The notes below the pieces were generated by a model. That model was given only the letters and a program-made list of their open reading frames with translations, was not told the DNA's origin and made no database searches. From assembly GCA_044892525.1 (NCBI GenBank), contig CM097885.1:122822001-122886000 (forward strand): a DNA stretch of 64,000 nucleotides, in the 5' to 3' direction. Of this stretch, positions 1 through 64,000 are shown in pieces. Positions within the stretch are counted from its first letter, which is position 1; every line of letters starts with the position of its first letter. Source of the DNA: Schmidtea polychroa. Lineage: Eukaryota. The translations under genes were made by a program, and so were the position numbers.

Positions 1-3
1 AGG

Positions 4-75
4 CAGTGGCGTAACTAGGGGGGAGGGGGTGGACATTTGTCCCCCGGCGCCAAAATTAGGGGGCGCAAAATTAGG
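4..75 (+). mobile_element. hAT-type MITE 5' terminus
   Basis: Starts CAGTGGCGTAACTAGGGGGG followed by GC-rich GGCGCCAAAATTAGGGGGCGC subterminal motifs typical of hAT MITEs. No matching 3' end identified. Confidence 0.55.
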
Positions 76-966
76 GAAGCCAATTTGAAACAAAAATTAA
101 GTAATAAATTATTCTTAAGATCTAAGAGATTAATATATTTTTTATTACTTCATTAATTTCTTAGAATAGGTGTGCGTGCATTCAGTTATTTGCAATATTT
201 ACTTATACGTGTATATTTAGTTATACGTGTAGTGTATAAATAAAAACACAAAAACTTTATTATTTTAAATTTTAGTACGTTTACGTTATAGTTAATCCAT
301 TTTTGGTCATAATACTAAAAAAAGGTAAGTGTTATAATATATATACTTTATTTATTCTCTACGTAAATAATACAAGACAAGTAGTTACTAAATTTGTAAT
401 TTTAAAAATTACATTGATTAACCGTGTTTTTTGTTATTCGTCATTAATATTCTTTAAAAAAATTAAATTAAATATATATACCATTACATAAAATAGAATT
501 TACTATATAAATAAATAAATTAATTGATAGTTTAGTTAATCATTTTCCTTATTAAAAATTAACCGTTTCGTTTTGTATATTTATATACGGTTATTTGGAA
601 CACAAAGATTTTAATTTCCTTTAAAAGTTGCACAGTCAATATCTTTTGTGCACAAAGCCGTCAGAGGTAATAACAATAGCAATAAATCAATTCTAAAACC
701 ACAAATTTTAAACATTTCTTTGAATAACATAAAAAATATTCTAAATGTAAAATATCAAAATTACAAAATATCTCATTCAAAAGACGTTCTTTTCGAAAAA
801 TATTCAGATTTTAAAATGTTTGTTTTAATTCCTGCAACTTTTAAAAAACTTTAATTTTATCCAAATTTGATTAAAATTTAATTTTTTAATTAGCTTATTA
901 TAATTAGATTAGTTAAATACAGGTATTTATTAAATTTTTGGAGATCTGATTATTCATAACTTCCTA

Positions 967-2271
967 ATGTTAACACATTGGCGTTTTATGAATTCTCGAA
1001 ATAAATCTTCTTTTTATCACGGTAAATTTGTAATTGTTTGTAAATTGTTTTCAAGATTTATTATAGATTCCCCATCATATACTGAAAATCTTAAAGTATT
1101 TGAAAAATTAGAGGGACACAGAGGCTGTGTAGGTTATTATATGTTGCTTAATTTAATGGTAACTATAATTAGGTTAATACAGTGGCTTGGGATAAAACCG
1201 GTACAAAGATTTTATCTGGTGGGGATGATGCAATTTTACGCATTCATCAATTTTTATCTGATTGGGATAAAGTAACACATGTGTACTGTCTTACTTAATT
1301 TTTTTTAAGCCATGGGTTAAAGACCATGTATATGAAATCTCTTTACCAAATTCACGAAATATACTTAGTGCTAAATTCATGCCGATTTATAACAATCAAG
1401 TTTTTTAAATTTTTACGCAAAATGTTATGTGTTTTTACATGTGAATAAATAGATAATCTCCGCGTCAAAATGCGGCTCGATATTTCTAGTTGATGTCAAT
1501 AGTACCAACAAGGAATTAAATGTTTTTTATAAACATTCTGGACCCGCATTAAATGTTAGTAAATAATTCTAAATATTTATATAGTAGTGATAATTTTAAT
1601 TTTTTCAGTATTTTGTTTAAAATAATAGAGGTAAGATATATTTCCATAGCACATTAACGACCAGTTTCTTAGTGAAATTAATTTATTTTACAGTTTACGT
1701 CTGTTTAGCTAAAATATAGAAAAATATAAATCTGTTAAAAATAATAAAATTGATAAATTATTCAGTGAGCAATTTGTCTTTTACTAGAATTTCACTTTTA
1801 GATCGCCTTCAATAAATAAGAACTAACCATTTCATTGTGTTGCTTGTGAGCTACAAAGCTGTTTAACGGATTTTAAATTTTACATTAGATTTTTTAAATT
1901 ATTTTTATAATAATATATCCAGTCAAAGAAACGTTATTTTATTTTATTCAAAATAAATAAAAAATGTCATGCAATTAATTTATAAATACAATGTCAATTG
2001 AAAAGAAGTCAGTGGTAAAAATTGAAAGAAGTTCTTATAATAATAATAATAATATTATTATTATTTAAAATAAATAAAGTGATAATTAAAGCCTTTTGCT
2101 GCGAATAATGTATTTAATGAAAATATTTTCGACTATAAGATAGTCCTGGAATTTAGTATTCCTCTTTCCGAACATACATTTTGATCTTTCTTTTATTTCC
2201 TTTTTCTTCTAATTATTATTTATTATTATTATTAGTATAAAATGATGATTTCTTGGTAGCAGCATTTATTG

Positions 2272-2322
<51 letters not shown>

Positions 2323-5300
2323 CAATAATATAACAAAAATATCTTTTTGAACACTTGGTATTTGTTAAATCGCTTCTTACAGTTCAAGTTTTCCTATATT
2401 TCTGCTCAAAATTTTAATGAAATTATTAATATTGTATAGTCATAATTTTGTTCAATAGATTGCTACATTTGAAGACGAGGCATTTAATTTTGCAACAGCA
2501 AGCAATGATAAAACCTTTTGCATTTTCGATATTCGAGAATCGAATAATATACCATCTTTAAAAATGAATTTACCGTGCTCTTTATCTGCCATAGCTATTC
2601 ATCCAATATATTCTTATAAAATTGCAATTGGTGGAAGTGATAGTTGTGTCAGAGTATTCGACAAAAGATATTTAAATAAAAGTTTTAACGGTAAGTTCGT
2701 TGTCTGTGATTACGAAATAAATATAATGCATAGACGTTGAAAAAACATTAAAGTATGTTACAGAAATTTGCAGGCCTCTTCAGTTTCCAATAGATAACAA
2801 GATATCGAATCCAAGTCCATTTCATAATTATGGAAAGCGATGTGTAAATAGCGTGAGCTTTGAACCACGCTTGGGAAATCATTTATTAGTTAACTACATG
2901 TATGATTCAATATATTTGTTTGATACAAGACAGCAAGAAAACAATCATCAACCTAATTTTCAAGTAATAAAAAAATTATGATATTATTATTATAGATCTA
3001 ACTAATAGCAATAACTATAAATATACAACAAAACATGTGTATAACACACACACAACACAACACAAGATTTTAAATTTCAAATCAAGCCACATTATAGAAT
3101 TAAATTTAAAGTGTCAACTCAATACCAATAATTTTACTAGATAAAATGTGTAAATTATACAAAAAAAACATGGATATAGCACACATAACACATTTAAAAT
3201 TTACAATCAAGTCCTCTTGCAGAGAATTCTACCTATACATGGTTATACTAAAAATGAGATCAAATCATCTATGAGATCAAAAATGCGTTTATATATATAT
3301 ATATAGTAGGATAGTGTCTGGTCTCGTCATGTTTGTGTTGGGGTGCCGACTAGGACAACACACATTTACTCTCTACCAGGGGATGAAGGTCAATTATTCT
3401 AAACAAAACTGATTTTGTCGACCGCTAGCCAGACTTTCGTTGATCCTTCTTACGCCATGACACCCATGACTTACATCATGTTGGTAATGTGACATGACGG
3501 CGGAATATGGTGAAGCAGGTGACCTTAAGACTACTCCTTCACCCTATTCCGGCTCACCCCTTTTCTGACGGCCGATAGAAGTTCTTACGTCTTGTCTCAC
3601 TTTGCGAAATCTGAGGTAATTCTATTTCCCTTTAGCTTGAGGATCTTCATCTTTAATTATTCACGAAAATTATTTTATTCAAAGAATTACTAACAAAATA
3701 AAACCAAAAAAAAAAATAAATTAAGAATAAAAAATTCGACGGAAAGGAAAAAACATGTTCATTTAGGAAAACATCACACCGTCCAGACAGATTGCTCTAT
3801 GCTTCACGAATTCATCTGTTGCAAGGTTGATGACGCTGACTGACCCCGGTGAAGTTGATGACGATAGAAGCGTGTCTACACAGCTTTTGTAGGATCTCCC
3901 GACTGTTGGATTTAGTTCTTGGGGATAATGATGTAGCGGGAAGACATTATCTTCTTCCGTGATAGGCACGGTCAATATGATTTTAGTGAGGGTCGCTTGC
4001 ACCTAGACTTTATGCAGTGTCTCCAACTGTTCTTTAATGAGCAGCCGCTGCGATCTGCTTTCTTCTATCAAACTGTCGCGGCAATGCTCTACTCGAACAA
4101 TTCTTTTTCGCGCTCCTTTTATTTGCGTGGGTGCGAACCACGCCCCTTCGAACCCATCTATCATTTTCTTTAGTACTCCTATCTGCCATTGTAAACCTGA
4201 CTTCAATTAAAAGCAACAAAATTTTACTCTAGGCAAATGAGACATGTGAAAACACTGAGACCTCCAAATTGACAAATTAGTAAACCAAACCAATAAATTC
4301 AAGAAGAGTCCTGGTAATTTCACTAGCTTGTCTTCTCTTTTTATATTGCTTTCGTAATTGAATTCTCTCTTTCTGTTTTTTAATTGATTTAACCCATTAC
4401 CTCCAGATTTATAATATTAATATTTGGGGATCGATGAATACAAAAATGATACAATACAAAATGATACAACCAAAAATGATCCAAAGCACATAAGTTAGTG
4501 TCCAGTTAGAGATGCAAAATATACTTATCACCATTTGGGGATTACATTAACTAGGTTTACCAGATTTTCACCAAGACAAACCGGGACGTCTGGCTACCCT
4601 AGGTAACTATATAAAAAATTAAAATAATAAACCAAGTATAAATATAAAAATCAATAAACTCACATATTTTTTAATAATTTAATAGCTTTAAATATTGTAA
4701 ATAAAAAAGTAACTTTCCCATGACGGCCACAGATTAAATTGAACAAAAACAAAACTTAACCATCTGTCATTCATAACAAAAACAAACTACCCAACAGGAA
4801 AAGTTTCATATTAAAACCCATCGAACAAGAAAGCTAATTCGAAAAATAGAAAAAGTATGATAAATAAACGAAACTTTGGAGGCAGTTGTCCTCCAAAATT
4901 TTTAATTTTGTTTGCAATATTGCAATGCAAAAAAACCGGGACAATTGAGCGTCCCGAAGACCTCTTTCGGGACAATGATCTCAAAACCGGGACAATCCCG
5001 GACGTCTGGCAACCCTACATTAACTATCATTTATATCCTTGTACTTAGTCTCGAAACATTTCATTGGAAGAGGTATAGAAAAAGAAACTCTCAAACTTGT
5101 AACTTTAGAGGAGTATTTTAATTTTTCATGCACAGATGATTTATTTATGTTACCAGTGATCACGCGTTTTTTTATTTGTATTACTGCAATTCTGATTTAT
5201 TTCCAAACATTTAATCTTTGTAATGGGAAAACTACAAATTTAGTTAAGTATTATAGTACTGGTTTTTAATGGTTTTAAACTATTTTGTTTACATAGTTAA

Positions 5301-8300
5301 TTTTCAATAAAACTTTATAATAACTTTTTACATTTCCACAACTGCAATTTTTGGTAAATTTGGAATTAGACTAACATGAAAATTTGTTATAAAAGGTGTA
5401 ATTTTTTTTTTAATTTACGTTCTTTTTGATTTCTAATAATTTCTATAATTTCTAAACAAATTTTAGTTTTCTACTTTTTCTCTATATAATATAATATATT
5501 TTTCTTGAAATAAAAAAGATTTATGGTCAATTTAGTATTATCGGAATGACATTTTTGTGAGCCCTGAATTTATAATTTTCAGATATTTGTGGAAAGTCAT
5601 TTTAAAATGCGAAAGAATCCAAACTAAATATTAAATTAATTTATATTTATTTTTTTTGCATTTTAACCAGAGTTGTCACACGTCCTACTTTCGGTAGGAC
5701 AGACCTACAATTTGGATATTTGTCCTACGTACTACATGAAAGGGAAATTGTCCTACTTTGAACCATTTTTCTTTTAAATTTAACAAAAAAAATTTTAACA
5801 AGAAAAATATTTTTCTCTTTAAAATTCAAAGCTAAATATAATATTGCCTGAAAACATAAATATAAATATAAATATTGCTTAAATGCATTTGCCAGTTCTC
5901 AATTAATGGAAAAATTTATTATTGAAAAGAACACTCCAAATTGTTGCTATTGAATTAACACATATATACAATACTGTGAAGCATAATTTATTCCATAACT
6001 CTTTACATTGCTTGATGAAACTCGTACCAAAGACATTAGTAGAGTTGCCACACGTAATACTGTCGGTAGGACAGTCCTACAATTTGGATGTTTGTCCTAC
6101 TTTGAGCCTCTCAACATGTGGGCACCCTAATTTTAACTGATATTTTATTCATGTTTTATTTGTTCTAATTTATATAGGAAAATATTAAATTTTTTTATTT
6201 AATGGTATGCCAGTGGTTCTCAATCCGTGTTCCGCGATTACGCTTCCAGTGTTCCGTGAAAAAAATGACATTTTATCTTTAAATTTGCATTTAAGATACA
6301 TATCATCAAAAACCTCAGTTAATTTTTTTATAAGATGATTCAATAAGAAAGCCGTTACAAAGATATATAAACATACAAATATAAAAGTGTTTCATATTGC
6401 TTGTTATTGTTGCGCGTGGTATTTTCTTTGCTTATGAGAAGCCATTGTTTAAGTTTACGACAGATTTTGTAGTAATTTGTGATTGATCACTGATTGTGGG
6501 CAAGTATTTTTTTGTCAGTGTTCCGCGTAAAAAATCATGTGAATGGTGTTCCGCGCTTTTATATTCATTGAGAACCACTGCAGTATGTATTGAAGGCTAT
6601 AACATTCAATTCCTCATAATTCCAAAATTTATTTCAGTACAAGTTTTATATAAAATTGTAATTTTTTTATTATTATTAAAGCAATATTTTTTTGAGATAA
6701 TTACTAATTATTTAATATAGACAATCAAATTTCAAACATCCAGCATTCAAAAACTGTATAAAATAAACATTTAAACATTTGTTTTTTTAATTTAAAAACT
6801 GAAATAATTACTATATAAATATTATAAAAACTTTTTTCTCAAATTTCACCACTGATTTCTTTTCCAATGTATTTATTTTGATTTTAAAATTTTGTTTTTA
6901 AAATTTTCCTCACAGTATTTATGTCTCTTCGAATTTCAAATCTTAAAATCTTAAAAAAACAATTTTTAAATATGTTTAAAAAGTTAACAAATTGGTTTAT
7001 TTTCGAATAAAATGTTCAATGAAATCAGTTGGTATACTGAACAAGGTGGCAACTTTGCAACAAGCCAGTCGTTTAAATTTTCAGCACAATTTAATATGTA
7101 TCTTAATAAAGCAGAAACAATTAAAATTTTATGATTTTTTCACTTTGATTAGATAGAAAATCTACCTCAGAATACAAGTTCATTTCGGATTCATTATAAT
7201 TGGGAAAATACTGGACCACCTAGACTTGAAGGTATTGTATTTATTTCATATTCTTTTGAATCAGTTTACTACCAAATGTGAATAAATTCAAAGTTATTTA
7301 GATTATTTAAAATAATCAGTAGTCCAAATGTCTTTAATAATAATTGATTACATTGTAAAACAAAAGGAAAACCGAAAATTCCAGTGGGACTACTTTATGT
7401 ATTTTGACATGCAGATCACAAAAATAATATCCATTTTGTTGTGCAAACCACCAATTTTAGTTTTTCAAAATGGTGGTCAGCTCAATACTAAGCTAGAAAT
7501 TGTAGTATTTGTAATTATTGTTTTGCATGAAACTTGGTTAAATTTAATTTGCATAGTTTTGTTGTGGAGAATATTTGTTTACCAGAAATATATTGCTATG
7601 GAATGGGTTTCTGTAAATGACTTAGATAAATAAGTTACGAAAAAATGTTACGAATATCAACGAGAGGTACGTGCGGCATCACTGAAAAAGATTGTCATCC
7701 AATTGAGAAGTTCATCAAATCTAGCACTCTAAATAAGCGCCTATTCCGTCTGTTATGTCAAGAAATGGAAGGAGATCAAAAGGTGTTGCTCTTCCACACC
7801 TGGACAGAATAGAGTCACTGAAATAGGAGATGGCAGAATTTTTTAAACGGAACATGAAAAGGAAGTCAGAATTCTTCGCATTGTCTCTCTCTGACAACGA
7901 GTGGCTCATAAAACTAGCCTATTTGAATGAAACATTTCACCGTATCAATGCCCTGAACAAATCACTCCAAAGAACCTCGTATGAAATTCACAAATCTTCA
8001 TTATGAAATTGGAACCGGGAAACATAACATTAAAGATGGAAACTTCAGTGTTCTTGATAGAGAAAGCATCCCTCACGACAACATGAACTATTTAGTGATA
8101 ATGTATCTATCCTCCTTGCGAAATGAAATCCTTTCTTACTTCCCGGACTTAAGTGAGGTTGATGCAAAATTGATCCGGAACCCAGTCATGGTCGACGTGA
8201 CATCTTTTCCGGAGGCATTACATAAGCAGTTCTTTGATTTAATGAACGATTCCACGATACAAGATGCATTTAAAAGACAACCCCTATTCAAGTTGCAAAA

Positions 8301-11300
8301 TGTGTGAGTCCTATCCCACTGTAGTTGACATGGTCATATCGACATTGATGACCTTTCCCAGCACTTACCTTTGTGAACAAGGATTCTCTGCTCTTTTCAG
8401 TATGAAAACGAAGTTTCGTGCTCGACTGTCTGCAGCCGAGGAACTCATAATGGAACTCTCCAAAACTGCATCACACATTGAAACTCTGGTTGCCACCAAG
8501 CAGGCGCTCACAATACATTGACTGTAAATCTCTTATAACCATGATTAATTCGTTTTCATCTCTAAGAGTAATTACTTCGTAAAATTTCATTCATTTCAAT
8601 TTTGAATTATGAGACGAAAATAAGGGTGGTACGCAAATTAACTTGAATATATCTAAGAGTACGCTGAGTCGAAAAGGTTGAGAACCGCTGTTCTACAGCA
8701 TCAATATAGCATTGCTTCATACTGGAAATGTGATTCTTTCCATTCCAATTTGATATTCAACAACCCTGAGAGAATCCTATGACAATCCTGCAGTTATTTT
8801 GGACATAATAAAATACAAGGACGGTCAGTGGCTTATAAGTGCAGATTTGAAAGTCGTGGTTAGTTTAAACGTATTGCTAAGTGGTTAGGGTTTCCCTTGC
8901 ACGTGGGATAGCAGGATGAAATTGAAACATTACACAATAAGAACTTGGTAAGCCACAAGAAACGTATAAACTTGGTTTTCATAACGTAATTCGTGAATCT
9001 CTTGTTGAGAAAGCGAAGATTATCTTATCAAATTTTCTCATCAAACCTTGCATAACAAAGCAGTTTGTTAAGGCGTTAGATCATAACAAGCCATATTTTC
9101 AGTATTTACAGAACAAGTTTCCTAAGATCAGTGATGCCAAAATTGAGGAAAGCATTTTTGTATGATTACATATACGAGAACTAGTGCTGGACTAGAAGTT
9201 TACTGCTACAATGAATAGCCACAAACTTACAGCGTGGATGAATTCAAGCATATCTACTAAGGATTTCTGGAAAAATATAAACCAGCAAATTCCGCTGCTT
9301 CAGTAGACGGATTGATCGAATCTTATCAACAGCTGGGCTTCAATATGTCACTTATGCTCAACTTTCTTTTCATCTTTCCTTTATCTCAGAGTATTGCCAG
9401 TGTAAAACAGATACAAGGAAGTGGAGCGCTGCCATGCTTGTGGACTTATGATTGTATTTACAGAGTGATGGACCTAATAGTGCATACAAATTACAACAAA
9501 ATGTCTATAAACAATTTATTTTCAGGGTTTTTAAACAACTTTTCTAATCATCTGCATGATTTATAATATAATAAAGTCTACCGTTCGTCATCAAATTGTT
9601 TATATAGTACAGGTAATGTGTTAAAAGAAAGCAAGATTAATCACCGTATTTTCCAGAATATAAACTAGTTTCATTTATTATTTTTTATTCATAAAAATTA
9701 TTTATCCCGCCTCTTGTCTTTAATTAACAATAGATAGACTAAAAAACAATGTGCTAACGGTAGAATCTATTTAATATTAAAATTCAAAATTTAATTTTCA
9801 TTATTTGCTTAGTTAATCATTTCAGAATTTTTTTTCGTAACTGAAATATTCAATTAAATATTGACTTCGTACTTCCATCAATTGTGTTCATTATATTTGT
9901 ATTTTATTAATCTTTTGTTTATAATATATAAAAATAGACAATGTGTCCCAGGGATATTTGGCTTGATGTTTTATTATGTTATATTATCTTTCCTTATTAT
10001 TATTATGTTACGGTATTTCAGTGTTTGTATGTACATATATGTTCGTGTTAATTATTTATAATCTTTTTATATTTAATTTTCTAACCAGGAGAACATGAAC
10101 GAGGTGAAATTATTTGCCCACCATCTATTCAATCATTTTTAAATGATCTACAATTGTAAATCTTTTAAAAAATAATTCTATTAATCTGTTCCTAAATAGA
10201 AATGACTCCAGTTTCGAATCAAAAATTGATTTTACAATAGAATCGCAATTAAAATCAGTTAAAAGGTATAAAGAAGTTCAGGTATATGCTGGCCATCAGA
10301 ATTGTCGAACAATGGTAATCATTTATACATGAAATAATAAAAATTCAAATCTAAATAGGAGTCATCCAGCACATTTGAGTATTACTTATTTGTGAAAGGA
10401 TTAATCATGCATTAGTTAAAAAGTAAGTGAGACTACATTCTGATGGGTCATATCCTTTGTTAGATTAGGTAGTCTTATCCTCAGAAAAATTTTACAGCAC
10501 ATGCTTCAAAAAATTGTATTTTAACAAATTTTACATTTTTTTCTACCTCGCAATAAAGATTTTAATTTTTTTGTTTTTAAAGTCTATAGATTGCGTTTGG
10601 TGCGCAAAGTACAACGACAATAGTTCAACCCTCGAAATTTGAAAACTATTTCTTTTATTTGCTTCTTTTTTTTATTTACAACTTTCGATATGTACATTGA
10701 CTTACATAGTTACTCCCTCTGTCCCAAAATACTGGCTCTCCGTTTTTCTTGTCCCATATTACTGGATATGTTTCTATAAAAACTAATTTTGTCAAAAAGT
10801 TGATATATTTTTATTAAATATATTTCTTAAAAATGGTTGTTCTGCTACAAAAGTGCATAAAATCATGTATTTGTGTTGTGGTAACATGTGATTGCTATAT
10901 TTTTAAAAAGAGAATGAAACTTTATTTATTTTAAACGGAAAGAGCATTTGCTAATATTTCTGCTTTTACTTTTAAAGATACAGGTAGCATGTTATTGTTG
11001 ATTTGACGATCTTTGGCCATATGTGGTTGCTTGTAATTGCTTCCTCCATAGACTTTGATGCTTTCAATCATACGATTTTGGAGAGATGAAAAACTTTATA
11101 CAACTAATCACGAGACATGTCATTAAAAGATTGTCCAACAAATTTGATAATGTCATCTATAGAAGGATTAGTTGAATAATAGGTACTTAACTTTGAATGG
11201 CTTGAAAATATCCAAAATCCAAGATATTCATATCTGGGCTATCAGGTTGTTAACAGATCAATCGAATATCAAATTCATCACTTGTTGCGTGTTGGACAAA

Positions 11301-14300
11301 TTCTGAATCATCTGGTGAACAATGAGGTCTAGCGTTATCTTATTGAATAAAAATCGTTTTACTTCGTTCTATATGATTTACAGTCCACTTAGATTTAATT
11401 GCTGGAAGTACTTTTTCAATCACTATTTTGCGGTACTCCTTTTTATCAACAACAAGGGGTATGGAAAGAAATGCATCTTTGCTATTACTTTTTGCAGGTT
11501 CCATTTTTATGAATGGTGAAATTCCAATTTTGCCATAAAACTATTCATTTTTATGTACATCAAATCTAGGTCTAGCAACAGCTATAAGAAACATCACTTT
11601 TGTTATGAATTTTTTTGATTTTACTTGGCGATGCGGTTCAACCTCGTATGTTTCAAGGTAATAACGGCTTTGCTCCTCAGTTAGATAAAACCACTTTTCA
11701 TCACCATATCAAACATATCCGCGAATCAAATAATTCCATCTTCAAAATTTGCAAATGACGGAATACAAACATAACCAGCTCCTCTTTATTTGCCTCTGCC
11801 AACAGAGGCTTTAATGTTACCGTGCAAACTCGCACTTCTCCAGCTTTTATCCGGCAAAGAAGGGACGTTTTTGACATTTTCAAGGCATCTGCAAGTGCTA
11901 TGATTGTTTTTCGTTTGTTCAGTGGTACATTTCGAATTTTGCCATTTAATTCAAAATTCTTCTTTTTTGTACCAACTCCAGCGGGTTTTTTGAAGCCACA
12001 TTCAATGGACTGATTTCTTTGCCTCGTTTCCAGATTTTGGCTACAGTTTGAACACTCACGTGGTATTTAGCTGCAATGGAATTGTATGCATCCCCCTTAA
12101 GTATTCCGTTGTCACTTTTACTTAGCAAATCATCATATATTAACCTTCTTTGTTCATTGGAAAGTTCACGTTTATTTTGTTCCATATTTATGAATAAAAA
12201 TTTGAAAAAAATAAACCTTTAAGACGAAAAACTGAAATGGTGTTTACAAAAAAATGAAATGTCAAAATGATAAGGGATGTCCTGTAATCATAACATTGTT
12301 AAATGTTAAAAAATAAGTTTAAAATTATCGTTACTTTCTTTAATTTTTGACAAATTATAGAGTATTTTAAGCTTTTTGTGAAAACTATCCAGTAATATGG
12401 GACAACAATTTTTGTAATTTTTGACCTTTTATGAAAAAATGATGAAATAAAACAAGAAGATACGGTTGTATTTATGAAAAATGATGTTTTTTAGAAAGTC
12501 TTATGATTAATTCAACTCATAAGAAAAAAATTGAGGTAGAGCCCTATATTCGAGATAATCCGCAGACACGAAACGAAAACTATCCAGTATTATGGGACAG
12601 AGAGAGTATTAATTTCATAATGAGGGAATTATTTTTTCAATTTTTGCTTTTATGACAATTGCTTTTAAAAGTAGTGACTCATCTTCAATTGTTGGCCGGT
12701 GAGTTTTATGTCGAATCTTCAATTTACTGCTGAATCTCTGCACAAATGTGAGATTTTTTTTATGAATATATTCTGCTTTTATTGGTCATATTTCTTCCTT
12801 TTCACTTTTTTATAGTTATTCAGCCTTTAGTTTCTTTTCTTAAAGCCATTTTTCCTGGACTAAACATAAAACATCACTACCCTTTCGCTTATACAAGCCA
12901 ATCAAGTTGATATTGATGATGTTTATCTTACCCTCCAACTCATCTGGGTTTCTGCTTTGAACGTGACAGATTTTGCTTCACAAGAAGTACTGGATGGACC
13001 AGCTTCTAAGTCGATTTCATTCTGGTGATTTTTGTTAGTTTGTGTTTGGTGTTTCACAGCCTGTTACATCTTGTTTAATTGTTACATTTGTATCCGGTTT
13101 ACAATGATGTGCATTTTCATTCTTCAGAGCCTGATCTTTACAGAAACTCATCAATATTTCTTTATTTTTCTGTGCTATAGTAGAGCATGACCTTTTAATA
13201 ACGATTCTACTTTTGCTGATAAATTATCCTCTTTCTGAAATTTATTCCAAATTTCGGTGTTTCTTTTTGACATTCCTACTTGCGCCCGTTAGAAAACATC
13301 TTTACATAGGCTTCAAACAACAAATGGTGACAGTTTGGTTTGTCCATTCTTAATCTAATAAAAAATGAAAATATGTTATTTAAAATAATCTTTTATTTTA
13401 AATTTTTATTACAAATTTTAAATATTGTTAAATTTATTTAATATTATTAATATTAATATTAGTTTAAAACAAGAACAAATTTCTATATTTCTATTGATAT
13501 TTTATTTTTTGAAGAAGACTTCCTTTAATGTCAAGATCTTAACTGGTTTTATTATCTCTTTTCTATTTTTTAATTTATTAAATTAATTATAAAAAGTAAC
13601 ACTGTTGACGTCAATTAACCTTTAACTCTCCTATTTTGTTGACATAATTTATGGACGTTCCCTTATTTTGAACTTAACTTTTCATTTATTTTAGATATTT
13701 CATCGAAATTTAAATGATTTTCATTTTTACGGTATTTTAATTCGAACTTATCTTCTGTTAAATTTAACTTTCAAGTTTAAAAGAATGTAGTGTTCAGAAA
13801 TATTAATGCTTTGGTTTCTGTNNNNNNNNNNNNNNNNNNNNNNNNNNNNNNNNNNNNNNNNNNNNNNNNNNNNNNNNNNNNNNNNNNNNNNNNNNNNNNN
13901 NNNNNNNNNNNNNNNNNNNNNNNNNNNNNNNNNNNNNNNNNNNNNNNNNNNNNNNNNNNNNNNNNNNNNNNNNNNNNNNNNNNNNNNNNNNNNNNNNNNN
14001 NNNNNNNNNNNNNNNTTCATATATCCCTAATAACTCTCTTTCCTCACGATATGGTGTCCTTTTCGACGAGCTGATAACATACTACGACTGCCTCTGTGCA
14101 TCCAGTTGAGACTGTTCAACATAGATCCATTGGTTCAAAAATTGGTATCTTTATCGAGAATAAATATTCTATTTTTCTTTAGATAATTCAGTTAAATTCA
14201 TACATTTTTTAGGATCTGATAAGCTTTGCATTCATTCAATGAAAGAAAAATTCCCATCATGTAATCGCTGCATAAAAGGGTAATCTCTCATAAGTTTTCT

Positions 14301-17300
14301 ATATTAATTTGTCATATATACAAAGGACATAACTTGGTTTGCACATTTTGGTATTTGAGCATTTATAAATCCTTTATATTAACTTCGCTGGTGGTAAATG
14401 AGTGTGACACGCAAGTCTTTATAGTACTAATTTACCAACTTCTATTCATCCATCGAAATGAAACTTCAATGACAATGAGGTTTATGAAGTTTTGGGTGCC
14501 ACATTTACAAAAACTAAGACATCAAAGTTGTGTTTACAGCACTAAAACTTCAAATTTTAACGGGCTTTTGAATTTTGAAAAAATTATATATGAATTTGAA
14601 AGTAATTTGAAACCGCGAGATTTTGTATATACTAAAAAGTGTCTTTATGCGTAGATTTTTATTAATTATTTTGTTCACAGATTTCCTAGTAACAATGTTT
14701 CATATTCAGTTTTAACCTTGTTTGGTTTTCATTAGTTAGGAATATCAATTCTATAATGGTTTTGCAGAATATTTATGCAGATAGCAGTAATATAAAATAG
14801 TAGTAGCTGAATTCTGGTAGAGCTAAGATTAAAAATTTTTAAATATTTGGCTCTACACATAATATATTAATGAATCATGCTTTTTTAGAAAATTTCTTCC
14901 CTAGCCAAAAAGTACGTAGTTTTACTTAATAAGTAAAAATTATTAAGATTTTAACATTTGGGAATGTGTTGAATGATCCATAGACTCGAAGGTGTTCCAC
15001 AAGAATTTAGAGTTCAAAAACGATATTAGAAAAGTTTAAAATAATTTATCAAAAATCAATATTTTTTAAATCTTTGAAGTCTTTGATCACTCGTTAAGAT
15101 TTAACTAGCACCGTCGTACTCAGCAAATTAAAGCATACACAATTTTAAAAATTCTTTGTTAAATGGGCTTGTAAAAATTTTAAATGCTGTCTTCAAAACA
15201 AAGAATTTTTTGTGGATTTAGAAAAAAAATTGAAATATTATTTTTACACAAATTTCTTGTACATGCTTTATCTGTGGAAAACCGTGAGTTTTCACAAAGA
15301 TTGGCACATCAAAATGTAGTCTTAATTATTTATCTAATTCATGATTTATCATTTCACCTATAAGTATGGTGACCATACGTCCTCTGCTATTTTCGTAATA
15401 AATAAGCCTATAAGCAGTGATGGAATTCAGCCGGTATGCACCGGTGCGCCGTATTGGTTCTTAATAAGTTCTAGTAAGCGAGCATGGATTTTTCATTTTA
15501 AAAATCAATAAAAATTTGGAAAGTTCCAAAGAAAATTGAACCCCATCACTGCCTGTAAGTGATATTCCAAAATGCTGAATGGCTCTTATCTGCCTGTTGC
15601 TTAATATACTATTAATGCAGAGTTATTGCTCTTTAACTTTACGCAGCAGATGACATTACATGTACAGATATGTAAAGAACAACCTTAACAATCGAGATGT
15701 TAATGCAGGTAAAGACGTACGTTAACATCCGACTTGTAAAAATCGTGGCATTTGGTGTCAAAAACTTGCCCTTGCTACCAATATTTTTTAGAAATATGAA
15801 AGAGTGGGGCCTCGGGAAAAATCCCGAAGTCCCAATCTCTAAGCCGGCTCTGAGTATAACAATAATAATTTAAATTTAATCTATTACTGGATTTCGGGTA
15901 TTATCGATATTTTAAATCCTTTTTTCGGATTCGTCTCAATTTACAGTCAATCTGGTTCTCCATATTCAGTTGAATTTCCTTCATGACCGATTAATAAATA
16001 ATTACATAACATAAATACAGACCGTGTAAAATGCGAGAGAGGATCTTTTGACACGGGCTTCTAAAATATAAATACCAATATAATTGAAAGCTATATAAGA
16101 TGATTAAGGAGTTTTAATCTTAGCTATAGCAACAAAATAAATATCTTATTATAAATTCTAATACAACTTATAGAGGATTTTATGTTTGACTTAATTCCAC
16201 TTTCGATTTGCCTCATATTTAAACTTAATAATACGTTCGTTTGCTGCTCTAAAGCTCCAAAAGCATCTTTTTATTTATTACGTTTAGTTTTTTGATATTT
16301 GAATCAATTTTTTTTTGAAATAATAAATTTTTGGTCATCAAAAACATACAATTTTTACATCACATATATTACCTGAGCTGGGCCTTTAAGTGGTTTTTAC
16401 AAACCTCCTATAAAGACATCAAAAATTTCAGATTATCTCGATTAAGGAAAATATGATGAACACTACTTCCAAAATATTTCATTTTCAGGGAGCTTAACCA
16501 GTTTATATATTTAACATAACATAATAGGTATTTTTATTTTTATACTATTTTAGATTAAGGATTCTAAATTTTGGGGAACTAGATATATACTCAGTGGTTC
16601 TGAATGTGGTCATATTCTAGTTTGGGAAAAAAATAGTAAATATCCTATAATGGCAATACCAACAGACGAAAGAGTTACTAATCGAATCGAACCTCATCCA
16701 TTTTTACCAAGTTAGAAGTATTTAAATATAATTAGTTTTACAATTTTAAGTAGTGGATTAGTGTTTGTAGATGATTTAATATAGAATAAACAAACTATTT
16801 ATGCTGTTATCTTCAAATAAAGAACAACTTCGACATATAATTTCCAAATTGAATCTACTATAAGCAGACGATTTGTACGTCACACGCCGGTGACATTTTT
16901 GCCGTGACACCCACACACAAAGAACTCAAAATTTTGTTTGATCTTAATGGACCCTTTAGATCCGGGTATATTAGTTGTGTGAATTCTGACTGGATATCAC
17001 TAATGCGTGTCTGTGTACAGATTTTATGCTTAAAGCAGATTTAATTTGGAATTGACGTGATATTAATCTAATCAAATAAATATCTTTATATATAAATATT
17101 CCATATTATTGTTTACTCACCTAAAAACATCATAAGATATCAAAATATGATTTTTCATCAATTAAAAACTTTAACAATTCAGAAAATGAAAAGATGGCAA
17201 GAGTTGGGTGTTTGCCACCTGGTGTACTTTTTATAACTATTATTTTTTTAGGAGCCAGTAGCTAATATATTTGTGTAAGATGTGCATTGATGTTTAAATA

Positions 17301-20300
17301 TATTTTTGCGGAACGTTAAATTTCTTTAGCCATCAATTTAAATTTGAGTAACCATGTTTTTACTTCTTCGACGGATATAATTTCTTCATCAATAAATATT
17401 GTTGGGGTAATATATAAAGGTACAAAATCGTATAGAAGCACAAGCAAAATCAATAAAACACCTGTTTAATAATTCAAAGTCTGATATATTCTAAAATCTG
17501 TTTGATGACATAACTTCAAGTATTTATCTCTTTAGTATCGAAGGATATTATGTAATAATTCACATGAAATATTAGACATGTTTCGGGCATACACTAACAT
17601 ATGCACACGTATCAAATCATTCACAATAATTATTATTTAGATAATTTAATTATTAGATTACTTAACACCACAATGGTAAAAGTGCGAAAATTAATTAAAA
17701 ATTTATAAAATTTTAAAAGTAATATTGATCGGGGAAATAAGTTTGGTTCAACTCCAAAACATGCAACGAGTCCCAAAATAATAATAAAAATTTAACGAGT
17801 CGTTCCTAGAGAAAGTAATAATAAAATAAACATATTAAAATGAATTAATTGGGTAATGGAAAGCACGAGTCAATGGGAAACCTGAGTACCGTGTAAAATC
17901 TGAGGCAAATAGAGAGCCAAGCAGTAAGGGAAGCCAGACGAATTATTAAATGATTAGATTTATTTTAGATAAATCTTCAAAGACAGGGCTGAACAATTTG
18001 CTTGTTGTTTAGGCATTTAGACCTGAATTTCAGGAATAATTCCTGGTTGATAATTAAATTGTTTTCAACGAGAGCGTGTAAAATGGAGAGCCGTCGAGAA
18101 GCAAATTGCCATTCGGTCGAAGAAGACAAGATTTAAACGATGTATTTGAAAAGAAGCTAAAAGTGAATCAAGAAGAAGTTAGTGAAATAAATATACAAAC
18201 TTTTATTATAATTCCAAATCTGTTTGACGTTCCAGACAAGACGACTACCAATTGGACTGTCTTAGCGTTGAATCAAAGAAATATCTGATGGAAGAGTGCA
18301 AATTAGTGACAAATTGTAAATTACTCGGAGAATCAATAAATTTGTCCTGTGTTGGGTTTTAGTTATTTGACACAAGGAGTAAGAAACTAACCGACTTCAT
18401 TGATTAATAATCCAAAAATATATAATTTATGTATGCATTCGAACATCTTTATTAGAATATCTAGTCCCTAAACAGGATTGACTACTGCCTCATGATTTTT
18501 ATAGCATAGAAAACATTTCATTTGATTTTTTTTCATTGAATATCGTCTGATTTTCCATATAAGTAATATTGTATGACGATCTTCAATTTTCGTTGTTTCT
18601 TACTGCCTGACTTCAACTGCTAGGTCAGCAGGCAATGATTTATTAATAATATATATTAATTATTAATAATCCTAAAATTTTATCTCACAAGTTAACGTCT
18701 TGAATAATAAAGTTTTGATAAATTTCGTCTTTTACAATTTTTTAGTAATAGCAACATGTGGCATTGATTACAATGTAAAGATCGTTGGATCGACTCTTCA
18801 ATCTATAAATTCACCCGAAGAACAAAAGGCTTATGTTGAAAAAGTAAGTATCTAATAGTATAAAATGTTATTTATTTGTTTGATAAACAAATGTATTTAT
18901 TAATCTATTAATTGTGGAATTTAGTTTTGAAACTCACGTCAATCACTGGGTAAATGCACTCATTAAAAATTTCAATAAAAACGAAAATAAATCTAAATTT
19001 AAAATAAAATGTTAAATTGTTCATCAATTATAAGAGCTAAAGGACCTCAACGTAATTTGTTTGCAAATCAAAATACACCTAATTCTGTTTTTACACAATA
19101 TATACGTTCCTAAAAAATTCGTGTAAAAAAGATATTGGCTGAATGGAAAAATAGTAGATTGTTTCCATACCTAAAAATGTAACAAAAGTATAATAATAAA
19201 TATAAAAAAATCATTGTTAGAGTTCACAAAAGAATTTATTTTTCGTGCTTACACATTTTAATTCATTAAATATATTATATAAAAAAGTAAAAATAATATA
19301 AACATAACAAATTTTTATTCATTGTCATTTTCTGATACACGTATACGTTTGCGTAAGACTACAATATCACTACTATTACTCGAATTATTTTGTTCATCGT
19401 CTTGGGAAATTATTTTTGTATTATTATCACTAGTCTCCTGTGTTGATAATTCAGAAATTTTTAAAGATTGTTATTAAAGATTGTGTTTGATTTGGTGCTA
19501 AACAATTATAAAGTTCTCTGTAGGATGCCATTAATTATTTCAGTTCACGTTGAAATTTTTTAGCTCGTTCCTCATCAGAATCATGTTGTACAAAATGTTT
19601 ACCTAATTTCCTGGCAAGATCAAGACCTTCTCTAATTAGAGTTACATTTAAAACAGGAGGATCCTCTTCGTCATTATTGCTATGTTCCTTGCCATGATGA
19701 GTCTCAAAGGTGAGGTCTATAATTTCATTTTCACTCAAGCTTTTATCAACTAACAACTCCTCTATATCTGCAAATGATAGATCATCGAATCCCTCTCCAC
19801 CAATTGCATGTGCCAGTGTTATGATGTCAGTATATTCAGTGTTATTATGGATGACAGGATCCTTGCTTTTGACACATTCTGGCCAAACATTTTTCCAACA
19901 TGAGTTCAAGGTTGATGGCTTTAATTCAGCTAGTGCTACTCCAACTTGATTAATGCAGTCCATAATAAAAAAATTGTTTCCATTCATCGATAACTGTTGC
20001 TTCCTCATTCTGATCTAGTTATCTAGCACGTATTGGAATGAACGTTTTATGTTGTACATTTTAAATGTAGCAATTATCCCTTGGTATAGCGGTTGTATTA
20101 AGGATGTAGTATTACGCGGTAGAAAACAAAATTGCACATTTGGGTGCTCCAAGATCGGATGGCCATATACATTATCTAGAATTAAAAGAACTTTAAATTC
20201 TAGACATTTTGCATTCATGTGTCGTATAACTTCTGGGATCAAGTACTTCTGAAACCATTCTGTAAAGGTTGCACCCAGTCGTCACCCAGGCCTTTTTGTT

Positions 20301-23145
20301 TGCCATCCAGTGAATTGGCAATTTATTGAAATCTACACCTTTCATTGAACGTGATCTTAAGGCATGATTTACTAGCAGTGGTTTTAACATACGTTCTCTT
20401 GAAACATTGGAACAAAACAACAATGTAACACGGTACTTTAAAACCATCGGCAGTTTTCTGCGATTTCGCAACATAAGTTCTGCTAGGTATTTTTTTCCAA
20501 AAAAGGCCGCTTTCATCTGCACTCCAAACTTGATCTGGGGTGTATCCGCCATCTTCAATAATTTGTCTAAGTTTTTGAGGAAATTCTTTAGCAGCCAATT
20601 CATCTGCAGATGCAGTTTCTCCCATAATTTTTACATTGTGGAGAGCATGCCTTTTAAGAAAACCTGTACTTGCAGAAAATTCAAATTTTTTGTATGACTG
20701 AGATGAAGTGCCTGGCTCAAGTTCTTTAATACGTTTATAGATTCTTAATGCTGTTTGCTCGATAGCAATTCCGTTTACTGATATTCTTTTTTGTGATTTA
20801 TCTTCAATCCATACTACCAAAGCTTTTTCAATTTTCTCTTTGACAACATCTCTTATGTATGATGATGATTTAGCACTTATTTTTGTTCCAGAACATACGA
20901 ATTTTCTAATCGCAGTTTCTTTTTTCTTAATCGTTCTTATGATAGCTTCGTGAATACCAAATGCTTTCCTACAGCCGTTGCACCTCGTCCACTGTTAACT
21001 TTCCTCTTCGTTTTTATTACAGATGAATTATGTGACATTATGTTAAGGCTGCCAAAATAAATTTAATCTATAATTATAATTAATAATACAAAGATTTGAA
21101 AGTTATTTAAAACTTACCTGTTATTGGGTTAATAAATCGATACGAGCAGAATTAATAAATTTATACGAGCACCTTATTTTACTTATAACTTGTTAAACAT
21201 TCACAACAACAAAACGTCTTTTCTTTTCAATTCTCAAAACCAAACTAAATTGCATACAAAGTACATTACGTTTTTACTTTATGTATATTTTGGGGAATCC
21301 CACCCAAAGAATTATATTAAGAATTATATATACACATAATCAACATAATCTAACTGAATTCTGAAGAATATAATGCGAAGTTGAAATGTATGTATATATA
21401 ATTTGTGAAAAATGAAAATAAAAAAATTATTAGAACATCAAAAAAAATTCATTGAATATTGAAAATCGTCTTAAAACAAAGAAATTCGTGTAAAAAGAAA
21501 AAAAATTCTTTTTAATTCGCCTTAAATCAAATTCGTGTAAAAACAGAATTAGTATTTTCAGTATTTTCAAAAATTAGATTGTTGTTAATATTTTAGTTTA
21601 GATGTTATTAAAATCCAATAATATCTTTAAAAATGATTTTTTATAATCGAAAATTTTCACTTAATAAATATTTAGCTGCAAAGGCTTATCTTATCATATA
21701 TTTGTTTAACATTTTATTTATGCTACTGCCAAGATAGCAATAGCAATAGTAAAACGTTTGTATTCTATACAATTTAAATACAATAGATGCGCATAATTTT
21801 CATCATTTTGTAGAAATTTTTATGCTAAAAATATTTTCAAAAAAAAATTATTTTGAAAATCAATCACGTCTAAAAATTTTGAAGGTGAGTTGTACCGTTC
21901 GTTATCACAAAAAAGGGTTGTATGTTGGGGTTCAACAAGAGAGGCACAAAAATGAGGTGAAAATCGATAAAAACACCAAATTCAAAATAAAAATTTAAAG
22001 TACACAATATTAATTAAAAATCAAAAATTTTAAAAATGAATATTTTCTGGAGGAAACTGGTATGAGCGGATGCTAAATAATGAGACGAGTTCAGCTATAA
22101 TAAAATAAAATCAATGGGGGGTCCCTAAAAGGAATAAATTACAAAAAAACAAAAATTAATTTAAAATTAAATAACTAATGGAAAACCCGAGCTAATGGGA
22201 AACCCGAGCTAATGGAGAACCCGAGCTAATGAGAAATCCAATTTTGGGAAGGAAATTAATTTAGCCGGATAAAATAAAAGGGACAAGAGCCGTCAAAGAA
22301 AATGAGCCAATTCCCTTAAATTGAATTAGACCTCCAAGAGGAAGCCCGGGGCGAAGTAAGACCAAAACTAATTGGCAAAAATAAAGTCAATTACCAAGCG
22401 GGTATAAAAGCAACTGGCAAGAAAACAAAACTGCCAGTTGGTCGAAGAAAAGAAAGTCGAAGTAACGAGAGCGAAAAAGGAAATATTAAAGTTGAGATTT
22501 GTTGGCAATTTGAAAAGTGCAGACAAAACCTGATTGTGTCAAGTGTGAGTAAACTAATAAAAAGTGTAAAAGTGTAACTGCATCAGTGTTAATAAAGATT
22601 TTGTGTTGGGTTATTTATTTATTTTGAAAAAGAACACAAAGGAGTCAGACCGTAGTACCGACTTACATTAAAAACCCAACATGTATTAGTCTCAAATAAA
22701 TATTTTGGTGTTCGGTTGTTTACCTTATTTCAAAAAAGAACACAAAAGAGTCAGACAGTGATACCGACTTGCACAAAATACCCAACATAATTAAATAGTT
22801 AAAATATTATTAAATAAAAAATATTATTAAAAAAATAAGTCATTTTAATAAATACAAAAAATAGAATATAAAAGATATTTTAAATATAAATGTAAAATTA
22901 CTATTTTTAGACTAAAAATATTTTTATTATATTGTAAAGTATTGTTGTATTCAGATTATTAATCATAATGAACGAAGAACTGAAAATGCTAAAGGTTGTC
23001 AAAGTATGTCGATGCTTGACCTATTAAGAGTTATTAGAGCTCAAAGAATGAGTAATTTCACGATAATTTTGATAATATAATATTTCTATTTATAGTTAAC
23101 AGAATAAATAGCGGAATTTCTGGATCAGGTGTTAATATTAATTAA
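967..23145 (+). CDS. DCAF6: DCAF6-like WD40 repeat protein (DDB1-CUL4-associated factor), multi-exon
   Basis: GT-AG exons read by hand: 967-1021, 1067-1128 (LEGHRGC), 2459-2690 (AIGGSDSCVRVFDKR), 2734-2963 (LLVNYMYDSIYLFD), 7153-7231 (RIHYNWENTGP, cf. DCAF6 RLRGDWSDTGP), 10089-10155, 10200-10314 (YAGHQNCRTM), 16554-16710 (IKDSKFWG..ILSGSECGHILVWE..NRIEPHP), 18746-18843 (ATCGIDYNVK), 22955-23051, 23096-23145 (stop). Exons between 1128 and 2459 and the start codon are uncertain. Confidence 0.85.
2278..2323. repeat. (TTA)n microsatellite
   Basis: Direct reading of the sequence. Confidence 0.9.
3763..4244 (-). pseudogene. Degenerate copy of the unknown LTR-borne ORF (homolog of 28327-29091)
   Basis: 39 of 63 aa identical to the 28327-29091 protein (IG.LKK.ID..EG.WF.P.Q...EHCRDSL.EESR.QRL.IK.Q.E.LHKV). 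Also has NVFP.HH and a terminal FS-stop. One in-frame stop at ~4003, and an upstream CLIC (CxxC) in another frame. Confidence 0.85.
4552..5019 (+). mobile_element. hAT (Blackjack/Tip100-like) MITE fragments
   Basis: Two ends of the form CCGG(G)ACGTCTGGC(T/A)ACCCTA (4601 and ~5019), multiple AAAACCGGGACA subterminal repeats, and a 50-bp mini-element at 4552-4601. Confidence 0.6.
6211..6580 (+). mobile_element. hAT/Charlie-like MITE
   Basis: TIRs CAGTGGTTCTCAAT...ATTGAGAACCACTG with internal GTGTTCCGCG repeats. The 8-bp TSD is degenerate (tggtatgc/cagtatgt). Confidence 0.8.
7330..8690 (+). mobile_element. hAT/Charlie (ZBED5/FAM200-like) transposase remnant
   Basis: Motifs LLFHT, WL..LAYL.E.F..IN.LN.SLQ and the hAT dimerisation motif FPSTYLCEQGFSAL..MKTK.R.RL. 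3' end ...AAAAGGTTGAGAACCGCTG at 8690. Frameshifts and stops present. Confidence 0.85.
8780..9480 (+). mobile_element. Decayed DNA transposase, probably Chapaev3/CMC-like
   Basis: Remnants of W.I.ADLKVV, C.WDSR...HY, KQFVKALD...F.YL..KFP..S.AKI.E.IFV and YQQLG.NMSL. The superfamily label is from recall. Confidence 0.55.
10713..12606 (-). mobile_element. Full-length decayed Tc1/mariner DD39D (plant-mariner/Stowaway-type) transposon
   Basis: TA-flanked TIRs CTCCCTCTGTCCCAAAATACTGG / CCAGTATTATGGGACAGAGAGAG. Minus-strand motifs DEKWFYLT, KSKKFITKVMFLIAVARPRFD, DNARPH and QPDSPDMNILDFG, with 39 residues between the second and third Asp. Confidence 0.9.
12650..13335 (-). mobile_element. N-terminal remnant of a probable Zator-like transposase
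   Basis: Minus-strand LKIRHKTHRPTIEDESLLLKAIV resembles the recalled Zator N-terminal LK.R...GRP.IE....LLKAI motif. The catalytic region is absent. Confidence 0.35.
13822..14015. other. Assembly gap (194 N)
   Basis: Run of N. Confidence 1.
14365..14655 (+). repeat. Dispersed repeat (second copy ~45235-45440)
   Basis: Shared CCTTTATATTAACTT..CTGG..TGA.TGTG.CACGCAA and GAA.TTGAAA...ATTTGAAAC segments. Confidence 0.6.
15415..15551 (+). mobile_element. 137-bp hAT MITE
   Basis: CAGTGATGG...CCATCACTG termini with an 8-bp TSD cctataag/cctgtaag (7 of 8 match). Confidence 0.85.
17400..18390 (+). mobile_element. Degenerate solo LTR of the TGTTGGGG family
   Basis: TGTTGGGG start, AATGG(A/G)AA..C.GAG repeats at ~17865-17890, and a 3' block GTGTTGGGTT..GACACAAGGAGT..ACCGACTT like 21923-22681. 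Confidence 0.6.
19076..21552 (-). mobile_element. Tigger/pogo (TIGD1-like) transposon, decayed
   Basis: TIR CTAATTCTGTTTTTACAC at both ends, TA flanks. CENP-B-type HTH, SADESGLFWKK.PSRTY, WMANKKAWVT, LLILDN..GHP and LPRNTTSLIQPLYQG (third Asp mutated). Confidence 0.9.
21923..22681 (+). mobile_element. Solo LTR (Ty3/Gypsy-like), 759 bp
   Basis: TGTTGGG...CCCAACA with a 4-bp TSD TGTA on both sides. Internal ~16-bp tandem repeat (AATGG.AAACCCGAGCT). Nested in an older LTR of the same family whose 3' end is at ~22788. Confidence 0.9.
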
Positions 23146-23390
23146 ATTTGTATATTTTAAACAGACATGTTATCATTAATTAAATGTTCAGAATTTTATT
23201 TTTTGCACAATATATTTTAAAAATTAGCTTCTATTTTTTAAATGATTTATCATACACACTTATTTAATTTTAATAAATTTTGAAAATCAACCAATCCCCA
23301 GTGAATAATTGTTTTCATATTTCCTGAATTTCATATTTTCTTGATTATATTGATGGATAAAAATTTATTTCTATGAATTTTTAAACAGTT

Positions 23391-24038
23391 ATGAGATTGC
23401 ATAAAAATTGTCTGGACAATAAACATTTTGAATGGTGTGTGCAAAGACCTAACAGTCCTCTTGTTATTAAGGATGTAATTAACTCAACTTATTCATCTTC
23501 ATTTGTTTATCCGAGTTTCCCTCAAAGAGTTCATAATGGATATTATAAGCGTTCTTATTCATTTTCAACGGCTATTAGAAAATCTCCAGCCATATCTGTA
23601 ATAAATAGAAATTTGGAAAAATTTGATGAAATTGAATATTATCTGAAGCGTCCGATGTCCTTATCAATGAATAAATTAGAAAAGCCTTTCATTTCAAAGA
23701 CTGATTGTTTTAGATGGTCAAATAATTCAAGAGAAAGCAGTTCATGTACAATTACAAGGCATAAGGCACTTAATTCAGATAATTTTAAATATAAAAATGT
23801 GAATGAATTATCCCAGAGAATTTTAAATGCCAATAGAATTCAAAGAAATGCCTCATCAAATTGCCAACAGAATTTCAATTCAAAATTATCTCAAAATCAT
23901 ATAGTTTTGAATGGAGATCATCATGTTCAGCATCAAATAATTAAATCTAAATATTTGCCACTTGTAAAATTAGAAACAAAAATGAATTACACTGTTAATT
24001 ATATACCATATAGATTATCAAAACATAAGCTACTTTGA
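23391..24038 (+). CDS. Hypothetical single-exon protein (215 aa, Ser/Asn-rich)
   Basis: 648-bp stop-free ATG ORF in AT-rich DNA between DCAF6 and PACRG. No recognisable domain or TE motif. Confidence 0.55.
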   Translation: MRLHKNCLDNKHFEWCVQRPNSPLVIKDVINSTYSSSFVYPSFPQRVHNGYYKRSYSFSTAIRKSPAISVINRNLEKFDEIEYYLKRPMSLSMNKLEKPFISKTDCFRWSNNSRESSSCTITRHKALNSDNFKYKNVNELSQRILNANRIQRNASSNCQQNFNSKLSQNHIVLNGDHHVQHQIIKSKYLPLVKLETKMNYTVNYIPYRLSKHKLL

Positions 24039-24113
24039 ATATGTATTATTACATTAGAGATTACTTTTTTATAATGTTTTGAATTAGACAATTTATGTAT
24101 GTTTATGTTAATT

Positions 24114-24908
24114 TTAATTTACATCTCTTTTGTGTCTCACGTCGCAAAATCTTCTAGATTCATAAGTAGGTAACACATTTTTTATTTCGAAATATGCTTC
24201 TAATTCAAATGGACAACATCGAAGTTCAAAATCTTCAAAAAATTCTCGAATATCTTTCTTCAAATTTTCTATCGATTCACAGGAGTATTCTAATTTCTTT
24301 AAGTTTGCATTACAATCTTTTCGGAAAAAAAAATTTATTGGACGAAATATTGTATATATATATGGAAGAAATAAAACTGCTGCAATGTCATCCATATGAA
24401 CAAAGGCCTTTAAAAATAATAAAGTTCTAGAAATTGTTGTATATTTCAAAGTCCTTATGCATATTTTTAATGATGTGATAATGTTAGGTGTCCATTTTAA
24501 TAAATTATCTTTGTTTGAATTATTAATAATGCTTCTCAGTGCCGACAAAGCTAATCTTTGATAAAATTCATCCGAGTCGCTAATTCCTTCGACTAAACAA
24601 GGAAACAAATGTTTTAATGGAAGTGTATTAAGTGGTAATGCCCAACTTGCAACATCTCGATTAGGTAAAATTGTCATTCTAATTGGAATTTTTCCTTTAA
24701 TAAATAATTTTCTGAAATTTGAAGTAATATTACTTTCGCCTATCATTATCTTTGGCGGTTTTCCAACATCAAATTTACGAGAAAAGCTTATTGGTTTGAA
24801 TGCCAATTTTCGCTTTTCTGATTCACTGTCTTTTTTTAATTGATTCATAACACATTTCTGTTTATAAAGATATGGTAATAAATTAAAGGAAAATGAGGAT
24901 ACGGTCAT
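24114..24908 (-). CDS. PACRG: Divergent, intronless PACRG-family protein (axonemal inner junction)
   Basis: FRKLFIKGKIPI (cf. FRKFYERGDFPI), W...L..L...HLFPCLVEGI, ENL..DI.E..E.FE and C-terminal IKNVLPTYES (cf. IKYVVPTYES). Confidence 0.85.
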   Translation of the reverse strand: MTVSSFSFNLLPYLYKQKCVMNQLKKDSESEKRKLAFKPISFSRKFDVGKPPKIMIGESNITSNFRKLFIKGKIPIRMTILPNRDVASWALPLNTLPLKHLFPCLVEGISDSDEFYQRLALSALRSIINNSNKDNLLKWTPNIITSLKICIRTLKYTTISRTLLFLKAFVHMDDIAAVLFLPYIYTIFRPINFFFRKDCNANLKKLEYSCESIENLKKDIREFFEDFELRCCPFELEAYFEIKNVLPTYESRRFCDVRHKRDVN

Positions 24909-25779
24909 GTTGAATTAATTCAAATCTAAATCTGTAAATACAATTGTTTAATGATTAAACATTAATTAACCAAATATAATTTATATTAAAATTACAATTG
25001 CTATTTTAACCCTTTAATGCACATTGTGTACCCGCGAGATAATTCCAGCTGCATGACATACAATAAAAATAAAAATTTTGTAATATTTTTTAAATTTTTA
25101 ATTAAAATAAAGTTCAAAAATGTATATTCTTCATTAAAAAATTTTTTTTAAAAAAGTGAGTTAAAAATATGTTTGAACTTACATATTGCTTTAAAAATAT
25201 TTTATGATGGATGCTTTAAGTTCCTTATTATAATCGTTAAATTTATCGTCAACTAATTTTTACACAAAATCTACTTTTATCATTAAAAATTCTCCACGAT
25301 CTACTTTACCACGCATACATTTCAAATTTTATAGTATTAACTAGTTGAATAAAGAAGATTGAACGGTAATATAAAACCCTCTACGCGTTTATCAAGCGTC
25401 CAGCATTATACCATTTATTATTTATTCCAAAGTAAAATGTATAGATTTTGAATGAAGAAATATCATCATTAAATACATTTAAAATATTTTAATCTTAATT
25501 TATCTATTTAACTTTTTTGAAGTTTCATTTATTATTATTATTATGATCAGATCAAAAGTTTTTTTTCATAAGCAAGTGCCTGGTTTGTCAAGTATTTTTG
25601 TTATTTGAAGCACGAGGAGTAAAATTAATTAGATGTCTACGGAGTTTTACAAAAGAAATTTTTATTTATTGCATATATAATTGAAAAACACCAAAATTTG
25701 ACAGATCGCCACTCAATTCTTCCTTATTGCAAATTAGCCTTTCGCCTAAAATATTTCAGCTTGTCCGGTTCTTCTTGAT

Positions 25780-26275
25780 ACCCCTGTACAATAGTACCTA
25801 CTTTTTCATGTAGGACTTCATATTTTCTTCGCTTCGCCTCTGGTTGCTACATTCTACCTTTTTCCAAAGTGTGCTTGTGACATGCAAGATCCCTTTCGAG
25901 GCCTTTCAGCAAAATCCTGATACTTGGATAGCTGCAATGGAAGATTGAGTTCAAAGTATTGTGAAAACCTTCACAACAATTAGTGGTTTTGGGGGAATTT
26001 TAAATTGCAGCTTCATGATGATTCCAAATTCTGATGGGAAATTGTGGATCCCTTCCAACTGCATCTTCGATGTATGTTGAGAAAAGTATGTAAGAAGTTC
26101 GTTGAACTTTTCATCATCCGGAAATGTATCTGCTAGTGTACCAAAAACTGGTTTTACATCAATTTCTGGCACAAAAGCCAATGCAGCAAGTAATTTAATC
26201 TTTAGCTTAAGGTCGGTGTCCGCTTCGTATTGAATTTCCAGCCCAATACTATTTACTTTTCTAATTATGCTTTGG
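25780..26275 (-). mobile_element. MULE/Mutator-like transposase remnant
   Basis: LLAALAFVP..DV...F, YF...., F.SEFWN......PKTTNCCEGFH..LN..F.CSYPS in shifted frames. Confidence 0.75.
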
Positions 26276-26311
26276 CATTAATTAAATTAAATTAAAAAAC
26301 ATAATCTAATA

Positions 26312-27405
26312 CACCTAAATCCAGAAGTTAAAATTCTCTATAATACATGTTGGTGTGTTCATCAGTCAATGACTCACCATTTATGAGAGTGTTTATTTCA
26401 TTTTTTCATTCATTTTTTCAATTCAATTTTATTTTATGGTTTTAGAAGTAAGTTTTTTAAATTTAAGTATATTTTAAGACTTGAATTTTGATTTTATATA
26501 ATTATGAGATTCAAGCACTTAAATATTACTTGTAATCAGCATTTATAATATAAATTATTGATAATTAAATTTCAGGTGTTTTTTAGGTATTTTATGACAT
26601 GTTATGAATTTGGAATTATATCAATAAAATATAATATTTAACTTTACAAATAAAGTGCTTTATTAAATTAAAATAATCACCAAACACATTTATTTTTTTA
26701 AGACATTTAGGAAAAAAGCGGCGTATATGGATAAAATAGTTTTTTAAGTTTTTGTAATCTTCATTCTCCAGCTCATTTTCAATAGCCTCTTTGACGATGT
26801 CAAAGCGGCTTGAATTTTCGAATTTTTTTCTTCAATTCCAAAGGTGTCGATGGAACTTGTTGAATATCTTCACACAAAGGCGTTTGACTAGAAATATCTG
26901 ATATGCTGTAAAATATTTAAATTATTTGTAATTAAATGAAAAAATTCTTACATTGTCAGATCTTGACCTTCGCAAAATGGAAGTGTTTCCAAAGAAATAT
27001 CTGAAAATCTAAAGAAATATTAACTTCTAAAATATTTTATAAATGGATCTTACAATGTTTTGTCGTCCTTTTCTCGAAAACTTAAAGTTGAGTTGTCCGA
27101 TTCAAAATCCAAATTTTTTTCAGCCATGAATTTTAATAATTTAAAATTATTGATAGGTTAACAGTATGTTAATTACTTTTTACTTTCGGAATGAAAAAAA
27201 GCTATATTAAATTTGCGTGTATTTTATATTATGTGTGCTGTGTTTGTATGTAAATTTATTTTTCTATCACTTTCTCAATTCCTATAATAAAACTTTTAAC
27301 ATTCGGAACATTAAATTTTTGCACACAGGTAAGTTTGTGTGTTCCTATATTATAATTTTATCGATTTTTTTAGAATATAGAAACTTTATATTCTGGATTT
27401 AGGTG
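26312..27405 (-). mobile_element. Non-autonomous Tc1/IS630-family element
   Basis: TA-flanked TIRs CACCTAAATCCAGAA / TTCTGGATTTAGGTG, related to the termini of 61498-62423. Internal coding remnants are too decayed to assign. Confidence 0.7.
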
Positions 27406-27794
27406 TATTCTAAAATTACTCGTCATTTTTCTGTGAACCTTAAGAAGAAGAATGTCAATGGGTGAATGTGTGTCAAAATGTGGATCGACCAATTAAATAT
27501 GAATTTCATAATGGTTTACTGAATTTCTTACTGAATGACATATTTATTTTCCAACGCTTCCAGTTGCTGAAAATGGTCATCTTATTGTGGAAGTTGTCCA
27601 CATCTGTATCGCATTTCATCCGACATAACCAACTCCGCAAGTCAATCAAATCTAACAAGTACCCTCCTCACACTTCTTGTATCGAATATTGGAATTACAC
27701 CGATGAATTATGCAAACTGTTCAACGTCAAAATTGTATGCAATCGTCAGAGAATATATTGCTGAAGATTCCGTAAGATTTTACTGTTAACCAGA

Positions 27795-30700
27795 TGTTGG
27801 CGTATGTGGGGGAAGAGAAAAATATGCACACATGATTATCATACATACCAAGTATCATCGTTCCGCTCAGACACTTCCCATACATACTCCAAATGATCAT
27901 ACACATATTCCCACGTATGAGCCCGTGGTGGTGTTCCACGTTGGTGCTGCTCACACGGGTTGGAAAAAGGTTAGCTGGTGAGCCCCTGCCTTAGGACTAC
28001 TCCTAACCCTTCGGGTTCCATGGCGCCTTAGAAGGTCTTACCCGTTTCTTCACACATAGTTCAGTCCGACCCTGGTCCAAAGGGACGACTTTCGGTCTTA
28101 GACCATACTTTCCCTACCGCTTGCTCATTCAACATTACCCACACAAAATCACGCACACTAATAATACAGTCAAAGAAAATCGAACAGTTGTATTTACAAT
28201 AAACATAAAAAGACAGTCCAGATTATTTGGATAATGATAAAACATTTAAGACCCTGCACAAGATAGATGTCAAATTCTTCAAGTTCCTGCATAGGGTAGG
28301 AGGATCGGGACCGACGAAGAAGTTCACTACGAGAATGCCTCTCCTTCCGCGAGCATCTCGTCAATATCGACAGGCAAATAATGATCAGCAACATATTTAA
28401 TCCCTTCTGCCGGAATTACTTTGAAAATCTCCTTGGCGGGAATTGAATGCGTGGCAGATATCTCGTTTATTTTGGATTGCGCCACTGACAAGGATGTTTC
28501 GAGGGCGGCCATTGCGTTTCTACGCTTTTGATTTTTCTCAGAGCGCGTCAGCCGCTTACGCTTTCGATGTGGCAATGCGGCTTCTGCTGGAGGCTGAGTG
28601 AGGTGCGACACGAGGATTGGAGCCAAGATAGGGTCCGATGGACCGCCAGCCATAGGCCGATAACCAGAAAGAACTGGGGCGGGAATTGGCGGCAATTGTA
28701 GGCCATGCCCATTACAACTAGTTGTTGATGAAGTTTCAACGGATTGGTGGTGTCCTGGGAACACGTTAGTCCCATCTGGTATTGGATATTCGCGAACTCG
28801 CTTCGCTATCTCGGATTCGGAATACACTTTGTGCAGTGCCTCTGACTGGGCTTTTATGGTTAGCCTCTGGCACCTACTCTCTTCCAGGAGACTGTCACGG
28901 CAGTGCTCCAAACGTAGGATTTTGCTCTTCTCCTCCTTCATTTGTGGTGGGGAGAACCACGTACCCTCATAGAGGTCAATGCGCTTCTTTAGAGCCCCGA
29001 TATATAGATGCAATTGGGCAATATCCGCGCTCTTGTCTGCGCAAGAGAAACACGGGTGAAGTTCTTTGGTCGGATTGGATTTTGAAGACATCTAGAAATC
29101 CAGAAGGTATATAGTAATCAATAAGTTTATTTACGCGAGATCTACAAATTCGAATATGAATGCAGTCACATCGCCAATCATTCCACTCAGCAATAACTAT
29201 AGCAATGGTCAACATTCAACATCATTTTTATTATTAACAGTTTTATATCCATGGCTTCCAAATTCGGGAGACGCGGATTTTATTTCAAACCTGAAATTAA
29301 CATTATTCATTTTATTTTTATATTTGCTAAATGTAGTGGATCTTAGCGACAAGGCAAAATTGTAGGCTATCCATGTCACAGGTAATGATGAGTATTCCTT
29401 AACGCATTCTACTTTATAAATAAGAGGCGTTTAGAAAACTCTAATATCCCTTAATTTTCATTATAAAATTATTTAAAATTCAATTTAAATCGGGGTATGA
29501 GGGTAGTCATGGAAATCCCTGACTCTATCTCCATGTCAACGTGTATTACTCTCCTGTGTGTGTATGCGGGAAGTTATTCTAATTAAGTAAGTAGTGATTG
29601 TAGTTCGTGCCTTGCTATAAATCGTTGTAGTAATTTCTACATCTGATTCTCCGCTATGATATTACCAATCAGGCACATATAGTCTGCGTGTGTGTATAAA
29701 TGATGTCATGACTTATATTCTGCTCTGGCACTGACAGGCTCGTAGGTGTGTATCGTTGGATTGATCAATGCTTAATATTATCGATGGAGTTTAGTCAAAA
29801 GAAAAATCTACAATATGAATTGCGATGTCGATATTCAAATTTTGGAAATTATCTCTACAATGATCGGCTAGACTCTAACTTCCTCATTATCACTCGATAG
29901 GCTATACTTACCACAACTAGTCGTCGACGAATGGAGTTATAAAGTGGTCGTTGCCTTCTAATCTATTAGCTGAGAGTTTTCAGACAACTTCCTTATCAAT
30001 CTGTCACCATCTCTTTAAAGGAGAGTCAAATCGCAAGATAAAGCTTACCAACTGGCCGTTATCGAGTTTTCGCCAGGACTAAAGTGAGTGTTTACATTAG
30101 TTATCGGGAAGTTTTCATGTTTCGTCTAGATTCGACAGTTATCAACGATAGAGGCCTGACAAGATGGATTGTAGCGTCTACTCTACTCAGATTAAAATCT
30201 AGATAGGAGATCTATCCGCTAACGTCTTAGCAATGTACATCCTAACCGAATCCAACTTCAGACAAAAATCTCGGATGGATCCCGTGGATTTCTACAGGTG
30301 AATACTGCTCACAATCATTGGGTCATTCGATTTGTCTTTTCGTCGATCATGGCGAAGTGCAACGAAGAATGAATGAAGAGAGATTTAGCTATCGCGTTGC
30401 AAATTCGTAAGTCGAAGATATGCCGGAATTTTCAGTCGATGGATTCTCTGCATCCCGTCTGGGTTCTCAACAATTCGTAGGAAATATTTTGTGAAAACGA
30501 CCGATCATCACTCGGTGGACAATCCTCTCCGTGCAAAATAGCTATCATGCCTCAGATGTCCTCACCCCTCCTGACCCACCTAAGCGCGGCAATCATCGCT
30601 GCCACCGCCCTTAGACCGCCAGGAGGGACGATTCTATCTCCTCAACCATTAATCATAAATGTTCATAAAAATTATTATAAAATTGAATGATATAATTAAA

Positions 30701-31830
30701 TAAATGGATACATTCGTTGTGAAATTATTTATTATATGGAAAATTACTTGTCTGGCGACCACGCCGTCTGAGTCTCGAATATGATGCCGTTCCATGATAA
30801 TCGCAATCGTTTAACCATTTCAATTTGTTGCAATACTGACTTTATCCAGATTCCCAATATCACTTCTAATAGCCATTCTCGTAGCTTCTTCTACAGATTT
30901 ATTTGAATTTTCCGCATCATATTAGATTCCCAGACGACATCGTCGCCAGACCATAGAGAGAGAGAGCAACATCTTTCGAAATCAAAAAATTTATTAGAAT
31001 AAAATATTTCATCTTGTCATTCATTTCATATCAAAATCATAGAAACATTCAAATCAATCACCATAACTTACTAAATAGTTCCTTCGAGAGTGTTGAAAAT
31101 TGTAAACGTTCGGATTATCAACTTGAATCGGTTTTCCTTTGGTTCAGTTAGACTCTTATAGTAGATTTCGTCGAATTGTCGTTAAAATAGTGCTTAATAT
31201 GCTGCTATCTAGTCCTGTAGAGTAGCGATTAAAAGTGGTAGTATAAAACAATAAAATTTTTACCTGTAGAGTAGCGATTAAAAGTGGTACTCTACAGATT
31301 TTCCATATTCCTTATATACTATTTTTCGTCCAATCAGGACGCGCCTTGTTTGTAATATTATTATTTATTATTATTTATGTGTTTTTATTATACTATGTTA
31401 GATTTTAATGCCTTTTCTTATTTCTATTATTATTTTATTTATTTTCCTATTTTCTATTATTTTTTCTTCTGTTTTTCTTGTGACTTTATTGTTATTTTAT
31501 AATAATAATTGTTATTATCATAATAATTAATTAGCCTATTTATTTGAGAATTTCTATTTTATTTTCTTAAATTTCTCGTTTATTTCTTACGTTTTATTAT
31601 TTTATGTTTTTCCTTTTCCTATCATGTGTCTTGGGTAATTTTACCTTATTTGTCGCCTTATGCATTCTATTGTTTTATTAGTTATCTTTATTTCTTTTAT
31701 ATTCTTATTTTCTTTTATTGTTATCTGATTTAGTTATTCCTATATTTCTCGTGATTTTATTGAAAATTTATTTTATCCTATTTATTCGTTCTCAACCAGA
31801 TTTTCAGCACTCTCGAAGTTTAGCCCAACA
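27795..31830 (-). mobile_element. 4,036-bp solo-LTR-like element carrying an ORF
   Basis: TGTTGG...CCAACA termini and a 4-bp TSD CAGA (27791-27794 and 31831-31834). A-rich 5' part on the minus strand, like the other LTRs here. No gag, pol or env motifs found. Confidence 0.75.
28327..29091 (-). CDS. Unknown 254-aa protein (CxxC, coiled coil, Pro-rich linker, basic NLS-like patch) inside the LTR-like element
   Basis: Intact ATG-to-stop ORF with raised GC. Homologous to decayed copies at 3763-4244 and 40566-40968. Confidence 0.8.
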   Translation of the reverse strand: MSSKSNPTKELHPCFSCADKSADIAQLHLYIGALKKRIDLYEGTWFSPPQMKEEKSKILRLEHCRDSLLEESRCQRLTIKAQSEALHKVYSESEIAKRVREYPIPDGTNVFPGHHQSVETSSTTSCNGHGLQLPPIPAPVLSGYRPMAGGPSDPILAPILVSHLTQPPAEAALPHRKRKRLTRSEKNQKRRNAMAALETSLSVAQSKINEISATHSIPAKEIFKVIPAEGIKYVADHYLPVDIDEMLAEGEAFS

Positions 31831-31964
31831 CAGATATGAAGGTGTTGCCAATTGCGGGTTATGATGACGAGACCATTTCTAGAAACTCTCCATGTTCCAA
31901 ATCTTTCATAAACTTAATGATTCGTGAGGCAGGAGTCTAAAAGCTTTCTTATGTTTATTACATT

Positions 31965-32203
31965 CAGTATGTTAATTACATTCTACTTTCGGAATAAAAA
32001 AAGCTATATTAAATTTGCGTGTATTTATATTATGTGTGCTGTGTTTGTATGTAAAATTATTTTTCTGTCACCTTCTCAATTCCTATAATAAAACTTTTAA
32101 CTTTCGGAACATTAAATTTTTGCACACAGGTAAGTTTGTGTATAGTATAATTTTATCGATTATTTTTTAGATTATAGAAACTTTTATATTTCGGATTTAG
32201 GTG
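31965..32203 (+). repeat. Second copy of the right end of the Tc1/IS630 element (direct repeat of 27162-27405)
   Basis: ~240 bp aligning at roughly 90% by eye and ending TTTAGGTG-TA. Confidence 0.85.
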
Positions 32204-32339
32204 TATAGTTTATACGCATTTGTTTATGTGAGCATTTGTCATCCTGCGCAATTGTCACTGTGCACATTTGCCTGACAACCAATCAGGATTATTCGATAAG
32301 GGATATTTTATTATTTTAAGCGTAGGTAGTTCTCAATAG

Positions 32340-33353
32340 TGTTGGGTTATTGAGTTGGTGATAAATTTTAAATGTTACTCTAACTCCAAGCGTGTCTTTA
32401 TGCGATTCACTAATAACACTTGACAACAGAAATCTTTATTGATAATCACAAATAAACTTTCACTTGACATTGACAATAAATTCAACACTCTGCTTGGTGA
32501 CTATACAATGCTTATTACAACACTCGGTGAGGAATAGCACTTGAGTATAACACCGGATTAAAAGATCACAAATTACTGATTGGTTTCTAAACTGGGGTTT
32601 TGAGCTGGTTGTTTTCTTTGACTTTCTTCCAAACTTTATTCAGATAATCAAATAACTTCTTTTCGTTTTATTATTCAACTAATTCCTTTCTTCAACTCTT
32701 CTCCAATAATTATTTTCCACAATTATTTCCTTTACAATTATTTTGACAATCGTTTGTCCAACAACGTTTCGTCCAACGTTGTCTAATTTTCTCAAATAAT
32801 TTTATCTCTCAAATCGTTTCTTAAATCGTCTCTCAAATCGTCTTCCAAATCGTTTTCAATTTCGCGTCACTTTGTCTCTAATTTTTCTTCTAATTTTGTT
32901 GCCATTTCATGTTCACCAGTTTTCCCTTATATAGTTCGCTTCTCTTGTGGCACTCCAGATAATCAAGTGGTTTTCCATTTTCCTTCTCCTGCTTTTCCCG
33001 ACTGTCCCATTTTTATCTCTGACAGCTGTCAAGTTGTTTTCCCTTAATTGTTTGACCACCTTCTCCCATCAATTCTATTAACACTGGCAAGCTGTCGAGA
33101 TAAGAATATTGTTGTTTTCCTTTTTCCCCGATTTCAAAATTCCTTTTCCTTTTGTACTAATTAATTAGTACTGACCTTGGTTTTTATTTTCCTGTTTGAT
33201 AACTTTTATTTTCTTTCTCTTTCTCATTTTTAATTTCTTTTCACTTCCGTTTTCTTTTCTGAGTTTCAATAGATCGTCCCGTTTGTCATGGCGATCTTCC
33301 CCCAGGTAACTTTATTTGTTTCTTTATAAATTGTTATTTAGGTATCCTCAACA
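32340..33353 (-). mobile_element. Solo LTR (Ty3/Gypsy-like), 1,014 bp
   Basis: TGTTG...TCAACA with a 4-bp TSD ATAG on both sides. Minus-strand polyA signal and A-rich U3. Confidence 0.85.
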
Positions 33354-33396
33354 ATAGTAATTTAATTATACTATATATAAAAAATAAGTAAAATTA

Positions 33397-33531
33397 TCCT
33401 AAAATCGCGCAGATAAGCCGCATCCTCAGATAAACCGCATTTATATATTTTTTAAAAATCACTTGACATTTTTTCTAAAAAAATTTGACTATTTTTCAGA
33501 TATTCCGCGGCTTATCTGCGCGATTTTAGGG
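33397..33531. mobile_element. 135-bp Tc1/pogo-type MITE
   Basis: 24-bp perfect TIR CCTAAAATCGCGCAGATAAGCCGC with TA flanks. Confidence 0.85.
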
Positions 33532-33552
33532 TAGTTATTTAATATACCTAAA

Positions 33553-33558
<6 letters not shown>

Positions 33559-33606
<48 letters not shown>
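33559..33606. repeat. (TA)n microsatellite
   Basis: Direct reading. A second (TA)n is at ~33973-33998. Confidence 0.9.
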
Positions 33607-33609
<3 letters not shown>

Positions 33610-33972
33610 TAGATATTTATAGTTAATTAAAGGTATTTTTAGTAAATTTTATTTATATATAAATAGATATTGAATCAAGAAAAGGGACGAAAAATCATAA
33701 ATATTAGATGCGACGACAACAAAAAACTGGCAGATCTTGGAAATTGTAATTACAGAAAATACAATGTTAATTAATCGATAGATCTGAAGAAAAACAAAAT
33801 TGGAAACATTTATTCAGAAATATTTGACAATTTGGATTATAATCTCAGCAATATTGGAAAATTGAAATCAACTTTTTCTGAATATCCTTTAATTTGGATT
33901 TCAAGTGATTCCGAAAGCTCTCAAAACAACACAACTAACCGTTCCCAGGTGTGATTGAGTAATAAACTAATT

Positions 33973-33998
<26 letters not shown>

Positions 33999-34003
<5 letters not shown>

Positions 34004-34803
34004 GGGTTAGAGCAAAAACAAAATAAATTTCACAGGGTACCAGAAAGCAGAACAAAAATTGGTAAAATCAATATAAGTACAAAATTAATTAAAATTTAAT
34101 GAAAATTAAAAATCAATATTGAACTGGGGTATCGGGTATGGTTGAATGCCAAATTGTTAGACGAGGTTGGAAAGCATAATAAAAATGTAATAGGGTGATC
34201 ATAGAAAAAGTTAATAAGGGAAAACAAATTAATTAAAATTAATTAATCTGTAATGGAAAGCCCGAGCCAATGGAAAGCCCGAGCCCATGGGAAACCCGAG
34301 CACTGAAGAAAACCCGATGCGCAGTGAGACCCGAGACACCAGATAAGGGAATAACAATTCGAATTATAATTGCAGGGTAAATAAATTAAAATAATTGTCG
34401 AACCGTTCAAAATTTACTTAGGGTGCCCGGGTAAACAATTAATTTCATTTTGCTAGATAATTGGCCTCTTAAAAACAGTATAAAAGGAGAGCTTAGAAAT
34501 GAGCAAGCCGCCATTTAGTTGAAGAGGAAAAGGAAAAAGCTAAGCAGAAAATCCAGCAAGGACAAGTCAAAAGAGGGAATTGGTGAATTATAAAGAAGCC
34601 AGAATAGTACAAGAAAAGGTAATTGCCCCTTGGGTTTTTACCTCATAAAATAAATTTGAATTGAGAAAAAGGTGCAAACAGTGACAGATTGTAATTGTGA
34701 TAAAAATCAAATAAATTTATTCTGTGTTGAGTTTTCATTGATTTGGTAAAATAAGAACACGAGGAGTCAGAGAAAGGACCGACTTACAAATAAAAACTCA
34801 ACA
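33999..34803 (+). mobile_element. Solo LTR of the TGTTGGGG family
   Basis: TGTTGGGGTT...CTCAACA, ~16-bp AATGGAAAGCCCGAGCC repeats, and a 3' block GAACAC..GGAGTCAG..ACCGACTTACA shared with 21923-22681. TSD tata/tatg. Confidence 0.85.
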
Positions 34804-34865
34804 TATGTGTCGTAGGCAAATGGTAATTTTAGGAAAATAACATTTGGCTAGGCAAATGCCTAATT

Positions 34866-34975
34866 CCCTACGAAGTCAGCATTTGCGTTAGAACACTATT
34901 TAGCAGGTTAGAGTCTCGGTCGTTAACGGAATTAACCAGACAAATCGCTCCACCAACTAAGATCGGCCATGCACC
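34866..34975 (-). rRNA. 18S rRNA gene fragment (pseudogene)
   Basis: Reverse complement reads GGTGCATGGCCGATCTTAGTTGGTGGAGCGATTTGTCTGGTTAATTCCGTTAACGACCGAGACTCTAACCTGCTAAATAG, a conserved eukaryotic SSU segment. No flanking rDNA. Confidence 0.92.
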
Positions 34976-35289
34976 GTTCCTAGTCAAATGGAAATGAAAT
35001 AATAGCTAAAGCTATTTGACTATCAGTACTTTTTATTGTTTTGTTTATTTTTAGATTTACAGCAGGGTACTCGTAAGAAAAGTACAATCATATTCTGTGT
35101 TGTTTATTATCGGGTATAAATTTCATCTTGCTTTGACACCTATATTTAGCTGTTTGTGCATATTAGGACCATCCTTGATCGCTAAGAAATAATCTTCAGT
35201 CGGTTTGTATAACTGATTACCTTTCCTTTAGTAAGCGACAGTTATTTCATTTTTTATAAAATTAAATAAAATTTTGCAAACCACATGTA

Positions 35290-35492
35290 CAGTCTTACCC
35301 CGGTTAACGTTGTTAAATGGTTCCAGAAAAACGCGATGTTAACCGAAACAACGTTATACGAAGCAATTATAATTAAGAAAAAAATTCGCAATTAAATAGA
35401 TTTAAAACGTTACAGTGGGTATGACTATAATGGTGGACCGACGTTACAGCGAAACAACTTTATTCGGGGCAACGTTATCCGGGGTATGACTG
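35290..35492. mobile_element. Tigger/pogo-type MITE
   Basis: TIR CAGTC(T/A)TACCCCGG(T/A)TAACGTTG (21 of 23 match) with TA TSD. Confidence 0.85.
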
Positions 35493-35559
35493 TATTTATT
35501 TGTCTATTTAACCTATACGTGAAAATACTTTTTCTGGAGTCAGATATTTTATTGTGCTA

Positions 35560-35810
35560 GGTGTACTCCACTATACGAACCTAACACTAAACCTATATTG
35601 GTAACCTTGCTCGTTTTTCACTGTCCAACCCATACCAGAAACTTAATGTAACCAGGTTGTACCCGTCACCAGTGACACTGGTGATATGCAATCTGGGTGA
35701 AGTTCCAGAAACTCATTGGGCTTGCTACTTCCTCAGATTTCCTGGGTCCAAGATATTAGTAGAAGACACAATCTTTCTCATTCGGTTTGGATGTTTTTAT
35801 TATTGAATCA
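35560..35810 (-). repeat. Fragment of the ORF-bearing LTR family (3' non-coding motif)
   Basis: Minus strand GAGAAAGA..TCTTCT..GACCCAG..TAGCAAGCCC..GAACTTCACC..GTCACTGGTGACGGG is colinear with 42765-42902. Confidence 0.6.
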
Positions 35811-36324
35811 ATAGAAAAATCCTAATGAATTTTGAGCATGGACCTGGCATCCTCCAAACAATTATTGATCTGACACTAAATTTGTGCATTGTTTAACATT
35901 AATAATGAACTATAGACGATATCAAGTGTTATTGAATAACACAATTGGTTACCAATTTACAGCAATACCAATAATTAAATATTACAAAAATATGGCTTGA
36001 GTGCTTATTTGAACCCTTTCTGGAAGAATAACACATTTACAATAAGACTTGGAATTCACAACCACTTAACTACTATTTCTGGTTTCAATGATAAGTAGAG
36101 TTGATCTAGTTGCTTTCTTAGCTTTAACTTGAATAAACTCGATAACTTTAATTTGTTTTAATTGTTTTTGACAGTATTGTTCAATCAATTCATCAATTCG
36201 ACTTGAGATTGGGGCATCGTCGTGTGTAGCGTTAAATTCAGATCCATCTGGTTGTTTACCTCAACTCCTTTAGGAACTGGAGAACCTACATTTCCAATGA
36301 CATTATCGGGAGGTTTCAGATATT

Positions 36325-36440
36325 TGTTGAGGTCTCACTATTTGAAAACCCCAACTTACTGGTTCTTATATAAATAATTAAACAACATAGGACCGGTTAT
36401 AAAATTTATTCAAAAATCAAATTCACCTTTTAATAATGTA
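36325..36440 (-). repeat. LTR-like terminal fragment (homologous to 41160 onward)
   Basis: TGTTGAGG..CAACTT..TCTTATATAAATAA..ATTCACCTTTT shared with 41160-41285. Confidence 0.55.
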
Positions 36441-37717
36441 CAATTAGATTTATTTTCCAACTCTCAAACTTTACTGATCGACAATAGGTGCTGGTTATGT
36501 TCTGTTAATATGTTATATCGTGCGTGTTGTGTTATAAGTGCAAAAAAATATTCTGATAGACGTTTTGTGCTGTCTTAATTTAAAATCTCATAGAGATTAC
36601 CTCTTCAAGATTCCGGAGCTAGCTAAGAATTTTTGGGCGACTAAACTGATTTTAGTAGTCGCTTATATACAAAATTTTTATACATAAATTAATTTTATTT
36701 ATTTTAGATTTTCATCTTTCTCTTAGAATTTTTAAATTAATTTTATTCATTTCAGTCTCGTCAGAAATTTTATTGGAATATAAACCGATTAACTTGACAT
36801 TGGAATTTAAAACTGATTAACTTGACATTATAAATTAATTGTTTAAATATATTTTAAATTATTATTATTATTTGTAAAAATTAATTTCTTTTTAAATACC
36901 CTTTATTTTTTGTGTTTACAAATTATAAGTTTACATAAAATTCATAACAAAATACAACTTTGATAAAACTAAAATTTATATACAATTCGACATAGATGAA
37001 TAAAAATAAAATTTAATAAAGTTAATAATAAAAACACAGAAAATGTTAATCAATATAAGTGAATGTCAAATAAAATTTGATAAAGTTCAAAACACAGCAA
37101 ATTGTTCTTATCTGAGGAATTGGATTGTTGATCTATTGTTGAGCTGTTGGAGAGAATTTTTATTTATCTACGTTCTTCGGCTTACACATTGACCCTGTAC
37201 TTGTTTGGCCCTGTTCTATAATATTTATCTAGAGTAAGTGATAGTGATAGTGACACACCGAAATAACATAAAAAACTACAACCACATATAAGATCTGATT
37301 GGATGCATACTATAATCGGAGAAATGCTATAACTGGTTTTACAACAATTATTATTATTACTGGATTTAAAGATTAAAATAGAAGTAAATAATCCAACCAG
37401 CGGAATCTGCAAAAAAACCAGCACACAAGCAAATATTTATGCACCAAAGATCAGCACTTCAATACTTTCAGAAAGTAAATGTCATAAAAATCTAGATGCA
37501 TAGGATATCCAATCTATGCACTAAAAAACTATAAGCAGTAGTTAAACTTCAACAAAGTCTTAGACAGAAAAGGATATCACAATAAAGGTATCGAAAGAAT
37601 AAATTCAAAACCAAAACGATCTAGAGAGACAAAATCAACATAAGAAATATTTTAAAAATAATTGGTGAAAAATACTATTCATTTAATAATAGAATTTATA
37701 TAAATTAAAAGTTAGAA

Positions 37718-37754
37718 ATTCACTTGAAAAAGGCAGCGCCGAAAATTCGTGAGT
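37718..37754 (+). ncRNA. Minimal type I hammerhead ribozyme (Penelope-like element type)
   Basis: Stem I ATTCAC/GTGAGT, core TTGAAAA (U3-A8 variant), extra A, stem II GGC-AGC-GCC, GAAA, palindromic 2-bp stem III (AATT), cleavage triplet UUC. Lies upstream of a repeat block also found at 1985, 6845 (rc) and 48945. Confidence 0.7.
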
Positions 37755-38951
37755 ATCAACAAACATTGATATATTACTGATTTATAATCTTCAAACTCTC
37801 TTTTTAATAAATTCAATGGAAAAAAAATCAGTGGTGAAATAGGGAGAAATAAAAGTTCTTATAATAAAAGTTAGTAATTTATCAGCAATCGAAACATTCG
37901 TTTATCAACTTTCATTTGTAACTACGGATTTTTTAAAACTGAAAAGGTAAGGTTTCTCTAAAATAAGGAAAATAATGCTATAGTTTGCACAAGGGGTTTA
38001 AAGACCTATAGGGCGAGCGGGCGTCGCTCGATGAAGCAGTAACACTTTTTGGGCCAATCCAACAGCAGCTATTCTATATGTTTATTTCCTCATTATTTAC
38101 ATTTCAACAATTTAATATCGAATACTGAATTATGTTTATAATCGTTGCGTGTCGTGTTAATATGTTCCAGACAAATTGTTGTTTTGACCTGTCGGAATAT
38201 CACTAACGGCACTCTTGACATATTCACATTAAATGTCCAAAAAGTCTGCGCCGAATCATCCAAATCGCCCAACCTGATTCGATCCCTCTATCCAACCCTG
38301 GTTTGCACTCATGGGCAAGAACATTGATATAGGTGTTCAACCAATCAAAGATACAAAGAGGAGAAAATGTGAAAAATTCACATCATGAAAAGAAAAATTG
38401 CAAGAAGATACGAGAAATAAATAAATGAGATTAAAATAAATTAATAGAGAAAGAAAATAAAAGAAAAACATCAATAAATATGGAAAAAACAGATTTAAAT
38501 AATCATAAAATTACAAACATCAAAAATCTCAAATTATCAATTAGAACAGAAAAGTAATAAAATTTAAATAGACTAGAATAATGATAATAAAATATAATTA
38601 ATTCAAACCATGAAAGCACTGAAGAAGTCAAATCAATAAATGGATGATGGAAAAATCATTTTGAGGAAAAATGGGTAAATCAGGAAGAATGAAAAATCAA
38701 AAAAGTCATCGAAAATTGCTGAAAAAAATTCAAGGTAAAAGACCCAAGGGAAGAGCAATTGTCAAAAAAGAAGTAAATTACCCCCAAAGAACCCAAAATT
38801 ACGGTTGAAAAAAAATGTACAAAAACCCAAAAAAATTATATTTTTCCACATTAATAAACGGTAGGGGCTGAAACATCAGCACCTACCTGAGATGATTCAA
38901 CCAATTATCGGGTGTTCAGATCGATACATTGAGCACCCGTGCGAAATATAT

Positions 38952-39590
38952 TGTTGGATTTTAGATTAGTTTAAGTCGGTTCCCTCTGACTCCTAGTGTT
39001 CTTTAATTCAAAACAATGAACGACCCAACGTATATTGGAACAACAGGTTCACAATTTATTATCACCACTTTACTAATCAAAGTTTTATACGATTCTCCGC
39101 TCGGCGTTGATGCTTTGCAAATAGATAATATTCACCTTTTATTCATTTAGATTCTCTTGACCCACGTTTTCCTCGGTTTCTGTTTGATTTGATTTCTTGT
39201 TCACTTTCCGTATTCCTAATTCTGTTTCTTCTTTTCCCTACTTTCCCTAATTCGTTTTAGCCTTTTCCTAAGCTCTGTTTCTTCCAACCTTAGCTGAGGC
39301 AAAATGCCGATTTTCTCTGATTTTCCCTTTCCTTATATACTCCTCGAAATCAGGATGACAAATGGTTATTGCCGAGCCAATCTTTCATTTGACATTTGCT
39401 CCCACGTATCTGCTTCGGCTGTCACCCATAATGGTCCAACGAATCCAGATAATTAATGGCCCTTCCGGTCTTGCATATCATATCACCCGAAAAACTTCAG
39501 AACGCAAACAATAATTCGAAAGGGATCAACTTACAAGCCCGAGAGGTTAATTTAAAAAGAATCATTCAACGAACGATGGGTAAGGTTACA
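38952..39590 (-). mobile_element. Degenerate solo LTR
   Basis: Reverse complement of the ..GAACAC..GGAGTCAG..ACCGACTT..TCCAACA 3' block at the left end and TGTAACC at the right. No TSD match. Confidence 0.6.
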
Positions 39591-40565
39591 CATTTATCTA
39601 TGACTATGTTCAAATTTTAATGATTGATTGTAATATAACGATAATAAAAATTTTATAGTTGAGATAAAAATAATAAATTATTCGTTCCACATTTAGGTAT
39701 GAATATGTCATTATTGCTTATGATCATAGTTAGGTAGATCCAGGAAACCATTCTTTAATGACATCATTAATAGGAGGTGAAATTTGCTCTTCAAATTCCA
39801 GAATAGAAAGAGAGAATTAAAATGCAAAGTATTTTCCGAAAGATTAAACTACTCAAGGATATGAGGCCAGTACAGAACGATGGTATTTATGAAATGACGA
39901 CGTTTCCAGAAGGATTAAGTTCTTTCATTAATTTTCGTTAAATGAGATTAGAATAATTAAAACTCTCTGTTAACAATTATTTTCAAGTAAAGTTTTATTT
40001 AGAAATGTTTTTAAGGGTTTTTTATAATTAAGCGAGTGAAATATATTATTGATTTTGCAGTTCAAATTCTTTTCATTTTTTCAATTAATGTTTCATAAGC
40101 ATTCGATTAGACCATTTATTTTATTTTAATTGATTTAATGAAATATGCGAATTTAAAAACACAGGTCATGAACAAATCGATACCCGGGGGTAGTTGGATC
40201 TAGTCCTGGTGGCCAGGAGAAATGAGTTTAAATGAGGCCCGTAGGCAAAACTCGCAAGTTCGATTTTGGGCAAAATCTCCACTTGTGTCATATTTAATGA
40301 GATCGGAAATTACATATGCAAGAAAGTGGAAAATATATTATTGAGAAAGAGAAGGAGAAGGGCGGATGGATAGGTTCACGAATAACTAATAACGAAAATT
40401 GAACGAGATAATTCGATATAAACGTGCTTTGTGGTGTTAAGGAGATAGTGCTTAAAATATATAAATTCATTAAATTATCAAGTAAATATCGTATATAAGG
40501 TAACAGAAATTTTCTTCATGGCTATTATAAATTACACTAGTATTGTCATGCATATTGTATGCCAA

Positions 40566-40968
40566 ATATTTAAATAAAAATAAATTACTATGGATCCAAT
40601 GTAGAAGTTCTTAGGGATAAAACTTTTTAAAGAAATGTATGCAAATGGAGGGTACCTGGTCCAGAATTGAATAGGTAAGGAAACTCCATCAAAAGATCGA
40701 AGGTTTAGAAAAACTCGAGAGGAAGACCAAAGGACTATCAAAGATTTAAAGATAACAATCCGGGAGCAGAAACAGAAAATCCTGAAACTTCGCACAGAGA
40801 CCAATATCGATGCGGGAGTTGGATGAGTGCCGAAGTACTCCGAGAAAGAGCTATTTCCAGCTATATCAGCTCTGATCTTCAGAATCTTGAGGACGATTCC
40901 AGTACCAAAGAAATCATGTAAGTTCCAACAGAAAAAAATTCGACCCAGCGACATGTCGGTTCATTAGC
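40566..40968 (+). pseudogene. Third, more distant decayed copy of the unknown LTR-borne ORF
   Basis: LKKCMQMEGTW (cf. LKKRIDLYEGTW). Gap-free LEKTR...KITIREQ..ILKL against LEHCR...RLTIKAQ..LHKV after a frameshift, then YSEKE...IPVP (cf. YSESE...YPIP). Confidence 0.6.
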
Positions 40969-41159
40969 AATTCTCATTGGAGAGCTCACCTTTCATCGAC
41001 AGTCACCAGCTAAAGAGTAAAACCAATGTCACTTGTGACGGGCGTTTAGTGATAAAATAAAATTATTATTTTGATATTTTGATATTCTATTTGAGTTTTA
41101 TTACTTTACTTAAACTTAAATAATTAATTAAATTTCAAAAACTTCTTCACTAATAAACA

Positions 41160-41626
41160 TGTTGAGGTTCCAAGAATCTCAACTTGATGATCTTATATAA
41201 ATAAATAAGTCAAACACTGGTTCTTTCAAAACTTTATTTGATAACAATAATGATATATTACAAAATAAAATATTCACCTTTTCACACAGTCAATTATGTA
41301 ATTTTATATAGGGTTCTCTTTTTGCCTTGTTTTCTTTGCTAATAGTCTTTAAATGCTATTACCTGAGCTCGGTTATGTAAATCTGTATGCTCAAATTTAT
41401 ATTGCAATATCAATTACTGAATTTGTAATTCTTCTTCGCAAATGATTTTTTGGGGTGGTTTGACTGAAATATCAGTCTTTATAAATACCAATTTTCTGTT
41501 GACACTCCATTTTGAATGTCAATAAACTCTTCTGTTAAAACAATATTTCTTTATTAAAAATAACGGGCACTTATTACAATAAAAAAAACAAAATAAACAA
41601 TCCTGCACTCGGTGCAATTAAAAACA
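41160..41626 (-). mobile_element. Possible solo LTR
   Basis: TGTTGAGG start and a possible ...AAAACA end with TSD AACA. The right boundary is weak. Confidence 0.4.
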
Positions 41627-42689
41627 AACAATTGGTTAAATTATGTTAACTATGTTAAATTATATTTTGTGTTTAAATGGAAATGTTATAAATTTTAAGT
41701 TCCAATTGAAATAAACTTATTGTAGCTATTTTTAGATATTTCAGTCAACTGATTATAAACATTTTTTTGATCATAGATTTTTTATGAAATATTTAGATAT
41801 ATTTTAAATAGTAAATTGTTGTCCAATTACAATAATGTTTAACAATAGTAACATTAATAGCAATAATAGTAACAATAATAATAATAATAATAATTGTAAG
41901 TAAAATAACAAGATAAAATTATAAATTAATTAATTTGCTTTCAAGAGACCTATTTTTGTGTGTTATCGACAATATTTTTCAATAAAATGTCATTAAATTC
42001 TTAAAATAATCAATATAATCTGTAATTAAGTTCAAAATTGATTGCTATTTAAAAATTCACATCACCATAAAAATAAAAACAATCGATGTATTTATAATTG
42101 TCATAATCAAAATAAAATAATCTAATCAATATAGTCATAATTGTCGATAGATCACCAAATTGTCATCATCATAGTTATCTTGTATTCGAATCAATTTTCA
42201 TTAACCTATATCTGAATATGTATATTTATTCTATATCTATCTGCCCCTATTGTATAATATTTTAATTTTAAAATTTTTAGGATTCTCCCATCTTCTAACA
42301 AATAGTCATATTAAGTTCAATAAGCCATCAACTTATCAATTAAAAATGAGGTGCCACCTTTTCATCTAAGCCCAAAGAGAAATTATATTCCTGGAAAAAA
42401 ATTGAAAGTCGGCATTGAATTTGACTTAATAATAATTCAAAATAAAAGCAACAAATAAATAACTATTCCATATGAGTGACAACAATTGATTATTGTGCAT
42501 ATTTTGGAAACTGAAAATATGTTTTCCATTAATCTAGGAATGAATCTGGTCAAAAGTTTGATATCTCTCAACTCATTTAAAGAAGAACCATCATTAAGAT
42601 CGTCAATTGTGGGTAATTTTACAGAATGCAATAATCACAACCTCATACTTTCAAATTCTTGAAATCTCGTTTTCAGTAAAAATTCTAAC

Positions 42690-43019
42690 ATAAGAGTCCT
42701 CCGTAGTTGTCATTAACTAATGGGTCTGATAAATTACAAAACATTGAAGGGAGAAGAAAAAATGGAGAAAGACATCTTCTTCGGTGGCCCATGAACCCAG
42801 AGGCTCGCCAGGGCATTAGCAGTCCTTGTAATAGAACTCACCTTTTGTTGACTGCCACAAGCCAAAGCGCAATACCGACGTCGTTTGCGACGGGTGTTTA
42901 GTGGTCAAATGAAACAATTATTCGCCGTTGCTAGAGCGACGCCAATATGGTGAATGAGATGGTTTACTAAGTTTCGAAAAGTGAAAGTTTCCTCATTTGT
43001 TACCCACCATAGATCAACA
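42690..43019 (+). repeat. 3' fragment of the ORF-bearing LTR family
   Basis: 42810-42902 aligns gap-free with 40960-41051. Ends CCCACCATAGATCAACA, similar to the CCCACATACGCCAACA end of 27795-31830. Confidence 0.6.
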
Positions 43020-43399
43020 ACCACAACATGTTGATTAATAGGACAAGTATAACATATTCGATTTACTTTTTTCAACTAATTGTTCAAGAAATTACTTGAG
43101 CAATGGTTTTATTTTTATAAGATTGAGTAAATGTTATCTCCTTTCCTAGAGTGACAGACTCATTCAACGTCGAGACTATTAACATTCTTAGTTAGTTTCA
43201 GTTTCTTGTTTTTTATAGAACATGGACAATAAATATTTTTAAGAATAGATTTAAAAAGAATATAACATTTTTTGAAAACTTCTAAATACGTCAAATCAAG
43301 TTTTGTTTAAATTATTTGTAAATTCAACCTTCTCATTTAAATATATTAATTTATAATAATTCTAAGAATAAAATATAATTTCTTTAAATCTTAATTTTT

Positions 43400-46300
43400 A
43401 TGAAAACTAGGGATTATCAGGTAACTATAAATTTATTTCTGTATTTTTATTTAATTAGATTGAAATATACAAGAAAGCCAAAAATGAAAATGTCATAATT
43501 AAATTAAACACTGGATCGGGTAAAACATTCATCGCATCGATGCTAATTAAAGATTATTTAAATATAAATACGGATAAAAAGATATTTTTCCTTGTAAAAA
43601 ATTGTAAATTCTAATAGTAGTGATCAATAGTTTTTAAATTCATTTTCTAGCATCACTGGTATATCAGCATACAAATTCATTGAAAGAGTATCTATTTTTG
43701 AAAGATGAAGTAGGCTTTTTTTATGGTCATATGGGAAATTCATGGGTAGATAATTGGACGAAGGTTTTTTATTGGGCTTTTAACTTAATTAATTGAATTA
43801 ACAGGATAAATGGTCCATACAAATTTCCAAACATAAAATTATAGTAATGACTGCTAAAGTTTTCTTAGACATACTAAATCATAATAAGTATAACCTAAGT
43901 CAAGTTTGCTATTTAATATTTGATGAAGTTCATCATTTAACCAAGTCAGACGATTATTCACAGATCTCGGAACATGTTATTAGAGCAACAAGTGATATAA
44001 AAGTAAAAATTGTTTTATTGAATATGTATTGCTTAATTTTAAAATTTAGATTTTAGGCTTAACTGCATCTTTAATAAAAGGAGTGAAACATGTGAAAGAC
44101 ATTGAATTTGCAATTAAACAATTAGAATACAAATTAAATTGTAAAGTTATAACATCTTTGAATAATATTGAGTGTGAATTTTGTGGGAATGTTAAAGAAG
44201 TCATTATAAATTATGAAATAGAAATTTTTCCCGATTTAGTTGCTCAATTCAAATCAGCAATGGAGAAATTCGAGTAATTTCACTAGCAATGCGTTTCATT
44301 TATCTTTTTTACAATATCAATTAATTTTTTGTATCCATAATAAATTTAAAATTAAAAATTTAAGTTTAGCGTAACATTGAATTTGCATAATCAATTGTTT
44401 AATTATTAATTTTATCACTTTATAATTTTAAATTCCACTGTTTATACACTAAATATTTTATGGCATTTCATAACATCACTAAATTATATTTCAAATTAAC
44501 ATTCATACTTTAATAATTATTTTAATCTTCAAGGAACTGTTCTGACAACAAAAAAATAAGAAACCCTGGAAAACTTCAAAACGCGTTTTTTTGCAAAATG
44601 GATACCCCAATAAGTTCGTAGAAAAATACTTTTTACATGAATATAGCTCCAATAGTAACAATACACAAAAAGAGCATGCCAACAAATCAGTAATATGCGT
44701 ACGATTTCCTTTCTTAAACATCAAGACATGTAATAACCAGATCTACGGATTTACCAATTCATATTCGCCCAACCTTCACCGCTGCACCTTTGAAATCAGA
44801 CCTATTTCATCTCAACCAAATGTTTTGCTTCTCAAAAAACATTGTATATCAAATCACTTGTACAATGCAAATCACAATGCATCGTACATTGGGGAAACAC
44901 AGAACATTCGGAACAAGACTCACTGAACACATCAAAAACAAAACAAGCAATTATCACGAACACTGGGAAAAGGTTCACAAATCAGCACCACTCGTACACG
45001 AAACCAAATATTACAAAGATTAGCCACAGAAACTCTTTATCAAAAAACATAAACCCTCCATCAACATTCAACTAAATTAAATTTTAGGGACATTTATCTT
45101 AAAATTTAATATCATTTAACATTAAATATTATAATTAAAATTGACCATTAATATTATAAAGTGATAATTTCTTGGTAGCATTTCATTTGTATTAAATATA
45201 TTCACAGCAAAAGGCTTAAATTAATTTTAATATAAAATCCTTTATATTAACTTTACTGGCGTTGAATGATTGTGGCACGCAAATCTTGCTAATTAACCAA
45301 TTTCTAGTCATCATATCGAGCTAAACTTGTCAAATAGATTTATTGTCGATGACAACAAACTATATGAACTTGAAAATGATTTGAAACTGTAAGATATTTT
45401 GCGTATGAATGATTTATACTAAAAATTATGCTTTTATGCTTTTTTTAAATCTATATCATAACGCTTTTCAAATTTGTTTATCTTCATTCTTTTATATTAA
45501 TGATCAGTATGTTAATATATTGAAAATTAATTAATGACATCAAAAAATTTAATAAATAAAATATTCAAGGAAATTCTAGTGAAAGACTAAATTTTTCAAG
45601 TAAAATGCATAAAAGAAATACATTTATCAAGTAAACTCAATTTGACTCATAAGCTATTCTATGGATTTTGTTATGAAGTTTTAATTCTAATCAAATATTT
45701 TTTCGGTTTTTAGAAGTTTTATTCCAGTCGAGAAAGATCATTCGAATGATAATTCAGAATCTTTAAATGAGGAACAAAATATTTTTAAATCAATTAAAAA
45801 GTATCTAAATGAAAGTTTATCTGTTCTTAATACATTGGGTCTTTTGCCATGTAAAATGGTTAGTTTCATTAGAATTACATTAAATTTAGTAGTAATGCAA
45901 TAAAATATTTGTAAATTTCGAATTATTCATGTAAAATTAAATTTGATAAAATCATGAAATTATTAAATTAATTGACTTCCATCATCGTTAAAAATACCAT
46001 TGATTTACAAAGTCCTCTCTTAAAAAAACTTATATTTGTGTCTTTTCCCTAATTTCTTAAAAGAATACCGGAATATTCATCTGGATAAAAATTATTGATA
46101 GAAAAGTTGAAAAGAACAATTGACAAAATAGGGCTAATGTTTTGTTATAAATGCATATACAGATTCTAATTTGTGATGGATGTGTTTGTTTATTAATAAA
46201 AAGTTTATAATATATGGGATCGATGAGGATAGAGCTACATGCAGTTCTTTTTCTACTACTAATGATGCTCAATATTTAGATTTCAATGTAGGTTATTCAG

Positions 46301-49300
46301 AAAATGCTCTTTCATACAAAGTATTAGAAGACTTTTGAGACATATCATTTATTAATATCAAAAAAACTGATTATCCCTCCAGAGGAAGTAATTATATTTT
46401 AAGTATCTTCAACAAGATACACACATGCATCAATAATACAATTTCGAAGTACGCAGTCGATAAACTAACTGATCGCAAATATCTTATGTTATTTATTCTT
46501 CTATTTCGCACCTGATTCGCCGAACATTATTTTAACCATATTAATATCTGCTGGCAAAACTAGATTTCTGCAGGAAACTTGGTATGATTAGATTACTATA
46601 TTATGATTTTCTTATTTATAGGTTTTACTGTTAATGTATTTAATGAACTATTAAAAATACTGAATAAAAATATAAATAACACTTAAATTTAAAATAAATA
46701 TATTCATACATTTTTCACAGTATTTTTATTAAAAGTTTAAGAAATAATATGGGGGCGGACAAATTTATATGTGCACAGGGCGCCAAAACTGTTGAACCGG
46801 CACTGTGAGGCCTATAAATTAAAATAGTATCATGAAACTATGCATTCTGAATATGTTGGTAAGTCTATAGAATCATTATTAATCAAACGCAAACGTTCCA
46901 AAAAATAGTTCATCAAATACATTTTTATGAGTTATTTATATTTTTATTCAATATTTAAGAGTTCATTAAATACATTAACAATAAAATCTATAAATAAGAA
47001 AATCATAATTTAGTAATCTAATCTTCAAGAAATTTCCAAATCATAAGATATACTTCTCTTATCATGTTGATTTATAAACTAATCTATCGAGCCTTTATAG
47101 TATCAAACCTGTCTCAAATGTTCTTTCATTACTGGATCGAACTTTGCCAAGAACTCAATGATTTTCAAAAAAATTCAGTTTTCGTCTTTGAATAATTTAT
47201 CTGAAGTGCAATATTTTGAGAACCATGTAACTTAATTAAACAAAACAGTCGTTCTAAAACGCTTTTCCAATGCATTTTGTTTTCATTCATTTTTTTTGGA
47301 GCGTTGAATTTATTGTTTATTCGTGCTTTATTCGTTTAATTATATCATTCCACGTTTCGAAGCAATTAAAATGATCTGAGCTCGTTTCATGCATATTCAA
47401 TCTCCCATTAGTGTTTTTCCATTCATTGAATCCTTGATGATTTAATGCAAAGTAAATTTTAGAGAACAACTTACAGCAGAAATAAAACGTCTTTCGATTT
47501 TGAATATACTAACCAATAATGATTGTATTTCTCTCCATTAGTAAGTTTTCTAAAATAGTTTTCAATGCAAAATTTTCTTATATTTCACCCTTTTTCAATA
47601 GATACAGGAAAATCATAGTCAATGATTCTCATCGGTCCGATTTGAACCAGGAAATCGGTTATTGGCGCAGTATTTTCTGACCATTTCCCGATATCCGAAT
47701 AATCATTTGGTCCATTTTTATTATTTTTGCTGGTGGTAGTTTCACTTATTGGATTTGGATATACCTCATTTTCAATTAATATTTCAATATAACCATTTTC
47801 ATTAGTTACGCCCGTGTCCATACTCAGGCAATCAAAATATATTCTTGATGTGTCTGCAGTGCTTAGAAATTTTCTTAACCCTTTAACAACTAAAACCGTT
47901 TCCTGACGGTCATCATAAAAACCCCATTCAATTCAAATCAAAACATTTTCGCGTTCCAACCAGTAAGACCGTTTTTCGTCTTTAAAACTCTACACCACAA
48001 CTTGCAGGTTTGAACACGATCAAACACATGGTTAGCTTGTAACGGTCAAAACATGTCAAAACAAAATTCCTCGTAATTCTATTTCAGTAGTTTAAGGGTT
48101 AAACTGCCTTTTTGGTTTCTCTTGGACAACTCCTTTTGAGCTTTTACGATATACAGCACCAGATAGTTTTTTCTCTTGTCCATAAATAAAAAACTTTTTA
48201 TTTTTTCTTCATTAAATTTAATTAAAAAACTGAAAATGTAATGATAGTTGAATTAAATATAAATTTGTACCTACCTAACGCAAATGCTGATTGATAGCAA
48301 TTATGTAAAATTAAATATATTGATATTTATTATTATTATAGATATCTATCCTTATGTATATTTTTTATACAAATTCTGAAAGTCAATAAAATTAGCCAAA
48401 TTATTAATATAAATTAGAACATTTTATAATTTTTAATATATTTAAAATTATTTAAATAATATTTTAAAAAACGTAAAAAAATGTCGGTCAATTTGGCGTT
48501 CCTTAATCTGGCCTCCCTATGAATTTGCCATATCTGCATTGTTCCTAACCCGGTGCTGAGGCCTCATACTATCTGTAGCTAAAACATCCGTATAAAACAA
48601 TCACATTGGTTCTTCCAAACCATATATAATAACACTGGTGAATCCTAATGATAAATAAAATGAATCATATTGTCTTCTTTTGGGAGTTCCACTCTATTTC
48701 CCCCTAGAAGGACTATCTTATAGTCGAAAATCTTTTCATTAAATACATTATTCGCAGCAAAAGGCTTAAATTATCACTTTGTTATATAAAAAATAAATAT
48801 AAAAAATATTTAAACTAAAATTTGAATTAGTAATATTTAAATCAAAATCGAAATCAATATATAAAGTTGATAATATAAGAAATTTTTTGACTATGAATTA
48901 GTAAAAATATCGATATCTTTTCTGATTCATAGTCAAACCTTCTAATAAATACAATGTCAATTGAAAAGAAATCATAGGTGAAATTTGAAAAAAGTTCTTA
49001 TAATATTGATAAATTAAACCATTAAGAATTATTTTAATAAAATAAATGAATAAAATTTATCCAACAGTAATATTAAAATATATTTAATTAAGAAGGAATT
49101 ATAAATGAGTTTTCAAAAAAGCTCTTTCACCTGAAAGTCTTTCGAAAGTCAAAGATAAAAAAATGATAAAAAACATAAATCAATGTTAAAAACAGTGGCA
49201 AACACATATTTCCTTTACTCACCTGGTAAATATAATATGAAGACTATTTGGTAGTGAGAATAATGGATCGCGGAGCACGTAATGATTTATTGATTTTTTA

Positions 49301-52300
49301 GTTTTATGGAATATGAAAATTTAGCTATCATTGTAACTAATACTTATTAATATAAAAATGGCTTAATATTTAAAATATTATAACTAATGAAATATTTTAA
49401 AAACATTGAAATTTAATGGTTTGTTATAGATAATTGACATGTTTATTGAAGAAATAGATGCAACTGCTATTAGGGATAGTATATCATTCGATGAGACAAC
49501 TAAATTATGCTTAAATGAATTTTTATCATGTTTGAAGTTTATCAATTCCAGTATAACAGCATCTATATTGAAGTCTGATAGCCTTATGTGTTCAGAAAAA
49601 TGTAAAAAATTAATAAGTTGGATTTTAGATTTCAGAAACAAAGTAATTTTAGTGATACTTAATACTTATTATTTTAATAATTAAAAGAATTTGCAATCAA
49701 TATCATATATACATGTATCGAGATTGGTTTCAAGAAAATCCAAAACGTCATATTTTATGTTATTTTACACATATTTTGCAGATTGGTTTACACGAGAAAT
49801 AAAAACACATATTTTTTACATAAATTTTATTTAATTTAAAATACAAGAATTAATTTATTGCTATAAAATGTTATATTTGGCATCTTTATATGAAGTAAGA
49901 CCAAAAAACAAGGCATTTCAGTAATATACACATTTAGAAAATTTGAGCAGAACATTACTAAAAATTCCTACAAAATATAATAATTATCATCGTCTTATAT
50001 AGGGGCCGGCAAAAAAATTTCTACATTTTTTTTCTACATCGGTGAAATCTTATCAAAATCTAAAAGAATACAATTCAAAACATTTATTTGTGAAAATGTG
50101 GAAGTATACTAAAAGTGTCAACTATATCAGAGCCTAGACACAGTCCTAATCAGCTTCAATGACACTCTGGAGGTGACGTGTAAAATTTTGAAACTCGCTT
50201 GTGAACTTAGCCCTCTGTTGTTGACTTCAAATATTGGCGAAAATTTTTGCTCACCTCTTTATTTTTAGTTTTTCCACGTCGATAGCACTCGCAATTTTTG
50301 AAAATAAAGATATTTATATTATTAAGTTAAATTCTTTCAGACTTTAGTTTCTTAAAAATGTATATAGAAAAATATTACTACTTGTCCAAATGCGTAAATT
50401 GTTAGTATATATATGCATAGAAAGTAATACAATTTCGAGAGGTTCTCTAAATGTTTTAACAAATGACCATAATTTTCATTAAAGAGATAAAAGAATATTG
50501 TGTTCAGTGATTAATACAGAAAAGAATGAAATAGACAGTTTTTATTAATTGTTATCCCAATTGACAAAAAAATAGTTGTTTAAATAAAATCATATGATTA
50601 CTGCTTTCTAATAATAGTATGATGAATATAAAATTGATTATGACTGATACTCAAATAACATTGAAAATTAGATGAATATATTATTCTAAACATCAATAAT
50701 TAAAATTTTTGGTCAAAAACTGGACCCTTCATAACTTTTGATCGAGAAATCTGGCGACTATAATTCTATTGTAATTTTCTGTGAGCTCATCAAGCTCTAC
50801 GAAAGTAACTTTTTACACAAATGTCGGAAAATCATAGTTTTATTTACTGACTCATCGTTGCAAAGTTAAATTTTTGCACAAGGTTTTAACATTTAACACA
50901 ATACATTTAAATAAACACGGTAAAGATTTTATTAATAAAAATCGCCATTCGTACATCTTTTTCACTATATATTTCGATAGCATCACTATCATCATCATGT
51001 TACCTACCGATGAATAACTATACTATATTGATAATATATAAACAAATTATAAAATCTATAAATTTTAAATTATAAATAAAAATTTTAAACAATTATTCTT
51101 TTAATAATTTTTAATAATCAATTATATTTAAACTTTTAAAAATTTTTTTAAAAATATTATTTTAATTATTTTTTTAATTATTTAACATAACTATTAATAG
51201 TATTCATCAACATACAAAAACTTTATTAAAAACATTCAACACACACACGTATTCACTGCATTCTGCACATTGATTTTAGGATTAAAAGTTCTTATCAATA
51301 ATGCTTCACATATCACACGCTCAAAACAATTATCAAAATTTTTTGATAAGATTTTAAAATCAGGCATTCATAATTCTCTCATACAGACCTTATTGTGATC
51401 CTTAATATTGGAAACTCCCTTCGGTCGATAGTGAGTACAGAGATGACGGGAAGTCTCTCCAATGTATGTGGCATTACACCCATTACATGTGAATCGATAA
51501 ACGAGATCCGAAAACAATCCAATTGGCCTTTGAGATTTACTAACAAACATACTACGTACTTTGAAACAATTCTATAATTCAATGTACCCAGCTGTTTACC
51601 ATTCTTTCTTTTGAAATCTTTATATCCTTCAGAATACGGCAATACCATCGTATATTTTGGCTCATCTTGTTTTTTAGTATCAATACTCATATTCACTACA
51701 TCATTCGACATATAAGTCAATTTACATTCATTCGTACTACGATCCTTAGCATTATTCATACATTTATCAACAGTCTCTTTCAACGTTAACAATAAAAACC
51801 GTTTTCAGTAGCCATTCTTTACCAGTTGATTACAATCGCCGAAGATTCTGTGCAATTTAAAAAAATCATTTTCGACTTTCTGAATTAATGAAGTTGCTTT
51901 CAATCAATTGTATGCAGCAGTAAGCTCTTTTGTACCTATTGAAGGTTCAGTCATGTATAACTTTGGATGATTGATTAAAAATTCAGTAAAAAGTGTAGAT
52001 AATCGCAGCTTCGATATTGCAACATCTTTATTGAAGCATTTTACAACTGTCGGCATCTGAGAAATCTTATAATTTAGCAACATAACTTTTTATAGAAAAG
52101 TACAGCAAGATTTCTAGTTCCTATATAAAGCCTTTCTTAAGCTATTTTACGAATGAATGGATTGACTATCATGTTGGATGGTATAAAGGCTATTTAGAAA
52201 AGGTCCTACAACTAACAATGGTTTAGAATCGATCAATGCAACTATAAAGAAAGAAGCAACGATTCGACAAAGAATATCAATGGGTGATTTCATCAAAATA

Positions 52301-55300
52301 GCCATTAACCGTGTTAAAAATGGTCTGTCAAAAGAGATCCAAATTTAATCAATCATCCAAAGTTATACATGACTGAACCTTCAATAGGTACAAAAGAGCT
52401 TACTGCTGCATACAATTGATTGAAAGCAACTTCATTAATTCAGAAAGTCGAAAATGATTTTTTTTCAATTGCACAGAATCTCCGGCGATTGTTATCAACT
52501 CAATTATCAAACGCTATTGTGACTCAATCATGCATTCAAATTATAGATAGTTTGATGACTATCACATCATTATTTTTTCAACCTGGTATGTGATCTTTGG
52601 AAAGAACTCAAATGAAAAAAATTAGGAAAACGCAAAACATATAATTGGACTAACTGTGCGACTTAAATTTGTTTTCATTCCTAGTGAGGGAAACAATGGT
52701 CTAATCGTAAAAAACCCCAAAAGAGGTTGTCCAACAAGTGCAAAAAGGCACTACAATCAGCTTATGATACTTCAAAATAAGCCTTTAATATTGTACTAAA
52801 TAAAATTTTAATAAGATAATTTGTCTTTCATTTTTATTTATTATATAGTACATTTTATTTTATTTTAGAGCTCAAGTAATATTAAAGCACACTTAATAGC
52901 CACCTAATTATAATTATATTTTGATAATAATATCGAACTATTAATATAACAATAGACGAAATTTATTGAATTTATACAAATATAAATTTAGTTAAAAAAT
53001 TCAGTATCAAATCCATACACGAAAACAAATAAATATTTTAAAATAATGTCATGGAAACATTATTTTGTTACTAGAATTTATTGAATTTTAGGAAATAATT
53101 TTTATTTAACACATAAATACATCAAATACTTATAAAATTTCATCTGACTTCTGTGTAAAGGTAGTTTCAAATTTATTTCAAATGAAACAAAGTAATATAA
53201 GTATGAGGAAGTTGATAGATTCTTAAAGATTTAATTAGAAATTTTGTTAAATTAAAAAAAATATTTTTATCGAAAAATATTTTAAAAGGAAATTTGAAAT
53301 TCGTTTAAATAGCAAAAATAAGAAAGACAAGTTTTTGAGTGTAAAATTTATTGAATAAAATTTATGGAATTATTTAATGATTTGCAAACAGATATTAATG
53401 TTGTAACGGATGAGAATCCTAATAATAAGTTTGAAGTATATCCACGAAAGAGGATAAATCTTAAAGCATCCTTCCATTGAGAAGATTCGCCAAGTTGTAA
53501 ACCAGATAATTTTTTGATAATAAACTCTTGTGTAGTTGTTTTGAAAAAAATAAGTTTCAATTTGTTGAGTATTATTCACATAGAGAACACTAAGTTCCTA
53601 CCAAAACATTATAAAGCCCAAGAGTAACTATTTCGAAATATGTATAAACTTAATTTTTCAAAATGTTAAAGTCTTTTTGTTACAGGTTATAGTTGCAGTT
53701 GCTAATAGTTCTCAGTGTTGATTTCGATTCTGTTTATGCTTTTTAAATTTTCTAACTTTTTAAAACCATTTAAATTTATTTTAAAATTTAGAAATTAAAA
53801 TGTTAATAATATATTCAGATTTCAGATTTTATATATTTTAGAATGAAGATTTTAAAAATGCAATTTCCATTTTGATTTTTATTAATGAAAAGATACATGT
53901 GTTAGCATTGAACGAGTTACTTGGTATTTTGCCAAAAATAAACAAAACTTTTGAATTTATAAACTCAAAATTTATCATTGGACATTCAAACAGCCAGTAT
54001 CCAAAAAAGGTTTATATAAAATAAGATTAAATTTTAGGCTTTTATAATTTAGTTACAAATGCCTGTTACTAAACAATTAGAAATATTAAAACTTTTCAAA
54101 GAAAAAGAATTTAATATACTTATTGCTACAAATGTGATTGAAGAAGGTCTAGATGTATCTCATTGTAATATTGTGATTAAATTTGATCCACCACAGGATT
54201 TTCGATCCTATTTACAATCTAAAGTATATTTAATTTGTTAAATTTATTTTATAAATAATAAAACATTTTGAATTTTAAATCTTTGGCATTTAACGCTTTT
54301 TGGTTTTTATTATATAATTAATAATAGTTCTTGACAGTGACAGATTGTTCATCTACAAAAAATTCGGTAAAAAAACCGAATTTCTTATGAGCATAATAAC
54401 CTTTTCTATGTAAATCAAAATACACATTAATTTGTACAAGAAAATCACAATTGTTGCAATTTTACTGAAACGATAAAATCTTTGCTTGTTACCGAGGGCC
54501 GATGACTATTAGGTAATTATTTTCGGACCGCCTCAAACTGGCTCCTTTTTCTTAAAATTTTTACTCTGGTTAAAATGCCCTGTTTTTCGCTCATTTTGCA
54601 GGGCTTTCTCTTCGTTACCAACTACTTTGAAATGAAATTATTTGTTCACGGGAGCCGAAAAAAAACTCAACAAATCAAATTATTTAATTTCATTTTGACA
54701 AGTTGCCACCATGCCTGAAAAGCTCGGATTTTTTATTTTTTATTTAAATTGATTTGTTTTAATTAATTATTATTTCTTTGATATTATTATATTTTTATTC
54801 ATCAGTTATTATATGGCGAAGTTATGGTAGATTATATTTTCAAATAAATTTTTTGCGGTATTTTACGGTATTTATTTGATAATAAAATAATAGGTATTAT
54901 TTATAATTATTATTTTGATTCATAGTTATTAGAAGACTTTGGATACATAATATATGTTAATACTAAAATACTGATTATCCCTCCGCATTTTACGTATTGG
55001 TTTTACGTAGGTTGATTTGTCAGGTAATGATAAAAATAAAAGAAGAGCAAATTCTTACTATAACGAAATATTTCAGGGCATCTGGGTTAAACTATAAAAG
55101 GTAATAATTACACCTGTATAAATAATACAATATTGCACCTTTGACATTCAGACAAACATTACGTAATACCCAGTAATATAAATTCAACATGCAATAATAT
55201 TATTTCAAATAGGTATTATTTACAGTTATCCTACATTTCCCCTCGTTTTAAAATGTTTGATCCATTCAACATTTCTAATTTTCAATTTTCTATTCTGAAA

Positions 55301-58300
55301 TTCGATCATGAAACTTCTGTCATGCAACTTCTTTATTATTTTACTTGGACTCTCAAATCTATCTTCATTTTTCTTTGCCATATGTTTTTTTTTACCAAAA
55401 CAACATTCCCGATATTGAAAATTTGATTTGGTCTTAATTTGAAAAATAATTCATCCTTATTTCCTGTTATTCGGTAATCTTTCTGATTTACGCTTTTTCA
55501 TTAATAATTGTAGTTCGTATGGTTCGTCATTTGAATCTTTTCCCCAAAACAAAATTTTCCGGGACTTAATTGAGTAGATTTCTGAATTGTCGCAATCGAC
55601 ATAATGTAAACTTCAGGAAGTATCTCGACCCAGTCTTTACCCATTCTTTTTATTAATCAAATCTGGATCGCATTTCTAATAGTTCTAAATTGACGTTCAA
55701 TTTGCCCATTAGTACGGATTTCAATATACTAGATTAATCCCATTTTTCTCTGCAAATGTATTTAATAAAACTGACTCAAATGCTTTTTCTCTATCGTGAT
55801 GAATACTCTTTGGAGCACCAAATTTCAAAATTGTTGCAACTGTCTTCTTATTTTGCTCAGAAACTACGCACAAAGAAATATATCTACTAAATTGGTCTTT
55901 AATTGCCAAAATATTCTTCTTTCCACTCCTAGCTGGGTCACTTATGTCATTAATTTCTATAAATTTTGTTTCTTTCTCGATTAGTATCTCTTTATTGATA
56001 TTTACTATTTTTTCTTTTCGTGGGTTCAATAAGAGTTTAATATTAAATTGATCTAACATATTAATACCTCCTATTACACTTGGTGAAATTTCATTTGCAT
56101 TAAATAAATCAACCTTATTTTCGTGATTTAAAATTTTTATTTTTAATGAAACCGTTCTTAATATTTCCAAGGGGTCATTTGCACATTTTACCAATAAATA
56201 AGTGTTTTCAACTTTTACATTTTTGAGCGCGTCTAGCACATCTTTACTGGTAACACTTATTCTAGCTCCTGTATCCAAAAGCTGATTAAATTTCTTATTA
56301 TTAATCGAGATATTAATACTGGACCTACTCATCATTTTGTCGTATTTTATTACCCTATCATAACCATTATTTAAAGTGCTTACCTTATTATCAATACTTA
56401 TACCACAATCATCATACTAAATATTGCCAAAAAATTCGATTTCATGCAAACAATCACTTCCTCCTGTGTTAAAACGTTGGCATTTGGGTATTCGCTGTTG
56501 AACATCAGATTCTCGTCATCTCCTAGGTCTTTTGCATAACAATTTTGTTTCTAAATGATGGGAAATTGTAATGTCACTGGAATCTGATTATTCTGCGGAA
56601 TAAAATTAAGGTGAAAATGAATAAAAGTGATAAATCACGTAATATTGAAAACCAGCATGGATGATTTAATTACAAATATTATTCTAATTACAAAATCTAC
56701 AAATGTTGTTAATTCTAAAATATATTTAAACAAATAACCGATATCCTAGATCAGCGCAAAATTATTTAAGATAAATTAAAATTAGTTTTTAATTACTAGA
56801 TTTTATTACCAAATAAATATTTTAGACCGTTATAGTTGGTTAGTCTAGTTTTAAAACAGAAATCTAACTTCCTTTCATTTGAATGTATAAATAATGCATT
56901 AAAAGTTGTAAATTTATTAATAAGTTGACACTCCTAAATTTTTATTATTTTGTTTTATTAATCAATTTCCAAAGTCCTTAAACTTGTATCTTGTTTTGAT
57001 TATTTTAAAAGTTGATTTTAAGTCAGTAATGTTTATAATTCAAATATAATTAAAGAAATAATTATTTTATACAAACAATACGTTGATTACAGTTGCTATA
57101 TAATACCTTTTTATTGTTTAGGGCAGAGCCCGTGCACAGGATTCCCAATATATTATTTTTACTCACGAAACAGAGAAAACAGTAGCTCAAATACAAAAAT
57201 TTAACATGATAAATGAAGTTAGAAATAATTTCAAGTACAATTGTTTTCATCTATAGTTTGAAATACTTTTAGGAAATGAATAAAATTTTAAAATCCAGAG
57301 TTATTGAAGATGAATTAACGAAAGATGACGGTGAAAGAAATGTTATCCCATCTGAAGATGAAAAATTTGATTATGTTCCGTATGGTGAAGATGGACCTAG
57401 AATTACTCTTAATAGCGCATCTGGTGTTTTAAATAGATATATTGGAAAACTTAGATGTAATAGTATAAGTGAACCAAAAATCATATATACTTTTCGTGGA
57501 GATGAGTCGAATTTTTATCGCGCTTTTCTTCTTTTACCAATGCCTGCCCCTTATTTAGAAGAAATAGAAGGTACACCATGTTCCAATAAAAGAAGAGCCA
57601 AGCAATTCGTGAATTTAGAAGCATGCAAAATATTGCATAAATATGGTTATTTAATTTTTTATACTTATGTTATACTTAAGTTACAATTCTAGATGAACTT
57701 GACTCGAGTTTATTACCATATAATAGATCTGATAACAGTTTAGTTAGTCAAGAAAGTAATGACAATGAAATCAACCAATATGAGAAATATGTAAGATATG
57801 CTTTTTACTTTATCTTTGTTAGACGCAATTAAATTCAAGTCTTCTTCAAGCATTTATTTTTATAACAACTTCAAAATTGTGCCGTTTACTAGAGTATTTA
57901 AACACCGAGGCGTGATAATTATTAATATTAATGTAATTACCGGTCATACATTTAATTGATTTAATTTAATATAATTTAATATAATATGATATAATTTAAT
58001 ATAGAATTTAAATATAAAAATTTAACAGAAATAATTATTTCTACTAACTGATCTCACTTCTACCATAATAATTTTATATAGAGATTTATTAACACCTTAC
58101 AATCTTTTTAATGAAAAAATTATCATATTTTTATAATCCATTTAATGTTTGAAATACCATTTCTCATTATTGGTTTGCCTTGGAAATTTAATAATGTAAA
58201 ATTAATTTGATTATGTAAAATAAATTGAAACTGGAAATTTTAAAAAAGTAAAAAAGTAAAAATTTATATTTTTCAATGGGAAAAGTGATAACTGGCGGCC

Positions 58301-61300
58301 AACTTAAAGTTAAGGATGAATAAAATCATTTTGACAAAAAAACAAACAAATTAATTAATTAATTACTGTCATTTATTATTCTAGGAAAATCCCAGATTTC
58401 GTAAGTTTCTTCAACTTTTCTAATAGATTTAAAATCACTCAGAACCATTTGACATTTCACTATTGTCATTATTATATATTGCAGAATCGTGTAATTTGAT
58501 TCGAATTACTCCTGTTATACTTTATCTTGAAATCTGATTTTTTGATCTATCTAACCTTGCGGCATCTGATTCTTAGCCTCTCCGTCCTTATCCGTTGGAT
58601 TTCGGTAAGCTTCATTGTCGCACTCAGCTCGAGACGGAATTAACTCTTATAACTTCTGTGAAAACTTTCAGTCTCTATCGGATTTTATCCTGCTGATTTT
58701 TACCCATCAGACTGATCATCATACTGTTGGCAGCATTCGTTCCTAGCATACAATTTCATGGACTCAGCAAAAGAACAATGCAAAAACACTGCAAGCAAAT
58801 AATAATCATAGTACAACAATATTATTCATGACCCACTGGCCAAAGATAGAACGTTAGGATGACTTCTCTCGCTTCCTTGTCGTAGACGTCCATCTTATTA
58901 GACGGAAACCCAGTTGTCGCTGACCCATCTGGCCAAATCGCCGTGCATGACCGATGTGTCTCTTCGCTTGACGTTTCGTTTTACAGGTGGAGCAACTCAA
59001 CATCGGTACTCGCCAAGGTATCATCTCTGCTTCGATACGATGTGCTGAATACGGTGTTTATTGTGATCTTTTATTATTGTTTATGATCTGTTTATTATTG
59101 TTATTTTAAGAATATTTTAAAAACGTTATTTTCTCTTCATTTTAGAAATAATTAAATAATAAATAATAAATTGAAAGTATGTACAAGTTTTCTGTATAAC
59201 TTTATAACATTTGATGCGTTAAGAAATTTAACATGAAAAATATGATATTTACTTGAATAATGAGTTATTTATCTGTAAGTTGAAATACATTAGTGTAAAA
59301 ATAAATAAATTTGGTAGATGTTTTATTTATAGTACTGTAATTTTTCATTTATCCTGAATACTCAACGAAATGCTCCTAGAATTAGTTAAAGGATTGTAAT
59401 GGAACAATTAAATTGAGCTATTTATGGATGTAGTAGAATCTCAGTTTTTAGTCATTTTTTAAAATGAATATTTTTAGACTGCAATAAAGCTGAGTACAGA
59501 TTTCCAAAGATTATCTATTCCTCCAAATGAATTATATTTATATTCAATAAAATATACTCCTTGTGTGTTTTTAAAACTTGGAATCAGTGATATATCTATG
59601 TTTGATGTTTCTACATATCTTGGAATATTGTTACAGAAACCTATTCATAAAGTTATATTTTATATTAATTTTATATAACTCGCTATTATAGAATGAAGAT
59701 TTTATGAAATTTCCTATTTTTCTTGTCGGTGGCATGAGTTCTGTTGAAATTAAATTTGAGTACAACTTACCAATAGATTCTATAAATTATGCATTGCTTT
59801 TAAATTGTCATGAAACTTTGTTTAAAATATATTCAGAACGGATTAGAAAATTTGCTAAGAACATATTTTTTGATCCTTCCAATGCAAAAAGTTCAATTAT
59901 TGTTACTATATTAAAAGGTTTTTAACTTGAATTTCTAACTTAAATTTATATTTCTTAGATAATAAAATTTATTTTAATAAAATTAAAGAAATCCTAGAAA
60001 ATCCAATTGTAGTTAACTTGATTAAAAATGATCCAAGTTCTTGGATCGGTTCAGTGATTAGACCTAATTATATTAATAATGAATTTGGTGCATTTGTGAT
60101 ATCAAAAGTATGCTATAATATGAATGCTGGTTCAATTTTGAAAAATAAAATGACTCATGAAGAATTTTTAAATAAAAAATATAATATAATTTTAACCCCA
60201 AATGAAAAGTTATTACCACTTATCAAAGTTATCAGGTTAACTACTATTCAAAGTTGTGTTAACAAGGAAAAGAGATTTTTAAGAAATAATAGGAAACTTC
60301 AAAAAATCAATGAAAGTGAATGTTATTTCGTTCCTTCAATAGTTGAATGTATTTCACTGTCCTCAAGTTTATGGACACAGCTCTGTATATTTCCTACAAT
60401 TCATCATCGGATGAATCAAATACTCTCCATTGAAGAGTTTGCACATGATTTAGAATTTATGAATTTAATAGAAAAACCAGATTGCTTTGAAATTAACCTT
60501 GATGAATGTTACAATATAGAAAATATTGAATCATCTACATATGATGGAAATGTTTTAACATTTATCAATAACGTTTTCCCGTGTTTTAGGGCCAAAACTT
60601 GTAATGATCGAACAAATTTGGAACAATTTGAAATATTAGGAGATAGTTTCTTAAAATTTATCACTTCAAAATATCTTTTTCATTTTTCTGATGCTTCTGA
60701 TAATGAAGGCAAATTGACTCAGAAACGTTCTCAGTTAATATCTAATAAAAATTTGTTTCATTTAGCAATTAAAAGGGGGTTGGACAAATATTTTTGTTAC
60801 ACAAATTTTAATCCAAAGTATAATTACTTACCTCCTAACTTTATTGTTAAAAATTCTGATGAATCTGTTGAAGTTAGTAATAGTAGAGAGTTTGTCTTAA
60901 TTAAAAACAAAAATCTAGCTGATTGCTGTGAAGCTATTATTGGATCAATACTTACTAATTACGGAATCGATTTCTCAATTCAATATCTTCTTTGGTTAAA
61001 ATTACCATTATTACCTGATAATGAATCAAATATCAACATTGAAATCTCTCAAACATTGGCATTCCAAAATATTATAATGGACAGTGATATTCCACAGTCT
61101 ATCAAAGATTTAGAAACAATTCTTAATTATCAATTTAAAAACAGAGCCTATCTAATTCAAGCCATTACTCATCCATCATCAATTGCAAACAGGAAGTTTT
61201 CCTGTTATCAAAGGTGGTTAATTTAATTTATCCACTAATTTGTCCATAAATTATTTTGTAGGTTGGAGTTTCTTGGTGATTCAGTTATTGACTTTTTGAT

Positions 61301-64000
61301 AACTATATATATTATGCTGCAAAATCAAAAGTTGAATCCAGGTTAATTTTTATTTCATTTTATCTATAAATTTATGTTATTTATTTTTTATTTGATCATT
61401 TAAAAATTTATTTTTGGAAAAATTAAGAATTTTCAATTTTTGAAAGGATTTTCTATATTCAGTTAAGTTTGTTCGCAAAATTCAATTGTTTTTTTTACAC
61501 CTAATTCCAAAATATAAAAGTTTCTATAATCTAAAAAAATCGATGAAGTTATAGTATTACCTGTGTGTAAAATTTTAATCTTTCAAAAATTAAAGTTTAT
61601 AGAAATGAGAAAGTAGCAGAAAAAGAATTTTGCATAAAAACTGCACACAATAAAGAATACATGTAGATGCCTTTGTGTAAAGGTAACATTTCAAATATTG
61701 AACCAGGTTCTTTAAGATCTTTAGATTTTTAGAAAAAAATCGAAAATCGTAAAAAAATAATATTTTCATAGAATTACAGAATATGACAAAATTCGACTAA
61801 TGGCGAAAAACCAGAAAATTGCGAAAATTATGAAGAATTTGGAAGGTTACTTGGAATCACCACAAAATCGATTTAACAATAATTTACAGATACAAAAAAG
61901 AAAAAGAAGTGGCAGAAAACAAATGATTTCAGAAGAACAAGAAAATAATTTATCGTAGAATCCAATTTTTATGCATGTTTGGAAGAAATGAGAATTTTCC
62001 TTCAGCAAAATTGCATGGCCTCCAAAACTACTATTTTTCGATTTCTGAAAAATCAATTAATATCAGTTAAAAAGTAAGGATATGTCGCAGCACGAAATTC
62101 GGATCGTGTACTTGAAATTCGAATAGACTGTCTCGAAGAAGTGTGGCGAGACAGAAATGTCATTTACATTGACGAGTGTGGTTTCAATACATGGACCACT
62201 CAAACCTTCGGTAGGAAGGAAAAAGGAGAAAGATTACATTTCATAGTATAAAGTAACCGAGGACCAAACATGTCATTTATTTTAGCGGTTATTGTGAAAG
62301 TTCCAATTCACCACAAATTATATGTAGGACTTCAAACTTCATTTTCCATTAATGGCGAGTCACCTACAACTGGTGTACACATCAACGTGTATTATAGAAA
62401 CTTTTATATTTTGAAATTAGGTGTAACATAAGTACATTAATAAATGTAATTGTAAATAATATTAAGATTAGTTTTAATTAATTACGGTAAAGTTTAATTA
62501 AGTTAGGTTTGGAGTTATAGCTCATTGAAGCTTAATAATACTTGTCGGTTAGTTCGTCTGGATTATTTTTTACATTATTATTATTTATGGATTTTTGGGT
62601 AGTTTTAGCATATGTTCACGATAAAAGAAGTCTGCAATTTTTGCAACATCGTGTCATTGTGTATAATGCTGGGCTCTGTTCGAACAATCATGTGATGATT
62701 TTATCATTTACCGATTGCCAGGATAGTTGAAAATGTCATCAGGGAATCTGTCAACAAGACACATGGCGGCAGGATTCAAGTCTTACGAGTTGGTTGATAG
62801 TATTCATTTACTTTTTGTACAAAAAGTTAACAAGTATATATTTTTGTTTTTCTAAGATTAGAATAGCAATGGAAACGGTAATAGATATTGGAATAAGTAT
62901 TTTCTGGAGGTATTTGACAATACATTCATTATTTGTGGACCCAATACATTTGTTGAAATAGATGAAAGTATGTTCACATGCCGGAAGAATGATGTTGATT
63001 GAGTTTTATCACAGCAATAGGTATTTGGGAATTTTTCGTAAGACAGGTCGTTTTATGTTTAAGATTCCTGACAGAACTGCTACTACACAAATACATCCTA
63101 AACTTTGTCACCCTGAAAACAGGAGTCAATACACAATGAATCGAGAAATCAACAAAGACTGCCAAGGAACGCAACAAGCGTAACAGTTGAACGAACCGAC
63201 ACCCTTGATTCGTACATGTCCGAATTTATGTAGCGGAGTCGCATAAAGGTCGTCAGTTGAACGCGTTAAGCATACCATCATGCAAGATATTTTCCTGTAT
63301 CTTTGTAACTTTTGTAACCAATAAAATGATCATTCTTTACATTTCAAACTTAATGATTAAGAAAAAATGAATAAAACAATCGGGTAGATTATTTTTTATA
63401 TGTAAAAACTCATTTTCCCTTTGTAAATATGTTTAATCGGGTGAATTAACCGACAAGCACCAAATTAAAGAAAACTAAATTAAATCGAATTATATAATAG
63501 TAATTTTAAATTAAGTAATTTGACAACAAAGTATCAGTTGAAAGCAAACTATGAATAGCAATAATCATCTTGAAAAAACATTCAGTGTTGAGAACCAGGT
63601 GGACTTAAATGATATCACAGAACGCTATTTTGTGTGCATATTTTGAATATCTAAAATATTTAGGAAACGTCCAATATTGCAACTATAAAATTTATATTAC
63701 GAATAAATAGATATATTAAGAGTTTTTTAGTATTATTCTTATTATTTATCATAAATGATATCTTCAATAAATAATAAGAATTAAAATGTGACAAAAATAA
63801 AGCTTATATAAAACCGATCCAATTTAATATCACTTTTAAAAAAATTATACTTATTCTATAAATAAATAAACTTTTTATTTTCCAAGGAAAAATTACAAAT
63901 CTTCGATCAGCTCTAGTTAACAACAATACATTTGCTTATTTATCAGCCAAATTCGGATTTCATAAATATTTGAATTATTTTGATTCAAAAATGTTTCATA
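43400..64000 (+). CDS. DICER: Dicer (helicase-DUF283-PAZ-RNase IIIa-RNase IIIb), multi-exon, continues past the window end
   Basis: Exons: 43400-43420 (MKTRDYQ), 43459-43603 (LNTGSGKTFIA), 43651-43764, 43805-44002 (FDEVHH), 44050-44273 (ILGLTAS), 45714-45858, 49430-49642, 53842-54009, 54053-54223 (IATNVIEEGLDV..FDPP..YLQSK), 57122-57217 (GRARA), 57273-57645 (DUF283), 57693-57790, 59478-59651, 59692-59917, 59959-61213 (PAZ, EILGDSFLK, ADCCEAIIG, LETILNYQF), 61262-61341 (RLEFLGDSVIDF), 63887 onward (ITNLRSALVNN). Reading frames join across the GT-AG junctions I checked. Confidence 0.95.
44575..45075 (+). mobile_element. Penelope-like element, 3' fragment (RT thumb + GIY-YIG endonuclease)
   Basis: QNGYPNKFV, VYQITC, YIGET, TRLTEH and E.LFIKKHKPSIN across frameshifts. 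Confidence 0.85.
46751..48558 (-). mobile_element. hAT (ZMYM1/DUF4371-like) transposon remnant
   Basis: Minus-strand MDKRKKLSGAVYRK..QKGSLRKFL and NFLKIIEFLAKFDPVMKEHL. 5' TIR CAGCACCGGGTT at 48558. 3' TIR (..AACCGGCACTG) at 46805 lies in the opposite orientation. Confidence 0.8.
47879..48098. mobile_element. piggyBac-type MITE nested in the hAT remnant
   Basis: TTAA TSDs and CCCTT..AAC.ACT TIRs. Removing it restores the hAT frame NQKGSLRKFLS. Confidence 0.85.
48700..49010. repeat. Probable Penelope pseudo-LTR repeat, partly inverted
   Basis: Blocks AATACAATGTCAATTGAAAAGAA..AAGTTCTTATAATA and GCCTTTTGCTGCGAATAATG (rc) also occur at 1985-2160, 6845, 37810 and 45190. Confidence 0.5.
51250..51823 (-). 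mobile_element. Penelope-like element, 3' fragment (GIY-YIG)
   Basis: LVKNGY, MVLPYSEG, VYRFTCNGCNATYIGETSRHL and EALLIRTFNPKIN. Confidence 0.88.
51824..52500. repeat. Long inverted repeat (arms 51824-51979 and 52344-52500)
   Basis: Arms are reverse complements with about 3 substitutions and a 1-nt indel over ~156 bp. Confidence 0.95.
51980..52780 (+). mobile_element. MULE-like transposase remnant
   Basis: YFTNEWI...GWYKGY...PTTNNGLESINATIKKEATIRQR in shifted frames, with a C-terminal KRG.PT. Confidence 0.7.
55018..56560 (-). mobile_element. Internally deleted Ty3/Gypsy retrotransposon
   Basis: Protease LLDTGARISV fused to integrase (DQFSRY, FGAPKSIHHD, NGQIERQFRTI). RT/RNase H missing. 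Polypurine tract AAAACGAGGGGAAA is followed by the TG-starting 3' LTR (55235 to ~55018). Confidence 0.85.
61498..62423 (+). mobile_element. IS630/Tc1-family element with a decayed transposase
   Basis: ~35-bp TIRs CACCTAATTCCAAAATATAAAAGTTTCTATAAT with TA flanks. SKTTIFRFLK, RNSDRVLEIR, VIYIDECGFNTWT and RGPNMS. Confidence 0.85.
62860..63270 (+). mobile_element. Merlin/IS1016 (ISXO2-like) transposase remnant
   Basis: TVIDW, VEIDES.F..RK, VFG, PDRTA and LDSYMSEFM motifs. Confidence 0.8.

Follow-up and report, generated by a model that had tools for sequence, protein, structure and literature searches.

A solo LTR of a Burro-like giant Gypsy element in Schmidtea polychroa carries a selected gene that may encode a Tat/Rev-like regulator

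A solo LTR in the genome of Schmidtea polychroa carries a gene of its own. Within the 64,000-nt stretch of DNA that was analysed (the window; assembly GCA_044892525.1, contig CM097885.1, positions 122,822,001 to 122,886,000 of the forward strand), the unit described in Table 1 is almost certainly a solo LTR of a Burro-like element, and there is hardly any doubt that its 254-codon frame is a coding gene under selection. We tentatively propose that the unit derives from a 30-kb element whose LTR gene is self-promoted and spliced, and whose protein would be a Tat/Rev-like switch acting on the element's own RNA or LTR.

Table 1. Features of the solo LTR and its surroundings (positions in the window)
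Feature	Position	Strand	Basis or remark
Solo LTR, 4036 bp, TG..CA ends, lineage A of a Burro-like giant Gypsy element	27795..31830	minus	
Target-site duplication, left copy, CAGA	27791..27794	no strand	empty site L177
Target-site duplication, right copy, CAGA	31831..31834	no strand	empty site L177
Putative U3, A-rich, about 540 bp	31289..31830	minus	AT skew; boundary deduced from promoter
Inverted CCAAT box, putative promoter element	31330..31337	minus	motif conservation
Putative TATA box	31312..31318	minus	motif conservation
Putative exon 1, about 25 nt, TATA+30 to AG/GTAA donor	31264..31288	minus	
Mini-intron, 49 nt, GT..AG, with exon 1 exactly repeated in its 3' half	31215..31263	minus	
Long hairpin in the putative 2.17-kb intron	30562..30631	minus	predicted folds
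Putative splice acceptor, YAG directly 5' of ATG	29092..29093	minus	
254-codon gene: CxxC, coiled coil, proline-rich linker, basic helix, acidic tail	28327..29091	minus, sense to element	
Putative poly(A) signal AATACA, then T/GT-rich sequence	28189..28194	minus	
Second donor-like site GTAAG, upstream of structured region	28037..28041	minus	same place in lineages A, C, D
Two conserved stem-loops close to the 3' end of the LTR, the second built as stem / 8-nt bulge / stem	27915..28010	minus	

A preliminary description of this DNA had reported TG..CA termini, a 4-bp CAGA/CAGA target-site duplication, an A-rich 5' part and a sense frame of 254 codons, all of which were found again. It had also given the unit as 4-6 times longer than ordinary solo LTRs; the unit is indeed longer, by a factor of 4-5, since the two other TG..CA units with duplications in the window measure 759 and 1014 bp. 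The CAGA/CAGA match is not a coincidence, because one of the five flank-matching loci examined (L177) has the same repeat unbroken, with a single CAGA between both flanks, and thus represents the empty site. Among 17 DNA-matched loci with a located start, 12 share the boundaries of about 4 kb, with an end 3991-4084 bp downstream and a 4-bp duplication of their own, although two of these 12 sit in a TTA microsatellite. Just 9 of the 4036 positions align to one or none of 18 other LTRs, so that no nested insertion is apparent. The outcomes named beforehand as contrary to a solo LTR were boundaries not shared by other copies, a chance duplication and a short LTR inflated by nested insertions; none of them was observed, and the last two are ruled out by the alignment coverage, L177 and the duplications of the other copies. 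The window copy is mosaic, pieced together from subfamilies; its clearest switch falls about 36-60 nt inside the 254-codon frame.

The existence of a retroelement family with very long LTRs, proposed from the window alone, was borne out by paired LTRs around gag-pol. Four of five fetched pairs of protein matches are single elements, with LTRs of 4.1-4.2 kb that are 98.7-99.9% alike and 21-27 kb apart, and the fifth pair, 39 kb apart, represents two separate LTRs that are 88.6% alike. Three of the four elements have clear 4-bp duplications and one lies inside a microsatellite; the primer site matches genomic tRNA-Pro, and the total length is 30.6 kb in one element of lineage A and 29.1-30.4 kb in two of lineage C. 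Pfam detected gag, CCHC, fusion glycoprotein, protease, RT, RNase H and an integrase zinc domain, as well as ankyrin, RING and MATH. A polyprotein frame of 4579 codons contains gag, CCHC, an env-like region between gag and pol, and then ankyrin repeats, whereas TRAF/MATH is a separate downstream frame in lineage A and MATH lies inside the polyprotein in lineage B. There is also a weak match to a Bcl-2-like module (Pfam Bcl-2, E 0.018, 16 bits, under the cut-off of 31.4), and no BIR domain was matched in the proteins scanned, three small lineage-A and most lineage-B frames lying outside that scan. Before the 3' LTR no polypurine tract was found, a conserved GC-rich motif standing in its place in lineages A-D, and a search for extra tRNA-pairing boxes in the LTR gave no more than scattered 9-11-nt matches. 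In lineage D neither pol nor the LTR gene was seen, and the promoter and RNA structures are kept.

In its layout the family corresponds to the planarian Burro elements already published and is not a new one, as judged by comparison with their description. In the published account, Burro (GYPSM1) elements are planarian giant Gypsy elements of about 30 kb, present in hundreds of copies, with a very long single polyprotein in which gag with CCHC knuckles is followed by an in-frame env-like fusion protein between gag and pol, and with ankyrin, TRAF/MATH and RING modules, Burro1 having MATH in the polyprotein (PMC6431247). The elements found here agree with that account in their length, polyprotein layout, the three kinds of module and their hundreds of copies; lineage B resembles Burro1 in the place of its MATH module, unlike lineage A with its separate TRAF/MATH frame. 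Section 7 of PMC6431247 names no LTR gene, promoter anatomy, repeated first exon or RNA structure for Burro.

That the LTR holds a real gene, as previously suggested, is supported by a dN/dS of 0.06-0.16 overall and 0.02-0.06 over codons 13-90 (window copy against 18 other full-length frames; because the LTR copies are kin to each other, counts over them do not represent independent cases, and dS values above 1 approach saturation), and by homologues located in the LTRs of two other lineages, C and B. In 40 LTRs chosen by primer site alone, the protein profile matched 4/4 of lineage A, 6/6 of C, 12/15 of B and 0/15 of D. The frame is intact in 9 of 11 solo LTRs chosen without regard to it, in agreement with the idea that the gene survives in solo copies. 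As a separate observation, this LTR exon is spliced into unrelated gene models within public protein sets. Between lineages, identity of the LTR protein is 33-38% (A-C) and 20-26% (A-B), against 97% and 86-88%, respectively, for RT/RNase H, and this far greater divergence is as expected of a factor matched to the LTR type that encodes it. Divergence so much faster than that of RT, together with a likely nuclear signal, could also be consistent with the earlier suggestion of an anti-silencing protein, one that works against piRNA or heterochromatin repression of the element. However, the N-terminal domain is nearly invariant within lineages (dN/dS 0.02-0.06), and therefore shows no arms-race pattern; likeness to a known suppressor was not found and no result specifically favours such a role, which we regard as improbable.

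Each LTR is likely to be a whole transcription unit, since a promoter, exon 1 with its donor, an acceptor at the ATG and a poly(A) signal lie inside one LTR; we infer the start site, the splicing and the poly(A) site from DNA conservation. The conserved CCAAT/TATA promoter is located 500 bp into the LTR, its combined motif being present in 37 of 56 LTRs versus 1 of 1120 shuffles, and the element at the inverted CCAAT box has 682 exact lineage-A copies. The AT skew of the first 400 bp is +0.4 to +0.5 in all eight LTRs examined of lineages A-C, and +0.2 to +0.3 in D. Of 66 LTRs, 51 have a donor at TATA+52 to +57, and YAG immediately precedes the ATG in all 18 LTRs, out of 19, in which the frame was located, across three unrelated upstream contexts; in lineage C the YAG stands 5-9 nt before the ATG. 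Variant poly(A) hexamers, which are listed for planarians (PMC5068929), occur at the same place in 21/21 cases in lineage A (4.2 expected) and 6/6 in C (1.2 expected), as well as in 15/15 of a sample drawn blind to the frame. The second donor-like GTAAG is missing from lineage B, which is also without the acidic tail, the CCAAT box and the exon repeat, and two exact patterns for the spliced junction of exon 1 to the ATG rendered no genomic copy.

These elements make it likely that the gene is expressed from the LTR's own promoter. It might instead be made from full-length elements only, through the 3' LTR by way of an upstream donor or by trans-splicing, the solo copies being silent relics. 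Spliced-leader trans-splicing occurs in flatworms, and the acceptor-like AG found near the ATG of every accessory frame of the full element would fit it as well; a second donor-like site does exist downstream of the 254-codon frame, and intact solo frames may just reflect recent insertion, paired LTRs being 98.3-99.9% alike. Against this rather doubtful possibility, promoter, donor, acceptor and poly(A) signal are conserved and correctly ordered inside one LTR. The gene had earlier been likened to HIV nef and MMTV sag. Both of those genes are part of U3, ahead of the start site, and their expression is from the 3' LTR. Promoter and exon 1 sit 2.2 kb upstream of the ATG, and the comparison does not fit because the gene would be downstream of the start site; location in U3 with expression from the 3' LTR was dropped once the CCAAT/TATA promoter was found upstream of the frame. 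What is shared with nef and sag is a protein gene within the LTR and, putatively, many spliced accessory mRNAs, whereas the frame 2.2 kb downstream of the probable start, with its own poly(A) signal, sets the present gene apart and means that a single LTR would suffice for its expression.

Exon 1 is exactly repeated about 48 nt further on in 41 of 51 LTRs, perfectly over 24 nt and in 27 sequence variants, the mini-intron being 43-51 nt long across the 51 LTRs and the repeat edge falling at TATA+29/30 in 32 of the 41. Within one LTR a median of 24 of 24 positions is identical between the copies, versus 13 of 24 between variants, and 5 of 66 LTRs hold another variant's exon 1 as the downstream copy. 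So exact a repeat fits reverse transcription of spliced RNA, by which it was probably produced. Intron-less LTRs (15 of 66) could also come from recombination between both exon-1 repeats; L016 shows a precise 46-nt loss, the only result taken from a pairwise indel survey that was too noisy between diverged copies.

The hairpin predicted in the large intron is kept with base changes across lineage A, with an analogous predicted hairpin in C and D. The anchor of the 3' stem-loops is present in 57 of 59 LTR ends, and in the outer helix 148 of 152 cells are paired (shuffles: mean 102.5, maximum 116); RNAalifold on the raw alignment did not recover these stem-loops, the window copy folded alone was no better than shuffles (z -0.83), and Rfam gave no credible match. 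The stem / bulge / stem adjoins the primer site and is retained in the non-autonomous lineage D, as a packaging signal might be, and the predicted coiled-coil dimer plus basic helix could suit a protein that binds it in building or packaging the particle. Such a function is nonetheless very improbable, as gag already has CCHC knuckles, and an acidic tail and a putative separate spliced mRNA are more typical of regulators.

The protein is predicted to comprise a coiled coil with a GTWFSP kink at about residues 20-101 and a basic helix at about 175-214, with modelled helices at 20-41, 49-101 and 183-214 (pLDDT about 80-90). A homodimer is predicted for residues 8-112, with a score of 0.61 versus 0.00 for the best control; contacts agreed between runs to 96% or more, and pLDDT was 82 or above. 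The dimer mark was reached by 21/30 solved pairs and 0/23 single chains from microbes; it was reached by 17/29 eukaryote pairs (7/16 from animals), so the homodimer may owe its passing score to a resemblance to known coiled coils. All 17 proteins examined have an 18-residue window with 8-12 Arg/Lys, with up to 12 Arg in distant homologues; in one of the 17 the best window fell within the coiled coil. An acidic-aromatic tail occurs in lineages A and C and in several distant homologues, but not in B, and a leucine-rich export signal pattern was absent from C and B and found in A only inside the basic helix.

No named match was obtained in Pfam, in the Atlas or by word-indexed searches with the protein and with the alignment. 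PDB sequences gave coiled coils at a best E of 0.68, and the Foldseek run that had been recommended, against PDB and viral structures, gave no match at E 0.001 or better; the protein has no named relative, and neither Pfam, PDB sequences nor Foldseek linked it by sequence or fold to a named regulator. In the Atlas, bZIP reached a feature score of just 0.77 with 91 shared features, under the acceptance bar. From the anatomy of the protein, however, a regulatory role may reasonably be inferred. We lean towards a regulator of the element's own expression, acting possibly at the RNA level or, with less probability, at the DNA level, and a Tat/Rev-like self-regulator appears the most likely role.

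On the other hand, the gene could be expressed from the LTR and its protein act on survival, ubiquitin or signalling pathways of the host cell, in the manner of the other accessory proteins of the element, instead of on element transcripts. RING, TRAF/MATH, ankyrin and weak Bcl-2-like modules are encoded in these elements too, a dosage effect on the host would be well served by hundreds of dispersed copies, and an IAP-like protein of Burro1 is reported to protect planarian stem cells (2026 study, as cited in excerpts of PMC13465017). We consider this unlikely: no host-protein domain is recognisable in the LTR protein, its basic helix and acidic tail suggest contact with nucleic acid and the transcription machinery, and a place right behind the promoter suits an early regulator.

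A self-regulator of the Tat/Rev type could operate as follows. Transcription would start about 30 nt past the TATA box, at LTR position ~543 as judged from conservation, and exon 1 (25 nt) would then have two possible partners. Joined to the acceptor 49 nt away it would yield genomic RNA, and joined to the one at the ATG it would yield a short mRNA whose 3' end is set by the poly(A) signal 130 nt past the stop. The remaining accessory frames of a full element, each with AG just before the ATG, would be spliced alike. Because the genomic RNA would no longer contain its 5' mini-intron, DNA copied from it would pair with the second exon-1 copy at the RNA 3' end, restoring the intron and rewriting copy 2 from copy 1 in each cycle. 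The protein is predicted to dimerise via its coiled coil, to bind one conserved hairpin or LTR DNA with its basic helix, and with its acidic tail to promote read-through of the 5'-LTR poly(A) site, elongation of the 27-kb RNA or its export. The trans-factor would then be supplied from scattered solo LTRs, and the gene-less lineage D would borrow it. More speculative is the wider proposal that the Burro-type LTR is a complete spliced gene for such a switch, that hundreds of solo LTRs are a host-borne source of trans-factor for full and non-autonomous elements, and that the intron at the RNA start is kept by a self-renewing copy of exon 1.

Tat and phage lambda N are basic arginine-rich helix proteins. 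Foamy virus Tas is a small accessory protein too; it has a basic region, ends in an acidic patch, and is expressed from an internal promoter, its gene lying between env and the LTR. The LTR protein resembles Tas, named a transactivator in excerpts of PMC3856414 and PMC7828637, in its small size, basic region and acidic C-terminal patch, and in the major splice donor near the cap site; it differs in being LTR-encoded, and no homology to Tas was found. With Rev, Rex and Rem, described as export factors in excerpts of PMC3856414, it shares an arginine-rich basic helix and predicted multimerisation, as well as the presence of conserved RNA structures in the element that encodes it. It has no sequence or fold match to these factors, Tat or lambda N and no conserved leucine-rich export signal, and its gene lies in the LTR. 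Plant Ogre elements are likewise Gypsy elements with very long LTRs (1.9-6.5 kb) and extra frames of unknown function, which PMC6431247 describes in the internal region and not in the LTR.

Solo LTRs are usually seen as the non-coding end of a retroelement's life. Here the leftover repeat, present in hundreds of copies, retains an entire gene under selection together with likely signals for its expression, and the exon-1 repeat would constitute a DNA record of start site and splicing. The system offers a testable answer to how a 27-kb retroelement RNA with many spliced frames may be regulated in an invertebrate and, if true, an LTR-borne regulator would bear on the effect on planarian stem-cell survival reported for Burro1.

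The minus-strand unit that the preliminary description had singled out as a 4-kb solo LTR has the ends claimed for it, starting with TGTTGG and finishing with CCAACA, with CAGA on either side, and it carries the intact sense frame of 254 codons. The genome around it comprises 781 Mb, has four chromosome-sized contigs and is low in GC. The left flank is repeat sequence in its own right, and at one of five flank-matching loci examined it is joined to the right flank by one CAGA with no LTR between, an empty site that speaks against a coincidental CAGA match. Other copies share the same extent, since 12 of the 17 DNA-matched loci in which the start was located end 3991-4084 bp further on, each with its own 4-bp duplication; the remaining five comprise a 3' LTR and four unresolved loci. 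Inflation of a short LTR by nested insertion was rejected, none being present in the unit. The copy in the window is a mosaic of subfamilies.

Coordinates of the solo LTR, its gene and other features of the window
Feature	Position	Strand	Remarks
Solo LTR, lineage A	27795-31830	-	4036 bp
LTR gene	29091-28327	-	254 codons
Mini-intron (putative)	31215-31263	-	49 nt
Tc5/Tigger-like transposase remnant	20323-20994	-	
Shorter TG..CA unit, 759 bp	21923-22681		4-bp duplication; probably solo LTR of another family
PACRG-like gene, single frame	24114-24914	-	Pfam ParcG; 2.9 kb from solo LTR
Short dispersed repeat, outside LTR unit	27160-27410, 31950-32210		one each side of LTR
Shorter TG..CA unit, 1014 bp	32340-33353		4-bp duplication; probably solo LTR of another family
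Gypsy protease-integrase remnant	55721-56416	-	
Dicer-like gene exons	57273-61226	+	Dicer dimerisation and RNase III domains
Copies of same short dispersed repeat	61490-61538, 62391-62431		inverted pair near 62 kb

A protein search of the genome with the LTR protein scored 149 places, many of them identical pairs ca. 26 kb apart. Four of the five pairs fetched are single elements with LTRs of 4.1-4.2 kb, 98.7-99.9% identical, so that full elements with two ca. 4-kb LTRs around gag-pol do exist, as had been proposed. One of them consists of an LTR, a primer site, a 159-codon RING frame, a 4579-codon frame (gag, env-like, protease, RT, RNase H, integrase zinc domain and ankyrin), a 462-codon RING-MATH frame, three smaller frames and the second LTR, an order that equals the layout described for planarian Burro elements in section 7 of PMC6431247. 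The primer site, separated from the LTR by a 6-7 nt spacer, is complementary to a genomic tRNA-Pro. Exact copies of it number 1054 in the genome, and those of the lineage-A promoter motif 682. The tRNA-Pro(TGG) pattern has 2164 matches genome-wide, and genes of this type form a tandem array of 475-bp period at one locus (L114, contig G000:C1 near 130.9 Mb). Before the 3' LTR, lineages A-D show a conserved GC-rich motif in place of a polypurine tract.

The signals found within the LTR place the frame downstream of a putative start. In lineages A, C and D, 330-580 bp from the start of the LTR, a TATA box stands behind an inverted CCAAT box (37/56 LTRs versus 1/1120 shuffles); lineage B shows a TATA box near 650, but no CCAAT box with it. 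In 51 of the 66 LTRs of lineages A and C that have the CCAAT-TATA pair, AG|GTAA stands at TATA+52 to +57, and YAG directly precedes the ATG in all 18 LTRs, among 19 aligned, in which the frame was located; the other accessory frames of the element also have an AG a few bases from the ATG. In lineage A, 21/21 LTRs have a variant of the poly(A) hexamer 370-430 bp before their end (4.2 expected), and in lineage C 6/6 have one at 390-450 bp (1.2 expected); AAUAUA and AAUACA are among the planarian signal variants given in PMC5068929. A single LTR would therefore be a whole transcription unit, from promoter to poly(A) signal. Expression of the gene from full elements only appears improbable.

Predicted exon 1, which runs from TATA+30 to the donor, is repeated 43-51 nt downstream, the second copy ending in AG. 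In 41 of 51 LTRs the repeat has no mismatch over 24 nt, and in 47 at least 22 of the 24 positions match, even though exon 1 exists in 27 variants sharing a median of 13/24. Its 5' edge falls at TATA+29 or +30 in 32/41 LTRs, and its edges lie where a start site and a donor would be expected. The simplest reading is reverse transcription of spliced genomic RNA: the RNA would be spliced across the mini-intron, its DNA copy would pair with the second copy of exon 1 at the RNA 3' end, and the mini-intron would thereby be restored and the second copy rewritten. The donor is absent in 15/66 LTRs, at locus L016 through a precise 46-nt deletion, a loss that recombination between the two repeats would also give. 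In 5/66 LTRs exon 1 of another variant lies further downstream. Two exact-pattern searches of the genome found no copies of an exon 1-ATG spliced junction. Right after exon 1, the leader at five loci (L002, L004, L140, L144, L166) is a chain of short modules that end in CAG; some of these match the exon 1 sequences of other subfamilies, and the chain resembles stacked former first exons. Outside the primary Burro papers (Grohme 2018, Lee 2026), the portions of the literature searched contain no description of this repeat; nor do they, PMC6431247 included, describe a gene inside Burro LTRs, although those two papers may draw the frame. Passages of PMC8532177, PMC11410931, PMC13238120, PMC5068929, PMC3856414, PMC7828637 and PMC13465017 were among the literature covered.

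The frame is under selection as a gene, judging from dN/dS values of 0.06-0.16 between the window copy and 18 other full-length frames, and of 0.02-0.06 for codons 13-90 (17 pairs, one further pair being saturated). Because those copies had been selected as unbroken, a second sample of 40 was drawn by promoter match among the first 100 hits listed, with obvious 26-kb pairs passed over. For 15 of them the two ends could be placed within 5 kb, and 11 of these 15 are solo LTRs flanked by 4-bp duplications. The frame is intact in nine of these 11 (a pair among the nine has flanks in common and may stem from a single duplicated segment) and in three of the 25 without resolved ends. The gene thus survives in solo LTRs, as had been suggested, but since the insertions are young this is survival and not selection on the solo copies.

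Sampling of 40 LTRs among the first 100 primer sites listed, regardless of the frame, gave four lineages: A (that of the window, 4), C (6), B (15) and D (15). The protein profile matches 4/4, 6/6, 12/15 and 0/15 of them, respectively. Lineage C elements are 29-30 kb long (2/2 fetched). In lineage D, four of five elements have a second LTR of 1.5-1.7 kb 13.6-15.1 kb away, and three of these four have a single gag-like frame of 760 codons; no pol turned up. The D elements appear as ca. 15-kb gag-only elements (L075/L117, L097/L119, L108/L125) that retain promoter, primer site and RNA structures and account for 15/40 sampled primer sites. The lineage B LTR contains a 152-codon homologue and, upstream (L031:488-850 (+)), a 121-codon frame without a Pfam match, whose start is acidic and whose C-terminal RKRGRPRK run looks AT-hook-like. 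The two may be joined by splicing, since many B copies lack an ATG where the homologue begins. RT/RNase H identity is 97% between A and C and 86-88% between A and B (ungapped stretch, up to 230 residues); for the LTR protein the corresponding figures drop to 33-38% and 20-26%. A host-directed effector is an unlikely identity for this protein, and an anti-silencing factor, one of the roles first suggested for it, less likely still.

AlphaFold2 models the LTR protein with a mean pLDDT of 62.8, confident helices at 20-41, 49-101 and 183-214, and a disordered linker and tail. Residues 8-112 were modelled as a parallel dimer (0.61 versus 0.00 for the best control; contact agreement at least 96%, pLDDT at least 82). 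In calibration, the pass mark was reached by 21/30 pairs and 0/23 single chains; eukaryote pairs passed in 17/29 cases but in only 1/7 without an older solved relative, so that the result may be explained by resemblance to known coiled coils. Among 1.84 billion proteins, a profile search found 18 matches at E ≤0.001, mostly longer gene models in which the LTR frame is fused to unrelated proteins, and none of the 10 looked up has an informative name. By eye, the partners in public models P0003-P0019 are transporter-, protease-, phosphatase- and channel-like; the fusions are either annotation artefacts or real exon capture. The matches retain the GTW-x-x-P kink and a basic run in which as many as 12 of 18 residues are Arg. 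The run resembles those of Rev and lambda N, to which sequence and structure searches support no homology. An acidic-aromatic patch forms the C-terminal end in A, C and several distant matches, and no conserved export-signal pattern was found across the homologues. A particle protein is very improbable.

Within the final 250 bp of the LTR are a donor-like GTAAG (A, C, D) and two stem-loops, the second of which is built as stem, 8-nt bulge and stem. This second one was anchored in 57/59 LTR ends of all four lineages, and both sides have changed at most of its outer positions. Its outer helix is paired in 148/152 cells (shuffles: mean 102.5, maximum 116), a figure inflated by the relatedness of copies, and its inner stem was selected for best pairing. 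RNAalifold did not recover it from the raw alignment, in which lineage C is offset by one column, and the window copy folded alone is no better than shuffles (z -0.83). Another long hairpin lies at LTR position 1200-1270, and Rfam gave nothing credible. Tentatively, and at somewhat short of even odds, the LTR would express a dimeric, nucleic-acid-binding regulator that shifts output from a short LTR mRNA to full-length RNA.

Follow-up and report, generated by a model that had tools for sequence, protein, structure and literature searches.

What kind of gene is the open reading frame (ORF) on the reverse strand of this 64,000-nucleotide stretch of Schmidtea polychroa DNA (hereafter the window), and what may its product do? 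The original prediction took it for one of three diverged members of an unrecognised protein family, kept by purifying selection and suggestive of a nuclear oligomerising or RNA-binding factor.

Three LTR relics in one window

The ORF is real and intact, running from ATG to TAG at 28327-29091 on the reverse strand and encoding 254 amino acids, in a patch of 48% GC compared with about 28% for the window. It is contained in a solo LTR of 4,036 bp (27795-31830, reverse strand) from subfamily A of a Burro-type giant gypsy element, which has the ends TGTTGG...CCAACA and is flanked by a 4-bp target duplication, CAGA, at 27791-27794 and 31831-31834. Its termini match LTRs from full elements (L031-L038), the ORF reads in the same direction as the polyprotein of the element, and 532 nt separate its stop from the LTR 3' end. 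The sequence of the solo LTR is mosaic, being 76-97% like L141 as far as residue ~45 of the ORF, 84-97% like L039 and L043 over residues 48-195, and 92-100% like L042 in the last 500 nt. The 254-codon frame is unbroken across these joins (window 27795-30000), which would have arisen through template switching or gene conversion. As the LTR is composed of known variants and the frame has been kept, the distance of this ORF from other copies is no sign of domestication.

Two further copies lie in the window. One, at 3336-4206 on the reverse strand, is the 3' remnant of a subfamily-B LTR with its end at 3336; its broken ORF (~3766-4206; E 1e-27 against the window ORF) has lost the start codon and contains an in-frame stop at ~4003-4005. 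The predicted match of 39 out of 63 core residues to this copy is exact, with a pN of 0.22 versus a pS of 0.89. The proposed third copy also exists, at 40524-40968 on the forward strand, but it is a distant, old and broken member of subfamily D, interrupted by stops and frameshifts, for which no LTR ends were found and to which the ORF alone gives no real match (tblastn E 5.1). Its link to the family comes through profile A2, matched by the open stretch 40671-40823 with an E of 1.3e-5, a score that is partly circular because A2 includes one relative found with the third copy. That relative, L120, independently matches profile A1, built without L120, with an E of 1.4e-9 (local ORFs), and is among the 107 places in this genome retrieved with a fragment of the third copy as query. 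The three copies are LTR relics from three different subfamilies.

The window also contains exons of a Dicer-like gene with a dimerisation domain and RNase III (57276-61226, forward strand) and the remains of a further LTR element, with fragments of protease and integrase (55721-56335, reverse strand). A single-exon ORF with a Parkin co-regulated (ParcG) domain (E 2.5e-24) lies at 24114-24908, about 2.9 kb downstream of the solo LTR and on the same, reverse strand; splicing towards it from a conserved donor-like site at ~28041 is speculation.

Host element, relatives and constraint on the reading frame

Searching the organism's own genome (781 Mb) with the ORF returned 6,827 candidates, of which 149 were scored. 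The family, proposed to have three members, thus numbers at least 149 scored places in this genome. It is a family of retroelement LTR genes rather than of host genes. By a hand tabulation biased to the best copies, 136 of the 149 places lack a stop. There are 28 same-strand pairs less than 45 kb apart among them and no opposite-strand pairs; in 23 of the 28 the spacing is 26.1-26.7 kb. Two such pairs mark the two LTRs, identical at 99.8-99.9%, of elements that span about 30.6 kb and carry 4-bp target duplications. The LTRs of the ~30.6-kb element in L031-L034 measure about 4.17 kb, and relatives of the ORF occupy both LTRs of env-bearing gypsy elements of 25-31 kb. Family ORFs also recur three to four times at fixed spacing at C1:39424582-39472455, C4:69859503-69912372 and C158:15062-56331 (15.8, 26.3 and 20.5 kb), which suggests tandem element arrays sharing LTRs.

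Pfam places Gag and CCHC knuckles in the internal region, together with a viral fusion glycoprotein domain, protease, RT, RNase H, integrase and ankyrin repeats, to which subfamily A adds a RING-TRAF-MATH ORF and a RING ORF, both separate from the polyprotein. The polyprotein is stop-free for 3,333 codons in L033 and carries on for 1,330 in L032, with the Pfam domains ordered as in the published description of Burro. This description, rather than reference sequences, is what the host element was compared with, and it matches the Burro/GYPSM1 type in length, domain order and cargo: both are about 30 kb long and present in very many copies, with a very long polyprotein, an env-like fusion domain ahead of PR-RT-RH-IN, Gag with CCHC knuckles, and ankyrin, MATH/TRAF and RING cargo. 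In subfamily C the MATH and fusion domains share a frame, with MATH first, as has been described for Burro1, whereas in the window's subfamily RING-TRAF-MATH forms an ORF of its own. The element itself is already known, Burro/GYPSM1 being giant gypsy-like LTR retrotransposons of planarians (Jurka 2007; Grohme et al. 2018; both via PMC6431247), but section 7 of PMC6431247 names no ORF inside the LTR. BIR and BCL2-like motifs have been reported in Burro elements in the same paper (PMC6431247); Pfam detects no BIR, BCL2-like, SUMO-like or dUTPase-like motif here at E 0.01 or 0.001, although the published calls were made with HHpred.

An 18-mer resembling a primer-binding site, the same in all three element types (L034:3150-3188, L126:5650-5690 and L130:6140-6180, from three diverged subfamilies), lies several bases past the 5' LTR; it is presumably of the tRNA-Pro type. 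There are no tRNA genes within the 64-kb window. The sequence ahead of the 3' LTR is conserved but is no plain polypurine tract. In subfamily-A elements, a 165-codon ORF with a C-terminal RING finger (L034:2236-2730, reverse strand) lies between the primer site and gag.

An identity as Gag was considered for the ORF and rejected: Pfam finds no capsid, retrotrans_gag or zinc knuckle in it, it precedes the primer-binding site, and the element's own Gag opens the polyprotein and does not match the family profile. The same profile matched no internal ORF among 1,055 open stretches from 16 loci, the two extra matches being outside the element. A confident match to Gag or another annotated transposon domain would have contradicted the original prediction; the ORF is not Gag and has no domain match, but it is nonetheless a transposable-element gene. 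Almost certainly, the LTR of Burro-type elements carries it as an accessory gene.

Five subfamilies, A to E, were distinguished in this genome. Subfamily A (254 aa) includes the window ORF; B, represented by the window's second copy, has many broken members; C, with 6,406 candidates, encodes 152 aa and is present in full elements; D is old and includes the third copy; and E encodes about 250 aa. The full elements read for E and C, one apiece, carry both fusion and RT domains, and in the LTRs of A, E and C alike the ORF lies 400-562 nt short of the 3' end. More distant relatives were sought in protein databases, where an exhaustive profile search of 1.84 billion sequences recovered 17 (P0001-P0017; best E 4e-15). 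A word-indexed search of 5.8 billion proteins found none, with either a single protein or an alignment as query (near and longer lengths), which reflects a limit of sensitivity given that the exhaustive search recovered 17. Twelve of the 17 are gene models that fuse the family ORF to an unrelated domain, the partners including a transporter, a ribosomal protein, subtilase, actin, a phosphatase and hAT. Two of the fused relatives were tested: their host parts match this genome at 89-90% identity and their family parts at 41% or less, implying that these distant relatives probably come from another planarian. Among viral and metagenome contigs, no relative was confirmed in 63 and 82 pattern matches.

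The ORF is kept under purifying selection, as had been proposed. Across 26 distinct subfamily-A sequences, taken from 30 loci of which four have stops, the mean dN/dS over 325 non-independent pairs is 0.11, well away from the value near 1 expected had the reading frame not been constrained. By region, the ratio is 0.03 for residues 13-103, 0.25 for the linker, 0.05 for the basic region and 0.16 for the C-terminus, and the window ORF gives 0.12-0.16 against each of the 25 other copies. The pN/pS ratio is 0.26-0.27 in the closest subfamily-A pairs and 0.15 in distant ones. The five other frames average 4.5-11 stops versus 0.2 in the ORF frame, and four of them have ratios of the pN/pS type of 1.4-2.3; the antisense frame that shares third positions has a ratio of 0.32, yet contains 4.5 stops on average.

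Predicted protein and signals in the LTR

The architecture first described for the protein, comprising CxxC, EGTW, helical segments, a proline-rich linker (17% P) and a basic patch (net +9), is present in the window ORF. CxxC does not extend to the family, being limited to subfamilies A, B and E and absent from C. All intact subfamilies and the distant relatives keep an Arg/Lys-rich helix and a coiled coil that a GTW..P motif interrupts. The AlphaFold2 monomer is weak overall (mean pLDDT 61, pTM 0.33), with helices at residues 15-41, 49-99, 183-214 (the basic helix) and 243-250 and a disordered linker. Residues 8-115, by contrast with controls, were modelled as a parallel, in-register homodimer with an ipSAE of 0.61 and a pLDDT of 81, the best of three controls scoring 0.00 and the homodimer runs agreeing in at least 94% of contacts. 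The ipSAE mark used is reached by 21 of 30 solved homodimers and none of 23 monomers (17 of 29 and none of 30 among eukaryotes). The model supports a parallel coiled-coil homodimer over residues 13-93, and the suggestion of an oligomerising factor is borne out to the extent that self-association is predicted.

Some 70 residues separate the basic helix from the main coiled coil, which is unlike the arrangement in bZIP proteins. The hint of RNA binding finds some backing in that the basic segment is an arginine-rich motif in some distant relatives (9-10 Arg in 14 residues), but most rows from this genome have 4-6 and the window helix has 5. Residues 140-171 of P0006 align with positions 25-53 of Pfam REV (E 0.0013, 19.1 bits, under the cut-off of 22), a score probably driven by arginine content. 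Acidic-aromatic tails of net charge -4 to -8 are found in 17 of 28 rows of A2 (6/6 from A, 7/7 from E and four from B) and tails of this type also occur in several distant relatives; an acidic tail is absent in subfamily C and P0002. A conserved leucine-rich NES was not found, the consensus being absent in five of six subfamily-A rows and in five 152-aa subfamily-C rows. P0008 and P0011 have a class-1a NES consensus at the same place, against a background in which shuffled tails of at least 55 residues often match (0.25-0.9). A PPxY motif is present in P0004, P0008 and P0011 and in none of the tested rows of this genome. A PxQxT-like motif at residues 105-110, which we take to be TRAF-binding, was rejected because other subfamilies do not keep it.

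As had been stated from the sequence, the product falls in no annotated domain family. Pfam returned no family for the window ORF at E up to 1 and, for 28 family members, scattered coiled-coil-type matches only, at E 0.005 or worse; the best E among PDB sequences was 0.48. Foldseek found nothing at E 0.001 in PDB and BFVD, where the matches were generic coiled coils, and the best ESM Atlas scores, 0.84 and 0.89, belong to unnamed clusters. Delta antigen (ESM Atlas 0.79) was dropped as a candidate at chance level.

The LTR also contains several gene-like signals. On the reverse strand, an inverted CCAAT box (31337-31330) and a TATA-like box (31318-31312) form a putative promoter at 31312-31337 that is aligned in all five subfamily-A LTRs compared; the same order recurs in both subfamily-E LTRs, the motifs being 330-520 nt into the A and E LTRs, and was not found in two subfamily-C LTRs. 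About 50 nt past the TATA-like box, a donor-like site AG|GTAAA (31258-31270), also in 5/5 aligned A LTRs, is a candidate end for a leader exon. A second donor-like site, GGG|GTGAGG at ~30565, falls in a GC-rich island (30545-30630) that is conserved in 5/5 aligned LTRs although the sequence around it is only 30-50% alike; apart from this island, LTR variants are only about 25-55% alike between the promoter and donor signals and the ORF. A putative acceptor, YAG at 29092-29094, abuts the ATG. In 30 of 30 copies from subfamily A the ATG directly follows TAG, with diverging sequence farther upstream, and an acceptor-like AG is found 0-11 nt ahead of the ATG in 26 of 26 rows from five subfamilies, versus 2223 of 17735 background ATGs (12.5%). 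The distance from acceptor to ATG varies in phase (0-11 nt), which implies that the leader exon would be non-coding.

Beyond the ORF, AATACA at 28189-28194, 135 nt past the last codon and followed by T/GT-rich sequence, is a candidate polyadenylation signal. Hexamers of this type, mostly AATACA or AATATA, occur 102-140 nt past the stop in 26/26 subfamily-A copies versus 136/416 background windows, and canonical AATAAA 95-138 nt past it in 7/7 subfamily-E copies versus 13/119, counts that come from related and so non-independent copies. Another AATAAA, aligned at LTR position ~830 in all five subfamily-A LTRs, could be the real signal instead, in which case the ORF would lie within a very long (3-kb) U5. 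The 3' end of the LTR (27795-28085) is a conserved block with 78-92% identity to four other LTRs and predicted stem-loops (RNAalifold consensus -70.7 kcal/mol); 3 of its 72 pairs have a compensatory change, and it has no match in Rfam.

Three patterns, each with a candidate donor joined directly to the ORF, were sought as a sign of intron-less DNA copies; none had a match, a result that does not imply absence of splicing. A look-up of sequences containing the window LTR listed no RNA. Contigs from four runs, guessed to be of RNA, contain no joint at the predicted acceptor over L034:1-6900; these contigs, which are blind to starts, ends and strand, are uninformative here, and leave uncovered about 450 nt at the 5' end of the LTR, where the promoter and the first donor-like site are. 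Taken together, the promoter-like, donor-like, acceptor-like and polyadenylation-like signals imply that each LTR likely holds a whole spliced gene, and it is probable from them that a spliced transcript starts and ends within one LTR.

Possible functions of the LTR gene

Some role in regulating the element's own expression seems rather likely, and the best guess at a mechanism, a tentative one, is that of a transactivator. As the sequence signals suggest, the LTR promoter would give rise to a leader exon, an intron of up to ~2.2 kb and an acceptor just before the ATG, and the mRNA would end at a polyadenylation site ~150 nt past the stop, within the same LTR. The protein would dimerise via the predicted coiled coil and, by analogy with foamy-virus Tas and lentiviral Tat, may enter the nucleus, bind the element's nucleic acid through the Arg/Lys-rich helix and raise the element's own transcription through the acidic tail. 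Acidic-aromatic tails are typical of activation domains. Against this mechanism, subfamily C, with 152 aa and in full elements, and P0002 are without the acidic tail, and the up to 10 Arg in 14 residues and weak REV score point to RNA binding. No sequence or fold similarity of the product to Tas, Tat or Tax was found in Pfam, PDB sequences or Foldseek searches of PDB and BFVD. Foamy-virus Tas (Bel1), which the product may resemble in mode of action, is a multimerising, nuclear accessory protein of about 300 aa with a C-terminal activation domain (PMC9241813); on the side of the ORF family, dimerisation is predicted and the acidic-aromatic tail of A, B and E is a candidate activation domain. 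Tas is driven by an internal promoter close to the end of env (PMC9241813), whereas the present gene lies entirely within the LTR.

Close behind in probability is a Rev/Rex/Rec-like RNA regulator made from a short spliced LTR mRNA, a reading we consider somewhat doubtful, in which the arginine-rich helix would bind structured Burro RNA, the coiled coil would oligomerise, and intron-containing full-length RNA would escape splicing or leave the nucleus. Rev, Rex and Rec have oligomerising helices and an arginine-rich motif and are made from spliced mRNA. The traits common to every intact subfamily, the coiled coil and the basic helix rather than the tail, are of this kind, as are the arginine-rich distant relatives with the sub-threshold REV score of P0006, and if the LTR does hold an intron then genomic RNA would have to keep it, providing a need for such a regulator. 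The foldable block at the LTR 3' end and the NES consensus shared by P0008 and P0011 are also as expected, but the block is nearly without covariation, the NES consensus is not conserved and has a high shuffle background, and arginine content is the probable source of the REV score, while the window helix has only 5 Arg in 14. Unlike Rev, Rex and Rec, the ORF family combines this lack of a conserved NES with a long parallel coiled coil and an acidic-aromatic tail.

Less probable again is an unlikely role as a host-modulating or anti-silencing protein, the dimer binding a host factor (in the PIWI pathway, chromatin or innate signalling) via the acidic-aromatic tail. The TRAF-like RING/MATH and ankyrin cargo of the same elements and the reported BIR and BCL2-like motifs would fit this role; the core dN/dS of 0.03, with no arms-race divergence seen, and the lack of similarity to a known suppressor or signalling domain in Pfam and Foldseek argue against it, and none of the observations points to silencing suppression in particular. 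MMTV Sag is a T-cell superantigen encoded in U3, upstream of the LTR promoter, whereas the Burro-type ORF is ~2.2 kb downstream of the putative one. Sag is nevertheless a precedent for such a protein, as its ORF likewise lies inside a retroviral LTR (PMC2119085, in part), and BURRO1 is under repression by SMEDWI-2, according to the passage on it in PMC8532177. A structural role, or an accessory one in the particle, for instance as a nucleic-acid chaperone or an adaptor for budding, is improbable: a coiled coil with a basic helix would suit RNA packaging, and the PPxY of three distant relatives and the env-like fusion domain of the element would suit budding or particles, but no tested row of this genome has PPxY and the element already has a Gag with zinc knuckles. 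Structural proteins are, moreover, normally part of the polyprotein. Least probable by far, and largely refuted, is a host gene family or domesticated single copy. It would account for the intactness of the window copy within a solo LTR and for its identity of no more than 88% to the best-scoring copies, as well as for the fusions to host domains in most database relatives; however, the copies have a fixed position in the LTRs of full elements and of solo LTRs with target duplications, the mosaic of known variants explains the distance, and the fused partners are all different, as would be expected of gene-model artefacts.

A gene inside the Burro LTR is not described in the literature searched, including section 7 of PMC6431247 and parts of PMC8532177 and PMC11410931; Repbase, figures, supplements and Grohme et al. 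(2018) were beyond reach, and may already show the ORF. Known extra ORFs of long-LTR gypsy elements, ORF0 of Retrosat2, RIRE3 and RIRE8 and those of Ogre, are similarly lineage-restricted and constrained, but are located upstream of gag-pol or in the internal region, and no sequence relation to them was found (PMC3485330 and PMC6431247, each in part). It is conceivable, though we put it forward with reserve, that Burro LTRs each carry a complete intron-containing gene encoding a dimeric Tas/Tat- or Rev-like trans-regulator with no homologue known outside planarians.

Solo LTRs are normally treated as non-coding relics, yet the one in this window, of a type with very many copies in the genome, keeps an intact and strongly selected ORF with what appear to be its own promoter, intron and polyadenylation signal. 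For annotation, related ORFs appear to be spliced into unrelated host gene models in public databases. If the trans-regulator reading is true, a retroviral-style regulator would be scattered in thousands of solo LTRs, each a copy that is potentially expressed, and Burro would represent a gypsy-lineage element of invertebrates built like a complex retrovirus. Should the protein regulate Burro transcription or RNA export, it would offer a handle on how these PIWI-repressed giant elements are switched on in planarian tissues.
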